A stretch of 64,000 nucleotides of DNA from an uncultured Actinomycetes bacterium (lineage in GTDB: Bacteria > Actinomycetota > Thermoleophilia > UBA2241). The position numbers and the translations under genes are program-made. Below the pieces are notes generated by a model. That model had not been told where the DNA came from. It worked only from the letters and a program-made list of their open reading frames with translations, and searched no databases. Positions 1-64,000 of the stretch are shown in pieces. The DNA lies in the NCBI GenBank assembly GCA_963767005.1, contig CAVYCN010000012.1, forward strand, positions 32,001-96,000, in the 5' to 3' direction. Each line of letters begins with the position of its first letter. Position 1 is the stretch's first letter.

Positions 1-149
1 GGCAGCACGTGGAGCGCCAGCGGCTCGCTCTCCCAGCCGGCCACGCGGCCGTCGATCGCGATCAGCGCGACCTTCACGCCGGACGTACCGAGATCGACGG
101 CCAGGACATGCCTGGCGGCCGCCTCGTCGGACCGAAACGCCTGACTCAC
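1..149 (-). CDS. FGGY-family carbohydrate kinase, N-terminus only (runs off window)
   Basis: Manual translation from GTG at 149 (GGGAGG RBS at 155-160): ..RHVLAVDLGTSGVKVALIAIDGRVAG, the FGGY phosphate-1 motif. Confidence 0.85.
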   Translation of the reverse strand, partial: MSQAFRSDEAAARHVLAVDLGTSGVKVALIAIDGRVAGWESEPLALHVL

Positions 150-289
150 CCCGACCTCCCTGCCGTGCCCCCGGGACCGGGTTCGTGCGCGGAAGCATAC
201 ACCGCGTGCCGACGCGTGGCCGCCCGCCGCCGGCCGGCGCCGATGTAGCATCGCGCCACGGACCAGCGGACGGAAACGACGGAGGGGCG

Positions 290-1063
290 ATGGATGCGAC
301 CAACCCGGTGATCGACCTGCTCGAGCGACGCTGCTCGACGCGCTCTTACGCGCCGGCGCCGATCACGGCCGACGAGCACGCCGTCATCCTGCACGCGGCG
401 ATGCGAGCGCCCACCGCCGGCAACCTGATGCTCTACTCGATCATCGAGGTCGACGACCCGACCCTGAAGGCGCGCCTGGCCGAGACCTGCGACGACCAGC
501 CCTTCATCGCGCGCGCGCCGCTCGTCCTCGTGTTCGTGGCCGACCTGCAGAAGTGGGTCGACCTGTTCGCGGCGGCCGGCTGCGACCGGCTCGAGGACCT
601 GCCGCCTAAGTCGGCGCCCCGCATGGGCGACTTCGTCCTGGCCTGCTGCGACGCCCTGATCGCGGCCCAGAACGCGGTCGTCGCGGCCGAGTCGCTGGGC
701 ATCGGCTCGTGCTACATCGGCGACATCGTCGAGCGCGCCGAGACCCACGCCGAGCTGCTGCGACTGCCGCGCTACACGTTCCCCGTCACGATGCTCTGCT
801 TCGGCCGCCCGAAAGGCACACTGCACAGGACCGAGCGATACGAGCGGCACGTCGTCCAGCGCGACGGCTACCACCGCCTGACCGCGGCCGAGCTCGAGCA
901 GGCGTCGCGCGACCTGGACGGGCTCTACGGCGCGCACGGCTTCGGCGGCCGCGCCGGCTACGTCCAGGAGATCTTCGCGCGCAAGTTCGCGACCGACTTC
1001 TCGCTCGAGGCCGACCGCTCGGTCGCCTGGTGGCTCGAACGCTGGCGCAGCGGCGCCGAGTGA
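290..1063 (+). CDS. Nitroreductase / NADPH-dependent flavin reductase (NfsA/Frp-like)
   Basis: RRCSTRSY, APTAGNLMLYSII, AAESLGIGSCYIG motifs; ATG 290 after GGAGGGG. Confidence 0.9.
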   Translation: MDATNPVIDLLERRCSTRSYAPAPITADEHAVILHAAMRAPTAGNLMLYSIIEVDDPTLKARLAETCDDQPFIARAPLVLVFVADLQKWVDLFAAAGCDRLEDLPPKSAPRMGDFVLACCDALIAAQNAVVAAESLGIGSCYIGDIVERAETHAELLRLPRYTFPVTMLCFGRPKGTLHRTERYERHVVQRDGYHRLTAAELEQASRDLDGLYGAHGFGGRAGYVQEIFARKFATDFSLEADRSVAWWLERWRSGAE

Positions 1064-1068
1064 GGCGC

Positions 1069-1096
1069 GCGGCGTGACGAGGGCGGCGTGACGAGG
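1069..1096. repeat. 14-bp tandem duplication GCGGCGTGACGAGG x2
   Basis: Exact copies at 1069-1082 and 1083-1096. Confidence 0.85.
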
Positions 1097-1130
1097 GCGG
1101 CGGGCGGGCCGCAAGGCCCGCCCGCCGCCC
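1095..1130. terminator. GC-rich hairpin between convergent genes
   Basis: 16-bp perfect stem, GCAA loop, no U-tract. Confidence 0.65.
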
Positions 1131-1157
1131 CCACGCCAGCCTCGGGCAGTCTGTCCG

Positions 1158-2927
1158 CTACCGCGGCGCCAGTCGCAGCGCCGAACCGGGCTCCCCCGGG
1201 TAGGTGCGCAGACGCAGGTCGCGCACCGGCGCGCGCACCGCGTCCGAGGCGGCGTCGTCGGGCATCGTCTCGGCCTTCGTCTCGGCCGTCAGACGGTCGC
1301 GGTAGTGGGCGACCTCGCGCGCCACGGCCGCGTCGTCCCAGCCCAGGACGCGGGCCATGAGCCGCGCCACCGCCTCGACTGAGCCGTCGCCCCTGTCGGG
1401 GAGCTCGAAGGAGATGTGCGTGCGCCGGGTGAGGAAGTCGTCGACGTGCAGCGCGCCTTCGTGCGAGGCCGCATAGACGGCCTCGACCGACAGGTACTCG
1501 GGGGCGCCCGGCAACGGCGCGGCGAGGCCGCGGTCGGCCGCGACCAGTTCGAGCACCTCGAGGGCGATCGAGCCCCAGCGTTGCACCAGACGCTCGCGCT
1601 GCGCCGGTGTGAGGGCGGCCGCGCCGGGATGGGCGGCGACCCGCGAGCGCGTGACCGACAGACCGACGGCGCCGATCAAGGGCACGTCGGCAGTGCGGCT
1701 GGCCTCGACCGGGAACGGCAGCTCGCACGCGGCCGCGTCGACCGTGTCGCTCGCCATCACGCGGTAGGTGGTGTACTTGCCGCCGGCCACGCTCACGAAG
1801 CCTGGCGCGTCACGCCGCACCTCGTGGTTACGCGACACCTTGGTCGTGTCCTTGCCGCCGGCGCTCACGAGCGGACGCAGGCCGGAGTAGACGCCCACGA
1901 CGTCGTCGCGGGTGAGCGGCTGGGCGAGCACGGTGTTGACCTGTTCGAGCAGGTAGTCGATGTCGTGAGTGTTGGCGGCGGGGTGGTCGAGGTCGTGGGT
2001 CCAGTCGGTGTCGGTCGTGCCGATGATCCAGTGCCCGTTCCAGGGCAGCACGAACAGCACGCTCTTGGGGGTCGGCAGGATGAGGGCGTAGTCCGACTCG
2101 ATGCAGGCGCGCGGCACGACCAGGTGGATGCCCTTGGACGGCCGCACCGTGAAGCCGGGACGCTCGACGCCCGCCAGACTCTCGATCTCCGACGTCCACA
2201 CGCCGGTCGCGCTCACCACGACGCGCGCGCACACGTCGACCTCGCGGCCCGACTCCATGTCGGCCACGCGCGCGCCGACGACCCGCTCGCCCTCGCGCAG
2301 GACGCGCGTCACCCGCACGCCGGCCGCAGCGACCGCCCCGTGGTCCAGGGCGGTGCGCAGGACCGCGACGAGAAAGCGCGAGTCGTCCATCTGGGCGTCG
2401 TAGTAGCGGATGCCGCCGCTGAAGGCGTCCGCGCGCAGCGCCGGCACGTGGCGCAGACACGACGAGCGGGTGAGGTGCCGGTGACGGGGCACCGCCGGAT
2501 GCAGCCCGGCGAGTGTGTCGTACAGCGCCAGGCCGGCGCCCATGTAGAAGCGGTCGAAGACCGCGCGCTTGAGGGGGAACAGGAACGGCGTGGCGTGCAC
2601 GAGATGCGGCGCGATCTTCTCGAGCAGCAGCCGCCGTTCGTGCAGGGCCTCGCGCACCAGCGCGAGGTCGAGGTTCTCGAGGTAGCGCAGGCCGCCGTGG
2701 ATCAGCTTGCTCGACCGGCTCGACGTGCCGGCCCCGAAGTCGCGCTTCTCGACGAGGGCGACGGTGAGACCGCGGCTGGCCGCGTCGAGCGCGATGCCGC
2801 AGCCGGTCACGCCGCCGCCGATCACGAGGACATCGAACGTCTCCGCCGCGAAGCGCTCGAGCGCGTGTCGCCGCGCGTCGGGTCCGAGCGCCGTGTTCGT
2901 CTCGCCTGCCACCTCGTACCTCCTCAT
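1158..2927 (-). CDS. glpD: FAD-dependent glycerol-3-phosphate dehydrogenase/oxidase
   Basis: DVLVIGGGVTG, GTSSRSSKLIHGGLRYL, YSGLRPL, GGKYTTYRVMA. Confidence 0.9.
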   Translation of the reverse strand: MRRYEVAGETNTALGPDARRHALERFAAETFDVLVIGGGVTGCGIALDAASRGLTVALVEKRDFGAGTSSRSSKLIHGGLRYLENLDLALVREALHERRLLLEKIAPHLVHATPFLFPLKRAVFDRFYMGAGLALYDTLAGLHPAVPRHRHLTRSSCLRHVPALRADAFSGGIRYYDAQMDDSRFLVAVLRTALDHGAVAAAGVRVTRVLREGERVVGARVADMESGREVDVCARVVVSATGVWTSEIESLAGVERPGFTVRPSKGIHLVVPRACIESDYALILPTPKSVLFVLPWNGHWIIGTTDTDWTHDLDHPAANTHDIDYLLEQVNTVLAQPLTRDDVVGVYSGLRPLVSAGGKDTTKVSRNHEVRRDAPGFVSVAGGKYTTYRVMASDTVDAAACELPFPVEASRTADVPLIGAVGLSVTRSRVAAHPGAAALTPAQRERLVQRWGSIALEVLELVAADRGLAAPLPGAPEYLSVEAVYAASHEGALHVDDFLTRRTHISFELPDRGDGSVEAVARLMARVLGWDDAAVAREVAHYRDRLTAETKAETMPDDAASDAVRAPVRDLRLRTYPGEPGSALRLAPR

Positions 2928-2948
2928 CTCACCGCACCCGGCGGCCTC

Positions 2949-3713
2949 TCACTGTCGCTCCTCGCCGGCCGGCGCGTCGTGCACGCGGTTCACGCTGAGC
3001 ACGAAGACGTCGGGCACGTGCCACTCGGACGAGAGCATCACCGGCTGCCCGGCCTCGTCGACGTGGACCTGCTCGATCTGCTGCAGAGGCGCGCCCACCG
3101 GTACGTGCAGCAGTCGGGCGAGACGGTCGTCCGCCACGACGGGCCGCAGGGTGGCGAGCGCGCTGCGGACTTCGACGCCGACGCTCGCCAGGAGCTCGTA
3201 GAGCGACGGGTCGACGACGGCCTCGGCGGCGGCGCCCAGCAAGGCGGCCGGGATGCGGTCACGGGAGTACACGACGGGCCGGCCGTCGGCCGTACGGATG
3301 CGTTCGACGAACAGCACGGGCGCGCGCGGCGCGAGCGCGAGCTGCTCCGCCTCTTCGGCCGTGGCCGGCCGCGTCTGCCGGCGGATCAGCGTGCGGCCGG
3401 GCTCGAGGCCGGCCTCGCGGATCATGGCCGTGTAACTCAGGTTGGCGTTCAGCGTGTGACGCCGGCGAGGGCCCGCCGTGACGAAGGTGCCCTTGCCGTG
3501 CTGCCGCAGAAGATAGCCGCCGTCGACGAGGCCGCGCACGGCCTCGCGGATCGTCGCCCTGCTGCACTCGAACCGCTCGGCGAGCTCGGCTTCGTTGGGG
3601 AGCTGGTCGCCCGCCACGTACACGTTCGAGAACAGGTCACCGAGCAGGGCGTCGCGGACGCCGTCGACGAGCGTGCGCCGGCCACCGCGGCGCCGGGAGC
3701 GCGGGTCAGGCAT
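2949..3713 (-). CDS. GntR-family (HutC/UTRA) transcriptional regulator
   Basis: LPNEAELAERFECSRATIREA HTH, HGKGTFV, C-terminal UTRA-like domain. Confidence 0.9.
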   Translation of the reverse strand: MPDPRSRRRGGRRTLVDGVRDALLGDLFSNVYVAGDQLPNEAELAERFECSRATIREAVRGLVDGGYLLRQHGKGTFVTAGPRRRHTLNANLSYTAMIREAGLEPGRTLIRRQTRPATAEEAEQLALAPRAPVLFVERIRTADGRPVVYSRDRIPAALLGAAAEAVVDPSLYELLASVGVEVRSALATLRPVVADDRLARLLHVPVGAPLQQIEQVHVDEAGQPVMLSSEWHVPDVFVLSVNRVHDAPAGEERQ

Positions 3714-4392
3714 GGCCGTCCCCCGCGTCGGCCGCTATGCGCAGCACGGCGGCCACCTGCGCCCCGAGATCGGGACCGCCGGGCAGGCGCCCCTCGAAGA
3801 TGGCGCCACCGATCGTGAAGCCCCAGGCGCCGGCGCCGGCCACCAGGCGGATCTGCTCGGCGGTGGCGATCGAGCCGGCCACGACGACCGGGCCGGCCGC
3901 GGCCTCGACCACCGCCCGGGTCAGCGCGATCGGGTCTTCGTCGGGGTGCCGGTAGGCGAGCAGGTCGAGCCCGTAGACGCCGTCGCGCGCCGTCATGTTA
4001 CGGGCGTCGGTCGCGATCTCAGCGGCGCTGCCGAGCAGCACGCTCGGATGTCCCTCGATGCGGCCGGGGAATGGGCAGTACCTGATGCCGCTGCCGCCGA
4101 GGATGCGCAGGCCATCGTCGACGCTGGTGCCGCCCATCACCCAGTCGACGCCGACGGCGCGACCGGTCTCGAGCGAGACGATCTCGGCCGCGCGCGAGGT
4201 CGACACCACCTCGAGGAAGACCTCGAGCCCGTCGGCATGGGCCTTCTCGGCGACGGCGGCGAGCTCGTCGGACGTCGCCCCGATGTCCTTGAAGCCCACG
4301 TAGCGCAGCCCCGTGCCACGCAGGCTCTCGTACACGTGGGCCGCCTCGGCCACCGTCGTGTCGTTGTGGGTCAGCATGAAGATGAACTCCAC
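3706..4392 (-). CDS. Uncharacterised TIM-barrel-like protein
   Basis: Alternating beta/alpha pattern, C-terminal VVAGSI..GFTIGGAIF phosphate-binding-like motif; overlaps the GntR start. Confidence 0.65.
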   Translation of the reverse strand: MEFIFMLTHNDTTVAEAAHVYESLRGTGLRYVGFKDIGATSDELAAVAEKAHADGLEVFLEVVSTSRAAEIVSLETGRAVGVDWVMGGTSVDDGLRILGGSGIRYCPFPGRIEGHPSVLLGSAAEIATDARNMTARDGVYGLDLLAYRHPDEDPIALTRAVVEAAAGPVVVAGSIATAEQIRLVAGAGAWGFTIGGAIFEGRLPGGPDLGAQVAAVLRIAADAGDGHA

Positions 4393-4396
4393 GGCG

Positions 4397-5242
4397 CTAC
4401 CTCCTGGCAGGAGACTGTTCCGGCGGCAGCAGCTCGCCGAGTCCGTCGATCACGAAGTCGGGTGACACGTCGCCGGCCTGCAGGTCGGCGAGCGTGGTGG
4501 CACCGGTCAGGACGAGCACGCCCGTCATGCCGAGCGAGTGCGCCATGGCGACGTCGGTGAGCAGGCGGTCGCCCACCACGGCCACCTCGGAGGCGGCCAG
4601 GCCGAGCCGCTCCTCGAGGGCGCGCGCCATGTGCACGCTCGGCTTGCCGACGACCGCCTCGGCCCGCGCCCCCGTGCAGGCCTCGATCGCGGCCAGCATG
4701 GCGGCGCAGTCGGGCAGGCCGCCGTCGGGGGTGGGGCAGTACGGGTCGGGGTTCGTGGCGACGATCGTCGCGCCGTGGTGCCTGACCGCCCGGTAGGCGG
4801 CATTCAGCTTGGCGTAGTCGAAGGTGCGATCGAAGGACACGACGACGACCTCGCTCAGCGCCGGGTCCGCCGTGACCGCAAAGCCGGCAGCGGCGAGCTC
4901 GTCGCGCGTCGAGTCCTCGGTCACGCAGAGCAGCCGGGCGGCGGGGTGCTCGCGGTGCAGGTAGCCCACGAGCGAGTCGACCGACGTGACGACGTCGGCG
5001 CGCCTGGCCGGCACGCCGAGCCGCTCGAGCTTGGCGGCGTAGGCGTCGCCCGGCTCGAGCGGCTTGTTGGTGACGAACACGATGCGCGCGCCGGCCCGCC
5101 GCAGGCCGGCGATCGTCTCACGGGCGCCGGGCAGCAGGGCGTCGCCCAGATACACGGTCCCGTCGAGGTCGAAGACGTAGCCGGGAAAGACGCGGTCGGG
5201 CCGCCGGTCCCTGCCGGCCGACGTGTCGGCCCCGGCGCTCAC
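4397..5242 (-). CDS. HAD-IIA (NagD/AraL-like) phosphatase
   Basis: FDLDGTVY, VTNK, NPDP, VGKP, VGDRLLTD; GTG start overlaps the upstream TGA. Confidence 0.9.
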   Translation of the reverse strand: MSAGADTSAGRDRRPDRVFPGYVFDLDGTVYLGDALLPGARETIAGLRRAGARIVFVTNKPLEPGDAYAAKLERLGVPARRADVVTSVDSLVGYLHREHPAARLLCVTEDSTRDELAAAGFAVTADPALSEVVVVSFDRTFDYAKLNAAYRAVRHHGATIVATNPDPYCPTPDGGLPDCAAMLAAIEACTGARAEAVVGKPSVHMARALEERLGLAASEVAVVGDRLLTDVAMAHSLGMTGVLVLTGATTLADLQAGDVSPDFVIDGLGELLPPEQSPARR

Positions 5243-6657
5243 GCCGCCCTCCCGATCAACGCCTCTGTCTCGGTCAGGACGGCGTCGGCGTGGTCTTCGT
5301 CCCAGATGCCCAGGGACCACGCCAGATCGGCCACGCTGAAGCGCTCGCGCATGAGGTGGCAGCTTGCCAGAGCCCAGCGCGCGGTGCCGGCGTCGACGGC
5401 CGGCTCGAGCTCGGAGAAGCGCAGCGGCGCGCCGGCGCTGCGCAGGGCGGCCACGAGGCTTTCGGGCTCGGCCAGCAGACCGCGCAGGGCGCGGTCGTGG
5501 CGGGCCCAGTCGGCGTCGAGCTCCGTCGCGCGGTGCTGCGCCGCGGCCCAGCGCGTGAGCTTGCGCTCGTAGTCGCGCCAGCACTCCGCGGCCATGGCGC
5601 CGCTCGCATCGAAAGCGGCGAAGGCAGCGCGCACCCGCGCGCGCGCCTCGTCGGGCGCGGCCACCCGCAGGCGGCGCAGGCCGCCTTCGGCCAGGGCCGC
5701 CAGGACGCGTCGCCAGACCACGGCGGCGCAGACGCTCGCCACGCCGACCTGGATGCCGTGCAGGTCGCCCTCGCCACCCTTGCGCGCGGCCGCCATGTCG
5801 ATGAGGTGACCGACCGTGTGCTCCATGCCGGAGCAGGGCGCCGTCGTGCCGGCGACGCCCATCGAGAGACCGCTCAGGGTGAGCGTGGCGGCGACGTCCT
5901 CGAGTGCCGCCGGGTCGGCGCCGCGCAGGCGCGGCGCCGCCTCGAGCAGGTCGTCGGCACGGTCCCGCGCGAGCGCGACGGCCGTCGGCGAGTAGAAGTC
6001 GTCCATGCCGAGCATGTTGGCCAGGTACCAGTCGGCCGGCGCCGTGAAGGTCGCGATCAGGTCGGCGAAGCCGGACACGTTGAGCCGCGCCGGCGCGTCG
6101 ACGAGCACGTCGGTGTCGACGACGAGGGCGTCGGCCCAGGTGGTCTCGGTCGTGCGCTTGACGCCGCTCACGAGCAGCACCGAGCGGTCGTCGGCAAAGC
6201 CGTTGACGCTCGTCGCCGTCTGCACGATCGCATACGGCGCGCGGTGGGCCACGGCGACGGCCTTGCCGATGTCGGCGACGGTCCCCGAGCCGACCGCGAC
6301 GACGCACATGGCGCCGACACTCGCCGCCACGGCGGCGGCCAGTGTCGGCTCGTCGGCGTGGACGGCGCCGCGCTCACCGACCGTCACCGGCCGCACCGTG
6401 AAGGCGCCGGACAGCAGCTCGTGGACGCAGGTGAGCAAGTCGCGGCCCCGGTACAGTTTGGGGACGGCATCAGACAGCACGGCGACCTCGCCGCCGGCGC
6501 GCGGGCCGCCGGGCAGGCCGGCCAGCGTGTCGGCGAGCCCGGCGAGGGCGCCCGCGCCCAGCGACGCGGTCGAGATCCCCGGCGGGCGCAGTCCGTCGCG
6601 CTCGGGAGCGGCCGCGAGCCGGCTCCGCACGGCGGAGAGATCGAACGGATGGCTCAT
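5239..6657 (-). CDS. sn-glycerol-1-phosphate dehydrogenase-like (AraM/EgsA family)
   Basis: VGSGTVADIGK, TATSVNGF, SGMEHTVGH, LHGIQVGV metal-binding motifs. Confidence 0.8.
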   Translation of the reverse strand: MSHPFDLSAVRSRLAAAPERDGLRPPGISTASLGAGALAGLADTLAGLPGGPRAGGEVAVLSDAVPKLYRGRDLLTCVHELLSGAFTVRPVTVGERGAVHADEPTLAAAVAASVGAMCVVAVGSGTVADIGKAVAVAHRAPYAIVQTATSVNGFADDRSVLLVSGVKRTTETTWADALVVDTDVLVDAPARLNVSGFADLIATFTAPADWYLANMLGMDDFYSPTAVALARDRADDLLEAAPRLRGADPAALEDVAATLTLSGLSMGVAGTTAPCSGMEHTVGHLIDMAAARKGGEGDLHGIQVGVASVCAAVVWRRVLAALAEGGLRRLRVAAPDEARARVRAAFAAFDASGAMAAECWRDYERKLTRWAAAQHRATELDADWARHDRALRGLLAEPESLVAALRSAGAPLRFSELEPAVDAGTARWALASCHLMRERFSVADLAWSLGIWDEDHADAVLTETEALIGRAA

Positions 6658-6688
6658 CGGCGCACCTTTCGCATTGCAGCTACAGCTT

Positions 6689-6707
6689 ATCATAAGACGT
6701 CAGATGA
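6689..6707 (-). promoter_or_regulatory. Palindromic operator overlapping the -10 (TATGAT) of the G1PDH-glpD operon; probably the site of the adjacent GntR
   Basis: TCATAAGACGTCAGATGA (6690-6707) is a near-perfect inverted repeat in an AT-rich patch. Confidence 0.55.
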
Positions 6708-6804
6708 CTGCTGCCGCCCGTGCAGGGACGCCACGCCACCGACGCCGCGAGGCCAGCGGCCGACGGCCCTCCTCACTCGCACCTCGGGCGCGACGCGACG
6801 CCGG

Positions 6805-8262
6805 CTAGAGTGCCCGGACGCCCTCGACGTCGGCGAACACCGCGGCGAAGCGCTCGAGCGCCTCGTCTATGACCTCATCGGTATCGGCCATCGACGTGTA
6901 GATGCGCGAGCCGGCGAGCGTGACGATGCCGCTCGCCATGTAGGCCGCACCCATCTCCTCCATCATGTGCTTGCGCGGCTTCATGCCGCGGGCAAAGCGC
7001 ACCGGGTGGCGCAGGTCGAGGAGCATGACGCCCGACGTCTCCAAGTGCACGATCGAGCCCTGGTTGAAGGCGACGTAGGGCAGCTCACACCGCTCGATCA
7101 GGTCGTTCAGGCCCTTCGTCAGACGATCGCCGGCGCGGCCGGCGAGGCCCGGCGCGTTCGTGCGCTCCATCTCGAGCAGCGAGAAGTACCCGGCGGCACA
7201 CGACAGCGGGTTGGCGGAGAGGGTGCCGCCGACGTAGGCGCGCTCGCCGCTCTTGCCGCCGATGCCCGACGCGAAGCTCATCATGACGTCGCTGCGGCCG
7301 CCGACCCCGCCGGCCATCGGGTAGCCACCGGCGATGCACTTGCCGAACACGGTCAGGTCGGGCTTGACGCCGAAGAACCCCTGGGCGCCGCCGAGCCCGA
7401 GCCGAAAACCGGTGACGACCTCGTCGAAGATGAGGAGAGCGCCGAACTCGTCGCAGAGCTCGCGCACCCGGGCGTTGAACTCGAAGGACACCGGACGGGT
7501 GCCGCTCTCGGGGCCCACCGGCTCGACGATGACGGCGGCCGTGCCGCCCAGCAGGCGGTTCTGCGTGAGCTTGCGACGCAGCGCCTTCAGGTCGTTGGGG
7601 TAGACCTCACGCGTGCGCGCCGTCGCGCCGAACGGGATGCCCTTCGACTCGAAGCGCCAGGTGCCCGGCACGTGCAGGCCGTAGACCATCTGGTCGCTCC
7701 AGCCGTGGTAGGCGCCGCCGACCTTGATGACCTCCTTCTTGCCGGTGAAGGCGCGCGCTGCGCGGATCGCGGCCATCACCGACTCCGTGCCCGAGCCGAG
7801 CATGCGGAACATCTCGATCGCCGGCATGAAGCGGTTGACGAGCTGCGCCAGCTTGAGCTCGTACTCGTGGAACAGCCCCGTGACCGGGCCACAGTCCTGC
7901 AGCAGCTCGACGACCTTGTCGCGCACCGGCGCGTAGTTGCTGCCCAGCACGGTCGGACCGCCGGCCTGCAGGAAGTCGATGTAGCGGTTGCCGTCGACGT
8001 CCCAGAGGTAGGCGCCGTCGGCCTTCTCGATGGCGATCGGGAACGGGTAGTTGAACGCCAGGTTGTGCTGCACACCGCCGGGGATGTATTCCATGGCCTC
8101 GGCCGTGAGCGTCTTCGAGCGCGCGCACTTCGTCTCGAAGTAATCGAGGTACCCCTGCAGGGCGCTGGCCTTGAGCTTGCGCATGGGCTGGTCCACCAGC
8201 CGCGCGAGGGCGGCCGACACGGCCGCCACGTCGGGGTAGCTGCTGATCGCCGGCAGCGGCAC
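6805..8262 (-). CDS. Class III PLP aminotransferase (GSA-aminomutase-like); probably the C-terminal part of a frameshifted fusion
   Basis: LWDVDGNRYIDF, SGTESVM, YHGWSD, LLIFDEVVTGFR, PDLTVFGKCIAGG; no clear RBS before GTG 8262. Confidence 0.85.
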   Translation of the reverse strand: MPLPAISSYPDVAAVSAALARLVDQPMRKLKASALQGYLDYFETKCARSKTLTAEAMEYIPGGVQHNLAFNYPFPIAIEKADGAYLWDVDGNRYIDFLQAGGPTVLGSNYAPVRDKVVELLQDCGPVTGLFHEYELKLAQLVNRFMPAIEMFRMLGSGTESVMAAIRAARAFTGKKEVIKVGGAYHGWSDQMVYGLHVPGTWRFESKGIPFGATARTREVYPNDLKALRRKLTQNRLLGGTAAVIVEPVGPESGTRPVSFEFNARVRELCDEFGALLIFDEVVTGFRLGLGGAQGFFGVKPDLTVFGKCIAGGYPMAGGVGGRSDVMMSFASGIGGKSGERAYVGGTLSANPLSCAAGYFSLLEMERTNAPGLAGRAGDRLTKGLNDLIERCELPYVAFNQGSIVHLETSGVMLLDLRHPVRFARGMKPRKHMMEEMGAAYMASGIVTLAGSRIYTSMADTDEVIDEALERFAAVFADVEGVRAL

Positions 8263-9080
8263 GGTGGCGGTCGCGGCGGCGGCCGGCTCGCGGCGGCGGC
8301 CGGCTCCGCCCCGGCGGCTCCCGGCGCCCCGCCGGCCGACACGGCGCCCGCGGCGCCGTCGCCGTCGCCCGACGGCGCCGCCGCGGCGGTCGCGACCTCG
8401 GCGGCCGCCTCGGCCTCCTGGGCGGCGAGCTTCTTCTGGTCGGCGCGCAGCCTGGCGAAGGCGATCTCGCGGATCGGCAACGGCACGGTGGCGGCCTTCT
8501 CGCCCGTCAGCAGCGTGAGCAGGTAGTCGAGCGCCACCTTCTCGAGCAGCGCCATGTTGTGGACGGCGCGCCCGACGTCGCCACCGAGCACGAGAACCCC
8601 GTGGTTGGCGAGGATGTAGGCGTTGTCGCCGCTTGCCAGGCGCGCCTTGACGCGCCGCTTGAGGAACGCCGTGCCCGAGGGCGCGTAGGGCACGATCTGC
8701 ACGCCGCGCCCGAGGAACATCACCTGCTCGTCGAAGAGCGCGGGGATGGGCCGGTGGATCAGGGCGAGCGCGCTCGCGTAGGGCTGGTGCGTGTGGATGA
8801 TGACGTTGACGTCGGGGCGCTCCTGGTAGACCGCGGCGTGCATGCCGGCCTCGATCGACGCCTTTCTCGTGCCGCTCACCCGGTGCTGCTCGAAGTCGAG
8901 GATGCAGATGTCCTCGGGCTGCATCTCGGCGTAGTCGTAGTTAGACGGTGTCACCGCAAACAGCGAGCGGCCCGGCACGCGCACCGACACGTTGCCCTCG
9001 GTCGCCTTGAGGTAGCCGCGGTCGAGGAGCCTGCGGCAGATCGAGACGACGAGCTCCTTCGACGATGCGTACTGGGACAC
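7776..9080 (-). CDS. Class II aldolase/adducin family protein; runs on out of frame into the aminotransferase
   Basis: EGNVSVR, SIEAGMHAAVY, IIHTHQPYA, LANHGV; AAAGGAG RBS; after the linker repeat the frame becomes low-complexity and stops ~490 nt inside the next gene. Confidence 0.85.
   Translation of the reverse strand: MSQYASSKELVVSICRRLLDRGYLKATEGNVSVRVPGRSLFAVTPSNYDYAEMQPEDICILDFEQHRVSGTRKASIEAGMHAAVYQERPDVNVIIHTHQPYASALALIHRPIPALFDEQVMFLGRGVQIVPYAPSGTAFLKRRVKARLASGDNAYILANHGVLVLGGDVGRAVHNMALLEKVALDYLLTLLTGEKAATVPLPIREIAFARLRADQKKLAAQEAEAAAEVATAAAAPSGDGDGAAGAVSAGGAPGAAGAEPAAAASRPPPRPPPCRCRRSAATPTWRPCRPPSRGWWTSPCASSRPAPCRGTSITSRRSARARRRSRPRPWNTSPAVCSTTWRSTTRSRSPSRRPTAPTSGTSTATATSTSCRPAVRPCWAATTRRCATRSSSCCRTVARSRGCSTSTSSSWRSSSTASCRRSRCSACSARARSR
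8273..8306. repeat. 17-bp tandem duplication GCGGCGGCGGCCGGCTC x2 in the inter-domain linker
   Basis: Exact copies at 8273-8289 and 8290-8306. Confidence 0.9.
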
Positions 9081-9119
9081 TGCCGCTCCTTTCGACTCGG
9101 GCCCGGGGCCGGCGGGCGG

Positions 9120-9150
9120 GCGGGCGGGGCGCCTGCGGCGCCCCGCCCGC
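9120..9150. terminator. Hairpin after the clostripain gene
   Basis: 14-bp perfect stem, TGC loop. Confidence 0.5.
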
Positions 9151-9156
9151 CGCGCC

Positions 9157-10479
9157 TCACTTGCCCCAGGCGCTCAGGAAGTCCCCCCAATAGGTCAATC
9201 GCGTGAAGTTGAGCTGCGTGCAGTAGTAGTCGAAGTCGACCCACTGCTCGAAGCTCGAGCCCCTGAGGGGCGGCGCCGGCGTCGCCGGCCAGAAGATGTC
9301 GATGCCGTGCACGGCGCCCTCGGCCTTCACGTGCCACTGCCAGAGCACGACCTTGCGCTCGGCCCGCAGCACCCTCGTGCAGTCGGCCTTGATCGTCGGC
9401 GACGCCACGTGCGCCCGCAGCAGCGCCGCGGCGCCGTACAGGTCGCGGACCTCAGGGTAGGTCTGGGGCGGCATGGCGGCGCGACGGCGCGCCGCGACGT
9501 AAGCGGCCTTGTGCCGGCGCAGCCCGCCCGCCAGGTCCCAGCCCAGGTCGCTCACCGCCGCGGCCAGCGCGTCCCAGTGGGTCCCGAGGCTCACCGCCGA
9601 AGCCGCCATGGTCCAGCGGTCGTGGCCCGTCTTCATGCTGCGGGCCGCGACGACGGCCAGGCCGGCCGCACTCATCGTGGGCGTGGCCTGCAGGGCGCTG
9701 AGGACGTTCTGGTAAGAGAATCCGGTGTAGCCGGTCGCGTCCTGGGAGCCGGCCATCGCGAGCGCGAAGCCGCGGAGCTGAGCCTGGACCTCGATCGTCT
9801 GGCTCAGACAGGTGTCCCAGCCGACCATGTCGACGCCGTGGACGGTCTCGAGGGCGTCGCGCAGCTCATCCATGTCGAGGTAGTCGCCGCTCGTCGCGTC
9901 CTCCATGGTGTTGCCCGGCCACCAGCCCCAGCCGTGGTCCCACAGGAACAGCGCGTAGTGCTGGGCCGGGTAGGCGGCGCGCGCCCAGTCGATAAAATCG
10001 ACGAGCGTCTGCGGCGATCCCATGTCCGTGTCGCCCCAGTCCGCCACGGCGTTGTCGGCCGTGGCCCTCATGCCCTTGGTAACGTGGAAGATCCGGGCCC
10101 CCGTCCACGAGCCGTCGGCGCTGTTGGGGAAGCGCCCGCGATCGGCCAGGGCAACGACCTGCACGTCGTCGTCGGAGCCGACCGCCGCCATCTCCTGGTC
10201 GATGTCGTGCGTGACCCACGGCTCGAGATCGAGGTCGGCCGGCGTCAGGTCCTGATCGCCGTCCATGTAGACCATCACCGTCCAGGCAGCCGTCGGCGCG
10301 GCGCTCGGCGCCGGCGTCTGGTCGGCCGCCGCCACACGGGGCGCGGCCGCGCTCAAGGCGAGCACCGCCGCGCTCGCGACGGTCACCGCGCAGACCCACG
10401 GCAGGAGGCCGGTCAGCCCACGACGCGGCCCGATCCCGGCCCGGTGAACGTGGAGCCGGTCCCGCTCGAAGAAGCCCAT
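9157..10479 (-). CDS. Secreted clostripain-family (C11) cysteine peptidase
   Basis: Signal peptide, WTVMVYMDGD, DMGSPQTL, YPAQHYALFLWDHGWGW, GWDTCL. Confidence 0.85.
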   Translation of the reverse strand: MGFFERDRLHVHRAGIGPRRGLTGLLPWVCAVTVASAAVLALSAAAPRVAAADQTPAPSAAPTAAWTVMVYMDGDQDLTPADLDLEPWVTHDIDQEMAAVGSDDDVQVVALADRGRFPNSADGSWTGARIFHVTKGMRATADNAVADWGDTDMGSPQTLVDFIDWARAAYPAQHYALFLWDHGWGWWPGNTMEDATSGDYLDMDELRDALETVHGVDMVGWDTCLSQTIEVQAQLRGFALAMAGSQDATGYTGFSYQNVLSALQATPTMSAAGLAVVAARSMKTGHDRWTMAASAVSLGTHWDALAAAVSDLGWDLAGGLRRHKAAYVAARRRAAMPPQTYPEVRDLYGAAALLRAHVASPTIKADCTRVLRAERKVVLWQWHVKAEGAVHGIDIFWPATPAPPLRGSSFEQWVDFDYYCTQLNFTRLTYWGDFLSAWGK

Positions 10480-10585
10480 CGCCCCTCCTTCCGATCGCTC
10501 TCTGGCCGCCGGCCCGATCCGCGGTCGACGTCACGTCGCTCGTGACCATAGTGCAAGCGTGCGCGAGAGTGAAGCCGGACGCGCC

Positions 10586-12253
10586 TCACCGTACGGCGGG
10601 GAGCCGCCGCCGTGGACGGGCGCGCCTCGCCAGCTCGCGCGGCAGGACGCCGAGGAACCCCTGGACGGCGATCGTCCGGGCGGAGCGCCGCAGGCCGGCG
10701 GCATGGTCCAGGTAGAGGGGTGCCAGCACGACGCGGCGCTCCTCGAGCTGCGCCGTCGTCGCGCAGACCTCGACGTGCTCTATCTCCGCCAGCACGTCGG
10801 CGACCAGCCGCCGCTGCCATTCAGGGCGGGCGGCGCGTCGCTCCGCGATCGCCCGGCCGGCCCGCGCCCGGGCGGCGCGGCCGCGCTTGATGGCGAGCAG
10901 GGCGGTCGCGGTCCAGCCCATGGGCTCGTCGGGTACCATCTCGGTCGGCAGGCCGGCCGCGGCGCGCCCGAACAGGCGCGCCGCGTCCTCGGCGCCGAGG
11001 CGAGGGTCGATCACGCGGCCGGCGGCATCGACGGCGACGAACTCGAAGGCGCCGCCGAGCATGTTGGCGACATTCAGCAGGCGCGCCTCGAGCTCGTCAG
11101 CGAGCTCGTCGAGCCCCTCGCGGCGCAGGCCGCGCGCTGCGACGGCGGTGTCGACCGGCCAGACGTTCTCGTGATAGCTGCGAAAGCGCGGGTTGTGGTC
11201 GGACAGGCCACGGCCGCGCAGGCCGGCGTCGCTCAGCAGCTCCGGCGAGAAGAGCATGCGCACGACGCCGTCGACGAGCTCCGCGCGCCGGCCGGCCGGC
11301 AGGTCGTCGAAGAAGCCCGCGGCGAGCATCAGCCCCGGATCCGACTGGATCGAGCGCAGCAGGCGCCGCGAGCCGTCGGGCGCGCGGTCGATCGCGTGGC
11401 CGAAGAAGCGGCGCTCCGGCAGGCGGAACCGCTCGATCGTCGCGTCGCGCACGGTGTTCGCCAACGTCCGCAGCCGTTCGGGCGCGCGGATCCCGAGGTC
11501 GGCGGCGGCGGAGAGCGCCGCGACGGCAAGCACCTGCACGTCGAGGTAGGCCACCGGCCGCAGTACGTTCGGCATGCGACCGCGCTCGTCGCAGTTCGAC
11601 GTCGGACCGTCGCGCCAGACCTGCTGGAGCGCCAGCGGGTTCGACTGGCCGAGCTCCACCAGGCCGGCGTCGCTCACGTGCCCCTCGATCCAGCCGCAGG
11701 CGCGGACCGCGGCCTCGCCCAGCGTCGCCGCGGCACCGCCCGGCACCGGCAGGTCGAGGATGGCCCGGTCGCGCCGCGCGAGCGCGGCGACCAGCAGCAC
11801 GAAGAGCGGGGTCGAGTCGGAGGCGAAGTACGTCGTGTACCCCGCCGGTGTGCCGCCCCACAGCGGCGCGAGCACCAGGCCGAACACGGCCTTGAGCCAG
11901 AGCGGCGCCCGCCAGCCCAGCATGTCGCGGCGTTCGTTGTGGATGCGACCCGGCTCCTCCTCGGAGAGCGTGCGGTAGCGACGGCCCTGCAGCGCCGCGA
12001 GGGCGAGCGCCGTGTCGACGGCGGCGCGCGGCTCGATGTCGAGAAGATCGAACGCGGTCACGGCGCGGTCGCGCGCCCAGAGGCTGTGGTTGAAGAGCAG
12101 GCCGGCGCTCGTGTCGACGCCGGTGCCGTCACCGTCGCGCAGCATGGCCGCGACGAGCCGCCCGACCGCCGGCGGCGCCGCGGGGCGGTGGGGTCGGTCG
12201 CCGGCGCCGCCCGCCCCGTCGGGCGCCGGCGCCATGACGCGCGCGACGGTCAA
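10586..12253 (-). CDS. Amylo-alpha-1,6-glucosidase-like (alpha/alpha)6 glycoside hydrolase
   Basis: WARD, EEPGRIHNE, YFASDSTPLF, QVWRDG, SYHENVWPVDT motifs. Confidence 0.7.
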   Translation of the reverse strand: MTVARVMAPAPDGAGGAGDRPHRPAAPPAVGRLVAAMLRDGDGTGVDTSAGLLFNHSLWARDRAVTAFDLLDIEPRAAVDTALALAALQGRRYRTLSEEEPGRIHNERRDMLGWRAPLWLKAVFGLVLAPLWGGTPAGYTTYFASDSTPLFVLLVAALARRDRAILDLPVPGGAAATLGEAAVRACGWIEGHVSDAGLVELGQSNPLALQQVWRDGPTSNCDERGRMPNVLRPVAYLDVQVLAVAALSAAADLGIRAPERLRTLANTVRDATIERFRLPERRFFGHAIDRAPDGSRRLLRSIQSDPGLMLAAGFFDDLPAGRRAELVDGVVRMLFSPELLSDAGLRGRGLSDHNPRFRSYHENVWPVDTAVAARGLRREGLDELADELEARLLNVANMLGGAFEFVAVDAAGRVIDPRLGAEDAARLFGRAAAGLPTEMVPDEPMGWTATALLAIKRGRAARARAGRAIAERRAARPEWQRRLVADVLAEIEHVEVCATTAQLEERRVVLAPLYLDHAAGLRRSARTIAVQGFLGVLPRELARRARPRRRLPAVR

Positions 12254-12738
12254 GCGGCCGTGGCGCGGGCGGCGCGCGCCTGCTCGATCGCCGCGAGCAG
12301 CGCGTCCGGTTCGTCGCTGCCGATCGTGAAGGTGCGCCCCTCGGGCAGCGTCAGTTCCACCGCCCGGCGGCCCGAGACGTTGTACATCCAGCCGCCGGCG
12401 GTCTTGCGGATGCCCCAGCCGCGGTGCCAGGGCACGGTCACGACGGTGGCCGCCTCGACCTCGTCGAGGGCCACGCGGTGCGACAGCAGCCCACCGGCGA
12501 AGCCCACCGTCACGCCCTCGCCGTCGACCGTCACACGCTGCGTCGAAAACAGCCCCAGCGCGGTCCCCAGGACGATCGCGCGGGGCACCGACACCCAGGC
12601 CCAGCGCCGCTGCTTGCGCACGTCGCGTATCGCTTTGGCGAGTTGGGTGGCAAAGCCGACGGTGAGACCGGCGAGCGTCACGTAGCCGATCTGGGTGTGT
12701 CGATAGGGCAGGACGGCGTACTGCGCCTCGTGATCCAT
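12250..12738 (-). CDS. Small membrane protein, two TM segments plus PH-like domain
   Basis: YRHTQIG, GWGIRK..WMYNVSG..IGSDEP pattern. Confidence 0.6.
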   Translation of the reverse strand: MDHEAQYAVLPYRHTQIGYVTLAGLTVGFATQLAKAIRDVRKQRRWAWVSVPRAIVLGTALGLFSTQRVTVDGEGVTVGFAGGLLSHRVALDEVEAATVVTVPWHRGWGIRKTAGGWMYNVSGRRAVELTLPEGRTFTIGSDEPDALLAAIEQARAARATAA

Positions 12739-12882
12739 GTCGTGACCCCCTGTCGTGTCGGTCCTCGCCGTGGCCAGCCTACAACCTGGCGGCCTCGATC
12801 GAGGCGTTGAGCGGAAGCGGCGCACCTCGCGGCCCGGCCGCGAGGTGCGCCGCTCCTTGCTTCCGGGTACGAAGATGGTGAG

Positions 12883-13719
12883 ATGGACGTCTTCTGGATC
12901 ATCGTCGTCGCGCTGATCGTCGCGCTCTGGCTGGTGCCCGTGCTGCTGCGGCGGCGGCGCTTGCGCCGCCGCCGCGCTCTGCTGCGCGTGCTGGAGCAGG
13001 CCCGCGGCTCACGGGTCGTCACCATGATCCATCGCCAGGAGTCGATGCGCTTCCTGGGGATCCCGTTCGGCGGCATGATCGACGTCGACGACGCCGAGCA
13101 GGTGCTGCGCGCCATCCGCCTGACCCCCGACGAGATGCCGATCGACCTGATCCTGCACACGCCCGGCGGTCTCGTGCTGGCCTCCGACCAGATCGCCTAC
13201 GCGCTCAAGCGGCACCCCGGCCGGGTCACCGTGATCGTGCCGCACTACGCCATGTCGGGCGGCACGCTCGTCGCCCTCGCGGCCGACCGCATCGCCATGG
13301 ACCGCGACGCCGTGCTCGGCCCGGTCGACCCGCAGCTCGGCGCCCTGCCGCACGGCTTCTGGCCGGCCGTCTCGATCCTCGCCGCCCTCGAGGCGCCCAA
13401 CCCCAACCGCAACGACCAGACGCTGATCATGGGCGACATGGCGCGCAAGGCGATCGACCAGGTCCACGACACGGTCCGCGAGCTGCTGCTCGACGAGCAT
13501 GGCCCCGACGACGCCGAGCGCATCGCCGCACTGCTCAGCCACGGCCGCTGGACGCATGACTTCCCGATCCGCTTCGATCACGCCACCGCGATCGGGCTGC
13601 CGGTGAGCGACGAGGTGCCGGCCGCCGTCTACGACCTCATGGCGCTGTACCCGCAGCGCGGGCAGCGCCGGCCGTCGGTCGAGTACGTTCCTGTGCCCTA
13701 CCAAAGCGACGGGTCCTGA
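12883..13719 (+). CDS. SDH/Clp-fold serine protease with N-terminal TM
   Basis: IHRQE, LILHTPGG, YAMSGGTLVALAAD, LGPVDPQL, WTHDFP. Confidence 0.85.
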   Translation: MDVFWIIVVALIVALWLVPVLLRRRRLRRRRALLRVLEQARGSRVVTMIHRQESMRFLGIPFGGMIDVDDAEQVLRAIRLTPDEMPIDLILHTPGGLVLASDQIAYALKRHPGRVTVIVPHYAMSGGTLVALAADRIAMDRDAVLGPVDPQLGALPHGFWPAVSILAALEAPNPNRNDQTLIMGDMARKAIDQVHDTVRELLLDEHGPDDAERIAALLSHGRWTHDFPIRFDHATAIGLPVSDEVPAAVYDLMALYPQRGQRRPSVEYVPVPYQSDGS

Positions 13720-13984
13720 AGGTCCGCACGCCGGTCGCGAGGCGCGGAGCGCCCCGCCAGGTCGCCGCCGCCCGCACGCCCGTCCGCGGTCCCTCTTCCT
13801 CTGCGCGCGACGGCTAGATCAGGGCGACGCCGCGTAACGGTTTGCGCCACACGGTCTCGTGGTCAATGACCCTGCACGAAGGCCCGGACGCCGCCGCCAG
13901 GGGGCGCGCGAACGGCGCGCCGCGTGTGCGGGCGCGGGCGGCGGACGGCCGGCGAGCCGTACCCGCGAGCGGAAGGGAGACGCC

Positions 13985-14440
13985 ATGGCATTCAGTGACA
14001 ATCGCGTGAGGGTGATGCGTGCGGCCGGCGCCGCGAGCGCGGCGGCGCCGTACGTCAGGCGCATCGTGACCGACGACGAGCTGCGCAGCGACCTGCGCGC
14101 CCTCATGGCCGCGGCGCGGCACCTGTTCGAGGGGCTGGCCGAGAGCGGCCCGTCGAAGCTCCTCGACAACGACGTGCGCAAGGACCTCGACCGCATCATC
14201 GCGTCGCTGCAGGGCGCCGGCGACCGTGTCGTCCACGTCCGCCAGCGCGGCGCCTGGGGGCGCTGGGTGCTCGGCGGCGTCTTCATCGGCGGCGCCATCG
14301 CCGGCCTGCTGATCTACCCGACGACGCGCCGGCAGCTCATGCGGGCCGTCGGCATGAGCCAGGGCGACGCCTGGGTCGACACGGCCTCGGACAACGGCGC
14401 CGGCGCCGCGGAGCGCGACCGGACGCAGATGGCCGCCTGA
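13985..14440 (+). CDS. Hypothetical membrane-anchored protein
   Basis: ATG after AAGGGAG; one hydrophobic segment followed by P..RR. Confidence 0.6.
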   Translation: MAFSDNRVRVMRAAGAASAAAPYVRRIVTDDELRSDLRALMAAARHLFEGLAESGPSKLLDNDVRKDLDRIIASLQGAGDRVVHVRQRGAWGRWVLGGVFIGGAIAGLLIYPTTRRQLMRAVGMSQGDAWVDTASDNGAGAAERDRTQMAA

Positions 14441-14444
14441 GACA

Positions 14445-14491
14445 CGGGCGGGCGCCCGGGCCTGTCCCCCTCGGGCCCGGGCGCCCGCCCG
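14445..14491. terminator. Hairpin between convergent genes
   Basis: 18-bp perfect stem. Confidence 0.6.
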
Positions 14492-14501
14492 CCGGGCGCG
14501 C

Positions 14502-15710
14502 CTAGCGCGCCACCATGAGCTTCTTGACCGCCGCCTGCAGGCCGTCGAGCGAGAGTTCGTACATGGGCACCACCTCGGCCACCATGCCAATCGTGCGCGC
14601 CCCGTAGGCCCAGGCCCACTGGTCCCGCGGGATCGTGTTGAGCCAGGCCGCGTGCTCGAAGTGCCGGCGCAGCCGGCGCAGCCACTCGATCCCCGGCTCG
14701 TCGTTGGAGGAGCCCCACCAGATGATGCCGTGCCGGCTGAGCAGCTCGCTCGGCGCCATCGCGGCGTCGCCGACGATGATCAGCTTGTAGTCGGGCGGCA
14801 AGTCGTGGAGCACCCGCGCGGTCGAGACGGCGCGGCGACTCGTCATGTCGGTATCGGCGTACAGCCTGTCGTAGATACAGTTGTGGAAGTAGTAGGTCCG
14901 CAGGTCCCTGAAGTGGGTCTGGCTGTTCACCGCGCTGAAGAGCTGGCTGCACAGGCTGATGTAGGGGTGCATCGAGCCGCCCACGTCCATGGCGAGCAGC
15001 ACCTTGACGGAGTTCTTGCGGCTCTTGCGCCAGACGAGCGACAGGCGACCGGCGTGGTCGGCCGTCTCGTCGATCGTCTCGTCCAGGTCGAGCTCGTCGG
15101 GCAGGCCCTCGTTGCGGCTGCTGAGCTGGCGCAGGCGCCGCAACGCGAGCTCGAACTGCCGCACGCCGACCTTCACGTCGGTCCGATAGCCGCGATAGCG
15201 GCGCTCGCCGGCGACCTTCACGGCGCTGCGGTTGCGACTCTCGCCGCCCACCCTGATGCCGCCGGGGTGAAAGCCGGAGTGGCCGAAAGGCGACGTGCCG
15301 CCCGTGCCGACCCACTTGTTGCCGCCGTGGTGGGCCTCGGTCTGCTCGGCGAGGCGCTGCTCGAAGAGGCGCTGCAGCTCGTCGAGGTCGAGGTCGTCGA
15401 GCAGCGCCGCCAGGGTGCGCTTCTCGTCGTCGGAGAGACCCGCCAGGGCGAGCGGGTCGGCGAGCCAGTCCCAGACCTCGTCGACGATCTCGACGGGCGT
15501 CTCGATGCCCTCGAAGCAGGCGGCGAAGGCCTGATCGTACTGGTCGTAGAACGTCTCGGACTTCACGAGGATGCCGCGCGCGAGCGCGTAGAACTGCTCG
15601 AGGCTCGACAGAGCGAGGCCCTCGGACAGGGCGCGCATGAGCATGAGCCATTCGGTGACCGTGACCGGCACGCCGTAGGCCCGCAGCAAAAAGAAGAAGC
15701 GCGTGAACAT
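14502..15710 (-). CDS. VWA-domain protein (CoxE-like partner of MoxR)
   Basis: HHGGNKWVGTGGTSPFG, DVGGSM MIDAS-like motif, YFHNCIY, VGDA. Confidence 0.85.
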   Translation of the reverse strand: MFTRFFFLLRAYGVPVTVTEWLMLMRALSEGLALSSLEQFYALARGILVKSETFYDQYDQAFAACFEGIETPVEIVDEVWDWLADPLALAGLSDDEKRTLAALLDDLDLDELQRLFEQRLAEQTEAHHGGNKWVGTGGTSPFGHSGFHPGGIRVGGESRNRSAVKVAGERRYRGYRTDVKVGVRQFELALRRLRQLSSRNEGLPDELDLDETIDETADHAGRLSLVWRKSRKNSVKVLLAMDVGGSMHPYISLCSQLFSAVNSQTHFRDLRTYYFHNCIYDRLYADTDMTSRRAVSTARVLHDLPPDYKLIIVGDAAMAPSELLSRHGIIWWGSSNDEPGIEWLRRLRRHFEHAAWLNTIPRDQWAWAYGARTIGMVAEVVPMYELSLDGLQAAVKKLMVAR

Positions 15711-15717
15711 GGCCGCC

Positions 15718-16038
15718 TCAGCCGCCGGCTTGCTCGAAGAGCAGCAGGAGCGCGCGCTGGCCGGCGGCGATCTCGGCCTTGTGAGCGTGCACCTCGCCCG
15801 CCTCGATGACGAACACGTCACCGGCGGCGAGCCGGTCCAGCCCCGTCCGTGTACGCAGCGTGAGGGCGCCCTCGAGCACCCGCCCCGCGTGGCCGTTCGT
15901 GCACCAGTCAGGTTCGACGAAGCCCGCCGAGAGCTCGAGCAGCCGCACCCGGCTGTCGCCGCGCACGGCCTCTTTGCAGCGGCTGCCCGCGGCGAGCTGC
16001 CGCCAGGGCATGGTCGCGAAGTCGATCAGCGTGTCCAC
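15718..16038 (-). CDS. Cupin-domain protein
   Basis: WCTNGHAGRVLEG...GDVFVI..HAH. Confidence 0.7.
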   Translation of the reverse strand: MDTLIDFATMPWRQLAAGSRCKEAVRGDSRVRLLELSAGFVEPDWCTNGHAGRVLEGALTLRTRTGLDRLAAGDVFVIEAGEVHAHKAEIAAGQRALLLLFEQAGG

Positions 16039-16084
16039 GGTCGGTGCGCCCCCCCGTCATCGAGGCTCCCGCCGGCGCCGCTCT

Positions 16085-16333
16085 CTAGCGCCGGCGACGC
16101 TTGGCGCCGCCACGCGGCGCCCGCGAGCGACTGGCCTGCCGCCCGCCGCCGGGCCGGTCACCCCGCGACGCGCCGCCGGAGCGACCGCCGCGGCCGGGCG
16201 GCGCCCCCGGCCCGCCGCGCCGCGTCCGCGACCACCAGGTCAACGCCATCAGCACGATGACGGCGAGCGACGGCACGAGCAGGATCGCGAGGTGGTGCCA
16301 GTTGACGTGGCCGGCGGCTACGGTGGCGATCAC
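16085..16333 (-). CDS. Possible small membrane protein
   Basis: One TM segment, basic tail, co-oriented within the operon. Confidence 0.4.
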   Translation of the reverse strand: MIATVAAGHVNWHHLAILLVPSLAVIVLMALTWWSRTRRGGPGAPPGRGGRSGGASRGDRPGGGRQASRSRAPRGGAKRRRR

Positions 16334-16345
16334 GACGCGACCCCG

Positions 16346-17206
16346 CTAACGCCGGCCGCGGCCCGACTGCAGCGCGTCGACGGCGACGTCGACGTCGTGG
16401 TCCTTCTTGAGCAGCACGCCGATGAAGGGCATGGTGGCGACGATGTCCTCGTGGCGCACGCCGCCGACCTGGAGCGCCTGCACCCAGTCGATGAGCTCGC
16501 TCGTCGACGGTCTCTTCTGCAGGCCGGAGACACCGCGCAGCCAGTAGAAGGCCTGCAGGGCGAGCTGCAGCAGCCGCTGGTCGAGATGGGGGTGATGCAC
16601 GCGCACGATGCGCTCCATCATGGCCCCATCGGGGAACTCGATGAAGTGAAAGACGCAGCGCCGCAGGAACGCGTCGGGCAGCTCCTTCTCGGCGTTCGAC
16701 GTGATGATCACGACGGGGCGCTGCACGGCGCGCACGGTCTCGCGCGTCTCGGGGATGGAGAACTCCATCTGGTCGAGCTCCCAGAGCAGGTCGTTGGGAA
16801 ACTCGATGTCGGCCTTGTCGATCTCGTCGATCAGCAGCACGCAGCGCTCGGCCGACGTGAAGGACTCGCCGACCTTGCCGAGCTTGATGTAGTGACCGAT
16901 GTCGGCGACGTCGCCGTCGCCGAACTGGCCGTCGTAGAGGCGCTGCACCGTGTCGTAGACGTAGAGGCCGTCCTGCGCCTTGGTCGTCGACTTGATGTTC
17001 CAGGCGATCAGCGGCATCGATAGACCCCGGGCGATGCTCTGGGCGAGCATCGTCTTGCCGGTGCCCGGCTCGCCCTTGATGAGCAGCGGCCGCGTCAGCG
17101 TCATCGCGACGTTGACGGTCTGCATGAGCTCGGGGGAGGCGATGTAGTCGGCGGTGCCGGCGTAGGCGCCGACGCCGGACGGCGTGTCGGACGACGGAGG
17201 GTTCAC
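16346..17206 (-). CDS. MoxR-type AAA+ ATPase (CoxD-like)
   Basis: GEPGTGKT, LLIDEIDKAD, ELPDAFLRRC. Confidence 0.9.
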   Translation of the reverse strand: MNPPSSDTPSGVGAYAGTADYIASPELMQTVNVAMTLTRPLLIKGEPGTGKTMLAQSIARGLSMPLIAWNIKSTTKAQDGLYVYDTVQRLYDGQFGDGDVADIGHYIKLGKVGESFTSAERCVLLIDEIDKADIEFPNDLLWELDQMEFSIPETRETVRAVQRPVVIITSNAEKELPDAFLRRCVFHFIEFPDGAMMERIVRVHHPHLDQRLLQLALQAFYWLRGVSGLQKRPSTSELIDWVQALQVGGVRHEDIVATMPFIGVLLKKDHDVDVAVDALQSGRGRR

Positions 17207-17255
17207 GGGTGTCGCGGGCCTTCCTCGCTTGGGTCAGGGACCGCGCGGAAGTCTA

Positions 17256-17320
17256 CCAAGGCGGGCGGCGAGCCGAAACCCCGCCGGGCTCCCAAGGCGG
17301 GCGGTGAGCCGAAACCCCGC
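17256..17320. repeat. 29-bp direct repeat, period 36
   Basis: CCAAGGCGGGCGG(C/T)GAGCCGAAACCCCGC at 17256 and 17292. Confidence 0.8.
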
Positions 17321-17420
17321 GGGCGCTGAGACGCGTGTACCGGAGGCCATCTGAACGCACGCGGCCGGCGCCACGCTCTCCTTCGCGTCGCCGGCCGCTG
17401 GGCGATCTGTCCGATTATCA

Positions 17421-17434
17421 TTCGTATGTACGAA
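17421..17434. promoter_or_regulatory. Palindrome TTCGTAtgTACGAA, candidate TetR operator
   Basis: AT-rich inverted repeat between the divergent moxR and tetR genes. Confidence 0.45.
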
Positions 17435-17508
17435 CGACTATCGGAAGTCTAGACTGGGCAGCTGGAAGGTGTCAACCGCGGCCGGGGGCGCGAGGTGACC
17501 GCGATCAC

Positions 17509-18180
17509 GTGAGCGCGAGCGACGATCAGCAGACAGGCGGGCCGCCCGCCGAGGGCGAGCGGCAGCGTCGCCGGCGCGACGGCTCGACCGCCGCTCGCCT
17601 GGTGGCGGCGGCGCGCGTCGTGCTCGCCCGCGGCGGACCGCAGGCGCTCACCGTGCAGGCCGTCGCAGAGGAGGCCGGCACCTACCCCGACGCCGTGCGC
17701 TACCACTTCGGCGGCAAGGCCGGCCTGGTGTCGGCCGTCGTCGAGTCGCTCGCCGACGACCCGCGCTTCTGGGCGATCGCCCGCGACTCCGGCACCGCGC
17801 CGCGCGCCGACGTGCTGCGCCGCCTGCTCGAGGCCGACCGCGACCTGCTCCTCGACGACGGCTCGTACCGCGACTTCTACGCGCTGCTGTCGGGCATCGT
17901 CCTCGACGCCGAGCTACGCGAACGGGTGGCGGTGCTCTACCGCGGCTACCGCGCGATGTACGCGGGCGTCGTGAGCAGCGAGGGCGGTTTCTCGGCCGAC
18001 GAGCTGCACGCGCTCGAGACGCTCATGATCGCTGTGATCGACGGCTTGGCCGTGCAGAAGCTCCTCGACCCCGACAGTGTCAGGCTCGACGTGGTGCTGC
18101 CGTTCTGGGAGCACGTGCTCGAGCTCGTCTTCGCCCGCGTGAGCGACCGCGAGCCCGGTCCCGCGCCGGGCCAGCCCTAG
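17509..18180 (+). CDS. TetR-family transcriptional regulator
   Basis: LTVQAVAEEAG..VRYHFGGKAGL HTH; DGLAVQ C-terminal motif. Confidence 0.85.
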   Translation: MSASDDQQTGGPPAEGERQRRRRDGSTAARLVAAARVVLARGGPQALTVQAVAEEAGTYPDAVRYHFGGKAGLVSAVVESLADDPRFWAIARDSGTAPRADVLRRLLEADRDLLLDDGSYRDFYALLSGIVLDAELRERVAVLYRGYRAMYAGVVSSEGGFSADELHALETLMIAVIDGLAVQKLLDPDSVRLDVVLPFWEHVLELVFARVSDREPGPAPGQP

Positions 18181-18830
18181 GCGAGCTCCTCGCGGATCGT
18201 GCACTCGGCGCCGGGCCCCGCGATGATCAAGAGCTGGTCGCCGGACTGGACCACCGTGTCGGGCTGCGGCATGACGATCTGCGTATCGTGCAGGAGCGCC
18301 GCGATCACGCAGCCCGCGGGCAGGCCGAGCTCCTTCATGGTCTTGCCGGCGGCCCAGTGGCCCTCGTTGATCGACATCGACGACACCGTGACCTCGCCCT
18401 CGCGCAGGTCGAGCAGGGTGACGACATCGGCGAGCGTGGCCTCTTCCTCGATCAGCTTGGTGACGATCTCGGCCGAGTCGATGGCCACATCGACGCCCCA
18501 GCTGCGGTTGTAGAGCCAGCGGTTGCGCGGGTTGCGCACCGCCGCGATCACTTTGCGCACCTTGTACTCGTTCTTGGCGAGCAGGCTCGCGACCAGATTG
18601 TCCTCGTCGTGCCCCGTGGAGGCTACGAACACGTCGGCACGGTCGACGCCGGCCTCGAAAAGTACCGACGGCTCGTCGGCGTCGCCGACCAGCACCTTCA
18701 CGCCGAGCTCCTCCTCGAGGGCCTTGGCCCGGTCGCTCGCCTGCTCGATCACGAGGACCTCGTGATCGTCGCGCGTGTACATGGCGACGCGGCGTCCGAG
18801 GGTGCCCGCCCCAGCGATCACGATCCTCAT
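18177..18830 (-). CDS. TrkA/KtrA-family RCK protein
   Basis: IVIAGAGTLG, GDAD, TGHDEDNL, RCK_C domain. Confidence 0.9.
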   Translation of the reverse strand: MRIVIAGAGTLGRRVAMYTRDDHEVLVIEQASDRAKALEEELGVKVLVGDADEPSVLFEAGVDRADVFVASTGHDEDNLVASLLAKNEYKVRKVIAAVRNPRNRWLYNRSWGVDVAIDSAEIVTKLIEEEATLADVVTLLDLREGEVTVSSMSINEGHWAAGKTMKELGLPAGCVIAALLHDTQIVMPQPDTVVQSGDQLLIIAGPGAECTIREELA

Positions 18831-19480
18831 GACTTCCACCCCATCATCTTCTGGAACTTCTCGACGGCGGACTGGTGGATGACCACGTACACCTGGTCGT
18901 CCTCTTCGAGCGCGGTCCCCGAGACCGGCACGACACCCTTGCCCATGCGCACGATCAGGGCTACGCGGATCTCACCCGGGATCGCGAGATCCTTCACCGG
19001 CTTGCCGACCAGGTGCACCGGCACCCACGCGGCCAGGAGCTGGACCTCGCCGTTGCCGAAGGCCATCTCACGCTCTAGGGTCGGGCTCACGATGAGCTCG
19101 ACGATCTTGCTCACGCTCCAGGCGGTGGGTGCGAAGGTCTGGATGCCGTAGCGCCGGTAGATGTCGGCGCGCCGCGGGTCGAAGATGCGGGCCACGACAT
19201 CGGGCACCCGGTAGACCTCCTTGGCGATGCGCGCCGCCACGGCGTTGGTGTTGTCGCCGCTCGCCGAGGCGACCAGGGCGTCGGCCTCGCGGATACCGGC
19301 CGCCTCGAGCACGTCGCGGTCGAAGCCCATGCCGACGATCGTGCGGCCGCCGAAGTTGGTCGGCAGGAGCCGGAACGCGTCGGCCTTGCGGTCGATGACG
19401 ACGACGTCGTGGCCGGCCCGTGCGAGCTCGGCCGCCGTCGAGGCCCCGACGCGGCCGCACCCCACGATGATCACGTGCAT
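18827..19480 (-). CDS. TrkA/KtrA-family RCK protein
   Basis: VIIVGCGRVG, ASGDNTN, VVARIFDP, RCK_C domain. Confidence 0.9.
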   Translation of the reverse strand: MHVIIVGCGRVGASTAAELARAGHDVVVIDRKADAFRLLPTNFGGRTIVGMGFDRDVLEAAGIREADALVASASGDNTNAVAARIAKEVYRVPDVVARIFDPRRADIYRRYGIQTFAPTAWSVSKIVELIVSPTLEREMAFGNGEVQLLAAWVPVHLVGKPVKDLAIPGEIRVALIVRMGKGVVPVSGTALEEDDQVYVVIHQSAVEKFQKMMGWKS

Positions 19481-19484
19481 GGTC

Positions 19485-22373
19485 TCACCCTCCTTCGGGC
19501 GCCGGGTCACGACGGCGCGCGAACCATTTTCTCGCTTCTTCAGCAAAGAAGACAGAGACGGCGGCGACCACGAGGATCGCCCAGTCGAGCGCGCTCAGCG
19601 GGCCTGTCTTGAAGATGTCCTGCATGAACGGCACGTACGAGATGGCGGCCATGATCGCGATGCCGATCGCCTCGGCGTAGATCAGCCACATGTTGCTGAA
19701 GAGGCCGACTTTGAACAGCGACTCGCGCTCAGTGCGGCAGGCGAAGCCGTTGCCGACCTGGCACATGACGATCGCCGCCTGCGTCATGGTGATCGCCTCG
19801 CGCCAGTACGCGTAGTGCGGGTTGCCGGGGTTCATCCAGGTGCCGTCGCCCCAGCTCCAGCCGTGCAGGAAGAGGACGTACAGAAAGCCCGCGACCGCCC
19901 AGAACGACTCGATGGCGCCGATGAAGACGACCCGGCGCAGCGTGGCGCGACTCAGAAGGCGCTCGGCTCGCGGGCGCGGCGGCAGCTTCATGACGCCCGG
20001 CTCGGGATGCTCGGTGCCCAGAGCGAGACCGGGGAGCACGTCGGAGCCGAGGTCGATCGACAGCACCTGGATCGCCCCGAGCGGCACCAGCCCGACGCCG
20101 CCGAGGGCGGCGAAGACGAACGGGAAGAGCTCGGCCATGTTGTGCGAGAAGATGTAGGTGATCATCTTCTTGACGTTGGCGTAGACGCCGCGGCCCTGCT
20201 CGACCGCCTTGATGATGCTGGCGAAGCTGTCGTCGAGCAGGATCATGATGGCCGCCTCGCGCGCGACGTCGGTGCCCGCCAGGCCCATGGCCACGCCGAT
20301 GTCGGCCTTCTTCAGCGCCGGCGCGTCGTTCACGCCGTCGCCGGTGACCGCGACGATCTGCTTCATGTCCTTCAGGGCCGACACGACCTGCATCTTGTGC
20401 TCGGGCGCGACCCTCGCGAAGATCACGTCCTGCGGCTTGGCAAGCTCGCCCTTGAGGTCGTCCTCGGTCATGTCCTGCAGGTCGGTGCCGGTGATCACCC
20501 GCACGTTGCGATCGCCGCGCACGATGCCGATGCGACGGGCGATCGCCTCGGCCGTCAGGCCGTAGTCGCCCGTCACCATGATGATGCGGATGCCGGCCGT
20601 GAGGGCGTGCTCGACCGCCTCGCTGACCTCGGGGCGCGGCGGGTCGATCATGCCGACCAGGCCGAGGAAGGTGAGCTCGCTCTCGACCGAGTCGGGGGTG
20701 TAGTCGGTCAGGTCGCCCGGCAGGTCGCGCTCGGCGACGGCCAGCACGCGTAGCGCCTGGCGCGACATCTCGTCGTTGCGCTCGATGATCCGCGCGCGCA
20801 GCTCGTCGGTCATCGGCACGACGTTGCCCTCGAGCAGCACGCTCGTACAGCGCGGGATGGTCTCGGACGGCGCGCCCTTGACGTAGGCCTTCTGGCCGTC
20901 GCCCTCGACGTGCACCACCGACATGCGTTTGCGCACCGATTCGAACGGCAGCTCGTAGATCTTGGGACGCTGGACGATCTCGTCGGGCAGGTCGAAGCCG
21001 ACCTTCTCGGCGGCCACCAGCAGGCACCCCTCGGTCGGGTCGCCGATGACCCGCCAGCCCTTGTCGTCGCTCGGCGCCAGCACCTTGGCGTCGTTGGCGA
21101 AGGTCATGGCGCGCAGCAGGAGCTCGAGGCGGCGGCGGGCCTCGTCCTTGGGCAGCGTCGTGTCGCCCATGACAAAGTCGCCGACCGGCTCGTAGCCGGC
21201 GCCCGTCACCTCGACCACGGCGTCGCCGGTGAACATCTCGCGGACCGTCATCTCGGCCTTGGTCAGCGTGCCGGTCTTGTCGGTGCAGATCACGTTGGTC
21301 GAGCCCAGCGTCTCGACGCCCATCAGCTTCTTGATGAGGGCGTTCTCTTTGGCCATGCGCTGCACGCCGATGGCCAGGGCGACCGACAAGGTCGCCGGCA
21401 GGCCCTCGGGCACCAGGGCGACCATGACGCCGAGAGCGAACAGCAGGGCGGGCACCGCGCCGAACTTGAAGATCAGCAGGGCGGCGAAGAACAGGGCGAT
21501 GCCGCAGATCACCGCGATGATCGAGACGGTGCGGGCCATCGTGTCGATCTCGCGCTGCAGCGGCGACTTCTCGTCGGACACACCACTCGTGAGCGTGAAG
21601 ATATGGCCGAACTGCGTCTGGAGTCCGGTGGCGAAGACGACCGCCTGGCCGGTGCCCGAAGCGACGCTCGTGCCCATGAAGACGAGGTTCGGCATGTTGA
21701 TGACGGCGAGCTCCTCCTCGACGATCGAGTCGGCCGTCTTGCGCACGGCATCGGACTCGCCCGTCAAGGCGATGTTGATCGTCGACATCTCGTACTGACG
21801 GATGAGCCGGGCGTCGGCCGAGATACTGTCGCCCTCTTCGAGCTGCACGACGTCGCCGGGCACGAGGTCGGCGACCGCGACGACCGTCACCTCGCCGTCG
21901 CGTACCACCTTGGCGTTCTGCGGCACCATCTTCTGGAGCGCCTCGGTCGCCTTCTCGGCGCGATACTCCTGGAAGAAGCCGATGGTCGCGTTCAGCAGCA
22001 CGACGCCGACGATGGCGATGGTCACGTTGATGTTGGCCTGCCGGGCCGAACCGGTCGACAGCGCGGCTGCGATCACGCACAGCAGCGCCGCGACCTCGAG
22101 CATGATGGCAAAGAGCGTCGTGAACTGGTCGAAGAAGCGGAAGATGATCGGCCGCCCGACCTTGGCCGGCAGCGTGTTGGGGCCGTACTTCTTGAGGCGC
22201 CGAAAGGCCTCGTCCTCGGTCAGGCCGCGGGGTGAGGTCTCGAGACGAGCGAACACCTCGTCGCCGGGCAGCGACCAGATGCCGTCGATCTGTGGCATGG
22301 CCGTGTCGGGCGACGATGTCGGGTGGCGGTCGCCGGGGGCTGCCGCCACATCGCCTCGGACCTGCGTTTCCAC
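19485..22373 (-). CDS. Type II P-type ATPase with Na/K-ATPase-like membrane motifs (start uncertain)
   Basis: TGES, VPEGL, DKTGTLT, KGAP, DPPR, TGDGVNDAPALK, YIFSHNMAELFPF, IDLGSDVLPGLAL, FACRTER. Confidence 0.85.
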   Translation of the reverse strand: METQVRGDVAAAPGDRHPTSSPDTAMPQIDGIWSLPGDEVFARLETSPRGLTEDEAFRRLKKYGPNTLPAKVGRPIIFRFFDQFTTLFAIMLEVAALLCVIAAALSTGSARQANINVTIAIVGVVLLNATIGFFQEYRAEKATEALQKMVPQNAKVVRDGEVTVVAVADLVPGDVVQLEEGDSISADARLIRQYEMSTINIALTGESDAVRKTADSIVEEELAVINMPNLVFMGTSVASGTGQAVVFATGLQTQFGHIFTLTSGVSDEKSPLQREIDTMARTVSIIAVICGIALFFAALLIFKFGAVPALLFALGVMVALVPEGLPATLSVALAIGVQRMAKENALIKKLMGVETLGSTNVICTDKTGTLTKAEMTVREMFTGDAVVEVTGAGYEPVGDFVMGDTTLPKDEARRRLELLLRAMTFANDAKVLAPSDDKGWRVIGDPTEGCLLVAAEKVGFDLPDEIVQRPKIYELPFESVRKRMSVVHVEGDGQKAYVKGAPSETIPRCTSVLLEGNVVPMTDELRARIIERNDEMSRQALRVLAVAERDLPGDLTDYTPDSVESELTFLGLVGMIDPPRPEVSEAVEHALTAGIRIIMVTGDYGLTAEAIARRIGIVRGDRNVRVITGTDLQDMTEDDLKGELAKPQDVIFARVAPEHKMQVVSALKDMKQIVAVTGDGVNDAPALKKADIGVAMGLAGTDVAREAAIMILLDDSFASIIKAVEQGRGVYANVKKMITYIFSHNMAELFPFVFAALGGVGLVPLGAIQVLSIDLGSDVLPGLALGTEHPEPGVMKLPPRPRAERLLSRATLRRVVFIGAIESFWAVAGFLYVLFLHGWSWGDGTWMNPGNPHYAYWREAITMTQAAIVMCQVGNGFACRTERESLFKVGLFSNMWLIYAEAIGIAIMAAISYVPFMQDIFKTGPLSALDWAILVVAAVSVFFAEEARKWFARRRDPAPEGG

Positions 22374-22526
22374 AGCGCTCACACGCTCCTGTCGCACTTG
22401 CAGGGTGGGGCGCGGCCCGGAGCATGCAAGGTGGCGCTCCATCACGAACGCCTGCCCGAGCGGCCTGGCCGCCGCCACCGTCGTCGGCGACCAAGCCGAC
22501 GCATCGGCCCGTGGGCCGACCGCGCG

Positions 22527-22611
22527 ACGCTACGCCGAACGGCGTTAAGAGTCCATAAAATCACGCGCCGTCAGTATAAAGAACCTGTTAAGGTGTGAAG
22601 TATCCGTAAAG
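22527..22611 (-). promoter_or_regulatory. Four-box promoter A (P-type ATPase/trkA operon) plus an extra box pair
   Basis: Boxes at 22543/22554/22575/22586; -10 TAGCGT at 22527-22532; extra pair at 22594/22605. Confidence 0.7.
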
Positions 22612-22627
22612 GTGACAGGCGGCCGAC

Positions 22628-23791
22628 CTACTCGGTCTCGCGCACCGTCTTGCTGGGATCGGCCACCACGAGCACGTCGACATCCTGGGTCTCGCGCATG
22701 ATCCGCGCAATCAGCGACGAGCCGCGCAGTACCTCGTCCATGCGCGAGCGTTTGGACTGACCCATGACGACGAACGTCGCGCGGTGCTCGTGCGCGAAGT
22801 GCAAGATGGCCTCGTCTTCGGAGTCACCGGACAGCTCCACTACCTCGCCGCCCAGGTTGCGCGTGAGGTCGAAGAGCTCGGTGAGCTCGTCGTGATGACG
22901 CCCGAGGGTCTCCCCCGGCGTGTGCACGTGGATGACCCAGAAATGTCCCTGGAGGCGCTTGGCCAGGCGGTAGCCGCGCCGCACGAGCTTCTTCGCCACC
23001 GGCCCCGCCTTGATGCACACCACGACGCGGTCCTCGGTGGCCCAGGGAGTCTCGATCTCGTGCTCCTCGATGTAGTGCTCGAGGCTCTCGTCGACCTCCT
23101 CAGCCGTCTTGCGCAGGGCGAGCTCGCGCAGGGCCACCAGATTGCCGCGGCGGAAGAAGTTGCTGAGCGCCCCGGGGATCTTCTCGAGATCGTAGACGAC
23201 GCCCCGGTTCAGCCGGTTGATGAGGGCGTCGGCCGTGAGGTCGACCAGCACCACCTCGTCGGCGCGGTCGAGGATGCCGTCGGGTAGCGTCTCGCGCACG
23301 CGCACCGAGGTGATCTGGTAGATCGTGTCGTTCAGGCTCTCGAAGTGCTGGACGTTGACGGTCGAGAGCACGTCGATGCCGGCCGCCAGGATCTCCTCGA
23401 CGCTCTGCCAGCGCTTCTCGTGCTTGGTGCCGGGGATGTTCGTGTGAGCGAGCTCGTCGACCAGCACGACCGCCGGCCGGCGGGCGATCACGGCCGCCGT
23501 GTCCATCTCTTCGAACATGCGGCCGCGATACTCGAGCGTCTTGCGCGGGACGATCGACAGGCCCTCGGCGAGCTCGGCGATCGCCTTGCGGCCGTGCGTC
23601 TCGACGAAGCCGATCACGACGTCCTCGCCGCGCTCGGCACGCCGGCGCGCCTCGGAGAGCATGGTGAAGGTCTTGCCGACGCCCGGCGCGTAGCCCAGGA
23701 AGATCTTGTGGCGTCCCCGGTTGCGCAGGGTGCGCAGCGCTATTTGCTCACCGGGTCCGGTGCCGCCGGGAGGCGGGTCGGCGGCGGCCAT
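22628..23791 (-). CDS. kdpD: Stand-alone N-terminal half of KdpD (KdpD domain plus USP domain)
   Basis: GYAPGVGKT, ETHGR, VDELAHTN, KRWQ, NVQHFESLND, LRELALR; no TM or kinase domain. Confidence 0.9.
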   Translation of the reverse strand: MAAADPPPGGTGPGEQIALRTLRNRGRHKIFLGYAPGVGKTFTMLSEARRRAERGEDVVIGFVETHGRKAIAELAEGLSIVPRKTLEYRGRMFEEMDTAAVIARRPAVVLVDELAHTNIPGTKHEKRWQSVEEILAAGIDVLSTVNVQHFESLNDTIYQITSVRVRETLPDGILDRADEVVLVDLTADALINRLNRGVVYDLEKIPGALSNFFRRGNLVALRELALRKTAEEVDESLEHYIEEHEIETPWATEDRVVVCIKAGPVAKKLVRRGYRLAKRLQGHFWVIHVHTPGETLGRHHDELTELFDLTRNLGGEVVELSGDSEDEAILHFAHEHRATFVVMGQSKRSRMDEVLRGSSLIARIMRETQDVDVLVVADPSKTVRETE

Positions 23792-24363
23792 CAGGGCGAC
23801 GCGACGTCGAGCGCCAGATCGAGCTGAAGCACGTTCACCGTGGGCTCGCCGAGGAAGCCGAGCTCGCGCCCGGCCGTGTGCTTCGCGATCAGGGCGAGCA
23901 CCGCGGCGACGCTCATGCCGCGAGCGGCCGCCACGCGCGGCGCCTGGGCGCGCGCGTTGGCGATCGTGATATCGGGGTCGAGCCCGCTGGCTGACGTCGT
24001 CACCATGTCGATCGGCACCTGTCCGAACCTGAGGCCGGGATCGGCTGCGATGTCGGCCTTGACCGCCGCCTTGACCCGGTCGGCGAGCGCCCTGCTCGTC
24101 GGGCCGAGGTTCGAAAACGACGAGTCCATCCCATCGTATCCCTTGCCCGCCGCGGAGGGTCGCGGCCAGAAGTAGCGCGGCGCGGTGAAGTCCTGACCGA
24201 TCAGGCTCGAGCCGATCACCACGCCGTTCTTCTTGATCAGGCTACCGTCGGCCTTGCCGGGAAAGACGACCTGGGCGACGCCGGTCATCGCCAGGGGGTA
24301 GATGATCCCCAGCAGGATCGCGCTCACGACCGTCATGCGAATGGCTGTCCAGACGTACTTCAC
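23791..24363 (-). CDS. kdpC: K+-transporting ATPase subunit C (copy 1)
   Basis: YFWPRPSA, TSASGLDPDI, GEPTVNVL. Confidence 0.95.
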   Translation of the reverse strand: MKYVWTAIRMTVVSAILLGIIYPLAMTGVAQVVFPGKADGSLIKKNGVVIGSSLIGQDFTAPRYFWPRPSAAGKGYDGMDSSFSNLGPTSRALADRVKAAVKADIAADPGLRFGQVPIDMVTTSASGLDPDITIANARAQAPRVAAARGMSVAAVLALIAKHTAGRELGFLGEPTVNVLQLDLALDVASP

Positions 24364-24374
24364 GTCACGCTCCC

Positions 24375-26501
24375 TCAGGTCGTCAGGTGGAGGGCCACCA
24401 GGATGAGGTCGATGATCTTGATGCCGATGAAGGGCGCGACCACGCCGCCCAGGCCGTACACGAGCAGATTGAAGCGCAGCAGGGCTGCGGCGCCGATCGG
24501 CCGGTACTTCACGCCGCGCAGCGCGAGCGGGATCAACATGACGATGATGAGCGCGTTGAAGATGACGGCCGACAGCACGGCGCTGTGCGGCGAGTGCAGC
24601 CCCATCACGTTGAGCGGGCGGAGCTGCGGGAAGGCGACCATGAACATCGCCGGGATGATGGCGAAGTACTTGGCCACATCGTTGGCGATGCTGAAGGTGG
24701 TGAGCGCCCCGCGCGTGATCAGGAGCTGCTTGCCGATCGCCACGATCTCGATGAGCTTGGTCGGGTTGGAGTCGAGGTCGACCATGTTGCCGGCCTCCTT
24801 GGCGGCCGACGTGCCCGAGTTCATGGCGACGCCGACGTCGGCCTGAGCCAGGGCCGGCGCGTCGTTCGTGCCGTCGCCGGTCATCGCCACCAGCTTGCCC
24901 TGCTGCTGCTCCGAGCGGATGAGCTCCATCTTGGCTTCGGGTGTGGCTTCGGCCAGGAAGTCGTCGACGCCGGCTTCCTTGGCGATCACGGCCGCCGTGA
25001 GCGGGTTGTCGCCCGTGATCATCACGGTGCGGATGCCCATGGCGCGCAGCTCGTCGAAACGCTCGCGGATGCCGCCTTTGACGATGTCCTTCAGGTGGAT
25101 CACGCCGAGCACCTGATCGTTGCGGGCGACCGCCAGCGGCGTGCCGCCCTGCAGCGAGACGGCTTCGATCGAGCGCTCGAGCTCGGTCGGCACCGTGCCG
25201 CCGCGCTGCCTGATCCAGGCGATGACGGCCTCGCCGGCGCCTTTGCGGATGGACTGACCGTCGAGGTCGATGCCGCTCATGCGCGTCTGGGCGGTGAACT
25301 CGACGAACGTCGCCTTGTCCGGGTCGATGTGCCGGGCGCGGATGCCGAAATCCTTGGCGAGCACGACGATCGAGCGCCCTTCGGGCGTCTCGTCGGCCAG
25401 CGAGGCGAGCTGCGCCGCGTCGGCCAGCTCGGCCTCGGTCACGCCCGGCATGGGGATGAACTCGGCCGCCTGCCGGTTGCCCAGCGTGATCGTGCCGGTC
25501 TTGTCGAGCAGCAGCGTGTCGACGTCGCCGGCGGCCTCGACCGCGCGCCCGCTCGTGGCGAGCACGTTGTGGCGCACGAGGCGGTCCATGCCGGCGATGC
25601 CGATGGCCGCGAGCAGGCCGCCGATCGTGGTCGGGATGAGGCAGACGAGCAGGGCGATCAGCACCGTCGGCGACTGCGGCGCGTGGTCGTAGATGGCAAA
25701 CGGCTCGAGCGTCATGATCACGATCACGAAGATGATCGTGAGGGCGGCGAGCAGGATGGTGAGGGCGATCTCGTTGGGCGTCTTCTGGCGCTGCGCGCCC
25801 TCGACCAGGCCGATCATGCGGTCGAGGAAGCTTTCGCCCGGGTTCGTGGTGATCTCGACCCTGATCTGATCGGAGAGCACCTTCGTGCCGCCCGTCACGG
25901 CGCTGCGGTCGCCGCCGCTCTCACGGATCACCGGGGCCGACTCGCCGGTGATCGCCGACTCGTCGACCGAGGCGATGCCCTCGATCACCTCGCCGTCGCC
26001 GGGGATCACCTCGCCGGCGCTCACCAGGACGATGTCGCCGCGACGAAGCTGGCCGGCCGGCACCTGGGTGACCGTGCGGTCGGTCACGAGGTTGGCGTAG
26101 GTCTCGGTGCGCATCTTGCGCAGGGCGTCGGCCTGGGCCTTGCCGCGGCCCTCGGCCATGGCCGTCGCGAAGTTGGCGAAGAGCACCGTGAACCAGAGCC
26201 AGCCGGTGACGGCGCCGACGAAAGCGGTGTCGGAGCTCGAGTGGACGAGGCCGAGGACAAAGTAGTAGCTCGTGATGACACTGCCGACCTCGACCACGAA
26301 CATGACGGGGTTGCGCGCGACGTCGCGCGGATCGAGCTTGCGGAACGAGCTCGCGATAGCCGGCCAGACGAGGCCCTTCATCGAGGCCTCGTTGCGGATC
26401 GTCACACGCTCTTTGCGCGGCTCCGGCTCGGGCGGCGTGACGGGCAGCGGTCGACCCTGCTCGTCGTCGGGCACGCCGGGCTCCTGTCGTTCGTCAGTCA
26501 C
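24375..26501 (-). CDS. kdpB: K+-transporting ATPase subunit B (copy 1)
   Basis: [44 protein letters not shown]. Confidence 0.97.
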
Positions 26502-26504
26502 GGC

Positions 26505-28235
26505 TCACCCACCGAACAGCTTGCCGGCGTTCATCAGGAAGTGCTCGACGATGGGGCCCAGGGCGAAGGCCGGGAACCAGGTCAGCGCGCCGACGATGAG
26601 GATCACGCCGACGAGCAGCACGACGAAGATGCCGCCCGTCGTGGGGAACGTGCCGGGCGACGGCGGCACCGACTTCTTGCCGGCCAGCGAGCCGGCCAGG
26701 GCGAGGCACGGGATGATGAAGAAGTAGCGGCCCCACATCATGCAGAGGCCGCCGATCGTGCTCCAGAAACGGCCGCTCGCGGTGAGGCCGGCGAAGGCGC
26801 TGCCGTTGTTGCCGGTCTGCGAGATCGTGCCGTAGAGGATCTCGGACAGGCCGTGGGGCCCCGCGTTCAGGGCGGCGTCCTTGCCGGCCGGCACGACCGC
26901 GGCCAGGGCGGCGAAGCCCAGCGCCGTGACGCAGAAGTAGAGCACGGCAAGCGAGGCGAGCTTCATCTCGCGGCCTTCGATCTTCTTGCCGAGGTATTCG
27001 GGCGTGCGGCCCACCATGAGCCCGGCGATGAAGACCGCCAGGATGGCGTTGACGAGCAGCCCCATGATGCCGACCCCAACGCCGCCGAACACCACCTCGC
27101 CGAGCGCGATGTTCAGCATGGCCATCATGCCCGCCAGCGGCGTGAGGCTGTCGTGCGACGCATTGACGGCGCCGCACGACGTGTCGGTGGTCGTCGTCGC
27201 CCACAGGACGGAATCGGCGATGCCGAACCGGACCTCCTTGCCCTCCATGTTGCCGCCGGACTGGGTCGCCGTGAGCTTCTCGGTGGCGCCCGCCTTGGCG
27301 AGGATCGGGTTGCCGCGCTGCTCGCTCGCGTACATCACGCCCACGCTGATCAGGAGGATGACCATCGCCGCGGCGAAGAGCGCCCAGCCCTGTCTCTGGT
27401 TGCCGGCGTACCGTCCGAACGTGTAGGTGAGCGCGACGGGGATGGCCAGCAGCGCGAGGTCCTCGATGAAGTTCGTGAGAGGCGATGGGTTCTCATACGG
27501 ATGCGCCGAGTTCGCGTTGTACGTGCCGCCGCCGTTAGTGCCGAGCTCCTTGATGATCTCCTGCGAGGCGAAGGGGCCCTGGGCGATGGTCTGCACTGTG
27601 CCCTGGACGGTAACGGCGTGGGTCGGGCCGTTCAGGTTCTGGACGACGCCCTGCGACACGAGAAACAGGCCACCGACGATCGAGATCGGCAGCAGGACGT
27701 AGAGGAAGCTGCGGGTCATGTCGACCCAGAAGTTGCCGAGGTGGCGGCCCGAGTGGCCGGTGACGCCGCGGATGAAGGCGACGGCGACGGCCATGCCGAC
27801 CGCGGCCGACACGAAGTTCTCGCGCGCCAGAGCGAGCATCTGCGAGAGGTAGCTCACCTGGCTTTCGGGCACGTAGACCTGCCAGTTGGTGTTGGTCGCG
27901 AAGCTGATCGCCGTGTTGAACGCGACCGTCGGGCTCATGTCGGGGATGTGCGCGGGGTTGAAGGGCAGGTGACCCTGCAGACGGAGGATCACGTACATGA
28001 AAAGCAACACGGCGAGGTTGAACACGAGCAGCGAGACGGCGTAGGCGGTGACCCCCATCTCGCGCGTCTCGTCGACGCCGCACAGCCGGTAGATGAGACG
28101 CTCGACCGGCTTGAGCGCGGGGTCGAGGAACGTGCGCTCGCCGCGGAAGACGTGAGCCATGAAGACGCCGAGCGGCTTCGCGATCAGCGCGAGCAGCACG
28201 ACGTAGAGGACGATCTGCGCTATCCCCCAGCCCAT
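26505..28235 (-). CDS. kdpA: K+-transporting ATPase subunit A (copy 1)
   Basis: NTNWQ, GTNGGG, SCGAVN, NNGSAF filter motifs; GRTPEYLGKK. Confidence 0.97.
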   Translation of the reverse strand: MGWGIAQIVLYVVLLALIAKPLGVFMAHVFRGERTFLDPALKPVERLIYRLCGVDETREMGVTAYAVSLLVFNLAVLLFMYVILRLQGHLPFNPAHIPDMSPTVAFNTAISFATNTNWQVYVPESQVSYLSQMLALARENFVSAAVGMAVAVAFIRGVTGHSGRHLGNFWVDMTRSFLYVLLPISIVGGLFLVSQGVVQNLNGPTHAVTVQGTVQTIAQGPFASQEIIKELGTNGGGTYNANSAHPYENPSPLTNFIEDLALLAIPVALTYTFGRYAGNQRQGWALFAAAMVILLISVGVMYASEQRGNPILAKAGATEKLTATQSGGNMEGKEVRFGIADSVLWATTTTDTSCGAVNASHDSLTPLAGMMAMLNIALGEVVFGGVGVGIMGLLVNAILAVFIAGLMVGRTPEYLGKKIEGREMKLASLAVLYFCVTALGFAALAAVVPAGKDAALNAGPHGLSEILYGTISQTGNNGSAFAGLTASGRFWSTIGGLCMMWGRYFFIIPCLALAGSLAGKKSVPPSPGTFPTTGGIFVVLLVGVILIVGALTWFPAFALGPIVEHFLMNAGKLFGG

Positions 28236-28247
28236 GACCCCCGGCCC

Positions 28248-28337
28248 TTAGAAGCGCTCCGGACGGAGCAGTGCGTAGAAGAGGTAGAGGATGAGGACGA
28301 AGGCGACGATGCCGAGGACGAGGTACGCGACGTTCAC
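28248..28337 (-). CDS. kdpF: KdpF peptide (copy 1), 29 aa
   Basis: Manual translation MNVAYLVLGIVAFVLILYLFYALLRPERF; AGGAG RBS. Confidence 0.9.
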   Translation of the reverse strand: MNVAYLVLGIVAFVLILYLFYALLRPERF

Positions 28338-28347
28338 GTGCACGCTC

Positions 28348-28431
28348 CTACAGCCGCGGCGCGATGCGGGCGTAGCCGAACGAGAGCGCGAAGAACGCGA
28401 CGACGACCAAGAGATACACGAGATCACCCAC
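28348..28431 (-). CDS. 27-aa hydrophobic peptide upstream of kdpF (copy 1)
   Basis: MGDLVYLLVVVAFFALSFGYARIAPRL; GGGGAG RBS; stop overlaps the kdpF RBS. Confidence 0.75.
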   Translation of the reverse strand: MGDLVYLLVVVAFFALSFGYARIAPRL

Positions 28432-28568
28432 GCCTGCGACTCCCCAAGACTCCTGTCGGCGAGCGGACTCCCCGCGTGCGCCGCGGGCAGCCTACCCAGA
28501 AACTCGTACCTGCTTAACCTGTGAGCGTGCCGCCCGCCGATTGCTCGACGACGACACGAACGGCAGGC

Positions 28569-28634
28569 AGCCTACCCGCCCCCACGTAAGGAGCGCGTGA
28601 ATGAACGGGCTCGCGGTGTGAAGAATGCGTAAAG
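28569..28634 (-). promoter_or_regulatory. Four-box promoter B (kdp operon 1)
   Basis: Boxes at 28585/28596/28617/28628; -10 TAGGCT at 28569-28574. Confidence 0.75.
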
Positions 28635-28678
28635 GTCTTAACACCCGCCACGCAGTCCCTGCGACAGCCGCAGACGCA

Positions 28679-28720
28679 AGCGGGGCGGCGCGCCCCTACG
28701 GGCGCGCCGCCCCGCTGCTT
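28679..28720. terminator. Hairpin downstream of the 28761-28994 gene
   Basis: 17-bp perfect stem, TAC loop. Confidence 0.6.
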
Positions 28721-28760
28721 TCACACGACGGCCGAGAAAACCGGCGCCGCCGGCCGCCCT

Positions 28761-28994
28761 TCAGGACGACGCGGCGTGATGATGTCGCGCGATGCTCGGC
28801 CGTAGGCCTTGGGTGATGGCGACGCGGGCGCCATGCGACGCGGTGCGGGGCTCCGCGACCGCGCTCGCGCGCCGGCCGTCGGATGCGGCGCGCTCACGCA
28901 CCGTCACGTAGACGAGGTAGGCGAGACAGGACACCACGGCCAGTAACGCCAGGGCGAACACTCCGTCGATCACGGCGATCCCCAGATCGGTCAT
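28761..28994 (-). CDS. Small single-TM protein
   Basis: GAGGAGG RBS; N-terminal TM segment; own four-box promoter and downstream hairpin. Confidence 0.65.
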   Translation of the reverse strand: MTDLGIAVIDGVFALALLAVVSCLAYLVYVTVRERAASDGRRASAVAEPRTASHGARVAITQGLRPSIARHHHAASS

Positions 28995-29030
28995 GCTCAA
29001 GCGCCTCCTCGCGAGAACTCCACGATGGTC

Positions 29031-29096
29031 AGGCTACCCAGGCACTCGTTAAGGGTCCGTGAAGAGGGCTTGTCGCACCGTTAAGGAACCCTAAAG
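29031..29096 (-). promoter_or_regulatory. Four-box promoter C
   Basis: Boxes at 29047/29058/29079/29090; -10 TAGCCT at 29031-29036. Confidence 0.75.
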
Positions 29097-29137
29097 GCGC
29101 GCGGCTGGGTCTCGCCGGGACGCTCGACGGCGGCCGC

Positions 29138-29203
29138 CTTTCGGCACTCTTTATGACGCCGCCGAGGTGCTTCACGCGTCCTTAAGCACGTCCGGGGGAT
29201 GGT
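29138..29203 (+). promoter_or_regulatory. Four-box promoter D
   Basis: Boxes at 29138/29149/29170/29181; weak -10 GATGGT at 29198-29203. Confidence 0.65.
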
Positions 29204-29239
29204 GGTCGCAGGCAAGTCGGTCCTTCAAAGGAGCAAACG

Positions 29240-29662
29240 ATGAAGCACATCGTGGACACCTCGAGAGCCGCCCGCGCGGGCCTGCTCGCGCTCGGCGCCT
29301 TCGCCGTGGTGTCCGTGGTCGGAGCCGCGCCGCCGCTGGCCATGGGCTTCTCGGCGCTGCGCACGCCCGGGCGAGGGCTGTCTCTGCCCGTCCAGGGCTC
29401 GAGCGGAGGCGTGTCGTGGCTCGGCATCGTCGTGCTGGTCGCGATCGTCGCCGGCGCGACGGCCTTCGGCGTCAGCGGCTGGCGCCACAGCCGGCGGACC
29501 GCGCAGTCCGTCGCATGGGACGTTTCGACGGACGGGTCATCCGACAGGACCGCGCCGCCCGAGCCGACCGTGCGCCCCTCGGCGTCGAGGCCGCTGCCGA
29601 GCCGCGCCCCGGCCGGCGTACACGCGCGTCGCGTCGGTGGCCGGCGCGACCAGAGACTGTAG
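29240..29662 (+). CDS. Small protein with signal-peptide-like and TM segments
   Basis: AAAGGAG RBS; two hydrophobic segments. Confidence 0.65.
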   Translation: MKHIVDTSRAARAGLLALGAFAVVSVVGAAPPLAMGFSALRTPGRGLSLPVQGSSGGVSWLGIVVLVAIVAGATAFGVSGWRHSRRTAQSVAWDVSTDGSSDRTAPPEPTVRPSASRPLPSRAPAGVHARRVGGRRDQRL

Positions 29663-29769
29663 AGGCGAAGGCCCAAGAGGCGGTACCCGCGAGCGGCGTG
29701 CAAGGATCCAAAGCACGGAGGCGCTGCAGGACAGCCTGTGAGAGCGCCACGCCGTGGGCGGGACCTGGC

Positions 29770-29805
29770 TCGAGGCCGCCGGACCGCGAGGTCCGGCGGC
29801 CTCGA
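29770..29805. terminator. Hairpin between convergent genes
   Basis: 16-bp perfect stem, GCGA loop. Confidence 0.65.
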
Positions 29806-29811
29806 CCCGTG

Positions 29812-30555
29812 TCAGACGAGCTCGCCGCCGGCGTCGCCCTGAGCGTTCGGCGCGGGCTCGGGGACCGAGAGCCGAAAGCCGACCCCCGGTTCGGTGATGA
29901 TGTAGCGCGGACCCGCCGGCGAGGGCTCGATCTTCTTGCGCAGATGGCTCACGTGCACGCGCAGCGTCTGCGCGTCTTCGACCCACTCCGGACCCCAGAC
30001 GTGCTCGAGGATCATCTTCTGCGTGACCACGAGGTCGGCGTTGCGGGCCAGGAACGCGAGGATGTCGAACTCGGTGGGGGTGAGGGCGACCTCGGCGCCG
30101 GCCAGCGTGACGCGGCGGCGCGCGATGTCGATCGACAGGTCGCCGGCCACGACGACCGGCGGCGGCGAGGTGAGCGCCGCCGCGCGCCGCAGCAGCGCGC
30201 GGATGCGGGCCAGCAGCTCGCCGGCCGAGAACGGCTTGGTCAGGTAGTCGTCGGCGCCCTCGTCGAGCGCCTTGATCTTGTCGGCCTCGGCGGAGCGCAC
30301 CGACAGGATGAGGATCGGGGCCGTCATCCAGGTGCGCAGCTCGCGACAGACCTCGATGCCGGTGCGGTCGGGCAGCATGAGGTCGAGCACGACGAGATCG
30401 GGGGGGTCGTCGATCGCCTTGATCAGCGCCTCTTCGGCGGTGGAGGCCAGTGAGAGCTGATAGCCGCGAGAGCCGAGGATCGACTGCAGAGCGCGACGGA
30501 TCTGCTCTTCGTCGTCGACGGCGAGAATGCGTGTCGGCCGCTCGGGAATGCTCAT
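29812..30555 (-). CDS. kdpE: OmpR-family response regulator KdpE
   Basis: VDDEEQIRR, LDLMLPD, GADDYLTKPF, LRVHVSHLRKKIE, YIITEPGVGFR; kdp context. Confidence 0.9.
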   Translation of the reverse strand: MSIPERPTRILAVDDEEQIRRALQSILGSRGYQLSLASTAEEALIKAIDDPPDLVVLDLMLPDRTGIEVCRELRTWMTAPILILSVRSAEADKIKALDEGADDYLTKPFSAGELLARIRALLRRAAALTSPPPVVVAGDLSIDIARRRVTLAGAEVALTPTEFDILAFLARNADLVVTQKMILEHVWGPEWVEDAQTLRVHVSHLRKKIEPSPAGPRYIITEPGVGFRLSVPEPAPNAQGDAGGELV

Positions 30556-30681
30556 CGCCCTCCTCCTCGTCCTCGTGTGCCGTGCCGGGCGCTCCGTGAC
30601 CCGGGGCCTCCGCCGGCGGGCTGCGCCGCTAAGCATGACACTCGCAGACGTTTCCCGGAATGTCGGGCTTCGTGTCCGCCC

Positions 30682-30747
30682 CTTTAGTCACCTTTAACGA
30701 CGCGACCGGGCCCCTTTAGCCGTTCGCAACGAGGCCCCGGGTAGCCT
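30682..30747 (+). promoter_or_regulatory. Four-box promoter E
   Basis: Boxes at 30682/30693/30714/30725; -10 TAGCCT at 30742-30747. Confidence 0.7.
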
Positions 30748-30793
30748 GAGTTCGATGCCGGCGTCACCGGTGTCCAGGACTGGGAGGACCACC

Positions 30794-31069
30794 ATGATGA
30801 GTGTCATCGAGATCGCCGCCGTCTTCGCGGTCGCCATCGTCGCGGTGGTCGCCGTCTATTCCCTCCACACCAGGTCGCTCGCCCGCGAGGTGGACCGCGC
30901 CCGACGCGATCGCCTGGTCGCTCTCGCACGCTCGTGCCCGACCGGCGAGCAGGCCGCTCCGCTCGAGCAGCACCTGGCGCCCGTGCTGCAGTTCTCGATC
31001 GCGCAGCTCCACTGGGCGGAGCGCTCGAAGACCGAGCGCCCCGCCGAGCTCATCAAGGCCGCGCACTAG
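30794..31069 (+). CDS. Small single-TM protein
   Basis: GGGAGG RBS; N-terminal TM segment. Confidence 0.65.
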   Translation: MMSVIEIAAVFAVAIVAVVAVYSLHTRSLAREVDRARRDRLVALARSCPTGEQAAPLEQHLAPVLQFSIAQLHWAERSKTERPAELIKAAH

Positions 31070-31790
31070 CGCCCACCGCGGCCGTCGTGCGCCGGGTGTC
31101 GTAACCGACACCGAGCGTCGCCGATGGGCCGGGACAGTACACGAGCGGATACGCGGCGGCCAGAAGATCGTCCCAACTCTTCGTCGCGCGGCGCGCGATC
31201 GCGGCCGACGGCACGCCCGGACGACCGGCGCGCCAGGCTTCGTAGCGCACCACGCTCGGGTACCTGCCAAGCTCCCGCCAGGCGGCGGCGATCGCCTCGA
31301 CTACGTCCGTAGGGCCGTAGGTCGCGCGAGGACCGCTGCGTACGTTGGTCGGGAGACCGGCTTGCGCCAGCGCCCGACGCCAGCCGCCAAACCTCAGCCT
31401 GATCACTTCGGGTCCCGGGTGCCGACGGCCGTCGCTGTCCCGCAGCGCCCACGCGCGATACGGCTCGATGGCCACCGGAGTGACCAGCTCGAGGGCCGCC
31501 GCACGCAGTGCATCCAGCAAGTCCTCGTCAGAGTAGATCGAGCTTGTGGTGCGCCGCGCGCGTCGCAGCACGCGGGCCTCGGGCACGCGCAGGTCGACGA
31601 GCCGACGCACGTGGGCCGTCCGCAGCCCGAGGGCGCTGGCCGTCGCGACGTCGCTGCGCAGTTCGAGGAAGGTCGCGACGATCTCGTCCTCGCGGCCCTC
31701 GACCGCTTGCCGGTGGCGCTGTTCCCGGAGGGGCACCGCTTGCACATCGTGGCGCGCGGTAGGCGTGAGGGGCATTGCCGCGAGGGTCAC
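31053..31790 (-). CDS. Protein with two homing-endonuclease-associated (HNH_repeat-like) repeats, no nuclease domain seen
   Basis: YSDEDLLDALRAAA..P...Y......P....RFGGWRRALAQAGL and a second copy YGPTDVVEAIAAA..PS...Y......PS......SWDDLL. Confidence 0.65.
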   Translation of the reverse strand: MTLAAMPLTPTARHDVQAVPLREQRHRQAVEGREDEIVATFLELRSDVATASALGLRTAHVRRLVDLRVPEARVLRRARRTTSSIYSDEDLLDALRAAALELVTPVAIEPYRAWALRDSDGRRHPGPEVIRLRFGGWRRALAQAGLPTNVRSGPRATYGPTDVVEAIAAAWRELGRYPSVVRYEAWRAGRPGVPSAAIARRATKSWDDLLAAAYPLVYCPGPSATLGVGYDTRRTTAAVGASARP

Positions 31791-31849
31791 GCTCCGGTCT
31801 CTCCGATCCGCGTCCGGGCAACGCTACGCGCGGTGCCTCGTGGGAGCGA

Positions 31850-31915
31850 AAGATACTCCCGCCCACATTGCAGCGGTCTAAAGGTCGGCGCGCGCCGCGT
31901 TAAGGCCGCATAAAG
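31850..31915 (-). promoter_or_regulatory. Four-box promoter F
   Basis: Boxes at 31866 (degenerate)/31877/31898/31909; -10 TATCTT at 31850-31855. Confidence 0.65.
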
Positions 31916-31976
31916 CCCGCGGGGGGGTGGGCCGCAGCCTACCGCCCCCGCGGGCCGGAGTGCGGGAGAACCGCCC

Positions 31977-34034
31977 TCAGGCGCCGAGCACGTTGTGCAC
32001 GACGAGATCGATCAGCTTGATGCCGATGAATGGCAGCACCATGCCGCCAAGACCGTAGATCAGGAGGTTGCGCCGCAGCAGGGCGGTGGCTCCGATCGCC
32101 CGGTAGCGCACACCCTTGAGGGCGAGCGGCACGAGCGCCGGGATGATCAGGGCATTGAAGATCACGGCCGAGATGATCGCGCTGCGCGGGTCGCCCAGAT
32201 GCATGACGTTGAGGGCGCTGAGGGGGCCGTGCTGGCCGGGGTGCTTCGCGTAGGTGAAGGCGAACATCGCCGGCAGGATGGCGAAGTACTTGGCCACGTC
32301 GTTGGCGATCGAGAAGGTGGTGAGCGCGCCTCGCGTGATGAGCAACTGCTTGCCCACCTCCACGATCTCGATGAGTTTCGTGGGGTCGTTGTCGAGGTCG
32401 ACCATGTTGCCGGCCTCCTTGGCGGCGCTCGTGCCGGCGTTCATGGCCACGCCCACATCGGCTTGTGCGAGCGCCGGAGCGTCGTTCGTGCCGTCGCCGG
32501 TCATCGCCACCATGCGACCCTCGTCCTGCTCCGACCGGATCAGGGCGAGCTTGGTCTCGGGCGTGGCCTCGGCCAGATAGTCGTCGACGCCGGCCTCGTG
32601 GGCGATCACCGCGGCGGTCAGATGATGGTCGCCGGTGACCATGACGGTGCGGATGCCCATCTTGCGCAAGTCGTCGAAGCGCTCGCGCATGCCGGTCTTG
32701 ACGACGTCCTTCAGATGCACGACCCCCAGTGCCGTCCTGTTTCTGGCGACCACGAGCGGTGTGCCGCCCCGCTCGGCGACACGCTGTACGGCCTCATCGA
32801 TCGCGCTGCCTGGGGCCTCGCCGCCGTTCTCGGCGATGAACGCCTTGACGGCATCGGCGGCGCCCTTGCGGATCTTCGTGCCGTTGAAATCGACGCCGCT
32901 CATGCGAGTCACGGCGGTGAAGGGCACGAAGCGGGCATCGGTAGCCACCTCGCGTTGCACCTCGTACTGATCGAGTGCGAGGGCGACGATCGAGCGCCCC
33001 TCGGGCGTCTCGTCGGCCAGCGAGGCGAGCTCGGCCGCCTCTGCCAGCTCGCGCGCGTCGACCCCGGGCGCCGGGATGAACTCGGTCGCCTGGCGGTTGC
33101 CCAGGGTGATCGTGCCGGTCTTGTCGAGGAGCAGCACGTCGACGTCGCCCGAGGCCTCGACCGCGCGGCCCGACATGGCGAGCACGTTGCGCTGCACGAG
33201 GCGGTCCATGCCGGCGATGCCGATCGCCGAGAGCAGCGCCCCGATCGTGGTGGGGATGAGCGCAACGAGCAGGGCGATCAGCACGGTCTGCGACACGTTG
33301 GTGTGGGCGTAGAGCGCGTAGGGACGCAGCGTGGCGACCGCCACGAGGAAGGTGATCGTGAGGCCGGCGAGCAGGATGTTCAGGGCGATCTCGTTGGGCG
33401 TCTTGCGCCGCTCGGCACCCTCGACGAGGACGATCATGCGGTCGAGGAACGACTTGCCGGGCTCCTGGGTGACCTCGACCACGAGGCGGTCGGAGAGCAG
33501 CCGCGTGCCGCCGGTGACCGCCGAGCGGTCGCTCCCTGCCTCGCGGATCACGGGCGCGGACTCGCCGGTGATCGCCGACTCGTCTATCGAGCCGACGCCA
33601 TCGACGATCTCGCCGTCGGCCGGCACGAGCTCGCCGGCCACGAGCTCGACCACGTCGCCCTTGGCGAGCTGCGGTGCGGGCACGTCTTCGAGCGCCCCTG
33701 TCGCGGTCCGTCGGTGGGCGACGGTGGTCGTCCGGGTGGCGCGCAGCGCGCTCGCCTGCGCCTTGCCGCGACCCTCGGCGATCGCCTCTGCGAAGTTCGC
33801 GAAGAGCACGGTGAGCCACAACCATACCGAGATGGTGGCGACGAACCAGAGCTGCCCGGTGCGGCCCTGCGCCAGGTCGATGAAGAAGATCCCGCTCGTG
33901 ATCAGGCTGCCGACCTCGACCACGAACATCACCGGGTTGCGCACCTGGTGGCGCGGGTCGAGCTTGGGAAACGAGTCGCGCACGGCCGCCAGGACGAGCT
34001 GTCGCGAGAAGATGCTGGAACGGCGCGCTGCCAT
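31977..34034 (-). CDS. kdpB: K+-transporting ATPase subunit B (copy 2)
   Basis: [29 protein letters not shown]. Confidence 0.97.
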
Positions 34035-34621
34035 CAGTTGCCTCCGATCCGGTCGAGCGCGAGGTTGAGCGTCAGGACGTTGACGCCCGGCTCGCCGAAC
34101 AGGCCGAGACTGCGCCCGGTCGTGTTCTGCTTGATGAGCCGCTCGACTGTGGCGAGCGGCAGGTGACGCACCGCGGCGACGCGGTGCGCCTGGAGTCGCG
34201 CGTAGGCCGGCGAGATGTCGGGGTCGATGCCGGAGCCGGACGTGGTCACGGCGTCGACCGGGATGTCGCCGATGGTGAGGCCGGGGTCGTAGGGCCGCTC
34301 GAGCACGAGCACGGCCTGCGCCTGCTTGCGAACCGCCTGCGCCAGCGCCGGATTGGTCGGCCCGAGATTGGCGAACGTCGTGCCAGCAGCATCGTAGGCG
34401 GGCGTCGTGCCCGAGGGCCGCTCGTGGAAGTAGCGCGGTGCGGTGAAGCTCTGCGCGGCGAGCGCCGAGCCGACGACCACGCCATTGCGGTAGAGCAGGC
34501 TGCCCGCAGCCTTGGCCGGGAAAGCCAGCGAGGCGAAGCCGGTCATGAGCGCGGGGTAGGCGAGGCCGAAGACCGCGGTGATCACGACGATGCCGATGAG
34601 TGAACGAATGAGCGTACGCAT
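34034..34621 (-). CDS. kdpC: K+-transporting ATPase subunit C (copy 2)
   Basis: [26 protein letters not shown]. Confidence 0.95.
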
Positions 34622-34622
34622 G

Positions 34623-36311
34623 TCAGTGAACCAGGGATTCGACGATGGGCCCGAGGCTGAGCGCGGGCAGGATCATGAGGCCGGCGGTGAGCGCGACCAC
34701 GCCGACGAGCAGCACGGCGAAGGTCGGCCCGTCGGTGCGGAAGGTGCCGGCGGACACAGGCGCGACCTTCTTACGCGCGAGCGAGCCCGCGAGCGCGAGG
34801 CCGGCCAGCATCGGCACGAAACGACCAAGGTACATGGCCACCGTGCCGAACGATTCCGAGAACGTGGTGGCACCATAGCCGGCGAAGGCGCTGCCGTTGT
34901 TGTTGGCCTGCGACGTGTAGGCGTAGAGCGTCTCGGTGAAGCCGTGCGCTCCAAGGTTGAAGACCGAGGCGAGGCCGGCCGGCGCGGCGATCGCGACGGC
35001 GGTCATGACGAGCACCATGGTGGGCACGAAGAGCGCGCCGAGCGCGGCGAACTTGACCTCGCGGGCCTCGATCTTCTTGCCGAGCCACTCCGGCGTACGA
35101 CCCACCATGAGCCCGGCGACGAAGACGGCGATCAGGATGTAGAAGAACATACCGATCAGGCCGGTGCCGACGCCGCCAAAGATCACCTCGCCGACGAACA
35201 GATTGACGAGGGGCACGGCCCCGCCGGCCGCCGTCTGGGCGTCGAAGCCGCCGTTGACCGAGCCGTTCGAGGCGTCGCTCGTGGCGACCGTCCAGGTGGT
35301 GGTGCCCGCGATGCCGAAGCGGACCTCCTTGTCGGCCATGTTGCCGCCGCTCTGGCCACCGGACGCCACGAGATTCACGCCGGAGTCGCGCAGCACCGGC
35401 GAGGCGTGCTGCTCGGCGGCGAGGTTCACGCCGATGCCTATCACGAACATGGCACTCATCGCCGCGAACACCATCCAGGCGTGGCGGCGCGCCTTGACCA
35501 TGCGGCCGAACATGAAGACCTGGGCGACCGGGATCAACAGGATGGCGATCATCTCGACGAAGTTCGAGAGGCCGGTCGGGTTCTCGAACGGCACCGCCGA
35601 GTTCGAGTTGTAGAAGCCGCCGCCGTTGGTGCCGAGCTGTTTGATTGCGATCTGCGAGGCGACGGGGCCGCGGGCGATCGCCTGATGGGCCCCTTGCAGA
35701 GTGGTCGCCGTGGCGTGGCCGGCGAGCGTCTGCGGCACGCCTTGCGACACGAGAACGACCGCGACGACGACCGACAGCGGCAGGAGGACATAGACGAGCG
35801 ACCGGTAGAGGTCGCGCCAGAAGTTGCCGAGCCTGCTGCCCGAGCGCAGCGCGAGGCCGCGCACGACGGCGGCCAGGACGGCCATGCCGACCGCCGCCGA
35901 GACGAAGTTCTGTACGGCGAGGCCGGCCATCTGGCTCAGGTACGACATCGTCGCCTCGCCGGCGTAGAACTGCCAGTTCGTGTTGGTAATGAAGCTGGCG
36001 GCGGTGTTGAGGGAGAGCGGCGACGGGACGGCCTTCATGTGGTCGGGGTTGACCGGCAGGTGACCCTGCAGCCGCAGGATCGCGTAGAGCACGGCCGAGA
36101 AGGCGACGCTGAACACCAGGACGGTCACGGCATAGCGCTTCCAGCTCTGGTCGTCGCCGCTGCCCCGGCCGAGCAGCCGGAAGAAGCCGCGCTCGACGAC
36201 GTCGTCGCGCCTGCGCGAGTAGACCCAGGCCATGTATCGCCCCAGCGGGTAGGCGAGAGCGATCAGCACCGCCGCGTAGAGCACGATCTGGCCGATGCCT
36301 TCGGCGGTCAT
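34623..36311 (-). CDS. kdpA: K+-transporting ATPase subunit A (copy 2)
   Basis: NTNWQ, GTNGGG, SNGSVN, NNGSAF; ATG overlaps the kdpF stop. Confidence 0.95.
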   Translation of the reverse strand: MTAEGIGQIVLYAAVLIALAYPLGRYMAWVYSRRRDDVVERGFFRLLGRGSGDDQSWKRYAVTVLVFSVAFSAVLYAILRLQGHLPVNPDHMKAVPSPLSLNTAASFITNTNWQFYAGEATMSYLSQMAGLAVQNFVSAAVGMAVLAAVVRGLALRSGSRLGNFWRDLYRSLVYVLLPLSVVVAVVLVSQGVPQTLAGHATATTLQGAHQAIARGPVASQIAIKQLGTNGGGFYNSNSAVPFENPTGLSNFVEMIAILLIPVAQVFMFGRMVKARRHAWMVFAAMSAMFVIGIGVNLAAEQHASPVLRDSGVNLVASGGQSGGNMADKEVRFGIAGTTTWTVATSDASNGSVNGGFDAQTAAGGAVPLVNLFVGEVIFGGVGTGLIGMFFYILIAVFVAGLMVGRTPEWLGKKIEAREVKFAALGALFVPTMVLVMTAVAIAAPAGLASVFNLGAHGFTETLYAYTSQANNNGSAFAGYGATTFSESFGTVAMYLGRFVPMLAGLALAGSLARKKVAPVSAGTFRTDGPTFAVLLVGVVALTAGLMILPALSLGPIVESLVH

Positions 36312-36400
36312 CAGAGCCGCTCCCCACGAAAGAGGGCGAAGACGAGGTAGGCGGCCAGCGCGGCCGAAACCGCGAGGCCGAAGATATCTGCGGGCGCCAT
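36311..36400 (-). CDS. kdpF: KdpF peptide (copy 2), 29 aa
   Basis: MAPADIFGLAVSAALAAYLVFALFRGERL; TGATG overlaps at both ends. Confidence 0.85.
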   Translation of the reverse strand: MAPADIFGLAVSAALAAYLVFALFRGERL

Positions 36401-36483
36401 CACACACGCTCCAGGACGTAGAGGATCAGGGCGAGAAACGCAAAGCAGGCGAGCACGATGGCGATCGCCGCGATGTCGAACAT
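36400..36483 (-). CDS. 27-aa hydrophobic peptide upstream of kdpF (copy 2)
   Basis: MFDIAAIAIVLACFAFLALILYVLERV; GGAGGG RBS; TGATG overlap with kdpF. Confidence 0.8.
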   Translation of the reverse strand: MFDIAAIAIVLACFAFLALILYVLERV

Positions 36484-36818
36484 GGTCGTCCCTCCGGTCT
36501 CACCAAGCAGGTGGCGTCGGGAGCGCGGCGGAGCAGCCGCGCTCCCGGCCTGTCGGCCGCCGGACGCGACGAGTGGCTCCGGGAAGGCTCACCGCGCGCG
36601 ACGGGTACGATCGCGGGAGGCCGCGCTCACCGATGAGGAGCGCCGGCACCGCGGCGAGGAAGCGGGCTGCGGGCCGGATGCGACATCTGCCGACCGGCCT
36701 CGCACGAGACCTCTCATGCTGGCACCTCCACCGCCGAGGAGCCGCAGCGCCCCTGTCGGGGCGACCGGCGAGCGTCCGTCCGGCGACGAAGACTTCTGGA
36801 TTCGTGTTCCCCGGCACT

Positions 36819-36868
36819 CGTAACGAGTTCGTGAAGGAGGGCCGCCGTGCCGTAAAAGTGTCGTGAAC
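36819..36868 (-). promoter_or_regulatory. Four-box site G (kdp operon 2)
   Basis: Boxes at 36819/36830/36851/36862; no clear -10 at the usual distance. Confidence 0.65.
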
Positions 36869-36958
36869 GGCGGGCGGGCCGCGATGGGAGGGCGCCGGCT
36901 GCGGCGAGAGGCGGGGCGGCGGACGGCGCGGCGAAGCGGAGCCGGCCGGATGGGGCTC

Positions 36959-38536
36959 CTAGGACTCGCTGCGCGGAGCGGTCTCGGCGGCCTCGTCGGG
37001 CAGGCCGATCACGAAGCGGGCGCCATGCGGCACGACGTCCTCGACGTGGATGCCGCCGCCGTGGGCGCGCACGATCTCGCGGGTGATCGCCAGGCCGAGA
37101 CCCGTGCCAGAGCGCACCTTCATGCCGGTCCTGCCGCCGCGGTAGAACTTCTCGAACACGGCCTCGTGCTCGTCGGCGGCTATGCCGGGGCCCTCGTCTT
37201 CGACCCAGAGCCGCACGCCGCGGCCGGCGGCCTCGGCGCCGACGCGCAGGAGGCCGTTGCCGGCGTACAGCATGGCGTTCTCGAGCAGGTTCTGAAACAC
37301 CCGCACGAACTGTTCAAAGTCGACGCGCAGCGGTGGGAAGTCGTCGGGCACGGCGACGATCACCCGGTCCCGCTCATGGACCGGCAGGGCGGCGAGGCCG
37401 GCGGCGAGGATATCGGAGATTTCGTAGAGCTCGAGGTGCGGCTCCCAGGCGCGCGCCTCGAGACGCGAGAGATCGAGCAGCGCCGTGATGCTGTTGTTGA
37501 GACGGGCCACGTCGGAGACGATGGCGCGCAGCTCGTCGCGCACGCTCCGCTCGTTCCAGGGCACGTCGCCTTCGAGCAGGTTGCTGACCGTCGCCGTGAG
37601 GGCGGCGAGCGGCGTCTTCAGCTCGTGTGACACCGATGAGAGCAGGCTCGACTTGAGGCGATCGGCCTCGCGCAGCGCCTCGGCCGCCGTCGCCACCGTC
37701 TGCAGGCGCTGGCGCTCGAGGAAGGTCGCGATCAGGTTGGCGAGCGCGGCGAGCAGGCGGCCGTCGGCGTCATCGTAGGGTCGGCCGTTCCGCCGGCCGG
37801 CGACGCTCAGGACCCCGACGACTCCGAGCGCGCCGCGCAGGGGAAGAAAGATCCCGCCGCTGCCCTCGGGCACCTTGAAGCCCTCGACCGGCGGCCCGGC
37901 GCCGGCGGTCTCGGCGAGCGTCTGTCGCGGCAGGCCGACCGGCTCGCCGTGCATGTACACCCAGTGCGCCACCCTCGTCGCTCCGCTGTCGGGCTCGTCC
38001 GACGCCGGCGTCACGCAGAACCTGGTGAGCTCGTCGTCGCTGCCGACGAAGAGCGTCGCCGACGCGGCGCCGAGCAGCGTCACTATCTCGCCGAGGATCG
38101 TCTCGGCCATCTCGCCCGTCGAAGCCTGTGAGACAAGACCCGCGGAGAGCCGGTTGAGCGCGGCCGTCTCGTGCTCGCGAGCCAGGGCGCGCGCCTCGCG
38201 GTCTCTCATGCGTCCGGTCTGCACGCCCATGACGACGCCCACCGCCAGGAAGGCAACGAGGGACAGCCAGTCCTTGGGGTCCTGGACCGTGAGCGTGTGG
38301 TACGGCGGCAGGAAGAAGAAGTCCCAGGCGAAGAAGCCCAGCACGGCGGCCAGCACGGCGGGTCCGGCGCCGCTCGCCCCCGCGACGAGCACGACGATGA
38401 GCAGGTAGAGCAGCGCCCACTGCCCCTTGGCGAAGGTGTCGCGGCCCGGCAGGAACAGGGCAGTCGACAGCCCGATCGCCAGGAGGGCGAGCCAGTAGCC
38501 GTGGGCGGCGAGTGTCGTGAGCGTGCGTCGCAGCAT
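36959..38536 (-). CDS. kdpD: C-terminal half of KdpD: four-TM (DUF4118-like), GAF and histidine kinase domains
   Basis: DFFFLPPYHTL, SSVSHELKTPL, NLLENA, DEGPGI, GTGLGLAI; lacks the KdpD and USP domains. Confidence 0.88.
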   Translation of the reverse strand: MLRRTLTTLAAHGYWLALLAIGLSTALFLPGRDTFAKGQWALLYLLIVVLVAGASGAGPAVLAAVLGFFAWDFFFLPPYHTLTVQDPKDWLSLVAFLAVGVVMGVQTGRMRDREARALAREHETAALNRLSAGLVSQASTGEMAETILGEIVTLLGAASATLFVGSDDELTRFCVTPASDEPDSGATRVAHWVYMHGEPVGLPRQTLAETAGAGPPVEGFKVPEGSGGIFLPLRGALGVVGVLSVAGRRNGRPYDDADGRLLAALANLIATFLERQRLQTVATAAEALREADRLKSSLLSSVSHELKTPLAALTATVSNLLEGDVPWNERSVRDELRAIVSDVARLNNSITALLDLSRLEARAWEPHLELYEISDILAAGLAALPVHERDRVIVAVPDDFPPLRVDFEQFVRVFQNLLENAMLYAGNGLLRVGAEAAGRGVRLWVEDEGPGIAADEHEAVFEKFYRGGRTGMKVRSGTGLGLAITREIVRAHGGGIHVEDVVPHGARFVIGLPDEAAETAPRSES

Positions 38537-38681
38537 GTCGAGTCGCGGCCGGGCGGACGAGCCCGACGCGCCCCGATTCTACGCCCGCGCTGCCACGACG
38601 CGAGTCGTGACGGTAGACCGGCGCGACGGCCAGCGCCGCCGGACGCGGCGCACGGCCGCGCGCCGCGCCCGGCGACCGCCT

Positions 38682-40862
38682 CTAGCGGGCGCCGCTCGGC
38701 ACGCCGCCGACCTCGGGCGGCTGATGCGACGCGCGTCCCAGCCGGCCGGCGCGCTCGCGGGCGCGCTCCTCGGGAGTCACGGGGCACTCGTCGGCGCACT
38801 CCCAGCGGTGCCCCGGCCAGCCGATCCGGGCGCCGACCACGCTCACGAGCCCGGGGACCAGGGCCGTGCGCACGATGAAGGTGTCGAGCAGCACGCCGAT
38901 CGCCACGCCGAGGCCGACCTCGACCAGGTACTTCACCGGCTCGGCGGCGAGGATCAGGAACGTGCCGGCCAGCACGAGACCGGCGCTGGTCAGCACCCCG
39001 CCGGTCACCGCGACGGCGCGTTCGGTGCCGTCGCGCAGGCCGCGACGGAACGACTCGGCCCGGATGCGCGTCGTGATGAAGATGTTGTAGTCGCTGCCCA
39101 GCGCCACGAGAAAGATGAACATGTAGAGCGGCACCTGGAAGCCGAACGAGCTCCAGCCGAACACCACGCGCGTGATGAAGATCACCGCCCCGGTGGCCGC
39201 GGCGAACGACAGCACGTTCGTGGCCAGCAGCAGCACGGGCGCGACCAGCGAGCGCAGCAGGAGGCCTAGCACGATCGCCGTGACGAGCAGCGCGGTCACC
39301 CCCACCACGATCGAGTCGCGGTTGGAGAGGTGATAGAGGTCGTAGCTCAAGGCGCTCGCGCCGGCGACCTGCGCGTACGCGCCGGTCGTGGCCGCCGCCG
39401 CCGCGACCCGGCCGCGCAGCGCGGCGACGTCGGTGATCGCCGTCTTACCGTAGGGGTCGCTCGCCAGGATCACCTGGTATTGCTCGACGCGGCCGCCACG
39501 GGCAGCGCCTGCCGGAAAGGCGGTGAGCACGTCTGGTGCGCTCTTGATGGCGGCGAGCAGCGCGCCCGACTGCGCGGCGCTCGGCGGCGTGCGATAGGTG
39601 GCGACCACCTGCGTGGGCGCGAGGGCGCCGGCCGGGAAGTGCTGCTGCACCAGCTTGTAACCCTGCGTCGCCGGCGTGGTCTGCAGGAAGTTGTCGATGA
39701 AGTTCAGGGTCGGCGTGTAGGCGACCAGGCCGATGCCGAGCACGGCGAGGACCGCGGCGGTCGCCGCCGCCGCGCGGCGCGGCCGGGCGACAACGGTCGC
39801 CGCCACGCGCTGCCATACGCCGTGCTTCGAGGCCTGTCCCACCCGTGGGATGCGCGGCCAGAAGGCGGCCTTGCCGAGCAGGGCCAGCAACGCCGGGATC
39901 AGCGTGAGCGCCGCGACGAAGGTCACGGCCACCCCGGTCGCGATCACAGGGGCGAAGGACGAGAACGTCGGCAGCCTGGCAAGCGAGAACGAGAGGATGG
40001 CGAGCACCACCGTGATGCCGCTCGCGGCGATCGCCTCCCACGTGCCGATCAGGCCGAGGCCGAGCGCCCTGCGCGCGTCGCGCTCGGTGTGCAGATACTC
40101 GCGGTAGCGCGAGATGAGCAGCAGCGCGTAGTCGGTCCCCGCCCCGAAGAGCAGCACGATCATCAGTGAGATCGCGAGCTTGTTCACGGTGAAGTGGAGG
40201 GCGCTCGCGGCGACGCCCAGCAGGCCGGTCGCGGTCGTGTAGGCGATGCCGACCGTGACCAGGGCGATGATCGGCAGGACCGGCGAGCGATACACGAGCA
40301 GCAGCAGCACGAGCACGATCGCCACGCTGCCACCCAGTAGCTTCGTGTCGAGGTTCGAGAAGATCTTGTAGCTGTCGGTCCCCAGACCGCCCACCCCGGT
40401 GACGTACACCTTCAGGCCGCCGCTGCGCGCGCCCACGTGCGTCTGGATCGCCGACACATTGGCGCGGTAGCTCGCCTGGCTGGGATCGCCTCGCAGCGTC
40501 GCTGCGATCAGCGCGCCCTTCCCGTCGGGCGCGAGCTGCACGACCGGCGCGCCGACGAGACCGACGTTGCCGGTGCGCAGGTATCGCGCTCCGGCCGCGA
40601 CCGCCGCCCTGGCTTGGGCGTCGAGCGGCCGCGACGAGCCGTAGGCGACGATGATCTGCGTGCCCTTGGCACGCGGGAAGGCGGCGTCGAGAGCGTTCTG
40701 GGCGCGCTGTGCCGCGGCGCTCGACGGGAGCTGCTGGGCGTCGTTGCTCGTGTGAGCCGACAGCTTGGGTCCGACGAACGGCAGAGTCGCGAGCGCGATC
40801 CACGCGGCGATCACGAGGAGCGGATGCCAGCTTCGTGTCGACCAGGTGACGATGCGGTCCAT
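38682..40862 (-). CDS. MMPL (RND superfamily) transporter
   Basis: FGAGTDYALLLISRYRE, LGSDYNIF, TGGVLTSAG, LDTFIVR. Confidence 0.9.
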   Translation of the reverse strand: MDRIVTWSTRSWHPLLVIAAWIALATLPFVGPKLSAHTSNDAQQLPSSAAAQRAQNALDAAFPRAKGTQIIVAYGSSRPLDAQARAAVAAGARYLRTGNVGLVGAPVVQLAPDGKGALIAATLRGDPSQASYRANVSAIQTHVGARSGGLKVYVTGVGGLGTDSYKIFSNLDTKLLGGSVAIVLVLLLLVYRSPVLPIIALVTVGIAYTTATGLLGVAASALHFTVNKLAISLMIVLLFGAGTDYALLLISRYREYLHTERDARRALGLGLIGTWEAIAASGITVVLAILSFSLARLPTFSSFAPVIATGVAVTFVAALTLIPALLALLGKAAFWPRIPRVGQASKHGVWQRVAATVVARPRRAAAATAAVLAVLGIGLVAYTPTLNFIDNFLQTTPATQGYKLVQQHFPAGALAPTQVVATYRTPPSAAQSGALLAAIKSAPDVLTAFPAGAARGGRVEQYQVILASDPYGKTAITDVAALRGRVAAAAATTGAYAQVAGASALSYDLYHLSNRDSIVVGVTALLVTAIVLGLLLRSLVAPVLLLATNVLSFAAATGAVIFITRVVFGWSSFGFQVPLYMFIFLVALGSDYNIFITTRIRAESFRRGLRDGTERAVAVTGGVLTSAGLVLAGTFLILAAEPVKYLVEVGLGVAIGVLLDTFIVRTALVPGLVSVVGARIGWPGHRWECADECPVTPEERARERAGRLGRASHQPPEVGGVPSGAR

Positions 40863-40890
40863 GGTGGGTTCCCTCCGAGATGCCCGCACG

Positions 40891-40919
40891 ACCATAAGCG
40901 GATAGTTTTTGTCCGTTTA
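40891..40919 (-). promoter_or_regulatory. Inverted-repeat operator overlapping the -10 (TATGGT) of the MMPL gene
   Basis: TAAGCGGATA-N5-TGTCCGTTTA, 8/10 symmetric. Confidence 0.5.
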
Positions 40920-41027
40920 CCGCGCGGGGCGGGGTTCGTAACCCCGGGAGAGAGGCTGGCGCCGGCCGCGAGCGCGCTCGCGGGAGTCGCCGGGAGGATC
41001 GCCGTCTGCCCCGCAATGAGCCGACGC

Positions 41028-41819
41028 TCAGCCCCGCGTCAGCGTGTCGACGGCGCCGTCGGTGTGGCCCACGAGGACCTCGTCGGCCACACCCAGGAAC
41101 AGGCCGTGATCGACCACGCCGGGCAGCCCCTTGAGGGCGGCGGCGAGGGCCTGAAGGCCCTCGCCGCCGCCCGCGGCCGCGTCGGGCAGATCGCAGTCCA
41201 GGATGAGGTGGCCCTCGTCGGTGACGAAGGCGCGGCCGTCGGCGGCGCGCCGCAGGCGCGCCGCAGACACGAGCTCGAGCAGCCGGCCGCGCGTCTCGCG
41301 CCAGGCGAAGCGCACGACCTCGACCGGCAGCGCGTGACGCTCACCGAGGCGCACGACGAGCTTCTCGTCCTCGACGACGATCACGACGCGCGCGGCGGCC
41401 GCGGCGATCAGCCGCTCGCGCAGCAGCGCGCCGCCGCCGCCCTTGATGAGGTCGAGCCCGGGGTCGACCTCGTCGGCGCCGTCGATCACGAGATCGAGCA
41501 GCGGCCGGCGACCCGCGTCCGGTGCGGCGCCCGCGAGGGGCGCGCCACGTCGCAGCTCGAGGTCGTCGAGCGACACCACGGGAAAGCCGGCGGCGTGCGC
41601 CAGGCGGTCGGTCTCGGTCGAGGCGACGGCGGTGAGGAGCGGCGGACCGGCGGGCCAGCGCGCCGCGGCGGCGGCGATGACGGCGGCCACCGCCCGGCCC
41701 GAGCCGAGGCCGATCGTGGTACCGGCGGTCAAGCGTGCGGCGGCGACACGGGCGGCCGCCGCGCGCGCGGCGGCCGCCGCGTCGCGACCGGCCTGACCGG
41801 CGCTCTCACTCACGCTCAT
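41028..41819 (-). CDS. rpiA: Ribose-5-phosphate isomerase A
   Basis: IGLGSG, IDGADEVD, IKGGGGALLRE, GVVDHGLF. Confidence 0.9.
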   Translation of the reverse strand: MSVSESAGQAGRDAAAAARAAAARVAAARLTAGTTIGLGSGRAVAAVIAAAAARWPAGPPLLTAVASTETDRLAHAAGFPVVSLDDLELRRGAPLAGAAPDAGRRPLLDLVIDGADEVDPGLDLIKGGGGALLRERLIAAAAARVVIVVEDEKLVVRLGERHALPVEVVRFAWRETRGRLLELVSAARLRRAADGRAFVTDEGHLILDCDLPDAAAGGGEGLQALAAALKGLPGVVDHGLFLGVADEVLVGHTDGAVDTLTRG

Positions 41820-43395
41820 CGCCTCGCACCCCCGATCGCCACGCCCTCGCCGTCGTGGCGCCGGCGTCATCGCCTCGCGGCAGTGATTCCCCGGGCACCG
41901 GAGAAGAGTGCCCGGTGGCCGCGGGTCGTGTGAGCGACACGAGACCGCCGATCAGGGCCATCGCCGCGGCGACCGTCATCGCCAGGCGGAAGCCCTGCGT
42001 GTACAGGCCGCCCGAGTCGACGACCCGTGCTCCCAGGAAGATGACCTTCCCGCCGACCGGACCGAGCCGGGAGCCGGCGATGCCGCCGAGCAGCGCCACC
42101 GACACCGCCTGGCCGGTGAACCGCATGGTGGCAAGGAACGAGGCGGCGACGCCGAGCCGGGAGCGCTCGACCGCGCCCATCACCGCCGAGGTGTTGGGCG
42201 CGCTGAACGCGGCCATGCCGAGCCCCACCACGGCCAGCGCGGCCATCACCCGCGGTACCGAGGCGGCCTGCGACATGGTCGCGAGCAGGACCAGCCCGAC
42301 GGCGATCAGCAGCATGCCGCCGCTCGCCAAGGTGCGCGTACCGATACGGTCCGACAGCCGGCCGGCCGGCTCCGACAGCGCCGCCATGAGGACCGGCTGC
42401 GAGATCAGCATGAGCCCGGCGACCTGCGGCGAGCGATGCTGCGCCACCTCGAGGAAGACGGCGGTGAGCACCGTCACCGCGTTCATCGCCGCGTAGTTGA
42501 GCAGGGCCGCCAGGTTGGCGGTGGCGAACAGACGGTTGTGCCGCAGGAGGGTCAGGTCGAACACCGGGTCGGCGCGGCGGCTCTCGACGGCGACGAACGC
42601 CGCGCCGGCCAGCACCGCCGCGGCGAGGAGCCCGAGCGCCGCGGGCGAGACCCAGCCCCACTGGAACCCGAAGGTGAGGGGCACGATGAAGGCCGCGAGC
42701 GCGAAGGCGAGCAGGGCGGCGCCGGCGAGATCGAACGACCTCGCCGGCGCCGCCCCCGCCGCCTCGCGATCCTGACGTTCGGCCGGCAGCAGGGAGCGGC
42801 CGGCGAGCAGCGTGGCTGCGCCGATCGGGATGTTCACGTAGAAGATCCAGCGCCAGCTGTCGGCGGCGGCCGGGAACGTGAGGTGCTGCACGATGAGGCC
42901 GCCGAGCAGCGGCCCGACCGTGAGCCCGACGTACACCCACATCGTCATGAACCCGAGCGCGCGGCCGCGCTCGGCCGGCGGGTAGGCGGCCGTGACGAGG
43001 GCGGCCGCCGTCGCGCTGAGCAGAGCCCCGCCCACGCCCTGTACGACGCGTGCGGCGATCAGGACGGCGGCGTCGGGGGCAAGGCCCGACGCCACGGAGC
43101 CGGCGGTGAACACGACCACGCCGGCCAGGAAGAAGCGCACGCGACCGTGCTCGTCGGCGAGCCGGCCGAGAGGCACGAGGCACGCGCTGATGGCGAGCAG
43201 GTAGGCCGCCTGGACCCAGATCGCCTCGCTGTAGCTGAGCTGCAGGGAGCGGGCGATCGGCTGCAGGGCGACCGACACGATGCTGCCGTCGAGCGGCGTC
43301 ATGAAGATGCCGATCGACGCAAGGGCCAGGACCCGCCGTCGGTGGCGGTGCAGCGCGGTATCCGGCCGCGGGCCGGCGGGGCTCTCAGACGACAT
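41806..43395 (-). CDS. MFS transporter, DHA2 14-TM type
   Basis: LDGSIVSVAL, GRLADEHGR, WRWIFYVNIPIG. Confidence 0.9.
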   Translation of the reverse strand: MSSESPAGPRPDTALHRHRRRVLALASIGIFMTPLDGSIVSVALQPIARSLQLSYSEAIWVQAAYLLAISACLVPLGRLADEHGRVRFFLAGVVVFTAGSVASGLAPDAAVLIAARVVQGVGGALLSATAAALVTAAYPPAERGRALGFMTMWVYVGLTVGPLLGGLIVQHLTFPAAADSWRWIFYVNIPIGAATLLAGRSLLPAERQDREAAGAAPARSFDLAGAALLAFALAAFIVPLTFGFQWGWVSPAALGLLAAAVLAGAAFVAVESRRADPVFDLTLLRHNRLFATANLAALLNYAAMNAVTVLTAVFLEVAQHRSPQVAGLMLISQPVLMAALSEPAGRLSDRIGTRTLASGGMLLIAVGLVLLATMSQAASVPRVMAALAVVGLGMAAFSAPNTSAVMGAVERSRLGVAASFLATMRFTGQAVSVALLGGIAGSRLGPVGGKVIFLGARVVDSGGLYTQGFRLAMTVAAAMALIGGLVSLTRPAATGHSSPVPGESLPRGDDAGATTARAWRSGVRGDERE

Positions 43396-43446
43396 GGCGG
43401 AACGGTACCACCGGCGCCGCGACTTGAGACCTCGCGCGGGCGCTGA

Positions 43447-45021
43447 CTACCGGCGCGCCGGCTCCTGGGAGGGCTGGCCCACCCCGGCCGCACGGACGGC
43501 GCGCAGCGCCGCCTCATGACGCTCCCAGAGGCCGTCCCACACACGGGCGCGCGACTCGTCGGGCATGAAGGCCTCGACCGTGGCGGGCGCGGCGGCGGGG
43601 CGGCCGCGGCCGACGGCCGCAGCCGCCAGCACCGCCGCGCCGATCGCCGAGTACTCGCTCTCGCCGTGGGCGGCGTAGACGACGTCGCGCCGGCAGGCGT
43701 CGGCGAGCTGCCGCCGGAAGCTCTGGTCGACGGCGCTGCCACCGGCCACGCACACCGGGCCGCGCGGCAGACCGGCCTGCTCGAGCACTTCGAGGCAACG
43801 CCGCGTCTCGAGCACGATGCCGTCGACCAGGGCGCGCGCCACCTCGGCGGCGCCGTGCCCCAGGCTGAGGCCGAGGAGCGAGCCGGAGAGGAGCGGGTCC
43901 CAGAGGGCGCCCTGCTCGCCGGGGGCGAGGTAGGGCAGGAACGAGAGGCCGCCGGCGCCCGGCGCGACGCGCGCCGCCATGGCCATGAGCGCCGCCTCGT
44001 CGCCGCCGGCCTCGCCCAGCAGGCCGGCGAGCCAGTGGAACGCGCTGCCCGTCGTGAGCAGGTCCATCTCGAAGCCCCAGCCGTCGATGCCGGCGAGCGG
44101 CGTGATGAGGTACCGGTGACCGGGATCGATCACGAGCCGGTCGGCGACGCCGAGCAGCACCGTGCTCGTGCCGGCGATGCAGGCGACGCCGCCGGCGTGC
44201 TGGACGCCGAGGCCCAGGCAGCCGAGCACCGAGTCGGCCCCGCCCACGCAGACCGGCAGATCCGGCGGTAGGCCGAGACAGGCGGCGACCGCGGGCGCGA
44301 CGGGGCGCGTCGCGGTCGAGGGCAGGACCGCCGGCAGGGCCGGCAGGGCATACGCCGGCTCGCCGCCGGACGGCGACTCGTCGCCCGACGCCGTCGCGCG
44401 GGCGGCGGCGCGCAGCTCGTCGGCGGCCGCCGCGACGACCTCGTCGAGCCACTCCCCCGCCTCGAGCCCGTAGCAGCCGAAGCCGCTCGCCGTGCTCGGG
44501 TCGGTCGCGGCCTCGCCGGTCAGGCGCAGGAACAGCCAATCCTTGGCGCCGAGCAGCAGGCGCGCGCGGCGCGCCGCTTGCGGCGCGACGCGCGCCAGGC
44601 GCAGGAACATGGGCAGCAGGTAACGGCCGTCGACCCACTGGCCGGTGCGCGCGTAGAGCCGGTCGCCGTCGAGGCGGACGCGCAGCGCCTCGCCCTCGGG
44701 CTCGGCGCGCGCGTCCTCCCAGGTGATGGCGGGCGCGACCGGCTCGCCGGCGTCGTCGGCGAGCACGAGCGTCGGGATCATGCCCGACAGGCCGACCGCC
44801 GCCCAGCGCTCGCGGGGAGCGCCGGCGGCGAGCGCCGCGACGACCTGTTCGAGCGCACGCCACCAGTCGTGCGGCGACTGCTCGGCGGCGCCGGCCTCGG
44901 GGCGCTGCGTGGGGTAATCGGCGCGGGCGCGGGCGGCGACCTCGCCGCCCGCGCTCACCGCCACGCCCTTGAGGCTCGAGGTGCCCAGGTCGAGCCCGAC
45001 GAACAGCTCGCCGTCCGTCAC
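43447..45021 (-). CDS. FGGY-family carbohydrate kinase (xylulokinase-like)
   Basis: GLDLGTSSLK, ITWEDAR, GGADS, FLPYL.GE. Confidence 0.85.
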   Translation of the reverse strand: MTDGELFVGLDLGTSSLKGVAVSAGGEVAARARADYPTQRPEAGAAEQSPHDWWRALEQVVAALAAGAPRERWAAVGLSGMIPTLVLADDAGEPVAPAITWEDARAEPEGEALRVRLDGDRLYARTGQWVDGRYLLPMFLRLARVAPQAARRARLLLGAKDWLFLRLTGEAATDPSTASGFGCYGLEAGEWLDEVVAAAADELRAAARATASGDESPSGGEPAYALPALPAVLPSTATRPVAPAVAACLGLPPDLPVCVGGADSVLGCLGLGVQHAGGVACIAGTSTVLLGVADRLVIDPGHRYLITPLAGIDGWGFEMDLLTTGSAFHWLAGLLGEAGGDEAALMAMAARVAPGAGGLSFLPYLAPGEQGALWDPLLSGSLLGLSLGHGAAEVARALVDGIVLETRRCLEVLEQAGLPRGPVCVAGGSAVDQSFRRQLADACRRDVVYAAHGESEYSAIGAAVLAAAAVGRGRPAAAPATVEAFMPDESRARVWDGLWERHEAALRAVRAAGVGQPSQEPARR

Positions 45022-45055
45022 AGACCGGGCCTCTTGTTCAGGGGTTCGCCGCCGG

Positions 45056-46528
45056 TCACAGACCGAACCCCTCGCTGGGCGGCTCGGGCTTGTCGAAGGC
45101 GGCCTCGACCTTGTCGCCGAAGCTCGTGGTCGGATCGCTGTAGAACTTCGCGTGGCCCACCGCCTTGGCGACGAACGACAGCGGAATGGCGGCGAGCGCC
45201 AGTCCGAATCCGAGGCCGATCTCGGCGCCCGAAAGCGCACCGGTCGCCAGCTCGTAGACGATCACGAAGACCATGAAGGCGGCGCCGAAGCCGGGCAGGA
45301 TGCCGCCGAGCACGAAGTTGCCGACACTCCGCGTAATGGTCCTGCGGTAGTACCAGACGGCCGTGCTCGCCGTGAGGAAGTAGAAGATCGCCGCCATCAG
45401 CCCCAGAGTGTCGACGATGTTCAGGAGAGCGTTGCCGATGCTCGAGAAGAGCGTCGTGCCCCAGAGGAAGACGACGTTGAGCAGGCCGAGCAGGATGGTC
45501 GCGTTCCACGGTGTGAGGTAGCGCGGGTGGACGCTGTCGAAGAACTTCGGGAACACGCGGTCGCGGCCCATGGCGAACGAGATGCGACCGGAGCTCACGA
45601 TCGCGGCCTGCAGGCTGGCGAGCGTGCCGCCGAGCACGGCCACGATCATCACGTTCTTCCAGAAGCCGCCACCGATCGTGTTGCCGACGTAGGCCAGGAT
45701 GTTCGCCTGGTTGGCGGACAGCGTGCCGATCGAAGCGACGCCCTGGAACGAGAAGATCACGAACGAGTAGATGAACAGGAGGATGACCACGCTCATGATC
45801 GCGGCCGATCCGGCCTGCTTGCCCTTGGCCTCTTCACCGACGTACGCCGCGGTGTCCCATCCGGAGTACAGGAAGATGGCGATCAGGATGCCGCCGACGA
45901 GGCCGGTCTTCGGCAGCGTGAAGAGCGAGCTCGCGGTGTGCACCGAGCCCGACAGTCCCGTGCTGTAGATCATGATCAGGGCCGCGATCGAGAAACCGAT
46001 GATGAGCGCGTACTCGAACACCGCCCAGACCCAGTTGAAGCGGGCCGAGAGCTTGATGCCGAGGGCCGCGATGATCAGCACGATGATGTTGAAGACGCTG
46101 CCGACGAACGCCACCCAGTACTTGTTGTTGGCGGCGCTATTCGAGAAGAAGCTCAGAAAGTACGTGCCGAGCGGCACGGTGAGGCTGGTCGTGCCGATCG
46201 TGTAGTACATCAGCATGATCCAGCCAGCGAAGAAGCCGGCGTGCGGGTTGAGCGCGCGGCCGACCCACGAGTAGGTCGCGCCGGCGCTCGGCTGCCAGGC
46301 GTTCAGACGCTGGTAGCCGATGGCGATGCCCATCATCGGGATGAAGCAGATGAGGATCGCCATGAAGGTGTGGTAGTAGACGGCCGCGATCAGGCCGAAC
46401 ATGCCCACGGCGATGCTCTGCGTGGGCCCCGAGCTTGCCAACGCCATGATGACCACGTCGCCGATCCGCAGGGCGCCGGCCTTGAGGCCGCTCTGGCCGG
46501 TCGATGGCTGTAACGTGAGGTCGGACAT
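45056..46528 (-). CDS. APC-family amino acid/amine permease
   Basis: About 12 TM segments; PSAGATYSW, YSGWD..AYVGEE, FAMGRD. Confidence 0.9.
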   Translation of the reverse strand: MSDLTLQPSTGQSGLKAGALRIGDVVIMALASSGPTQSIAVGMFGLIAAVYYHTFMAILICFIPMMGIAIGYQRLNAWQPSAGATYSWVGRALNPHAGFFAGWIMLMYYTIGTTSLTVPLGTYFLSFFSNSAANNKYWVAFVGSVFNIIVLIIAALGIKLSARFNWVWAVFEYALIIGFSIAALIMIYSTGLSGSVHTASSLFTLPKTGLVGGILIAIFLYSGWDTAAYVGEEAKGKQAGSAAIMSVVILLFIYSFVIFSFQGVASIGTLSANQANILAYVGNTIGGGFWKNVMIVAVLGGTLASLQAAIVSSGRISFAMGRDRVFPKFFDSVHPRYLTPWNATILLGLLNVVFLWGTTLFSSIGNALLNIVDTLGLMAAIFYFLTASTAVWYYRRTITRSVGNFVLGGILPGFGAAFMVFVIVYELATGALSGAEIGLGFGLALAAIPLSFVAKAVGHAKFYSDPTTSFGDKVEAAFDKPEPPSEGFGL

Positions 46529-46541
46529 GGGACTCCCCCTT

Positions 46542-47402
46542 TCAGGGACGGCCGTGCGGCCGGGAACGGGAGTGTGAGGAGCGCGTCGACCGGTCGCCGT
46601 CGCCAGCGGCGGCGACCGGCGTCACGCTCCAGTCGCGCAGGTCGCTGCCGCGGAACACGTGGCGCGCGGTCTGGCCGGAGATCGAGAAGACGACCTCTTC
46701 GGCCGGGTAGACCTGCTCGAAGCAGTCGAACGGGCGGGCGTGCTTGTCGAAGCTGACGCCGCGCAGCCGCACCACCTGGTCGCCGCGGGCGAGCTCGAGC
46801 AGACGGCGCTCGGCCGCGCTCGGCGTGACGACCTCGAGGAACTGCTCCTCGTAGTCGTCGTCGAGCCCGTAGCGCCGGGCGAGCAGGCGGTAGAGCGAGT
46901 CGGCGATCTCGGCGCTGCGTCCGTCGAGGCCGGGCGCCAGGACGACCGGGATCACGGCGCGCTCGGCGATCATCGGGCGACCGTCGACGACCCGCAGACG
47001 GCGTACCGTCCACACGTGGTCGTCGGCGCCGAGCTGCAGGGCGTGCGCGAGGGCGGGCGACGGTGCGCACCGTTCGATGCCCAGGATCCTGGTCGTGAGC
47101 TCGTGCGCGCCGTGCTCCTCGGCGAGCGTGCCCAGCAGGCCGCCGGCACGACCCGGCTCGCTCACCAGGCGGGGTCGGGCGACGAACGTGCCGAGCCCCT
47201 GGTGGCTGCGCACCTTGCCCTCGTGCTCGAGCTCGGCGAGGGCGCGGCGCACCGTGATCAGGCTCACGCCGGCCATCGCCGCGAGCTCGCCGCGGCTCGG
47301 CAGCAGATCGCCGGGGCCGAGCCGTTGCTCGGCGATCAGGCCCTCGACCATGGCCATGACGTCGCGGTACCGCAGTCGTTTGGCATCGGGTGTCTCGGCC
47401 AC
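46542..47402 (-). CDS. GntR-family (HutC/UTRA) regulator
   Basis: LPSRGELAAMAGVSLITVRRAL, QGLGTFV; GTG 47402 with GGGAGG RBS (the 750-aa ORF call is over-extended). Confidence 0.88.
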   Translation of the reverse strand: MAETPDAKRLRYRDVMAMVEGLIAEQRLGPGDLLPSRGELAAMAGVSLITVRRALAELEHEGKVRSHQGLGTFVARPRLVSEPGRAGGLLGTLAEEHGAHELTTRILGIERCAPSPALAHALQLGADDHVWTVRRLRVVDGRPMIAERAVIPVVLAPGLDGRSAEIADSLYRLLARRYGLDDDYEEQFLEVVTPSAAERRLLELARGDQVVRLRGVSFDKHARPFDCFEQVYPAEEVVFSISGQTARHVFRGSDLRDWSVTPVAAAGDGDRSTRSSHSRSRPHGRP

Positions 47403-47428
47403 GCTGACCTCCCTCGGACGACGCCGTC

Positions 47429-48790
47429 TCAGACGGCCGCCCTCTCGGCGGCGAGGATCGGGAACACTTCGGCCGCCGCGGCGAGCGTCTGGTCGACGTC
47501 GGCGTCGGTGTGTACGAGGCTCACGAACAGGTTCTCGAACTGGCTCGGATGGAAGATCACGCCGCGCAGCAGCATCTCCTGCCACCAGCGCGTGAAGAAC
47601 GCCTCGTCGGCATGAGCGCGCGCCTCGCGCCAGTCGTGGATCGGGTGCTCCGAGAACCAGAGCTGGAACACCGTGCCCAGGCCCTCGACCTGGACCGGCA
47701 CGCCGTGCTCGGCGGCGAGGTCGCGCAGGCCCTGGGCGAGGCGGTCGCCGACCGCCCGCTGGCGCTCGTACAGGCCGGGCTCGGCCAGAAGGTCCATAGT
47801 GGCCGACACCGCGGCGCACTGCACGACGTTGGCGTTGTAGGTGCCCGAGTGCGAGTAGCGGCCGTCGTCGATCATCGCCATGACCGCGCGCGAGCCGCCG
47901 ATCGCGGCGACGGGAAAGCCGCCGCCGAGCCCCTTCGCCAGGGTGGTGAGGTCGGGCATGACGCCGTACCACTCCTGGCCGCCGCCCCGACAGAAGCGAA
48001 AGCCGGTGATGACCTCGTCGAAGATCAGCAGGGCGCCGTGCTTGCGGGTCTCGGCGCGCAGCAGCTCGAGATAGCCGGGACGCGGCAGGATGCAGCCGGT
48101 GTTGAACATCGCCGGCTCGGTGATGACCGCGGCGATCTCGTCGCCGTGCTCGTCCATGACCCGGCGGAAGCCGTCGGCGTCGTTCCACGAGAGCACGACG
48201 AGGGTGTCGGCGAGCTCCTGAGGCACCCCCGGCCCTGAGGGGACCGGCCGCGGCCGGTCGGCGGGGCCGGCTGCGGCGGGGTCGACGTGGTTGCTCCAGT
48301 ACACGACGTCCTGCCAGCCGTGGTAGTGGCCCTCGAAGCGCACCAGCAGGCGGCGCCCGGTGACGGCCCGGGCGAGGCGCACGGCGGTGCCGACCGCCTC
48401 GCTGCCCGAGTTCGTGAAGCGCACCATCTCGACGCTCGGCACGGCCGCGATGACCTTCTCGGCGGCCTCGATCTCGAGCTCGTAGGGCACCCCGAAACAG
48501 GTGCCGAGCTCGGCTACGGCGTCGTGCACCGCGGCGGTCACGACGGGGTGACGATGTCCGAGGATCATGGGGCCCAGGCCCAGCAGGTAGTCGATGTACT
48601 CGTTGCCGTCGACATCGGTCATGCGCGAGCCGGTGCCCTGTGCCATGAACGGGGGATAGGGCACCCAGCCGAACTTGAACGTGCGGGCGCTCGAGCCGGC
48701 GCCGGCCGGGATCGCGCGGCGGGCGCGGCCGAACAGCTCTGCCGAGCCTTGCGTGCGCTCTTCGTAGCGCGCTTCGAAATCCATCAGCAT
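47429..48790 (-). CDS. Class III PLP aminotransferase (GSA-aminomutase-like)
   Basis: DVDGNEYIDY, NSGSEA, HYHGWQD, LLIFDEVITGFR, PDLTTLAKGLGGG. Confidence 0.9.
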   Translation of the reverse strand: MLMDFEARYEERTQGSAELFGRARRAIPAGAGSSARTFKFGWVPYPPFMAQGTGSRMTDVDGNEYIDYLLGLGPMILGHRHPVVTAAVHDAVAELGTCFGVPYELEIEAAEKVIAAVPSVEMVRFTNSGSEAVGTAVRLARAVTGRRLLVRFEGHYHGWQDVVYWSNHVDPAAAGPADRPRPVPSGPGVPQELADTLVVLSWNDADGFRRVMDEHGDEIAAVITEPAMFNTGCILPRPGYLELLRAETRKHGALLIFDEVITGFRFCRGGGQEWYGVMPDLTTLAKGLGGGFPVAAIGGSRAVMAMIDDGRYSHSGTYNANVVQCAAVSATMDLLAEPGLYERQRAVGDRLAQGLRDLAAEHGVPVQVEGLGTVFQLWFSEHPIHDWREARAHADEAFFTRWWQEMLLRGVIFHPSQFENLFVSLVHTDADVDQTLAAAAEVFPILAAERAAV

Positions 48791-48885
48791 CCACTCCTCG
48801 GGTACCGTGACGCGCCGTACACCCGGTGCGCCGGGGCCGCGCGCCGGGGCCGCCGAAGCCGGTCCGTCCGCGCGGAGACCTGTCT

Positions 48886-48900
48886 GTATGGTGAGTATAT
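48886..48900 (-). promoter_or_regulatory. Degenerate copy of the shared operator upstream of the aminotransferase
   Basis: Reverse complement ATATACTCACCATAC versus GTATACCGATTATAC at 53207. Confidence 0.4.
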
Positions 48901-48965
48901 CAAGTGACCAGCCGCGCCCGGCGCAGCGTCTTCTGGACGTACCGTGCAGACGCCGGACTCACGCC

Positions 48966-49021
48966 TCGGCCACGATCCGCGCGTAGGCGTCTCACCCATC
49001 GGCCACGATCCGCGCGTAGGC
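48966..49021. repeat. 23-bp direct repeat duplicating the 3' end of the ammonia-lyase gene
   Basis: TCGGCCACGATCCGCGCGTAGGC at 48966 and 48999, period 33. Confidence 0.85.
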
Positions 49022-50119
49022 CTCCGGGTCGGTCGCCCCCTCCGTCGAGAAGACGAGGGCGCACATCGCGGGACCTATCTCGAGCAGGCCCCGCGCCGGC
49101 GCGAGCTCGGGCGCCTCGCAGAGCGCGAGCAGGCCGGCAAGTCCGGCGGCGCCGCTCTCGCCCGACTCGATCCCCTCCGCGGCGAGCAGGCGCATGGCCC
49201 GCACGGCGTAGTCGTCGTCGATCGCGAGGCAACCGTCGAACGTGGCGGCCAGCACAGGCCAGGCGACGAGCGACAGGGTGCCGCAGTTCAGGCCGGCCAT
49301 GATCGAGCGGTGCGGACCGGGGACGGTCACGATCGTGCCCGCCGCGAGCGACTCGAGCATGCAGGCGGCGCCGTCGGGCTCGACCGCGACGAGGGCCGGC
49401 TGCGCGGCGCCCGCGTAGTGCACGCCGACGGCGGCCGCGAGGGCGCCGACGCCGCACTGGACGAGCACGATGTCCGGTCGCGGCGCCCCGAGCTGCGCGA
49501 GCTGCCGGTCGATCTCGCGCAGCAGGGTGGCGTAGCCGTCGATCACGGCCCGGGGCGTGTCTTCGTAGCCGGGCCACGACGTGTCGCTCACGACCAGGCA
49601 CTGACCCTCCGCGTCGCGAGCGGCGCGCGCGACCGCGTCGTCGTAGGAACCCCGCACGACCTCGACGTGCGCACCCTCGGCGGCGATCGCGTCGATGCGC
49701 GCCGGCACCGTCCCGGCCGGCACGTAGATCGTCGCCGCCATATCGAGCAGCGCGGCCATGTGGGCGAGGGCCCTGCCGTGGTTGCCGTCGGTCGCCGTCA
49801 CCAGCCTGAGGCCGGTCAGCGAGGCGGTTCGCGCCTTGAGCTCGGCGAAGGTCCCGGCAGGCGGCAGCCCGAGCCGCCCGGCGATCGCGCGGTTCACGCC
49901 CCACGAGGCGCCGACGATCTTGAAGGCGGGCAGCCCCAGGCAGGACGACAGGTCCTTCACGAGCAGCTCGCCGATGCCCAGGGCGCGCGCCAGCGCGGGC
50001 ACGCGGAGCAGCGGCCCGGGCGCGTAACCCGGCATGCTGCGGTGGAACGTCGTCGGGTCGGGCTCAGGCCGCGCCGCGCCGCGCCTTCGCACGGTCGGCG
50101 CAGCCACGAACCGGTTCAC
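48992..50119 (-). CDS. Diaminopropionate ammonia-lyase-like PLP enzyme
   Basis: LGLPAFKIVG, ATDGNHGRA, VSDTSWPGY, QCGVGALA, MAGLNCG, GESGAAG. Confidence 0.85.
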   Translation of the reverse strand: MNRFVAAPTVRRRGAARPEPDPTTFHRSMPGYAPGPLLRVPALARALGIGELLVKDLSSCLGLPAFKIVGASWGVNRAIAGRLGLPPAGTFAELKARTASLTGLRLVTATDGNHGRALAHMAALLDMAATIYVPAGTVPARIDAIAAEGAHVEVVRGSYDDAVARAARDAEGQCLVVSDTSWPGYEDTPRAVIDGYATLLREIDRQLAQLGAPRPDIVLVQCGVGALAAAVGVHYAGAAQPALVAVEPDGAACMLESLAAGTIVTVPGPHRSIMAGLNCGTLSLVAWPVLAATFDGCLAIDDDYAVRAMRLLAAEGIESGESGAAGLAGLLALCEAPELAPARGLLEIGPAMCALVFSTEGATDPEAYARIVADG

Positions 50120-50145
50120 GCGCGGAACCCCCTTGCGTCGTTGAC

Positions 50146-50159
50146 ATACCGATTATACT
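50146..50159. promoter_or_regulatory. Shared 14-bp operator ATACCGATTATACT between the divergent lyase and binding-protein genes
   Basis: Identical to 53209-53222; AT-rich. Confidence 0.6.
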
Positions 50160-50254
50160 CAGTTTGCCGGTGAGCCAATGCCGGCGCCGCTCGTCGCGGT
50201 GGGGGTATGCACGGCGGCCCTCCTTTCCGCCGTCAGCAAAAGAAGGGAGTCGCG

Positions 50255-51988
50255 ATGCGACGACGTGTCGGGGTGCGGACGTATGTGGCGGCGACGGCCG
50301 CCGTCCTCAAGGGCGCGCGCCGGCCTGCCGCCGTCGCGACGTATGGTCTTCTTCTCGCGGTGGTCGTGTGCGCCGTGGCGCTGGCCGCCTGCGGCAGCTC
50401 GTCGGGCGGCGGCGGGGGCACTACGACCTCCAGCACCACGCCGCAGCGCGGCGGCACGCTCGTCGTGACCTTCCAGGCCGACCCGGTGACGCTCGACCCG
50501 GCGATCGATTTCGAGGGTCCGGGCTGGGCCCTCGAGCACTGCCTCTTCGGCAACCTGCTCAACTACTCGAGCGGGCCGGGGGCGGACGGCACGAAGATCA
50601 TCGCCGACATGGCGACCGAGGTGCCGACCGTGGCCAACGGCGGCATCACCAACGGCGGCAAGACGTACATCTTCCACATTCGGCCCGGCATCAAGTTCGC
50701 CCCGCCCGTGAACCGCGAGTGCACCGCCGCCGACTTCGTCTACAGCTTCCAGCGCATGATGAGCTCACCGACGGCTCCCGGAAAGGGCTACTACGCGGGC
50801 ATCGTCGGCGAGCAGGCCTTCTTGGACGGCAAGGCCAAGACGATCGCCGGCTACAGGGCGACCGGCAAGTACACTCTCGAGGTCGACCTCGAGCAGCCCA
50901 ACGCCACGTTCCTCAACATCATGGAGATGCCGTTCAACGCCCCGCTGGCCAGGGAGTGGGTCGCCAAGTGGGGCAAGCAGGTCGGCCGGCATCCGCTGGG
51001 GACGGGGCCGTACGTGCTCGACCACTGGCAGGCCGCCCAGGACATCCTCATCACCCGCAACCCGAACTACACGGGGACGGCAGGCTACCTCGACGCCATC
51101 CACTTCGAGTACTCGATCACGCCGGACACGGCCGTGCTCAAGGTGCAGAGCGGCGACGCCGACCTGCTCGGCGACTACATCCCGCCGGCCAACTACCCCG
51201 GTCTGATCGCGAACCCGCAGTGGAAGAGTCAGGTGGTCGTCGAACCCGCCGTCGCGCTGAACTGCCTGTTCATGAACGTCACGGTCAAGCCGTTCGACAA
51301 CCTGCTCGTGCGCCAGGCGATCGAGTGGGCGATCGACCGGCAGAAGATCGTGAAGCTGCTCTCGGGGACGGGCATGGCGCTCGACCAGATCTACCCCGCC
51401 GGCCTGCCCGGCCACGTCGACGGCGCCGCCGGCAACTTTTACGGCTACGACCCGGCCAAGGCCAAGCAGCTCCTGAGTCAGGCCGGCTTCCCCAACGGCT
51501 TCAGCACGACCCTGTACTCGAGCAACGTGGCGCCCTGGCCGACGCTGCTCCAGTCCATCCAGTACGACCTCGCCCAGGTGGGCATCAAGGCGAACATCAA
51601 GCTGCTCGAGCAGGCGACGTACTGGGCGCAGATCGGCAAGAAGGGCGCCTGCGGCGTCGGCATGAACAACTGGTGGATGGACTATCCCGACCCGTTCGAC
51701 TTCATCAACGGCATGCTCAGCAAGAGCACGGCGATCAACCTGGGCAGCAACCCGAGCTTCTGGTGGGACCCGACGATCGAGAAGGACCTCGTGCAGGCAC
51801 AGGCCATGACCGACCCGGTCGCCCGCCTTGCGCTGTACGACCAGATGCAGACCCACATCATGGCTCAGGCGCCCCTCGTGCCGCTCTATCAGTCGGTGGT
51901 CACGACGCTGCACTCCAAGCGCACCGGCGGCGTCTACCTGCACCCGGTGTGGATCTTCGACTACGAGCACTACTGGATCACCAAGTAG
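50255..51988 (+). CDS. Family 5 (peptide/nickel) ABC substrate-binding lipoprotein, copy 1
   Basis: LAAC lipobox, TLDPA, GTGPY, RQAI..AIDR, WWMDYPDP. Confidence 0.9.
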   Translation: MRRRVGVRTYVAATAAVLKGARRPAAVATYGLLLAVVVCAVALAACGSSSGGGGGTTTSSTTPQRGGTLVVTFQADPVTLDPAIDFEGPGWALEHCLFGNLLNYSSGPGADGTKIIADMATEVPTVANGGITNGGKTYIFHIRPGIKFAPPVNRECTAADFVYSFQRMMSSPTAPGKGYYAGIVGEQAFLDGKAKTIAGYRATGKYTLEVDLEQPNATFLNIMEMPFNAPLAREWVAKWGKQVGRHPLGTGPYVLDHWQAAQDILITRNPNYTGTAGYLDAIHFEYSITPDTAVLKVQSGDADLLGDYIPPANYPGLIANPQWKSQVVVEPAVALNCLFMNVTVKPFDNLLVRQAIEWAIDRQKIVKLLSGTGMALDQIYPAGLPGHVDGAAGNFYGYDPAKAKQLLSQAGFPNGFSTTLYSSNVAPWPTLLQSIQYDLAQVGIKANIKLLEQATYWAQIGKKGACGVGMNNWWMDYPDPFDFINGMLSKSTAINLGSNPSFWWDPTIEKDLVQAQAMTDPVARLALYDQMQTHIMAQAPLVPLYQSVVTTLHSKRTGGVYLHPVWIFDYEHYWITK

Positions 51989-52014
51989 GCGGCCGGCTCG
52001 CGCGGCGGCGCGAG

Positions 52015-52055
52015 CGGCGGCGGCGGGGCGCGCTACGCGCGCCCCGCCGCCGCCG
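52015..52055. terminator. Hairpin between convergent genes
   Basis: 19-bp perfect stem, TAC loop. Confidence 0.6.
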
Positions 52056-52061
52056 ACCCGT

Positions 52062-53147
52062 CTACAGGGTCCTCGTGACCTTGTGCAGCCCGCGCGGCCT
52101 GTCGGGGTCGTAGCCGCGCGCCTCGGCCAGACGCGCGGCCAGCAGCTGACCCGGCACGATCGCGGCAAGCGGCGACAGCGGCTCCGGAGGCGTCTGCGGC
52201 AGGTGCAGGCAGCGCCTTCTGGCGCTCTCGCCCTTGGCGCGCTCGCTCACGGCGCGCTCGTTTGCCGCTGCGCCCGCCGCACCGTGTGCGCCCTCGACGA
52301 CGACGATCTCCGCGCCGCGCTGCAGCAGGTCGCCCTCGAGGCGGTGCATGGCCGGGAGCGCCCGACCGGGGAGCGAGAACAGCAGGGCCGGATAGCCCGG
52401 CTCGACCATCGCGATGGGGCCGTGCATGAGATCGGCCGCCGAGTAGGGCATGGCCGCGATGTACGAGGTCTCCTTGAGCTTGAGCGCGGTCTCGAGCGCC
52501 GTCGCGAAGTTGTAGCCGCGCGCGGCGACCAGCAGTCGCTCGCTGAAACGCAGCCATTGCGCGATCTCGCCGATCGCGGCGTCGAGCGACAGCGCGGCCC
52601 GCATCGCGGCGGGCACCGCGTCGCGCAGCGCGGCGAGCAGCGCCGCGTCGTCGCACCACGTCGCCCAGAACAGGGCGAGCGCCGCGAGCTGGCTCGTGTA
52701 GGTCTTGGTCGCGGCCACGGCGCGCTCGCGTCCGGCGCGGGTCGGCAGCACGGCGTGGGCGTGCCGCGCGAGCAGGCTGTCGTCGTCGTTGGTGATGGCC
52801 ACCGTGAAGGCGCCCGCGACGCGCGCGTGCGCGACGTACTCGGCGACGTCGGGCGTCTCGCCGCTCTGGCTGATGCCGACGACGAGGCACTCGCGCAGAT
52901 CAGCGGGCCTGTCGTACACGGTGGCCGAGCTCGGGACCGCGAGGCCGGCGGGCACGCCGGCGTGGATCGTCGCCAGGTACTTGCCGTACACGGCCGCGTT
53001 GTCGCTCGTGCCGCGGGCCGCGTAGAGCACGAAGCGGGCGCCGGCGGCGCGCGCGCCGGCGACGGCCGCGCGATAGGGAGCGAGGTCGGCCGCGAGGCGA
53101 GCGACGATGTCGGGCTGCTCGAAGATCTCGTCGCGCATCAAGCTCAC
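52062..53147 (-). CDS. Double-SIS-domain sugar-phosphate isomerase/deaminase (GlmS isomerase/FrlB/AgaS-like)
   Basis: EIFEQP, ARGTSDNA, ISQSGETPD, AVAATKTY, ALKLKE, HGP, PRGLHKVT. Confidence 0.88.
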   Translation of the reverse strand: MSLMRDEIFEQPDIVARLAADLAPYRAAVAGARAAGARFVLYAARGTSDNAAVYGKYLATIHAGVPAGLAVPSSATVYDRPADLRECLVVGISQSGETPDVAEYVAHARVAGAFTVAITNDDDSLLARHAHAVLPTRAGRERAVAATKTYTSQLAALALFWATWCDDAALLAALRDAVPAAMRAALSLDAAIGEIAQWLRFSERLLVAARGYNFATALETALKLKETSYIAAMPYSAADLMHGPIAMVEPGYPALLFSLPGRALPAMHRLEGDLLQRGAEIVVVEGAHGAAGAAANERAVSERAKGESARRRCLHLPQTPPEPLSPLAAIVPGQLLAARLAEARGYDPDRPRGLHKVTRTL

Positions 53148-53200
53148 GGCTCTCTCGTCTCCTGTCTCGCCCGCCGTGGCCGGCGGCATCGCGCCCGACC

Positions 53201-53222
53201 AGCCTAGTATACCGATTATACT
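53201..53222 (-). promoter_or_regulatory. -10 TAGGCT plus the shared operator upstream of the SIS gene
   Basis: ATACCGATTATACT at 53209-53222, identical to 50146-50159. Confidence 0.6.
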
Positions 53223-53288
53223 GACCTTTCGCGCTGCGCGGCGCTTTCACTCGTGATCGTCCGCGCGGTCGACTTCCGGCCGGCTCGC

Positions 53289-53354
53289 CTTTATAGGGTC
53301 TTGACGGCGACGGCGCCCCCGTTCACGGGTCCTTACGCCCGGCGCTGCCATCAT
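53289..53354 (+). promoter_or_regulatory. Four-box promoter H, outside the kdp island
   Basis: CTTTATA 53289, CTTGACG 53300, GTTCACG 53321, (C)CTTACG 53331-53337; -10 CATCAT at 53349-53354. Confidence 0.65.
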
Positions 53355-53360
53355 CGCAAC

Positions 53361-53515
53361 GACGCCCCGCCGTCTCTCTGTCCCCGGCGGGGCGCCGGCT
53401 CGCAAGGGCACGGGCGACCCGCTCGCCGGCGCCGTCGCGACGCTCGGACTTCGGCCCTCCCCCGTGGGGCCGGACAACAAGGCCGCCGGGCCGCAAGGCC
53501 CGGCGGCCTTGTTTT
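53361..53515 (+). ncRNA. Putative small regulatory RNA (~155 nt)
   Basis: Four-box promoter upstream, 5' hairpin at the predicted start, C/U-rich loops, no ATG-initiated ORF, own terminator. Confidence 0.55.
53476..53515 (+). terminator. Intrinsic terminator of the putative sRNA
   Basis: 17-bp stem, GCAA loop, ends TTGTTTT on the + strand. Confidence 0.75.
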
Positions 53516-53539
53516 GCGTGAGGTCGACGGAGACGACGC

Positions 53540-53583
53540 GACGGGCCCGGCGGGGCGGCTTTGGCCGCCCCGCCGGGCCCGTC
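53540..53583 (-). terminator. Hairpin after binding-protein copy 2
   Basis: 20-bp perfect stem, about 25 nt past the stop codon. Confidence 0.65.
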
Positions 53584-53607
53584 CGGCCGATCACGCCTGT
53601 CGCGCGG

Positions 53608-55305
53608 CTACTTGGTGATCCAGTAATGCTCGAAGTCGAAGATCCACACCGGGTGCAGGTAGACGCCGCCGGTGCGCCTGGAGTGCAGTGTGGTCACGGT
53701 CTCCTGGTACAGGGGCACGCCCGGCATCTGCTGCATGATGTAGGACTGGATGTCCTGGAACTTCGCCAGGCGCGCCGCCGGGTCGGTCATGACCTGAGCG
53801 CTGGTCATGTCGGTCTCGACCTTCGGATCCCACCAGAAGCTGGGGTTCGTGCCCTCGTCGATCGCCGAGCTCCTGCTGAACAGGCTGACGATGTAGTCGA
53901 ACGGATCGGGGTAGTCCATCCACCAGTCGTTCAGGCCGAGACCGACTGCGCCCTTCTTGCCGATCAGTGTCCAGTACGCCGGCTCGTCGAGCAGCTTGAT
54001 GTTCGCCTTGATGCCCACCTGGGCGAGGTCGTACTGGATGGACTGGATCACGGTGGGCCACGGCGCGACGTTGTGCGAGTACAGGGTCGTGCTGAAGCCG
54101 TTGGGGAAGCCGGCCTGACTCAGGAGCTGCTTGGCCTTGGCCGGGTCGTAGCCGTAAAAGTTGCCGGCGGCGCCGTCGACGTGGCCGGGCAGACCGGCGG
54201 GGTAGATCTGGTTGAGCGGCAGGGCCGTGCCCGAAAGCAGCTTGACGATCTTGGCGCGATCGATGGTCCAGGCGATCGCCTGACGCACCAGCAGGTTATC
54301 GAACGGCTTGACCGTCATGTTGAAGAACAGGTAGTCGAGCGCGATCGCCGGCTCCTGGACCACCTGGCTCTTCCACTGCGGGCTCGCGACCAGGCCCGGG
54401 TACTTCGACGGCGGGATATAGTTGCCGAGCAGGTCGGCGTCGCCGTCCTGCACCTTGAGCACGGCCGTGTCCGGCGTGATCGAGAAGTCGAACTGGATCT
54501 TGTCGACGTACCCCGCGGTGCCCGTGTAGTTCGTATTGCGCACAAGCAGCAGGTCCTGGCTCGCGGTCCAGTGGTCGCACACGTAGGGGCCCGTGCCGAG
54601 GGGGTGCCGGCCGACCTGCTTGCCCCACTTGGCGACCCACTCCCTGGCCACGGGCGCGCTGAAGGGCATCTCCATGATGTTGAGGAACGTGGCGATCGGC
54701 TTCTCGAGGTCGACCTCGAGGGTGTACGTGCCGGTCGCCTTGTAGCCGGTGATCGTCTTGGCCTTGCCGTCGAGGAACGCCTGCAGGCCGACGATGCCGG
54801 TGTAGTAGCCCTTCGCCGGGGCGGTCGGCAGGCTCATCATGCGCTGGAAGCTGTAGACGAAGTCGGCCGCCGTGACCTCGCGGTTCACCGGCGGGGCGAA
54901 CTTGATGCCCGGCCTGATGTGGAAGATGTAGGTCTTGCCGCCGTTTGTGATGCCGCCGTTGGCCACGGTCGGGACCTCCGTCGCCATGTCGGCGATGACC
55001 TTCGTGCCGGCGGCGCCTGGGCCGCTCGTGTAGTTCAGCAGGTTGCCGAAGATGGCGTGCTCGATGGCCCAGCCGTTGCCCTCGAAATCGATCGCCGGAT
55101 CGAGCGTCTGTGGCTCGTTCTGGAACGCGACGACGAGCGTGCCGCCGCGCTGCGGCGTGGTCGCCGACGTCGCGCTCGCGCCGCCGCCGCCGCCCGACGA
55201 GCTGCCGCAGGCGACCAGTCCGAGAGCACACACGACCAGCACGACGAGCAGGCCACCGACGACGCCGGCGGCAGGCCGGCGCGCGTCCCTGAGGAAGGCA
55301 GTCAT
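53608..55305 (-). CDS. Family 5 ABC substrate-binding lipoprotein, copy 2 (close paralog of copy 1)
   Basis: LVAC lipobox; collinear with copy 1 to the C-terminal EHYWITK; AAAGGAG RBS. Confidence 0.9.
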   Translation of the reverse strand: MTAFLRDARRPAAGVVGGLLVVLVVCALGLVACGSSSGGGGGASATSATTPQRGGTLVVAFQNEPQTLDPAIDFEGNGWAIEHAIFGNLLNYTSGPGAAGTKVIADMATEVPTVANGGITNGGKTYIFHIRPGIKFAPPVNREVTAADFVYSFQRMMSLPTAPAKGYYTGIVGLQAFLDGKAKTITGYKATGTYTLEVDLEKPIATFLNIMEMPFSAPVAREWVAKWGKQVGRHPLGTGPYVCDHWTASQDLLLVRNTNYTGTAGYVDKIQFDFSITPDTAVLKVQDGDADLLGNYIPPSKYPGLVASPQWKSQVVQEPAIALDYLFFNMTVKPFDNLLVRQAIAWTIDRAKIVKLLSGTALPLNQIYPAGLPGHVDGAAGNFYGYDPAKAKQLLSQAGFPNGFSTTLYSHNVAPWPTVIQSIQYDLAQVGIKANIKLLDEPAYWTLIGKKGAVGLGLNDWWMDYPDPFDYIVSLFSRSSAIDEGTNPSFWWDPKVETDMTSAQVMTDPAARLAKFQDIQSYIMQQMPGVPLYQETVTTLHSRRTGGVYLHPVWIFDFEHYWITK

Positions 55306-55400
55306 GAAAGCTCCTTTCGCGACCCCTGCCGGCCCCTCACGACCGGTGCGCTTACGTTAGCATAGGGACATACGACACGACGCCCGAGGAGCTGCTCACC

Positions 55401-56564
55401 GTGGGACCGACCGACGCCGATCTGCTCGACCTGCTCTGCGACCTGGTCGCGATCGATTCGACCAACCCCGGTCTCGTGCCGGGAGCGGCCGGCGAAGACA
55501 AGCTCGTGCGCTTCCTCGCCCGGCGGCTCACGGCCGCCGGCCTGCAGGTCGACGTCTGGGAGCCGCGCCGCCGGCGCCCGAACTTCGTCGCCGTGCTGCC
55601 CGGCCATGGCGAGGGCGCTCCCAGCCTCATGCTGGTGAGCCACCTCGACGTGGTCGGCGCACCGCCCGAGCTGTTCACGCCGCAGGTGCGCAACGGCCGC
55701 CTCTACGGCCGCGGCAGCAACGACATGAAGGCCGGCCTGGCCGCGGCCGTGACCGTCGCCGAGCGCCTCGCGGCCGAACGGCGCGCAGCCGGCGGCAGGT
55801 CGCCGCTGCGCGGCGACCTGCTGATCGCCGGCTGCGCCGACGAGGAATGGGAGAGCTTCGGCGCCGAGGCGCTCGTGCAGCGCTACCATCCCCAGGCCGC
55901 CATCCTGCCCGAGTGCACCGACCTCGACGTCACGGTGGAGCACGGCGGCTTCGCCTGGTTCGCCCTCGAGAGCACAGGCGTCGAGTCGGCCGGCGCCGAA
56001 CCCGAGAAGGGCGTCGACGCCATCGCCCTGCTCGGCCCGGTGCTCGCCGGCATCGCCGCCCTCGACCGCGAGCTGGCGGCGCGTCCGGCGGCCGAGTACG
56101 GGCGCGGCTCCATCCACGCCTCGACGATCGAAGGCGGCACGCAGCTGCCCGCCTACCCCGGGCTCTGCCGCCTGGGCGTCGAGCGCTGCCTGATCGCCGG
56201 AGAGTCGGTCGCCCAGTCGCGGGCCGAGATCGACGCGCTGCTCGCCGCGGCGCACGCGGTCGACCCGCGCTTCGATGCCACAAGCCGGCTCGTCGTGGGC
56301 CGCGAGCCGGTGGCCCTGCGGCGCGACGACCCCGTGGTCCTCGCGCTCGTCGGGGCCGCCGCCGAGGAGCTCGGCCACCCGCCGGTCGTGCGCGGCGACA
56401 TCGGCTGGGCCGACTCCGGCATCTTCGCCGAGGCCGGCATCCCCTGCGCCCAGTTCGGCCCGATCGGCGACGGCGAGCACACCGCCGGCGAGTGGGTCGA
56501 CGTCGAGTCGGTCGCCCTCGTGGCGCGCGCCCTCGAGCGCGCCGTGCGGGCTTACTGCTCCTGA
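55401..56564 (+). CDS. M20-family amidohydrolase (ArgE/DapE-like)
   Basis: SHLDVV, YGRGSNDMKAG, DEE, PE, GEH..EWV. Confidence 0.88.
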   Translation: MGPTDADLLDLLCDLVAIDSTNPGLVPGAAGEDKLVRFLARRLTAAGLQVDVWEPRRRRPNFVAVLPGHGEGAPSLMLVSHLDVVGAPPELFTPQVRNGRLYGRGSNDMKAGLAAAVTVAERLAAERRAAGGRSPLRGDLLIAGCADEEWESFGAEALVQRYHPQAAILPECTDLDVTVEHGGFAWFALESTGVESAGAEPEKGVDAIALLGPVLAGIAALDRELAARPAAEYGRGSIHASTIEGGTQLPAYPGLCRLGVERCLIAGESVAQSRAEIDALLAAAHAVDPRFDATSRLVVGREPVALRRDDPVVLALVGAAAEELGHPPVVRGDIGWADSGIFAEAGIPCAQFGPIGDGEHTAGEWVDVESVALVARALERAVRAYCS

Positions 56565-56614
56565 GCCCGCGCGCGCCACGCCCCGGCGGGCGCGCGTGGG
56601 GTATGGTGACGAAC

Positions 56615-57337
56615 ATGATCAGAGCCGTGACGCTCGACTTCTGGAACACGCTGATGGACGACTTCCACCTGTCGTCGCGCCAGGAGCTGCGCACGCTGCG
56701 CCTGCGCGAGATCGTGGCGCCCTACGGCTACTCGCCCGACCCCGACGCCATCGAGACCGCCTTCGACGAGGTGTGGCGGCGCTTCGACCGCGTCTGGCTC
56801 AAGAAGAAGCGCACGCCGATCACCGCCGAGTCGGTCGACGTCCTGCTACACGCGCTGCGCATCCGCCTGCCGGCGCCCGCCGTCGCGCAGGTCGTGACCA
56901 TGCTTGAGGAGGTCGCGCTCGACCACCCGCCGCGCACCGTGGCGGGCGTGCCGGAGACGCTGCCCGCTCTCGCCGAGCGCTATGCCCTCGCCGTCGTCTG
57001 CGACGCCGCCCTGACCCCCGGCCGCGTGCTGCGCAAGGTGCTCGCCCTGCACGGCCTCGAGCGGTACTTCGGCGCGTTCTTCTTCTCCGACGAGCACGGC
57101 TGGTCCAAGCCCGACCCGCGCGCCTTCCTCACGCCGCTCGCCGAGCTGGGCATAGCGCCGTCCGAGGCCGTGCACGTCGGCGACATCCAGCGCACCGACA
57201 TCGCCGGGGCGCAGGACGCGGGGCTGCGCGCCGTGCACTTCGTCGGTGTGAACTCGTCCGATCTGCCGAGCTCGACGGCCGACGCCGTCGCCTTCCGTTT
57301 CAGCGAGCTGCCGGCCGTCATCGCCCGTCTCGGGTAA
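56615..57337 (+). CDS. HAD-family hydrolase
   Basis: LDFWNTL, KPDPRAF, HVGDIQRTDIAGA; ATG 7 nt after TATGGT (possibly leaderless). Confidence 0.85.
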   Translation: MIRAVTLDFWNTLMDDFHLSSRQELRTLRLREIVAPYGYSPDPDAIETAFDEVWRRFDRVWLKKKRTPITAESVDVLLHALRIRLPAPAVAQVVTMLEEVALDHPPRTVAGVPETLPALAERYALAVVCDAALTPGRVLRKVLALHGLERYFGAFFFSDEHGWSKPDPRAFLTPLAELGIAPSEAVHVGDIQRTDIAGAQDAGLRAVHFVGVNSSDLPSSTADAVAFRFSELPAVIARLG

Positions 57338-57345
57338 CGCGACCC

Positions 57346-58137
57346 GTGCTCGAGGCGAACGCCGCCACCCTCGTCGCCTGGTCGCTCGCCGCGCTGCTCG
57401 TCGCCATCGGCATCGTCGTCGTCGCCCGTCGCCGGCTGCCGCGGGCAACGGGCGCTCGAGCGCCGGTCGCCCGGCGCCGCCGCCTCACCCCGCTCCTGCT
57501 CGCGATCGGCGTGCCGGCCGCCGTGTTCGCCGTGGTCGCGGCCCTCGTCGTCGCGGGGGACACGCGCGGCTGGGACCTGTCGGTCCTGCACCTCGCGGCG
57601 CGCCACCAGCAGCGCCTGGCCGTCGACACGGCGACGGCGGTGACCACGCTCGGCGCGCTGCCGGTCGTTCTCTTGCTGCTGGCCGCGGCGCTGGTCGCGC
57701 TGCTCTCCCGACGCCGTCTCCGCGAGGCCGCGTTCGTGCTCGCCGCCAGCCTGGCGGCGATGGCCGCCAGCGGCCTCGGCAAGGTCGCCTTCGACCGGCC
57801 GCGTCCGCTGGTCTTCTCGAGCGGTCACGACTGGTCGTTCCTGACCGGCACGAGCGACTGGTCGTTCCCCAGCGGGCACACGATGGGAATCACGGGCCTG
57901 GTGGCGGCGCTCGTCGTCGCGCTGTGGCCCACGCCCTGGCGCTGGCCCGCGCTCGTCGTCGCGCTGCTCGTCAGCGCCGGCGTGGGGGTCACCCGCGTCT
58001 ACCTCGGCGCGCACTTTCCCACCGACGTGATCGCGGGCTGGGCCCTCGCGGTCGCGGTCGTGGGCGTGACCCGGCTGGCGTTCGGGGAGGCTCTGGGCGG
58101 GCGCGGTGGGGATGGGCTTCGCGACCCGCTCATGTAG
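57346..58137 (+). CDS. PAP2-family membrane phosphatase
   Basis: KVAFDRPRP, FPSGH, TRVYLGAHFPTD. Confidence 0.9.
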   Translation: MLEANAATLVAWSLAALLVAIGIVVVARRRLPRATGARAPVARRRRLTPLLLAIGVPAAVFAVVAALVVAGDTRGWDLSVLHLAARHQQRLAVDTATAVTTLGALPVVLLLLAAALVALLSRRRLREAAFVLAASLAAMAASGLGKVAFDRPRPLVFSSGHDWSFLTGTSDWSFPSGHTMGITGLVAALVVALWPTPWRWPALVVALLVSAGVGVTRVYLGAHFPTDVIAGWALAVAVVGVTRLAFGEALGGRGGDGLRDPLM

Positions 58138-58146
58138 ACTCCAAGC

Positions 58147-59892
58147 ATGACGCCCCCCGACCCGCAAGAGCCGACGACACTCGTGGGTCGCCCCTCTGGA
58201 TCCGACGAGGCTCCCCCCGACTCAGGCGAGCCGGTGTCTCGAGACCCGCATGGTCCGACCGCCGATCCGGGGCGCGACGGCACTCGCCGGCGCAGTCGCA
58301 CCGCCCTCGTCGTGCTGGTCATCGCGGCCGCCGTCATCCTGGGCGGCGGCCTCCGCCTGGACAGCATCAGTCACAAGCACGGCCTGCACGTCGACGAGGC
58401 GTGGTCGTACATCACGGCGACCGGCCATCTCGGCAACTTCGATACCGGCTCCGGCGAACCCCTGGCGCGCTGGGTGCCGGCCGCGAGCTGGCAGGCCCTC
58501 TGGCACCCCGGCGCGGTCGTCGACTTTCGCCAGATCTCGCTCGACCTCGCCCATTACGACGTCCACCCGGCCCTCTACTTCTGGGTGCTGCACGTCTGGG
58601 TGGAATTCTTCGGGGTGAACGTCAGGTCGGGGCCGCTGCTCAACCTCTTGATCGACCTCGCCACGGGGGCCGCCCTCTTCGGGCTGGCCCGCCGCCTCCT
58701 GCACGACCCGCTGCCGGCCGCCCTGGTCGCACTCACCTGGGCGGTCAGCCCCGCGGTCAGGCTGACCTCGAGCATGGCCCGCATGTACCCGTTGCTGGCG
58801 CTCTTTGCCGTGCTCTTCGTCTGGCTGCTGCTGATCGCGGCCGAGCGAGGACGTGTCCCGCGTCGCCCGCTGCTGGTGCTCGTCCTGCTCGCACTCGCGA
58901 CCGCCGGCGGCATGCTCACCCAGTACCAGTTCATCCTGATCGTCGCCGGCGGGGTCCTGCTCGCCGTCGCCTGGCTCGCGCGTGCCGAGCTGCGCCGCTG
59001 CCTCGGCGTCCTTGCCGCGCTGGCCGGCGGCCTCGTCCTCACCGCCCTCGTCCAACCCGGCGTCTACGCACAGTTCCGCCGCGAGCAGGCCAAGCCCCAG
59101 GTGCACGTGACGCCGGCGGCCTTCGTCGACAAGGTCGACGGCGCCGCCGGCTGTCTGTTCGACTTCTTCGGCCTCGACCGGCCCTGGTTCACGCACACGA
59201 TCGACAAGGTCGTGCGCCTCGACGGGCTCATGCCGGGCCATCACCTGAGCGCGCTCGCGCTGCTTGCTTTCTGGCTCGTCGTCGCGGCCGCCGTGGCGCT
59301 GCCGGTCCCGGCCGTGAGGCGCTGGCTCTGGCGGCGGGACAGGACGGGCTGGCTCGCCTTCGTCCTGATCGCCTGGATCGCCGGCACGATCGTGCTGCAG
59401 AACCTGGCCTTCCTCAGCCAACCGAAGGTGCTCAGCCCCCGCTACCTCGCCGTCGCCTGGCCGTTCCTGGCGTTCATGCCTCTCCTGCTTGCCCGTTTCG
59501 CCACCCGGCGCGCCGCCGGCCTGGTCGCGGTCTCCTTCGTGCTCGTCTGCTCGGTGGCACTTGTCTGGGGACCGCTGAACTACGCCTCGTCGCCCGGCCC
59601 GGGGCGTCTCCTTGCGTCGGCCCATCGAGCCGTGATCGACTGCCCCATCCCCGGGGCCCTGCCGATCGTGATGTGGAGCATGCCGGCGCAGGCACAGGTG
59701 TATGTGGCACCTCCCGGGCAGCTCCTGAACGATCCCGCGCCGTGGATCGACGTGCTCGGCCCGGGCGACTACTACGTGCACCGCGACAACGGCAAGGCGA
59801 ACCCCCTGGCGCTGCTGCAGTCGCGCCATGCGCTGGCTCTCGCAGCGCCCGCGCGCAGCAAGATCTACGTCTACGAGCTGCGCCGGCCCTGA
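58147..59892 (+). CDS. GT-C fold membrane glycosyltransferase (PMT/ArnT-like)
   Basis: DE motif after TM1, DVHPALYF, ARMY, multiple TM segments. Confidence 0.75.
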   Translation: MTPPDPQEPTTLVGRPSGSDEAPPDSGEPVSRDPHGPTADPGRDGTRRRSRTALVVLVIAAAVILGGGLRLDSISHKHGLHVDEAWSYITATGHLGNFDTGSGEPLARWVPAASWQALWHPGAVVDFRQISLDLAHYDVHPALYFWVLHVWVEFFGVNVRSGPLLNLLIDLATGAALFGLARRLLHDPLPAALVALTWAVSPAVRLTSSMARMYPLLALFAVLFVWLLLIAAERGRVPRRPLLVLVLLALATAGGMLTQYQFILIVAGGVLLAVAWLARAELRRCLGVLAALAGGLVLTALVQPGVYAQFRREQAKPQVHVTPAAFVDKVDGAAGCLFDFFGLDRPWFTHTIDKVVRLDGLMPGHHLSALALLAFWLVVAAAVALPVPAVRRWLWRRDRTGWLAFVLIAWIAGTIVLQNLAFLSQPKVLSPRYLAVAWPFLAFMPLLLARFATRRAAGLVAVSFVLVCSVALVWGPLNYASSPGPGRLLASAHRAVIDCPIPGALPIVMWSMPAQAQVYVAPPGQLLNDPAPWIDVLGPGDYYVHRDNGKANPLALLQSRHALALAAPARSKIYVYELRRP

Positions 59893-59942
59893 CGCTTCGT
59901 CGGGGTCGCACGGCGACCCACCGCCACGAGCTTGTCCTGGGG

Positions 59943-61478
59943 TCAGACCAGACCGGCGGCCACGACGAGCCGTCCCGCGGCCTCGTTGCGGCCGAGCGCC
60001 CAGAGCGATTCGAACAGCCCCGGCGTGACGGGCTGACCGCTCATGCCGAGCCGCAGCGCGGCGAAGACGTCGCGCGGCTTGGCGCCGAGCTCGGCCGGCA
60101 GGGCACGGACGGCCTCCTCGACGCGCTCGACGTCGTAGCGCTCGAGACCGGCCAGGCGTACCGACGCCTCGAGCAGGATGCGACGCGCGTCGGGCAGGGC
60201 GGCGAGGCGCGCGCGAGCGTCGTCGTCGAGGGCGAGAGGCGTGAACATCCAGCCGGCGAGGCGCAGGAAGTCGGCGAGCACCTCCATCTTCTCCTGCACG
60301 AAGGGCGTGACGAGGGCGGTGAGCCGCTCCTGCTCGTCGCCGGGCGGCAGGGCCACGAGCTCGCCGGCCCCAACGGCTGCGGCCAAGGCGGCATCGCCGC
60401 CGGCCGCCAGCAGTCGCACCGCCGGCGGTTGCCCGTAGAAGCCGACGCGCTCCAGGTAGGCGCGCACGCGGCCGGCGAGGTCGGCCGGCTCGAGCGCGCG
60501 GATGAAGCGGCCGTTCATCCAGCGCAGCTTGTCGGGGTCGAAGATGCTCGGGCTCGTACCGAGCGCTTCGACGTCGAAGTGCGCCACCAGGTCGGCGAGC
60601 GTCCAGCCGACCATCGACTCGTCGAACTCGGTCGACAGGAAGCACAGGTAGTTGCGTACGACCTCGACCAGGAAGCCCATCGCCGTGAGCTGCTCGAGAT
60701 TGGTCGCACCGTGGCGCTTGGACAGCTTCTTGCGGTCGGTGCCGAACAGCAGCGGCATGTGCAGGAAGCGCGGCGGCGGCGCGCCCAGGGCCTCGTAGAT
60801 CAGCACCTGCCTGGGCGTGTTGGAGATGTGGTCATCGCCGCGGATCACGTGCGTGATGTCCATGGTCACGTCGTCGACGACGACGGCCAGGTTGTAGGTG
60901 ACGGTGCCGTCTGAGCGCTGCACGATGAAGTCGCCGATCGTCTCATTGCCCACCTCGACCGGTCCCCGCAGCAGGTCGTCGAACGTCGTGGTGCCGGGTC
61001 GCACCCGGAAACGCAGCGTCCATGGCTCGCCGGCCGCCTTGCGGCGCGCCACCTCGGCGGCCGGCAGGTCGCGGCAGGCGCCGCTGTAGACCCAGGCGCG
61101 CTTGTCGGCCTGGGCCGCAAGGCGCTCGGCCTCGAGCTGCTCGGGCGTGTGGAAGCAGGTGTAGAGGTGACCGGCGGCGAGCAGCCGGTCGATGAACGAC
61201 TGGTAGATCGCGCGGCGCTCGGTCTGACGGTAGGGACCGTGGCCGCCGGGCTTCTCGGGGCCCTCGTCCCAGTCGAGCTGCATCTCACGCAGCGAGCGCA
61301 GGATCTGGGCGATTGCCTCGTCGGTCGAGCGCGAGGGGTCGGTGTCCTCGATGCGCAGCACGAAGGCGCCGTGCTGACGGCGCGCGTAGATGTAGTTGTA
61401 CAGGGCGGTGCGCGCCCCGCCGAGGTGCAGGTAGCCGGTGGGTGAGGGCGCGAAGCGCACGCGGACGGGCTCGGTCAT
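59943..61478 (-). CDS. gltX: Glutamate--tRNA ligase
   Basis: RFAPSPTGYLHLGG, LRIEDTD, IRGDDH, KKLSKR. Confidence 0.95.
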   Translation of the reverse strand: MTEPVRVRFAPSPTGYLHLGGARTALYNYIYARRQHGAFVLRIEDTDPSRSTDEAIAQILRSLREMQLDWDEGPEKPGGHGPYRQTERRAIYQSFIDRLLAAGHLYTCFHTPEQLEAERLAAQADKRAWVYSGACRDLPAAEVARRKAAGEPWTLRFRVRPGTTTFDDLLRGPVEVGNETIGDFIVQRSDGTVTYNLAVVVDDVTMDITHVIRGDDHISNTPRQVLIYEALGAPPPRFLHMPLLFGTDRKKLSKRHGATNLEQLTAMGFLVEVVRNYLCFLSTEFDESMVGWTLADLVAHFDVEALGTSPSIFDPDKLRWMNGRFIRALEPADLAGRVRAYLERVGFYGQPPAVRLLAAGGDAALAAAVGAGELVALPPGDEQERLTALVTPFVQEKMEVLADFLRLAGWMFTPLALDDDARARLAALPDARRILLEASVRLAGLERYDVERVEEAVRALPAELGAKPRDVFAALRLGMSGQPVTPGLFESLWALGRNEAAGRLVVAAGLV

Positions 61479-61568
61479 GGTGGCCCATTGTACCCCAGCG
61501 GACCGGAGCGGCGACGTGGCCTGCCGAACGGCGTCGCTGGGAGGCGGCCGGTCGGCCGGCAGCCGGCG

Positions 61569-63641
61569 TCAGGACACGGAGACGACGGGCAGGGCCTTCG
61601 TCGCCGCGGCGTTGCGGGCGTCGCCGGCGAAGCGCACGCGCAGGCGGAGCGCGCCGGCCGGCGCCGCGTAGACCAGGCGGAATGTGGAACGGGCCGTGGT
61701 GCGGGCGTGCGCTACCGTCGTCCAGGCGCCGCCCGACAGGCGCTGCAGCAGCAGCGGCACGCCGGCGCGCAGCGGGCGGAAGGCGCCGGTCACGGCGACC
61801 ACGCCGGCCGCGGTGGGCATGGCGGCGCGGGCGCTGAGCGCCGCCCGCACCGCGACCGTCACGCTGCCCGACGCCGCCGCCTCGAACTCGGCCGTGCCGG
61901 CGGCCGCCGTCGGCGTGAACGATGCCTGGAACGACGTGCTGAAGCGCGGCGAGAACGCGAGGACGGCCGCCCCGCCGGCGCCGGTCGTGACCGTCCGTGC
62001 CGCCGGCGTCGCGCCGCTGCTCGGCCCCACCTCGACGCCCGCGAGGGAGCCGATCGGGTACGACGTGTCGTCGGCGTCGGCCGCATGGACCGTGAGCTTG
62101 ACCTTGCCGCCCAGCGGGATGGTGGCGCTGCCCGCCGAGAGGGTGAGCGTGACCGGCGTGCCGGCGGCCCACAGCACGGCGCTGCCGGACGCGGTCGTGC
62201 CGGTGGTCGCCTGCACGGTCACCAGGTGCCGCGTCGGCGCCCCAGCGTAGGGGCCGGCGACCAGCGTCGACGTGTCGACCGTGAAGGCAAACGACGCCTT
62301 CGCGCCGCTCGTGGTCACGGTCGTGACCGCCTGCGTCGCGCCGCCGTCGAGGCTGTACGTCAGGTCGTGCGGCACGAAGATGCTGATGCCGCGGGCGAAG
62401 GCCCGGCCCTTGGCGTTGTGGCCCGGCGGCCAGGCGTTCTCGCGGGCCCTGCCGCCGACCGTCGCCGTGCTGCCGTCGGTCGAGGTCGGCGGCGCCACCG
62501 TCACGGTCGGCGTCGTGTCGACCACGTCGGGCAGGCCGGCGCGCGTGACCCGCCAGCCGACCTGGCCGGCGGTCGACGGGCAGATGCCGCCGACCTGCTG
62601 GTCGTTGCCGTAGGCCTGCCCAAAGAACGCCGCGACGCCCTCGCTGCCGCCCCGCATGATGCAGACGTCGTTGGTCGTGCCGCCCTTCACCGCGTTCCGG
62701 TTGCGCACCCACAGGTAGCCCGAGTAGTCGCTGCCCGTGCTCGGGTAGCCGGTCTCGGCGGCGTACTCGTCGAGCGCCCCGAACACGTGACCGATCTCGT
62801 GGGCCAGCACGGCGCCGTAGTCGGCCGGGCCGTAGCTGTCGTTGTCGTAGGTCGTCACCGAGTAGGGTCCGAAGAGGTCGAAGGTGTAGGAGAACGCGCC
62901 GTCGGGGAACTCGCCCGGCGTCTTGTTGTGCGTGCCGGCGGCGTCGTCGTGCAGGCTGTCGACCACGTAGACGGTGAACGCCCAGTCGGTGTGGTTGGCC
63001 TTGCGCACGGCGTTGTCGTAGGCGGTCTCGGGCGGCGGCGAGTCGGCGCTGCTGGCCGCCTTGAAGCCGAGCTTCGCCATGATCGGGTGGCGCCACGCCT
63101 GGTCGTTCGTCGAGGCGACGTCGATGGGCTCGCGTGCGACCTTGACCTGCCTGGGGTAGCCGAGCGTGCCGTAGGCGGGCACGACGAAGCTCAGGTGGGC
63201 CGCGGCCGGCGCCCTGGTCGCCCACCAGTCGAGCGCCTGCTGGACCTGGCCCAGGATGTAGACCTGACGCGGCGTGAGGTTCGGGTAGGCCGCGCTCGTC
63301 AGGCCCGTGGTCCCGTACTGGTCGAGCGTGGCCCACTTCTCGGTGTGGGTCGTGCCGCCGGCGCCCGAGCTCTGCGGGAAGATGACGCTCACGGCGACCG
63401 AGCCGGCCGCGAAGGCGGCCGGCTCGGTCGCCGTCGGCAGACCCGACGTGAGGCCGGCGAAGGCCGGCGCGGTCGCGCCGGCCACGCCGACCGCACCGGG
63501 CAGCTTGAGGTCGTTCGTGAGCGCCGGCAGCACGGTCGCACCGGCCGCCGCGGCGGCCGGCCACAGCGCGAGCAGGGCGAGCACGAGCGCCGCCGCAAGC
63601 GCGGCGCGGGACCTGCGCTGATGTCGGCGGTCCGCGACCAT
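61569..63641 (-). CDS. Secreted zinc metalloprotease with C-terminal beta-rich domains (start uncertain)
   Basis: Signal peptide, HEIGHVFGALDEY, downstream CIM Met-turn-like motif. Confidence 0.7.
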   Translation of the reverse strand: MVADRRHQRRSRAALAAALVLALLALWPAAAAAGATVLPALTNDLKLPGAVGVAGATAPAFAGLTSGLPTATEPAAFAAGSVAVSVIFPQSSGAGGTTHTEKWATLDQYGTTGLTSAAYPNLTPRQVYILGQVQQALDWWATRAPAAAHLSFVVPAYGTLGYPRQVKVAREPIDVASTNDQAWRHPIMAKLGFKAASSADSPPPETAYDNAVRKANHTDWAFTVYVVDSLHDDAAGTHNKTPGEFPDGAFSYTFDLFGPYSVTTYDNDSYGPADYGAVLAHEIGHVFGALDEYAAETGYPSTGSDYSGYLWVRNRNAVKGGTTNDVCIMRGGSEGVAAFFGQAYGNDQQVGGICPSTAGQVGWRVTRAGLPDVVDTTPTVTVAPPTSTDGSTATVGGRARENAWPPGHNAKGRAFARGISIFVPHDLTYSLDGGATQAVTTVTTSGAKASFAFTVDTSTLVAGPYAGAPTRHLVTVQATTGTTASGSAVLWAAGTPVTLTLSAGSATIPLGGKVKLTVHAADADDTSYPIGSLAGVEVGPSSGATPAARTVTTGAGGAAVLAFSPRFSTSFQASFTPTAAAGTAEFEAAASGSVTVAVRAALSARAAMPTAAGVVAVTGAFRPLRAGVPLLLQRLSGGAWTTVAHARTTARSTFRLVYAAPAGALRLRVRFAGDARNAAATKALPVVSVS

Positions 63642-63770
63642 GGTCGACCCCGCGCCCATGCTAGGGGCGACCCTCCCGCCGGTCAAACGCGCCCGCTTCG
63701 TCTCGGCCTCCGTTTTCTGGTACCGTACCTGCTCCACCGTCCTTCGTTACAAAGAACGTTCGAGGAAGCA

Positions 63771-64000
63771 GTGTCCGAACAGTCCCTCCGCATCGTCGTC
63801 CTCGTCAAGCAGGTCCCCGACACGGCCAACGTCACGGGCGAGGCCATGAAGGATGACGGCACGATCAACCGCGCGGCCCTGCCGGCGATCTTCAACCCGG
63901 AGGACCTGAACGCCCTCGAAGAGGGCCTGCGTCTGCGCGACCGCCACGGCGGCCGGGTCACGGTCGTGACCATGGGCCCGCCCTCGGCCGCCCAGGTGCT
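63771..64000 (+). CDS. etfB: Electron transfer flavoprotein beta subunit, N-terminus only (runs off window)
   Basis: Manual translation IVVLVKQVPDT..INR....IFNPEDLNALEE..VTVVTMGPP. Confidence 0.9.
   Translation, partial: MSEQSLRIVVLVKQVPDTANVTGEAMKDDGTINRAALPAIFNPEDLNALEEGLRLRDRHGGRVTVVTMGPPSAAQV

Follow-up and report, generated by a model that had tools for sequence, protein, structure and literature searches.

Nine arrays of four seven-base boxes, all with the same rigid spacing, were found in the genome of a soil bacterium from a Thermoleophilia family. With a probability of roughly 0.8, we consider them to be promoters activated by the response regulator KdpE; under potassium limitation, two dimers of its phosphorylated form are predicted to dock on each array. 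All nine are located on the contig carrying kdpE and seven lie inside 14 kb. The window, i.e., the whole stretch analysed, comprises 64,000 nt of this 3.44-Mb genome. All 28 boxes and the -10 slots of the seven sites previously noted (A to G) were re-read letter for letter, and their uniform spacing was confirmed: the boxes begin at offsets 0/11/32/43 and the -10 slot at +60. Minus-strand positions in the preliminary description refer to the low end of box 1.

22527..22592, minus strand: site A, CTTAACA/CTTTATA/TTTTATG/CTTAACG + TAGCGT, preceding the P2C-like ATPase-trkA-trkA operon
22594..22611, minus strand: CTTTACG/CTTCACA, an additional pair of boxes at -19/-8 from site A, possibly a third dimer site
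28569..28634, minus strand: site B, CTTTACG/CTTCACA/ATTCACG/CCTTACG + TAGGCT, preceding kdp operon 1
29031..29096, minus strand: site C, CTTTAGG/CTTAACG/CTTCACG/CTTAACG + TAGCCT, preceding orfC
29138..29203, plus strand: site D, CTTTCGG/CTTTATG/CTTCACG/CTTAAGC + weak GATGGT, preceding orfD
30682..30747, plus strand: site E, CTTTAGT/TTTAACG/CTTTAGC/CGCAACG + TAGCCT, preceding orfE and divergent from kdpE
31850..31915, minus strand: site F, CTTTATG/CTTAACG/CTTTAGA/TGCAATG + TATCTT
36803..36868, minus strand: site G, GTTCACG/TTTTACG/CTTCACG/CGTTACG with AACACG in the -10 slot, preceding kdp operon 2
53289..53354, plus strand: site H, four boxes + CATCAT, no ORF downstream
C12:11482, plus strand: site I, beyond the window, from the genome scan

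Two of the checks proposed in the preliminary description, a genome scan and shuffled controls, bore the motif out. A pooled 7-bp box matrix run over the whole genome added sites H and I to the seven; the nine score 24.6-45.0 bits and the next match, at 14.3, is a shifted overlap of site E. Left out of the model one at a time, the seven noted sites ranked 1, 2, 1, 1, 3, 1 and 1 among 6,871,126 positions, while 20 strand-scans of locally shuffled genomes topped out at 11.1-20.4, one of them reaching 20. Among 112 spacing combinations, 11/21 retrieved 9 sites scoring at least 20 and any other at most 5; the alternative 8/25 was rejected, its 5 matches being palindromic repeats. The spectrum of distances between boxes has its maxima at 11, 21, 32 and 43. 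Moreover, a model built solely from 82 sites of relatives placed the nine at ranks 1-9 of 6.87 million positions (44.9-23.5; next 16.7).

The genes and elements surrounding these sites are the following.

18177..18839, minus strand: TrkA-type RCK protein 2
18827..19546, minus strand: TrkA-type RCK protein 1, given as the longest ORF; the true start is probably later
19485..22382, minus strand: P-type ATPase with a Na,K/H,K-ATPase-like ion site (VPEGL; FSHNMAE; IDLGSD; CQVGN)
22628..23791, minus strand: N-terminal half of KdpD, which carries the KdpD sensor and Usp domains and closes kdp operon 1
23791..28235, minus strand: kdpA1-kdpB1-kdpC1 (26505-28235, 24375-26501 and 23791-24363)
28248-28337, minus strand: kdpF1
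28348-28431, minus strand: hydrophobic 27-aa leader ORF
28761..28994, minus strand: orfC, a 77-aa single-pass membrane protein without Pfam match, with homologs downstream of relatives' four-box sites
29240..29662, plus strand: orfD, a hydrophobic 140-aa ORF, no homologs detected in the loci searched
29812..30555, minus strand: kdpE, OmpR-family response regulator retaining the equivalents of E. coli KdpE R193/H198/R200
30794..31069, plus strand: orfE, a 91-aa single-pass membrane protein
31053..31790, minus strand: protein with a homing-endonuclease-associated repeat (PF18780), downstream of site F
31977..36483, minus strand: kdp operon 2 (27-aa leader ORF, kdpF2, kdpA2, kdpC2, kdpB2), open frames
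36959..38536, minus strand: C-terminal half of KdpD, a DUF4118-GAF-HisKA-HATPase kinase
53361..53520, plus strand: hairpin-rich stretch without ORF downstream of site H, ending at the terminator of a convergent gene; a candidate small RNA

The likely targets are the two kdp operons, the Na,K-ATPase-like pump with its two TrkA proteins, and the small single-pass membrane ORFs. The site count rises from the eight first proposed to nine, but the claim that at least eight units are activated is not borne out because site G lacks a -10, site D is absent from the closest relative (G011) and site H has no ORF. Rfam at gathering threshold matched one tRNA only across the window, sites H and I and two look-alike loci, so a 6C RNA or riboswitch reading is unsupported.

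The arrays are probably promoters. In relatives, a sigma-70-type -10, TAnnnT, lies 10 nt past box 4 in 65 of the 82 sites and TA at +60 in 70, the -10 having been held out of the motif model; other offsets show TA in at most 8 and TAnnnT in at most 2 of the 82. Across the same sites, columns 39-42, the -35 slot, carry nearly zero information, boxes 3-4 equal boxes 1-2 in the strength of their TT.A core, and box 3 favours CTTCAC, with C in 60/82. Site G and its orthologs have no recognisable -10, sites D, H and I show merely nAnnnT in the slot, and nAnnnT at +60 is missing from 16 of 100 sites. Taking GGGTA at +57 for a SigF-type element was rejected because 70/82 sites retain the T at +65 and no box occurs 15-17 nt upstream. 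Compared with G011, where site A is conserved, identities reach 93/96 in the TT.A core, 203/224 in the boxes and 24/24 at the key -10 bases, versus 184/256 in the spacers.

KdpE is likely the reader of the motif. Two KdpE dimers set three helical turns apart and activating genes beyond kdpFABC, as initially suggested, remain the best reading of the predicted binding, because the distal pair aligns with the footprinted E. coli KdpE site, the motif co-occurs with a kdpE ortholog, the regulator encoded in the window is alone among 7 aligned OmpR-type regulators in having R193, and K+ transport genes predominate among the targets in relatives (an APC-Usp transporter with a TrkA pair, TrkH, a cation/H+ exchanger). 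The R193 comparison covers the 7 of 18 OmpR-type matches of this genome that align across the whole recognition helix. KdpE is the best-scoring NCBIfam family for this regulator, although its score of 231.6 stays below the equivalog cut-off of 325. Family-wide, the motif occurs in 54/54 genomes with a kdpE ortholog and 10/35 without (21/21 and 0/11 among high-quality genomes), a co-occurrence that partly reflects physical linkage; related genomes, moreover, are not independent. Of the loci with a close kdpE ortholog, 47/48 have a site, against 1 weak match in the 32 whose regulator is distant.

The E. coli K-12 promoter kdpFp shares the layout. It reads TTTTATA/TTTTACA/TTTTGCG/CTTTGCA + 10 nt + TACCCT, i.e., 0/11/32/43 with the -10 at +60, so that its box offsets to the -10 match those of site B. 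Common to both systems are TTTA(T/C)A-type half-sites 11 bp apart, the -10 distance and the target kdpFABC. Boxes 1-2 are the half-sites published in PMC3264566, which portrays the operator as one 23-bp site for one dimer, with a footprint spanning -72 to -50 over the distal pair only (its -72 numbering and ours are 3 nt apart). The second pair is weak, its boxes carrying G at the core A, and we found no description of it in the passages of PMC3264566 consulted; the Sugiura 1992 footprint or Fig. S3 could mention the pair. E. coli KdpE is portrayed as a single-target regulator (PMC5934670). Here, in contrast, each promoter has two pairs, both strong, there are nine sites, and KdpD is split.

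The layout is also encountered in other phyla. Upstream of kdpA, the best pair spacing is 31-33 in 42/50 regions, versus 41/300 and 127/1000 in controls (13-14%), and further beta/gamma-proteobacterial regions show a spacing of 32 in 5/6; the proteobacterial sample consists of plasmid/chromid records, and a class-wide search centred on G397 gave 8 genomes. Misses were L101, L103, L057, L074, Rhizobium, Acetobacter, Paracoccus, Sphingomonas, Deinococcus, Roseomonas and Raoultella. The Sphingomonas and Deinococcus loci start with a gene other than kdpA. Orientation, first said to follow the downstream gene always, does so in this genome, whereas the whole array is inverted relative to kdpA in 17/33 Actinomycetota kdpA regions. 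The 22-bp M. smegmatis KdpE motif, called unlike that of E. coli in PMC5401905, is in reverse complement CTTGATG-n4-CTTTACG, that is, one box pair; it is described there as a single site.

We propose that KdpE would be phosphorylated by the split KdpD, whose kinase half is encoded at 36959-38536 and whose sensor/Usp half at 22628-23791. A first KdpE dimer would then sit head-to-tail on boxes 1-2, at about -72 to -55, the position of the E. coli footprint. A second dimer would occupy boxes 3-4, 32 bp or three turns downstream on the same face; these boxes, at about -40 to -23, overlap the -35 region as Pho-type dimer sites do. The proximal dimer would stand in for the missing -35 and, like PhoB and PmrA, touch sigma region 4; alpha CTD may occupy the 14-bp gap. 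Such a regulon would induce both KdpFABC pumps, the KdpD sensor half, the Na,K-ATPase-like pump with its two TrkA proteins, likely a K+ importer, and small single-pass membrane proteins that may act as accessory or feedback subunits.

It is unlikely that the distal pair alone is the KdpE site, the proximal pair being read by a second factor (PhoP-type, hybrid promoters) or being a mere sequence feature of the -35 region. The limited E. coli footprint fits this view, as do the preference of box 3, which resembles the Streptomyces PHO unit GTTCACC (PMC4415409), and the rise of E. coli KdpE output under phosphate starvation (PMC7657598). It is countered by the equal TT.A core of the two pairs, by the upstream regions of the two pstS genes of this genome, which fall outside the top 20 motif matches and show no TTCAC repeats by inspection, and by five Anaerolineae kdp loci in which the proximal pair is the strong one, 10 nt ahead of TATAAn. 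The E. coli proximal hexamers are not a normal -35 either, because they lie 9 or 20 nt from the -10 instead of 17.

It appears improbable that another OmpR/PhoB-family regulator (PhoP/RegX3, GlnR or MtrA type) reads all four boxes and governs the potassium genes within a larger regulon. The geometry is not exclusive to KdpE: a pstS promoter beside a PhoB-like regulator in G047 has the identical layout, and other contigs hold two TTAAC look-alikes with three boxes. GlnR likewise engages four protomers per promoter on two box pairs, contacting sigma R4, the beta flap and alpha CTD (PMC10235972), but its sites are six bases apart and flank the -35, whereas here a 14-bp gap separates the pairs and 10 nt lie between box 4 and the -10. 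PhoB and PmrA boxes likewise consist of 7+4 bp direct-repeat units, with a dimer that covers the -35 region (-25 to -41 at pstS) and contacts sigma region 4; they differ in box sequence and in having one dimer site or contiguous 11-bp units, and the excerpts consulted (PMC10570014, PMC4415409) describe no fixed second dimer three turns upstream. None of the nine sites precedes a nitrogen or phosphate gene, all are on the kdpE contig, the motif is absent from the 11 high-quality family genomes without a kdpE ortholog despite other OmpR-type regulators, and KdpE is proven to bind the E. coli counterpart. That the arrays are functionless copies of one duplicated or mobile segment, as the clustering of seven sites and two kdp operons in 14 kb and two near-identical copies in G015 might suggest, is highly improbable given that spacers vary while boxes keep register, that cores are better conserved than spacers relative to G011, and that the layout recurs in other phyla.

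A broader interpretation, to which we give rather less than even credence, would have KdpE promoters in general, E. coli and Actinomycetota included, follow the two-dimer, three-turn layout, kdpFp hiding a second, polymerase-facing KdpE site over the -35. This Thermoleophilia family would moreover have brought under KdpE a Na,K-ATPase-like pump that, equipped with two RCK subunits, serves as another primary importer of K+ and can replace KdpFABC; KdpE would also induce a small RNA and a family of single-pass peptides that tune the pumps or KdpD. The second dimer predicted over the -35 at kdpFp bears on the activation mode of KdpE. It also matters for designing a complex of KdpE with polymerase; in a previous cryo-EM attempt the KdpE density was lost, according to PMC10570014. 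The four-box layout would also reconcile the motifs of E. coli and M. smegmatis, supposed to be unrelated, and the rigid 12-base-core pattern should allow KdpE regulons to be found in uncultured genomes with few false matches.

The pump, likely a K+ importer together with its two TrkA proteins, would tie a K+-starvation regulator to the uncharacterised bacterial kin of the animal sodium pump, which hints at K+ uptake as its function. Among solved relatives, Na,K-ATPase alpha matches it best (505.8 bits, versus 484 for the Listeria Ca pump). In Na,K-ATPase alpha-1, the ion site presumably comprises E327, N776, E779, D804, D808 and Q923, along with S775 and, for the third Na+ site, D926. Aligned to it, the pump keeps the equivalents of the first six, in TM4-TM6 and at Q923, but has His at S775 and Asn at D926, where the P2C residues are not found; its ion is therefore not fixed by sequence. 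It further differs in that no beta subunit was seen and in scoring 587 bits against TIGR01106 (cut-off 946), below the 636 of a PMR1-type model. A single-sequence AlphaFold model has a pLDDT of 37.8, too low to be of use. Prokaryotic P2C pumps are termed uncharacterised in a 2023 review, and in S. mutans the Trk1 locus trkB-trk-pacL, which carries the annotation of a putative K+ system, similarly encodes a P-type ATPase beside two TrkA-type proteins; in the passages of PMC10654040 and PMC7082836 consulted, we found no description of KdpE control of either. The best 120 matches listed in a homolog search were just close relatives. Distant P2C-TrkA pump loci have a four-box site in 0/22 cases, and G018 has the pump and TrkA with kdpE ortholog and site both absent. 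Among deduplicated close homologs, 48/62 have their own four-box site and 14/62 none, and DLGSD is present in 61/61 aligned close homologs.

The four-box arrays, in which 7-bp boxes stand at offsets 0/11/32/43 and a -10 at +60, are real and conserved, and are most likely KdpE operators, a predicted binding that we hold at a probability of about 0.8. All seven arrays of the preliminary description (sites A to G) read in the sequence as described there, and the gapped-matrix scan of the genome and shuffled controls that it proposed left the four-box sites above background. With a pooled box matrix, nine sites scored 24.6-45.0 bits across the whole genome and the next match 14.3; shuffled genomes peaked at 11.1-20.4 bits. 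Leave-one-out ranks of the seven sites were 1-3 among 6,871,126 positions, and spacing 11/21 alone among 112 combinations yielded nine sites. The nine also took ranks 1-9 with a model trained only on 82 sites of relatives, a set that includes orthologs of the genome's own sites. All nine, including H and I, which are new from the genome scan, lie on a single contig, C12, in front of the following:

Site A, window: pump-trkA-trkA
Site B, window: kdp operon 1, including the KdpD sensor half
Sites C, D and E, window: small hydrophobic ORFs
Site F, window: PF18780 protein
Site G, window: kdp operon 2; no -10
Site H, window 53289: ORF-less, hairpin-rich stretch; retained only in G011, the closest relative
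Site I, C12:11482, outside the window: 64-aa ORF; ORF and site retained in several relatives

Besides two kdp operons and kdpE, the window, C12:32001-96000 with 71% G+C, contains kdpD in two pieces, one for the sensor/Usp half and the other for the kinase half, as well as a P-type ATPase gene followed by two TrkA-type genes. Neither kdpE nor the kinase half has its own site in this genome, and both have one upstream in some relatives. The ORFs behind sites C, D and E matched no Pfam family; overall, the first gene is a small single-pass membrane ORF at 59 of 100 sites versus 8 of 1000 random positions. The folding score of the site H stretch (z = -6.2) was computed with the convergent gene's terminator included. 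Relatives additionally carry sites upstream of the genes for TrkH, a cation/H+ exchanger, an APC-Usp transporter accompanied by a TrkA pair, and a cNMP-CBS-DUF294 protein; the nucleotidyltransferase-like gene for the latter adjoins kdp genes or the site I ORF in two relatives (L116:11691-13523, L118:3531-5408). A conserved 27-aa hydrophobic ORF before kdpF (window 28348-28431 and 36400-36483; no Pfam match) opens both kdp operons. Small ORFs flank kdp promoters in the window too, as does ybfA, a small DUF2517 gene divergent from kdpF in E. coli and K. aerogenes (L081:9135-9341, L285:23-229).

The closest kdpE relatives are, by record title, uncultured Thermoleophilia or Actinomycetes MAGs. Two loci titled Gemmatimonadaceae and Deltaproteobacteria (L022, L023) carry the same sites and a kdpE 85-86% identical to that of the window, and are possibly mis-binned Thermoleophilia contigs. 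Four-box sites occur in 47/48 loci surrounding close kdpE orthologs, and one weak match was found over 32 loci surrounding distant regulators. In the 82 sites of relatives, picked without use of the -10, unconstrained box-to-box distances peak at 11, 21, 32 and 43, the -35 slot is almost information-free, and +60 carries TA in 70 and TAnnnT in 65. G011 retains 8/9 sites, lacking site D, with identities to our genome of 93/96 in the core TT.A, 203/224 in the boxes, 184/256 in the spacers and 24/24 at the -10 key bases. The sites of the second kdp operon (kdpA-C-B order; window 36803-36808, L007:3690, L116:6762, L154:1179) all four have AACA(C/T)(C/G) in the -10 slot and, judging from these sequences, the absence of a sigma-70 -10 is itself conserved there.

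The assignment to KdpE draws first on E. coli, whose kdpFp reads TTTTATA cttt TTTTACA, 14 nt, TTTTGCG aaat CTTTGCA, 10 nt, TACCCT; boxes 1-2 coincide with the published KdpE half-sites TTTATA and TTTACA (footprint -72 to -50; PMC3264566). The M. smegmatis KdpE motif (PMC5401905) is in reverse complement one box pair of the array. Among 89 family genomes, the motif is present in 54/54 with a kdpE ortholog versus 10/35 without, the ten comprising three with frameshifted kdpE, two with AT-rich noise and five that are 61-82% complete. Restricted to genomes at least 90% complete and at most 5% contaminated, the figures are 21/21 versus 0/11, a co-occurrence that is partly physical linkage among genomes that are related and not independent. 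Of the genome's 18 OmpR-type regulator matches, seven aligned over the recognition helix, and the window KdpE alone among these has the equivalent of the KdpE-specific R193. The genome's own pstS upstream regions are not within the top 20 scan matches.

Counted against KdpE as the reader are its score of 231.6, under the NCBIfam KdpE cut-off of 325, the preference of box 3 for CTTCAC in the sites of relatives, and a pstS promoter in another genome, G047 (L147:1741, + strand). This promoter, divergent from a PhoB-like regulator gene, has the identical 0/11/32/43 plus 10 nt layout with TTCACA boxes, and the geometry may be common to several OmpR-family activators in Thermoleophilia.

Upstream of kdpA, the layout extends to other phyla. 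Across 50 such regions, scanned on both strands with the pair spacing allowed to vary from 22 to 45, the optimum fell at 31-33 in 42 (Actinomycetota 31/33, others 11/17) and at exactly 32 in 32, versus 31-33 in 41/300 random stretches and 127/1000 shuffles keeping the strongest pair. Further beta- and gamma-proteobacterial kdpA regions had spacing 32 in 5/6, and K. aerogenes retains TTTTGCG aaat CTTTGCG plus TACCCT although the spacers diverge. Individual scores in the cross-phylum set are sometimes modest (E. coli, 14.5). Of seven Chloroflexota or Planctomycetota kdp loci, two yielded no box pair; in the other five, TATAAn stands 10 nt downstream of the proximal pair, with spacing 32-33 in three of them. 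Orientation follows the downstream gene at the window sites, as first described, but not always beyond, the array being inverted relative to kdpA in 17/33 Actinomycetota regions. In L085-L088 the array is in sense, and the hexamers after it, AGGGTG for example, are not of the sigma-70 type; the inverted set lies within L089-L114.

Alongside the directly observed geometry, -10 position, conservation and gene content, we propose that KdpE~P dimers would occupy boxes 1-2 and 3-4 on the same helical face, the proximal one standing in for the -35 by analogy with PhoB (pstS -25 to -41) and PmrA, which replace it (PMC10570014). GlnR is a structural precedent for four-protomer activation, but at a spacing unlike that of the four-box sites (PMC10235972). 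In E. coli, where the footprint is confined to the distal pair, a proximal dimer would accordingly be weak or depend on polymerase. A second dimer site at kdp promoters was not found described in the available text of the KdpE literature searched (including PMC3264566, PMC5401905, PMC7657598, PMC5934670 and bioRxiv 2023.07.05.547876). E. coli KdpE has been termed single-target (PMC5934670); wider binding is reported in Caulobacter.

Among proteins of solved structure, the pump behind site A is closest to Na,K-ATPase alpha chains (505.8 bits, versus 484 for the Listeria Ca pump), and its VPEGL, SHNMAE, IDLGSD and CQVGN align with VPEGL, SNIPE, IDLGTD and the TM8 Q..D motif. In NCBIfam a Ca-pump model is slightly ahead, with no equivalog cut-off passed. 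Both shared ion sites are retained and the third Na+ site aspartate is absent; a His sits at what we take to be S775 of Na,K-ATPase. An upstream site occurs in 48 of 62 distinct close homologs (spacing 32 in 46); at least five of the other 14 are in loci also holding the KdpD sensor half. G018 (94% complete) combines the pump with the TrkA pair and lacks a kdpE ortholog, kdpA and any site; in five fragmented assemblies (G001, G004, G258, G259, G298) kdpE, sites and pump are present and kdpA was not found. Distant homologs (41-52%) have the TrkA pair in 16/20 Actinomycetota loci and a four-box site in 0/22 loci, and the predicted KdpE control of the pump is therefore lineage-specific. No KdpE-controlled P2-type pump was found described in the pump literature searched, where archaeal Na,K-ATPase genes are termed uncharacterised (PMC10654040) and S. 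mutans has an annotated TrkA-TrkA-ATPase locus (PMC7082836). Some Actinomycetota have tandem P2C-like ATPases with differing TM5 motifs (e.g., AHLTPE, ASNVPE) around one TrkA pair (L264, L263, L279).

Look-alike elements occur elsewhere in the genome. Paralogous three-box TTAAC promoters with offsets 11/32/43 (C4:226099-226255 and C18:111839-111986, both - strand; L138, L139) precede a short C-rich, ORF-less stretch with a terminator. The element, without an Rfam match at these two loci, has at least two copies in 12/12 genus genomes and is a candidate for a small RNA that is multi-copy and controlled by a different OmpR-type regulator. At two loci (C6:33993-34040, C9:26222-26269), paired palindromes CCTTACG-n-CGTAAG recur at a distance of 33 bp; they are possibly another regulator's operator or a mobile-element end.

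Follow-up and report, generated by a model that had tools for sequence, protein, structure and literature searches.

A candidate KdpE-activated small RNA in an intergenic gap near a potassium-transport island of a Thermoleophilia genome

The locus

The window analysed here is a stretch of 64,000 nucleotides (G000:C12:32001-96000; positions given without a contig are counted within it) of a Thermoleophilia genome, G000, of 3.44 Mb and 71% GC. It contains a potassium island that includes two operons for kdp pumps, a split kdpD, the gene of a KdpE-like regulator, that of a cation ATPase and a pair of trkA genes. About 15 kb from the island, a gap between a divergent SIS-domain gene and a convergent gene for a family-5 solute-binding protein (SBP) carries the unit described below. 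An earlier note had proposed a potassium-regulated small RNA (sRNA) here, and both the distance of ~15 kb and all of the features that it named were found in place. The unit is framed by the following genes and elements.

29812..30555, minus strand: KdpE-like response regulator, the presumed activator; KdpE is the best NCBIfam model, with 231.6 bits against a cut-off of 325
52062..53147, minus strand: SIS-domain (NagB-II/GlmS-like) gene, divergent neighbour
~53205-53220, minus strand: TATAAT/TATACT hexamers on the SIS promoter side
53540..53583, minus strand: 3' hairpin of the convergent SBP gene, with a long hairpin near the SBP stop also in relatives without the unit
53608..55305, minus strand: family-5 SBP gene, convergent neighbour, tail to tail with the unit in all three genomes that carry it

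The two parts of the split KdpD, a sensor/Usp gene (22628-23791) and a separate membrane-GAF-kinase gene (36959-38536), lie ~13 kb apart. The SIS gene is inverted in G000 and in its relative G011 with respect to the other genus members examined, and between 48992 and 55305 both genomes combine this inversion with a duplication of the SBP gene. The SIS-SBP junction of relatives holds varied inserts of 0.1-8 kb. A GTATAC-containing motif lies 5' of the SIS gene (53200-53220) and is likely the operator of a nearby regulator, presumably of GntR/UTRA type; a related motif recurs in every genus member examined.

All seven genus genomes examined that are without the RNA unit have a long hairpin near the SBP stop, and the hairpin at 53540-53583 is therefore the SBP gene's own. 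The earlier note had held that the convergent gene does not need the terminator of the unit; the separate, ancestral SBP hairpin supports this, but the terminator is bidirectional and the SBP hairpin has no U-tract on the minus strand. A riboswitch or attenuator leader is not supported: no co-directional gene follows the terminator, the next gene being convergent in all three carriers, and no Rfam cis-element was found in the window.

The four-box promoter

Upstream of the unit stand four direct-repeat boxes and a putative -10 hexamer.

53289..53338, plus strand: four direct-repeat boxes, predicted KdpE operator; spacing 7-4-7-14-7-4-7, then 10 to the -10
53289-95, plus strand: box 1, CTTTATA, containing TTTATA, the E. 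coli S1 half-site
53300-06, plus strand: box 2, CTTGACG
53321-27, plus strand: box 3, GTTCACG
53331-37, plus strand: box 4, CCTTACG; in-register form CTTACGC at 53332-38
53349..53354, plus strand: predicted -10, CATCAT, 10 nt 3' of box 4

Boxes 2 and 3 are as previously given, and box 4 is a weaker fit to the repeat pattern, being shifted by one base. With a matrix made from six kdp-island promoters picked by eye, the candidate being left out of training, the box array scores 24.2 bits and ranks 9 of 6,870,328 genome positions. Above it are seven kdp-island sites (six of them the training set) and C12:11482, and the next best site below scores 16.6, which bears out the earlier statement that the kdp-type architecture recurs at this position. 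The seven island sites, at 22592, 28634, 29096, 29138, 30682, 31915 and 36868, serve the two kdp operons, a cation ATPase-trkA-trkA unit, an HNH-repeat gene and three small ORFs that have no NCBIfam match. The site outside the window (G000:C12:11482-12144, -10 CACCCT) precedes ORFs of 64 and 135 aa; ORFs of the 64-aa type stand behind four-box sites of G011, G009 and G001 too, and the locus appears to be an unannotated member of the KdpE regulon.

The matrix finds the same site in G011 (22.3) and G009 (23.8), where the promoter stretch has no indel over 66 nt. Between G000 and G011 the boxes are identical at 23/28 positions and the spacers at 12/32 (Fisher p 5e-4); the excess is stronger between G011 and G009 (p 4e-5) and weaker between G000 and G009 (p 0.09). 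Boxes that are kept while their spacers drift require selection on the promoter. The -10 hexamer, which reads CATGAT in G011 and CACCAT in G009, occupies the same register as the TAGCCT-type hexamers of the island promoters; in G008 a 30-aa ORF is driven from an identical hexamer, and CA-type hexamers drive clear ORFs elsewhere. A generic sigma-70 scan finds no promoter at the unit, as would be expected of an activator-dependent one.

In E. coli the KdpE half-sites are TTTATA-N5-TTTACA with an 11-bp period (PMC3264566); the motifs of M. smegmatis (PMC5401905) and Caulobacter (10.1101/2023.07.05.547876) are reported as different. The assignment of the site to KdpE thus rests on the E. coli match and the link to kdp genes. 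That of the regulator as KdpE-like rests on its best model and also on its position inside the kdpFABC/split-kdpD island. Taken on these grounds, a KdpE-type promoter very likely stands in front of the unit.

The predicted transcript

The promoter points into the following elements.

53361..53515, plus strand: predicted non-coding transcript of ~155 nt, with the start placed at 53361-62
53363..53394, plus strand: P1, a 10-bp stem with the 12-nt loop UCUCUCUGUCCC (53373-84)
53400..53440, plus strand: P2, a bulged middle hairpin predicted in G000 and G011
53450..53474, plus strand: P3, a GGCCC stem with a C-rich loop, the only body element common to the three copies
53476..53515, plus strand: bidirectional terminator hairpin with a GCAA loop, the hairpin itself at 53476-53513

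The offset used for the start is borrowed from two four-box sites in G015, where ATGs lie 7 nt after the -10. The perfect 10-bp stem reported close to this start is present, and among 310 perfect stems of at least 10 bp with a 10-14-nt loop it is the sole case of an almost pure pyrimidine/purine loop. The hairpin at 53450-74, which was said to carry 'CCCUCCCCC', is likewise present, but its CCCU is paired in the stem and the exposed loop is CCCCCGU (CCCC in G011 and G009). The terminator tails read UUGUUUU on the plus strand and UUGUUGU on the minus strand; in G011 the plus-strand tail is poor in U, and G009 has no U-tail on that strand but U4 on the minus strand. The terminator is of a type common in the family, where U-poor tails are usual.

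The gap had been described as holding no ATG-initiated ORF, and this stands: no ATG occurs in 53356-53520, a GTG at 53464 has no stop ahead of the terminator, and the genome codon model gives negative scores to each of the six frames. A minus-strand reading frame from the CAT/CAC triplet of the -10 was discarded, since it gives unrelated peptides in the three copies.

The whole unit folds with a z of -6.5, mostly owing to the terminator; without the terminator z is -1.8, and 11/200 shuffles fold as well. For the bodies of G000 and G011 the gain in stability over shuffles is only mild (z about -1.7 to -1.8), and a z of about -2.3 for G000 falls between the 5th and the 25th percentile of 170 random intergenic windows. 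Over the three copies, the plus-strand folds contain eight G-U pairs against two A-C mismatches that would pair on the minus strand, which favours the plus strand. All three folds also show a stem that joins the 5' end to bases 3' of the terminator and so closes the unit; it was set aside as not significant (0.14, 0.14 and 0.32 of random windows), and part of it falls 5' of the predicted start.

No Rfam family reaches its gathering score in the window; the region has only far-below-threshold matches, mostly to generic hairpins, and the homologous loci of G011 and G009 have none, in keeping with the earlier view that this is no described family. Nor is the unit a dispersed repeat or MITE, as it is single-copy in the genome. 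A predicted promoter and terminator of its own and no ORF place the unit, at the level of sequence, in the sRNA class, and it is probably a functional non-coding RNA.

Homologues and conservation

BLAST over 60 relatives returns one true match, in G011, which covers 53363-53508 at 79% identity in the same gene context. Identity of this order means little by itself because the neighbouring intergenic regions of the two genomes are 74-95% identical. The other matches are short GC-rich or terminator-like pieces, and the one inspected (L007) is unrelated. The pattern of change relative to G011 tells more, in the boxes (see above) and in P1. There the loop is invariant, and in a 13-pair helix three pairs have double changes, one has turned into U-G and two are broken in one sequence. 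Over the whole comparison there are six double changes in 49 pairs, three in P1 and three in the terminator, a count matched by 6/500 shuffles, although two related sequences can beat this control without any structure and the three in the terminator would covary anyway.

A third copy, in G009, was found by reading the SIS loci across the genus. Its boxes are in register, and its body of ~140 nt, again tail to tail with an SBP gene, has three hairpins and a terminator; without the terminator it folds with z -5.2 on the plus strand and -2.2 on the minus strand. G009 shares with the other two copies only the promoter, the position, the four-hairpin layout, the C-loop hairpin and the terminator. 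P1 with its UCUCUCUGUCCC loop is lost and a different hairpin stands in its place. Similarity of the body sequence is not significant (47/500 and 170/500 shuffles score as high), and 6/1126 pre-hairpin windows of G000 match the G009 P3 to the same degree as the P3 of G000 itself. Across the three copies the terminator has double changes in 5/14 pairs and P3 has none; P2, whose pairs are invariant and show no covariation, is weakly supported for that reason. The search for homologues and covariation that the earlier note had suggested thus finds compensatory changes in P1 and the terminator, but none in P2 or P3.

The unit is carried by 3/12 genus genomes (G000, G011 and G009), which form one side of a tree branch of weak support (77/74). 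No four-box site occurs at the SIS position in the fetched DNA of eight other genus genomes with an SIS orthologue, and no SIS orthologue was found in the 61%-complete assembly of G002. RNA models matched strongly in 2/89 and 3/89 family genomes, and the promoter pattern in 3/401 class genomes. Nothing further came from the RNA models in 89 family genomes or from the promoter pattern in 89 family and 401 class genomes, and the promoter-plus-P3 pattern gave no more copies in all species genomes and 0 in viral contigs; the queries were built from two or three known copies, so that diverged ones would escape, and many assemblies are incomplete. One metagenome match (L024) lies inside a coding frame and has no boxes or hairpins, and 27 weaker loci fetched with a P3-terminator model are ordinary terminators with no upstream boxes (best matrix score <=1.6 vs 22-24).

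Four-box sites across the family

A general four-box pattern matched 60/89 family genomes (138 sites), the reversed control giving 3 matches. The DNA downstream of 122 of these sites was read by an automatic call of Shine-Dalgarno (SD) sequence plus ORF, with 22 doubtful cases judged by eye; seven sites of the genome itself, seven left unfetched as likely chance and two missed by the filter were omitted. In 120/122 cases the site appears to run into an ORF, the exceptions being the G011 orthologue of the present unit, which is the only one of the 122 that ends in a short non-coding terminated unit, and L201 (G013:C3:540984), a four-box-like site in a setting of CTTAAC-type repeats, where strong hairpins occur and the downstream DNA shows no evident ORF. 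Small membrane peptides, the cation ATPase and kdpF leaders account for many of the ORFs.

Recurring families of membrane peptides of 26-95 aa (MTDIGI-, VELIAV-, MLIAGIAYV- and VEHLVVN-types; L104-L201) lie behind these promoters, and would amount to a broad small-protein arm of the potassium regulon across the family. A 29-aa membrane-peptide gene stands back to back with the G009 unit (L048:2713-2802, minus strand); its product resembles 30-31-aa peptides of G002, G005, G008 and G092, with no clear copy in G000, and the start of the gene and the RNA 5' end have a 10-base same-sense stretch in common. In the island, a cation-ATPase leader of ~150 nt (22374-22530, minus strand) is strongly conserved in G000, G007 and G010 and contains an ATG with arginine-rich codons after it; it may be a leader peptide or an RNA element.

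Search for targets

Pairing of the two loops was predicted against 3003 G000 start regions from our own gene calls, and selected sites were compared in G011. No conserved mRNA target was found in this set. The target prediction proposed earlier did yield one outlier, a TetR gene (C13:22223, -19.2 kcal/mol, 11-nt match), but G011 does not have its site; a site at a ROK gene is conversely present in G011 and not in G000. The site at the HNH-repeat gene weakens from -16.0 in G000 to -9.2 in G011, and that at the SIS gene scores -13.8 in G000 and -11.3 in G011, but also -12.9 in G008 and -11.7 in G009, both of which are without the loop. No consistent pairing site was seen in 13 potassium-island/regulon and neighbour genes, and none of the potassium-transport genes stands out.

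The suggestion that both loops are SD-pairing seeds is not supported here, as the G009 copy is without loop 1 and the top site of that loop is not conserved in G011. Nor is the CCCUCC anti-SD of the second loop conserved: both relatives have G in place of the U that pairing with the A of GGAGG would require, and this U is stem-paired here. An unpaired UCCC-type motif is found in loop 1 of G000 and G011 and is absent in G009; in P3 its U is paired and not conserved. The genome encodes neither Hfq nor CsrA.

Proposed function and competing explanations

We infer that KdpE binds the site, that the unit is transcribed and that its transcription depends on potassium. Under potassium shortage, phosphorylated KdpE would bind the four-box operator and switch on an sRNA of ~155 nt, whose exposed C-rich loops would pair with G-rich ribosome-binding regions of several mRNAs and so repress them. 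The seed common to all copies would be the P3 loop with its CCCC, and only G000 and G011 would have a further seed, in the P1 loop. This pairing, in trans and without Hfq in the manner of the 6C RNA, is the least certain part of the explanation. By analogy, multi-target translational repression after KdpE-dependent induction would be the most likely action. As a whole, the proposal of a lineage-restricted, KdpE-activated, base-pairing sRNA is in our judgement evenly balanced between right and wrong. Against it, only 3/12 genus genomes carry the unit although 9/11 relatives keep a KdpE orthologue that is 90-98% identical.

This patchy distribution would suit an orphaned regulon unit, in which a genuine KdpE promoter and a terminator of the ordinary kind remain after loss of a small membrane-protein gene and the transcript has no job. 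Nearly all four-box promoters of the family drive ORFs, many of them membrane peptides of 27-95 aa, and the regulon is labile, as G011 lacks the unit at 29138 with its 140-aa ORF. The peptide gene back to back with the G009 unit, and a kdp-island terminator (29771-29804) that is the closest paralogue of the unit's own, point the same way. We nevertheless consider such a relic unlikely. Selection on the promoter is needed to keep the boxes while the spacers drift, and the compensatory changes of P1 flank an invariant loop. Remains of a peptide gene were also sought with three families (o79, 30-aa and VELIAV-type), which gave negative bit scores or no match; the best shuffle ranks were 17 and 20 of 500 among 9 tests, and the peptide-level test was not significant.

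A KdpE-induced RNA might alternatively act through the shapes of its hairpins on a protein or another RNA, rather than by pairing with ribosome-binding sites. The retention in G009 of the layout (three hairpins and a terminator in 140-155 nt) without the sequence, the exposure of only four C by P3 in two copies and the failure to find a conserved mRNA target are in line with a decoy of this kind. It is quite improbable, however, in a genome without CsrA or Hfq and for an RNA in which no repeated protein-binding motif is seen, and a 12-nt loop that is unpaired, invariant and SD-complementary suits base-pairing.

An effect in cis only, either antisense or collision against the SBP gene or a KdpE site for the divergent SIS gene, would account for the tail-to-tail arrangement with the SBP gene in three carriers, for the plus-strand U-tail that is weak in G011 and absent in G009, and for boxes ~70 nt from the SIS promoter hexamers in G000. 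Yet the unit does not overlap the SBP gene, two hairpins lying between it and the SBP stop, U-poor tails are usual for terminators of the family, and in G009 the unit sits at the 3' end of the SIS gene and so cannot control its promoter; conservation of P1 and P3 would also be left unexplained, and the whole is similarly improbable. A small peptide gene with an unusual start is still far less probable: one frame resembles high-GC coding for a short stretch and has an ATG in G011, but G000 has no ATG, that frame has no stop ahead of the terminator, no SD precedes the G011 ATG, the frames differ between copies and codon scores are negative in all of them.

The known role of KdpD/KdpE is to activate the genes of potassium pumps; a KdpE-driven sRNA, if real, would give it a route to repression and add to potassium homeostasis a post-transcriptional layer not found in the literature searched. 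A wider and rather doubtful possibility is that KdpE regulons repeatedly recruit sRNAs as a repressive arm, as independent inventions, here through a CCCC-loop hairpin and without Hfq, the young sRNA having gained a new seed loop on an older scaffold of promoter, hairpin and terminator. An activator-only potassium sensor could, were this so, shut down mRNAs. The reach of the sRNA proposal is limited for now by a range of three species and by a target search that gave no conserved site.

Comparison with known systems

The predicted site resembles the E. coli kdpFABC operator in direct repeats with an 11-bp period and in the TTTATA inside box 1 (PMC3264566), and also in role, since the same box type precedes the kdp operons of G000. 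In contrast, it has four boxes (11/21/11) rather than one pair, and it would drive a non-coding unit and not a pump. In the literature searched, which takes in few subscription journals, no report of a KdpE-activated sRNA was found, and by title or abstract no sRNA of Thermoleophilia, for which the unit would be the first candidate in that literature. Related sources are a P. aeruginosa DAP-seq study (PMC8599809) and a Caulobacter study with many KdpE peaks (10.1101/2023.07.05.547876), the targets of both of which may include sRNAs. In the latter a small RNA falls under potassium limitation, with no link to KdpE in the part consulted.

Among sRNAs with C-rich single strands, S. aureus RsaE is described as pairing with SD regions (PMC2965222). 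The unpaired pyrimidine-rich loop of G000 and G011, which ends in UCCC, is similar in this respect to what is described for RsaE. The unit differs in having no Rfam match, in belonging to another phylum, in a motif that is not duplicated and is absent from G009, and in its distribution, RsaE being deeply conserved. Apart from the point on deep conservation, the likeness and the differences also apply to S. aureus RNAIII, another sRNA with C-rich loops.

The M. tuberculosis 6C RNA represses many mRNAs by pairing of C-rich loops with G-rich leaders and without chaperones (PMC6486639). Like the unit, it combines a high-GC actinobacterial host, stem-loops with exposed C-rich loops and a genome without Hfq (RF01066). 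Its six conserved cytosines compare with four or five C in the P3 loop and three in a row in the P1 loop; the P1 loop alternates U and C, the promoter is of KdpE type, and the unit is confined to one genus whereas the 6C RNA spans high-GC Gram-positive genera. RF01066 has no match in the region or the homologous loci, and no 6C RNA was found in the genome. The unit is not a member of the 6C family, and at best may act like the 6C RNA.

OmrA/B and MgrR are examples of sRNAs under two-component regulators. Transcription of sRNAs under such regulators constitutes a general class (PMC9262595). The unit would fit this class in having an OmpR/PhoB-family operator before a stand-alone non-coding gene, and would differ from the examples in its regulator, which would be KdpE.
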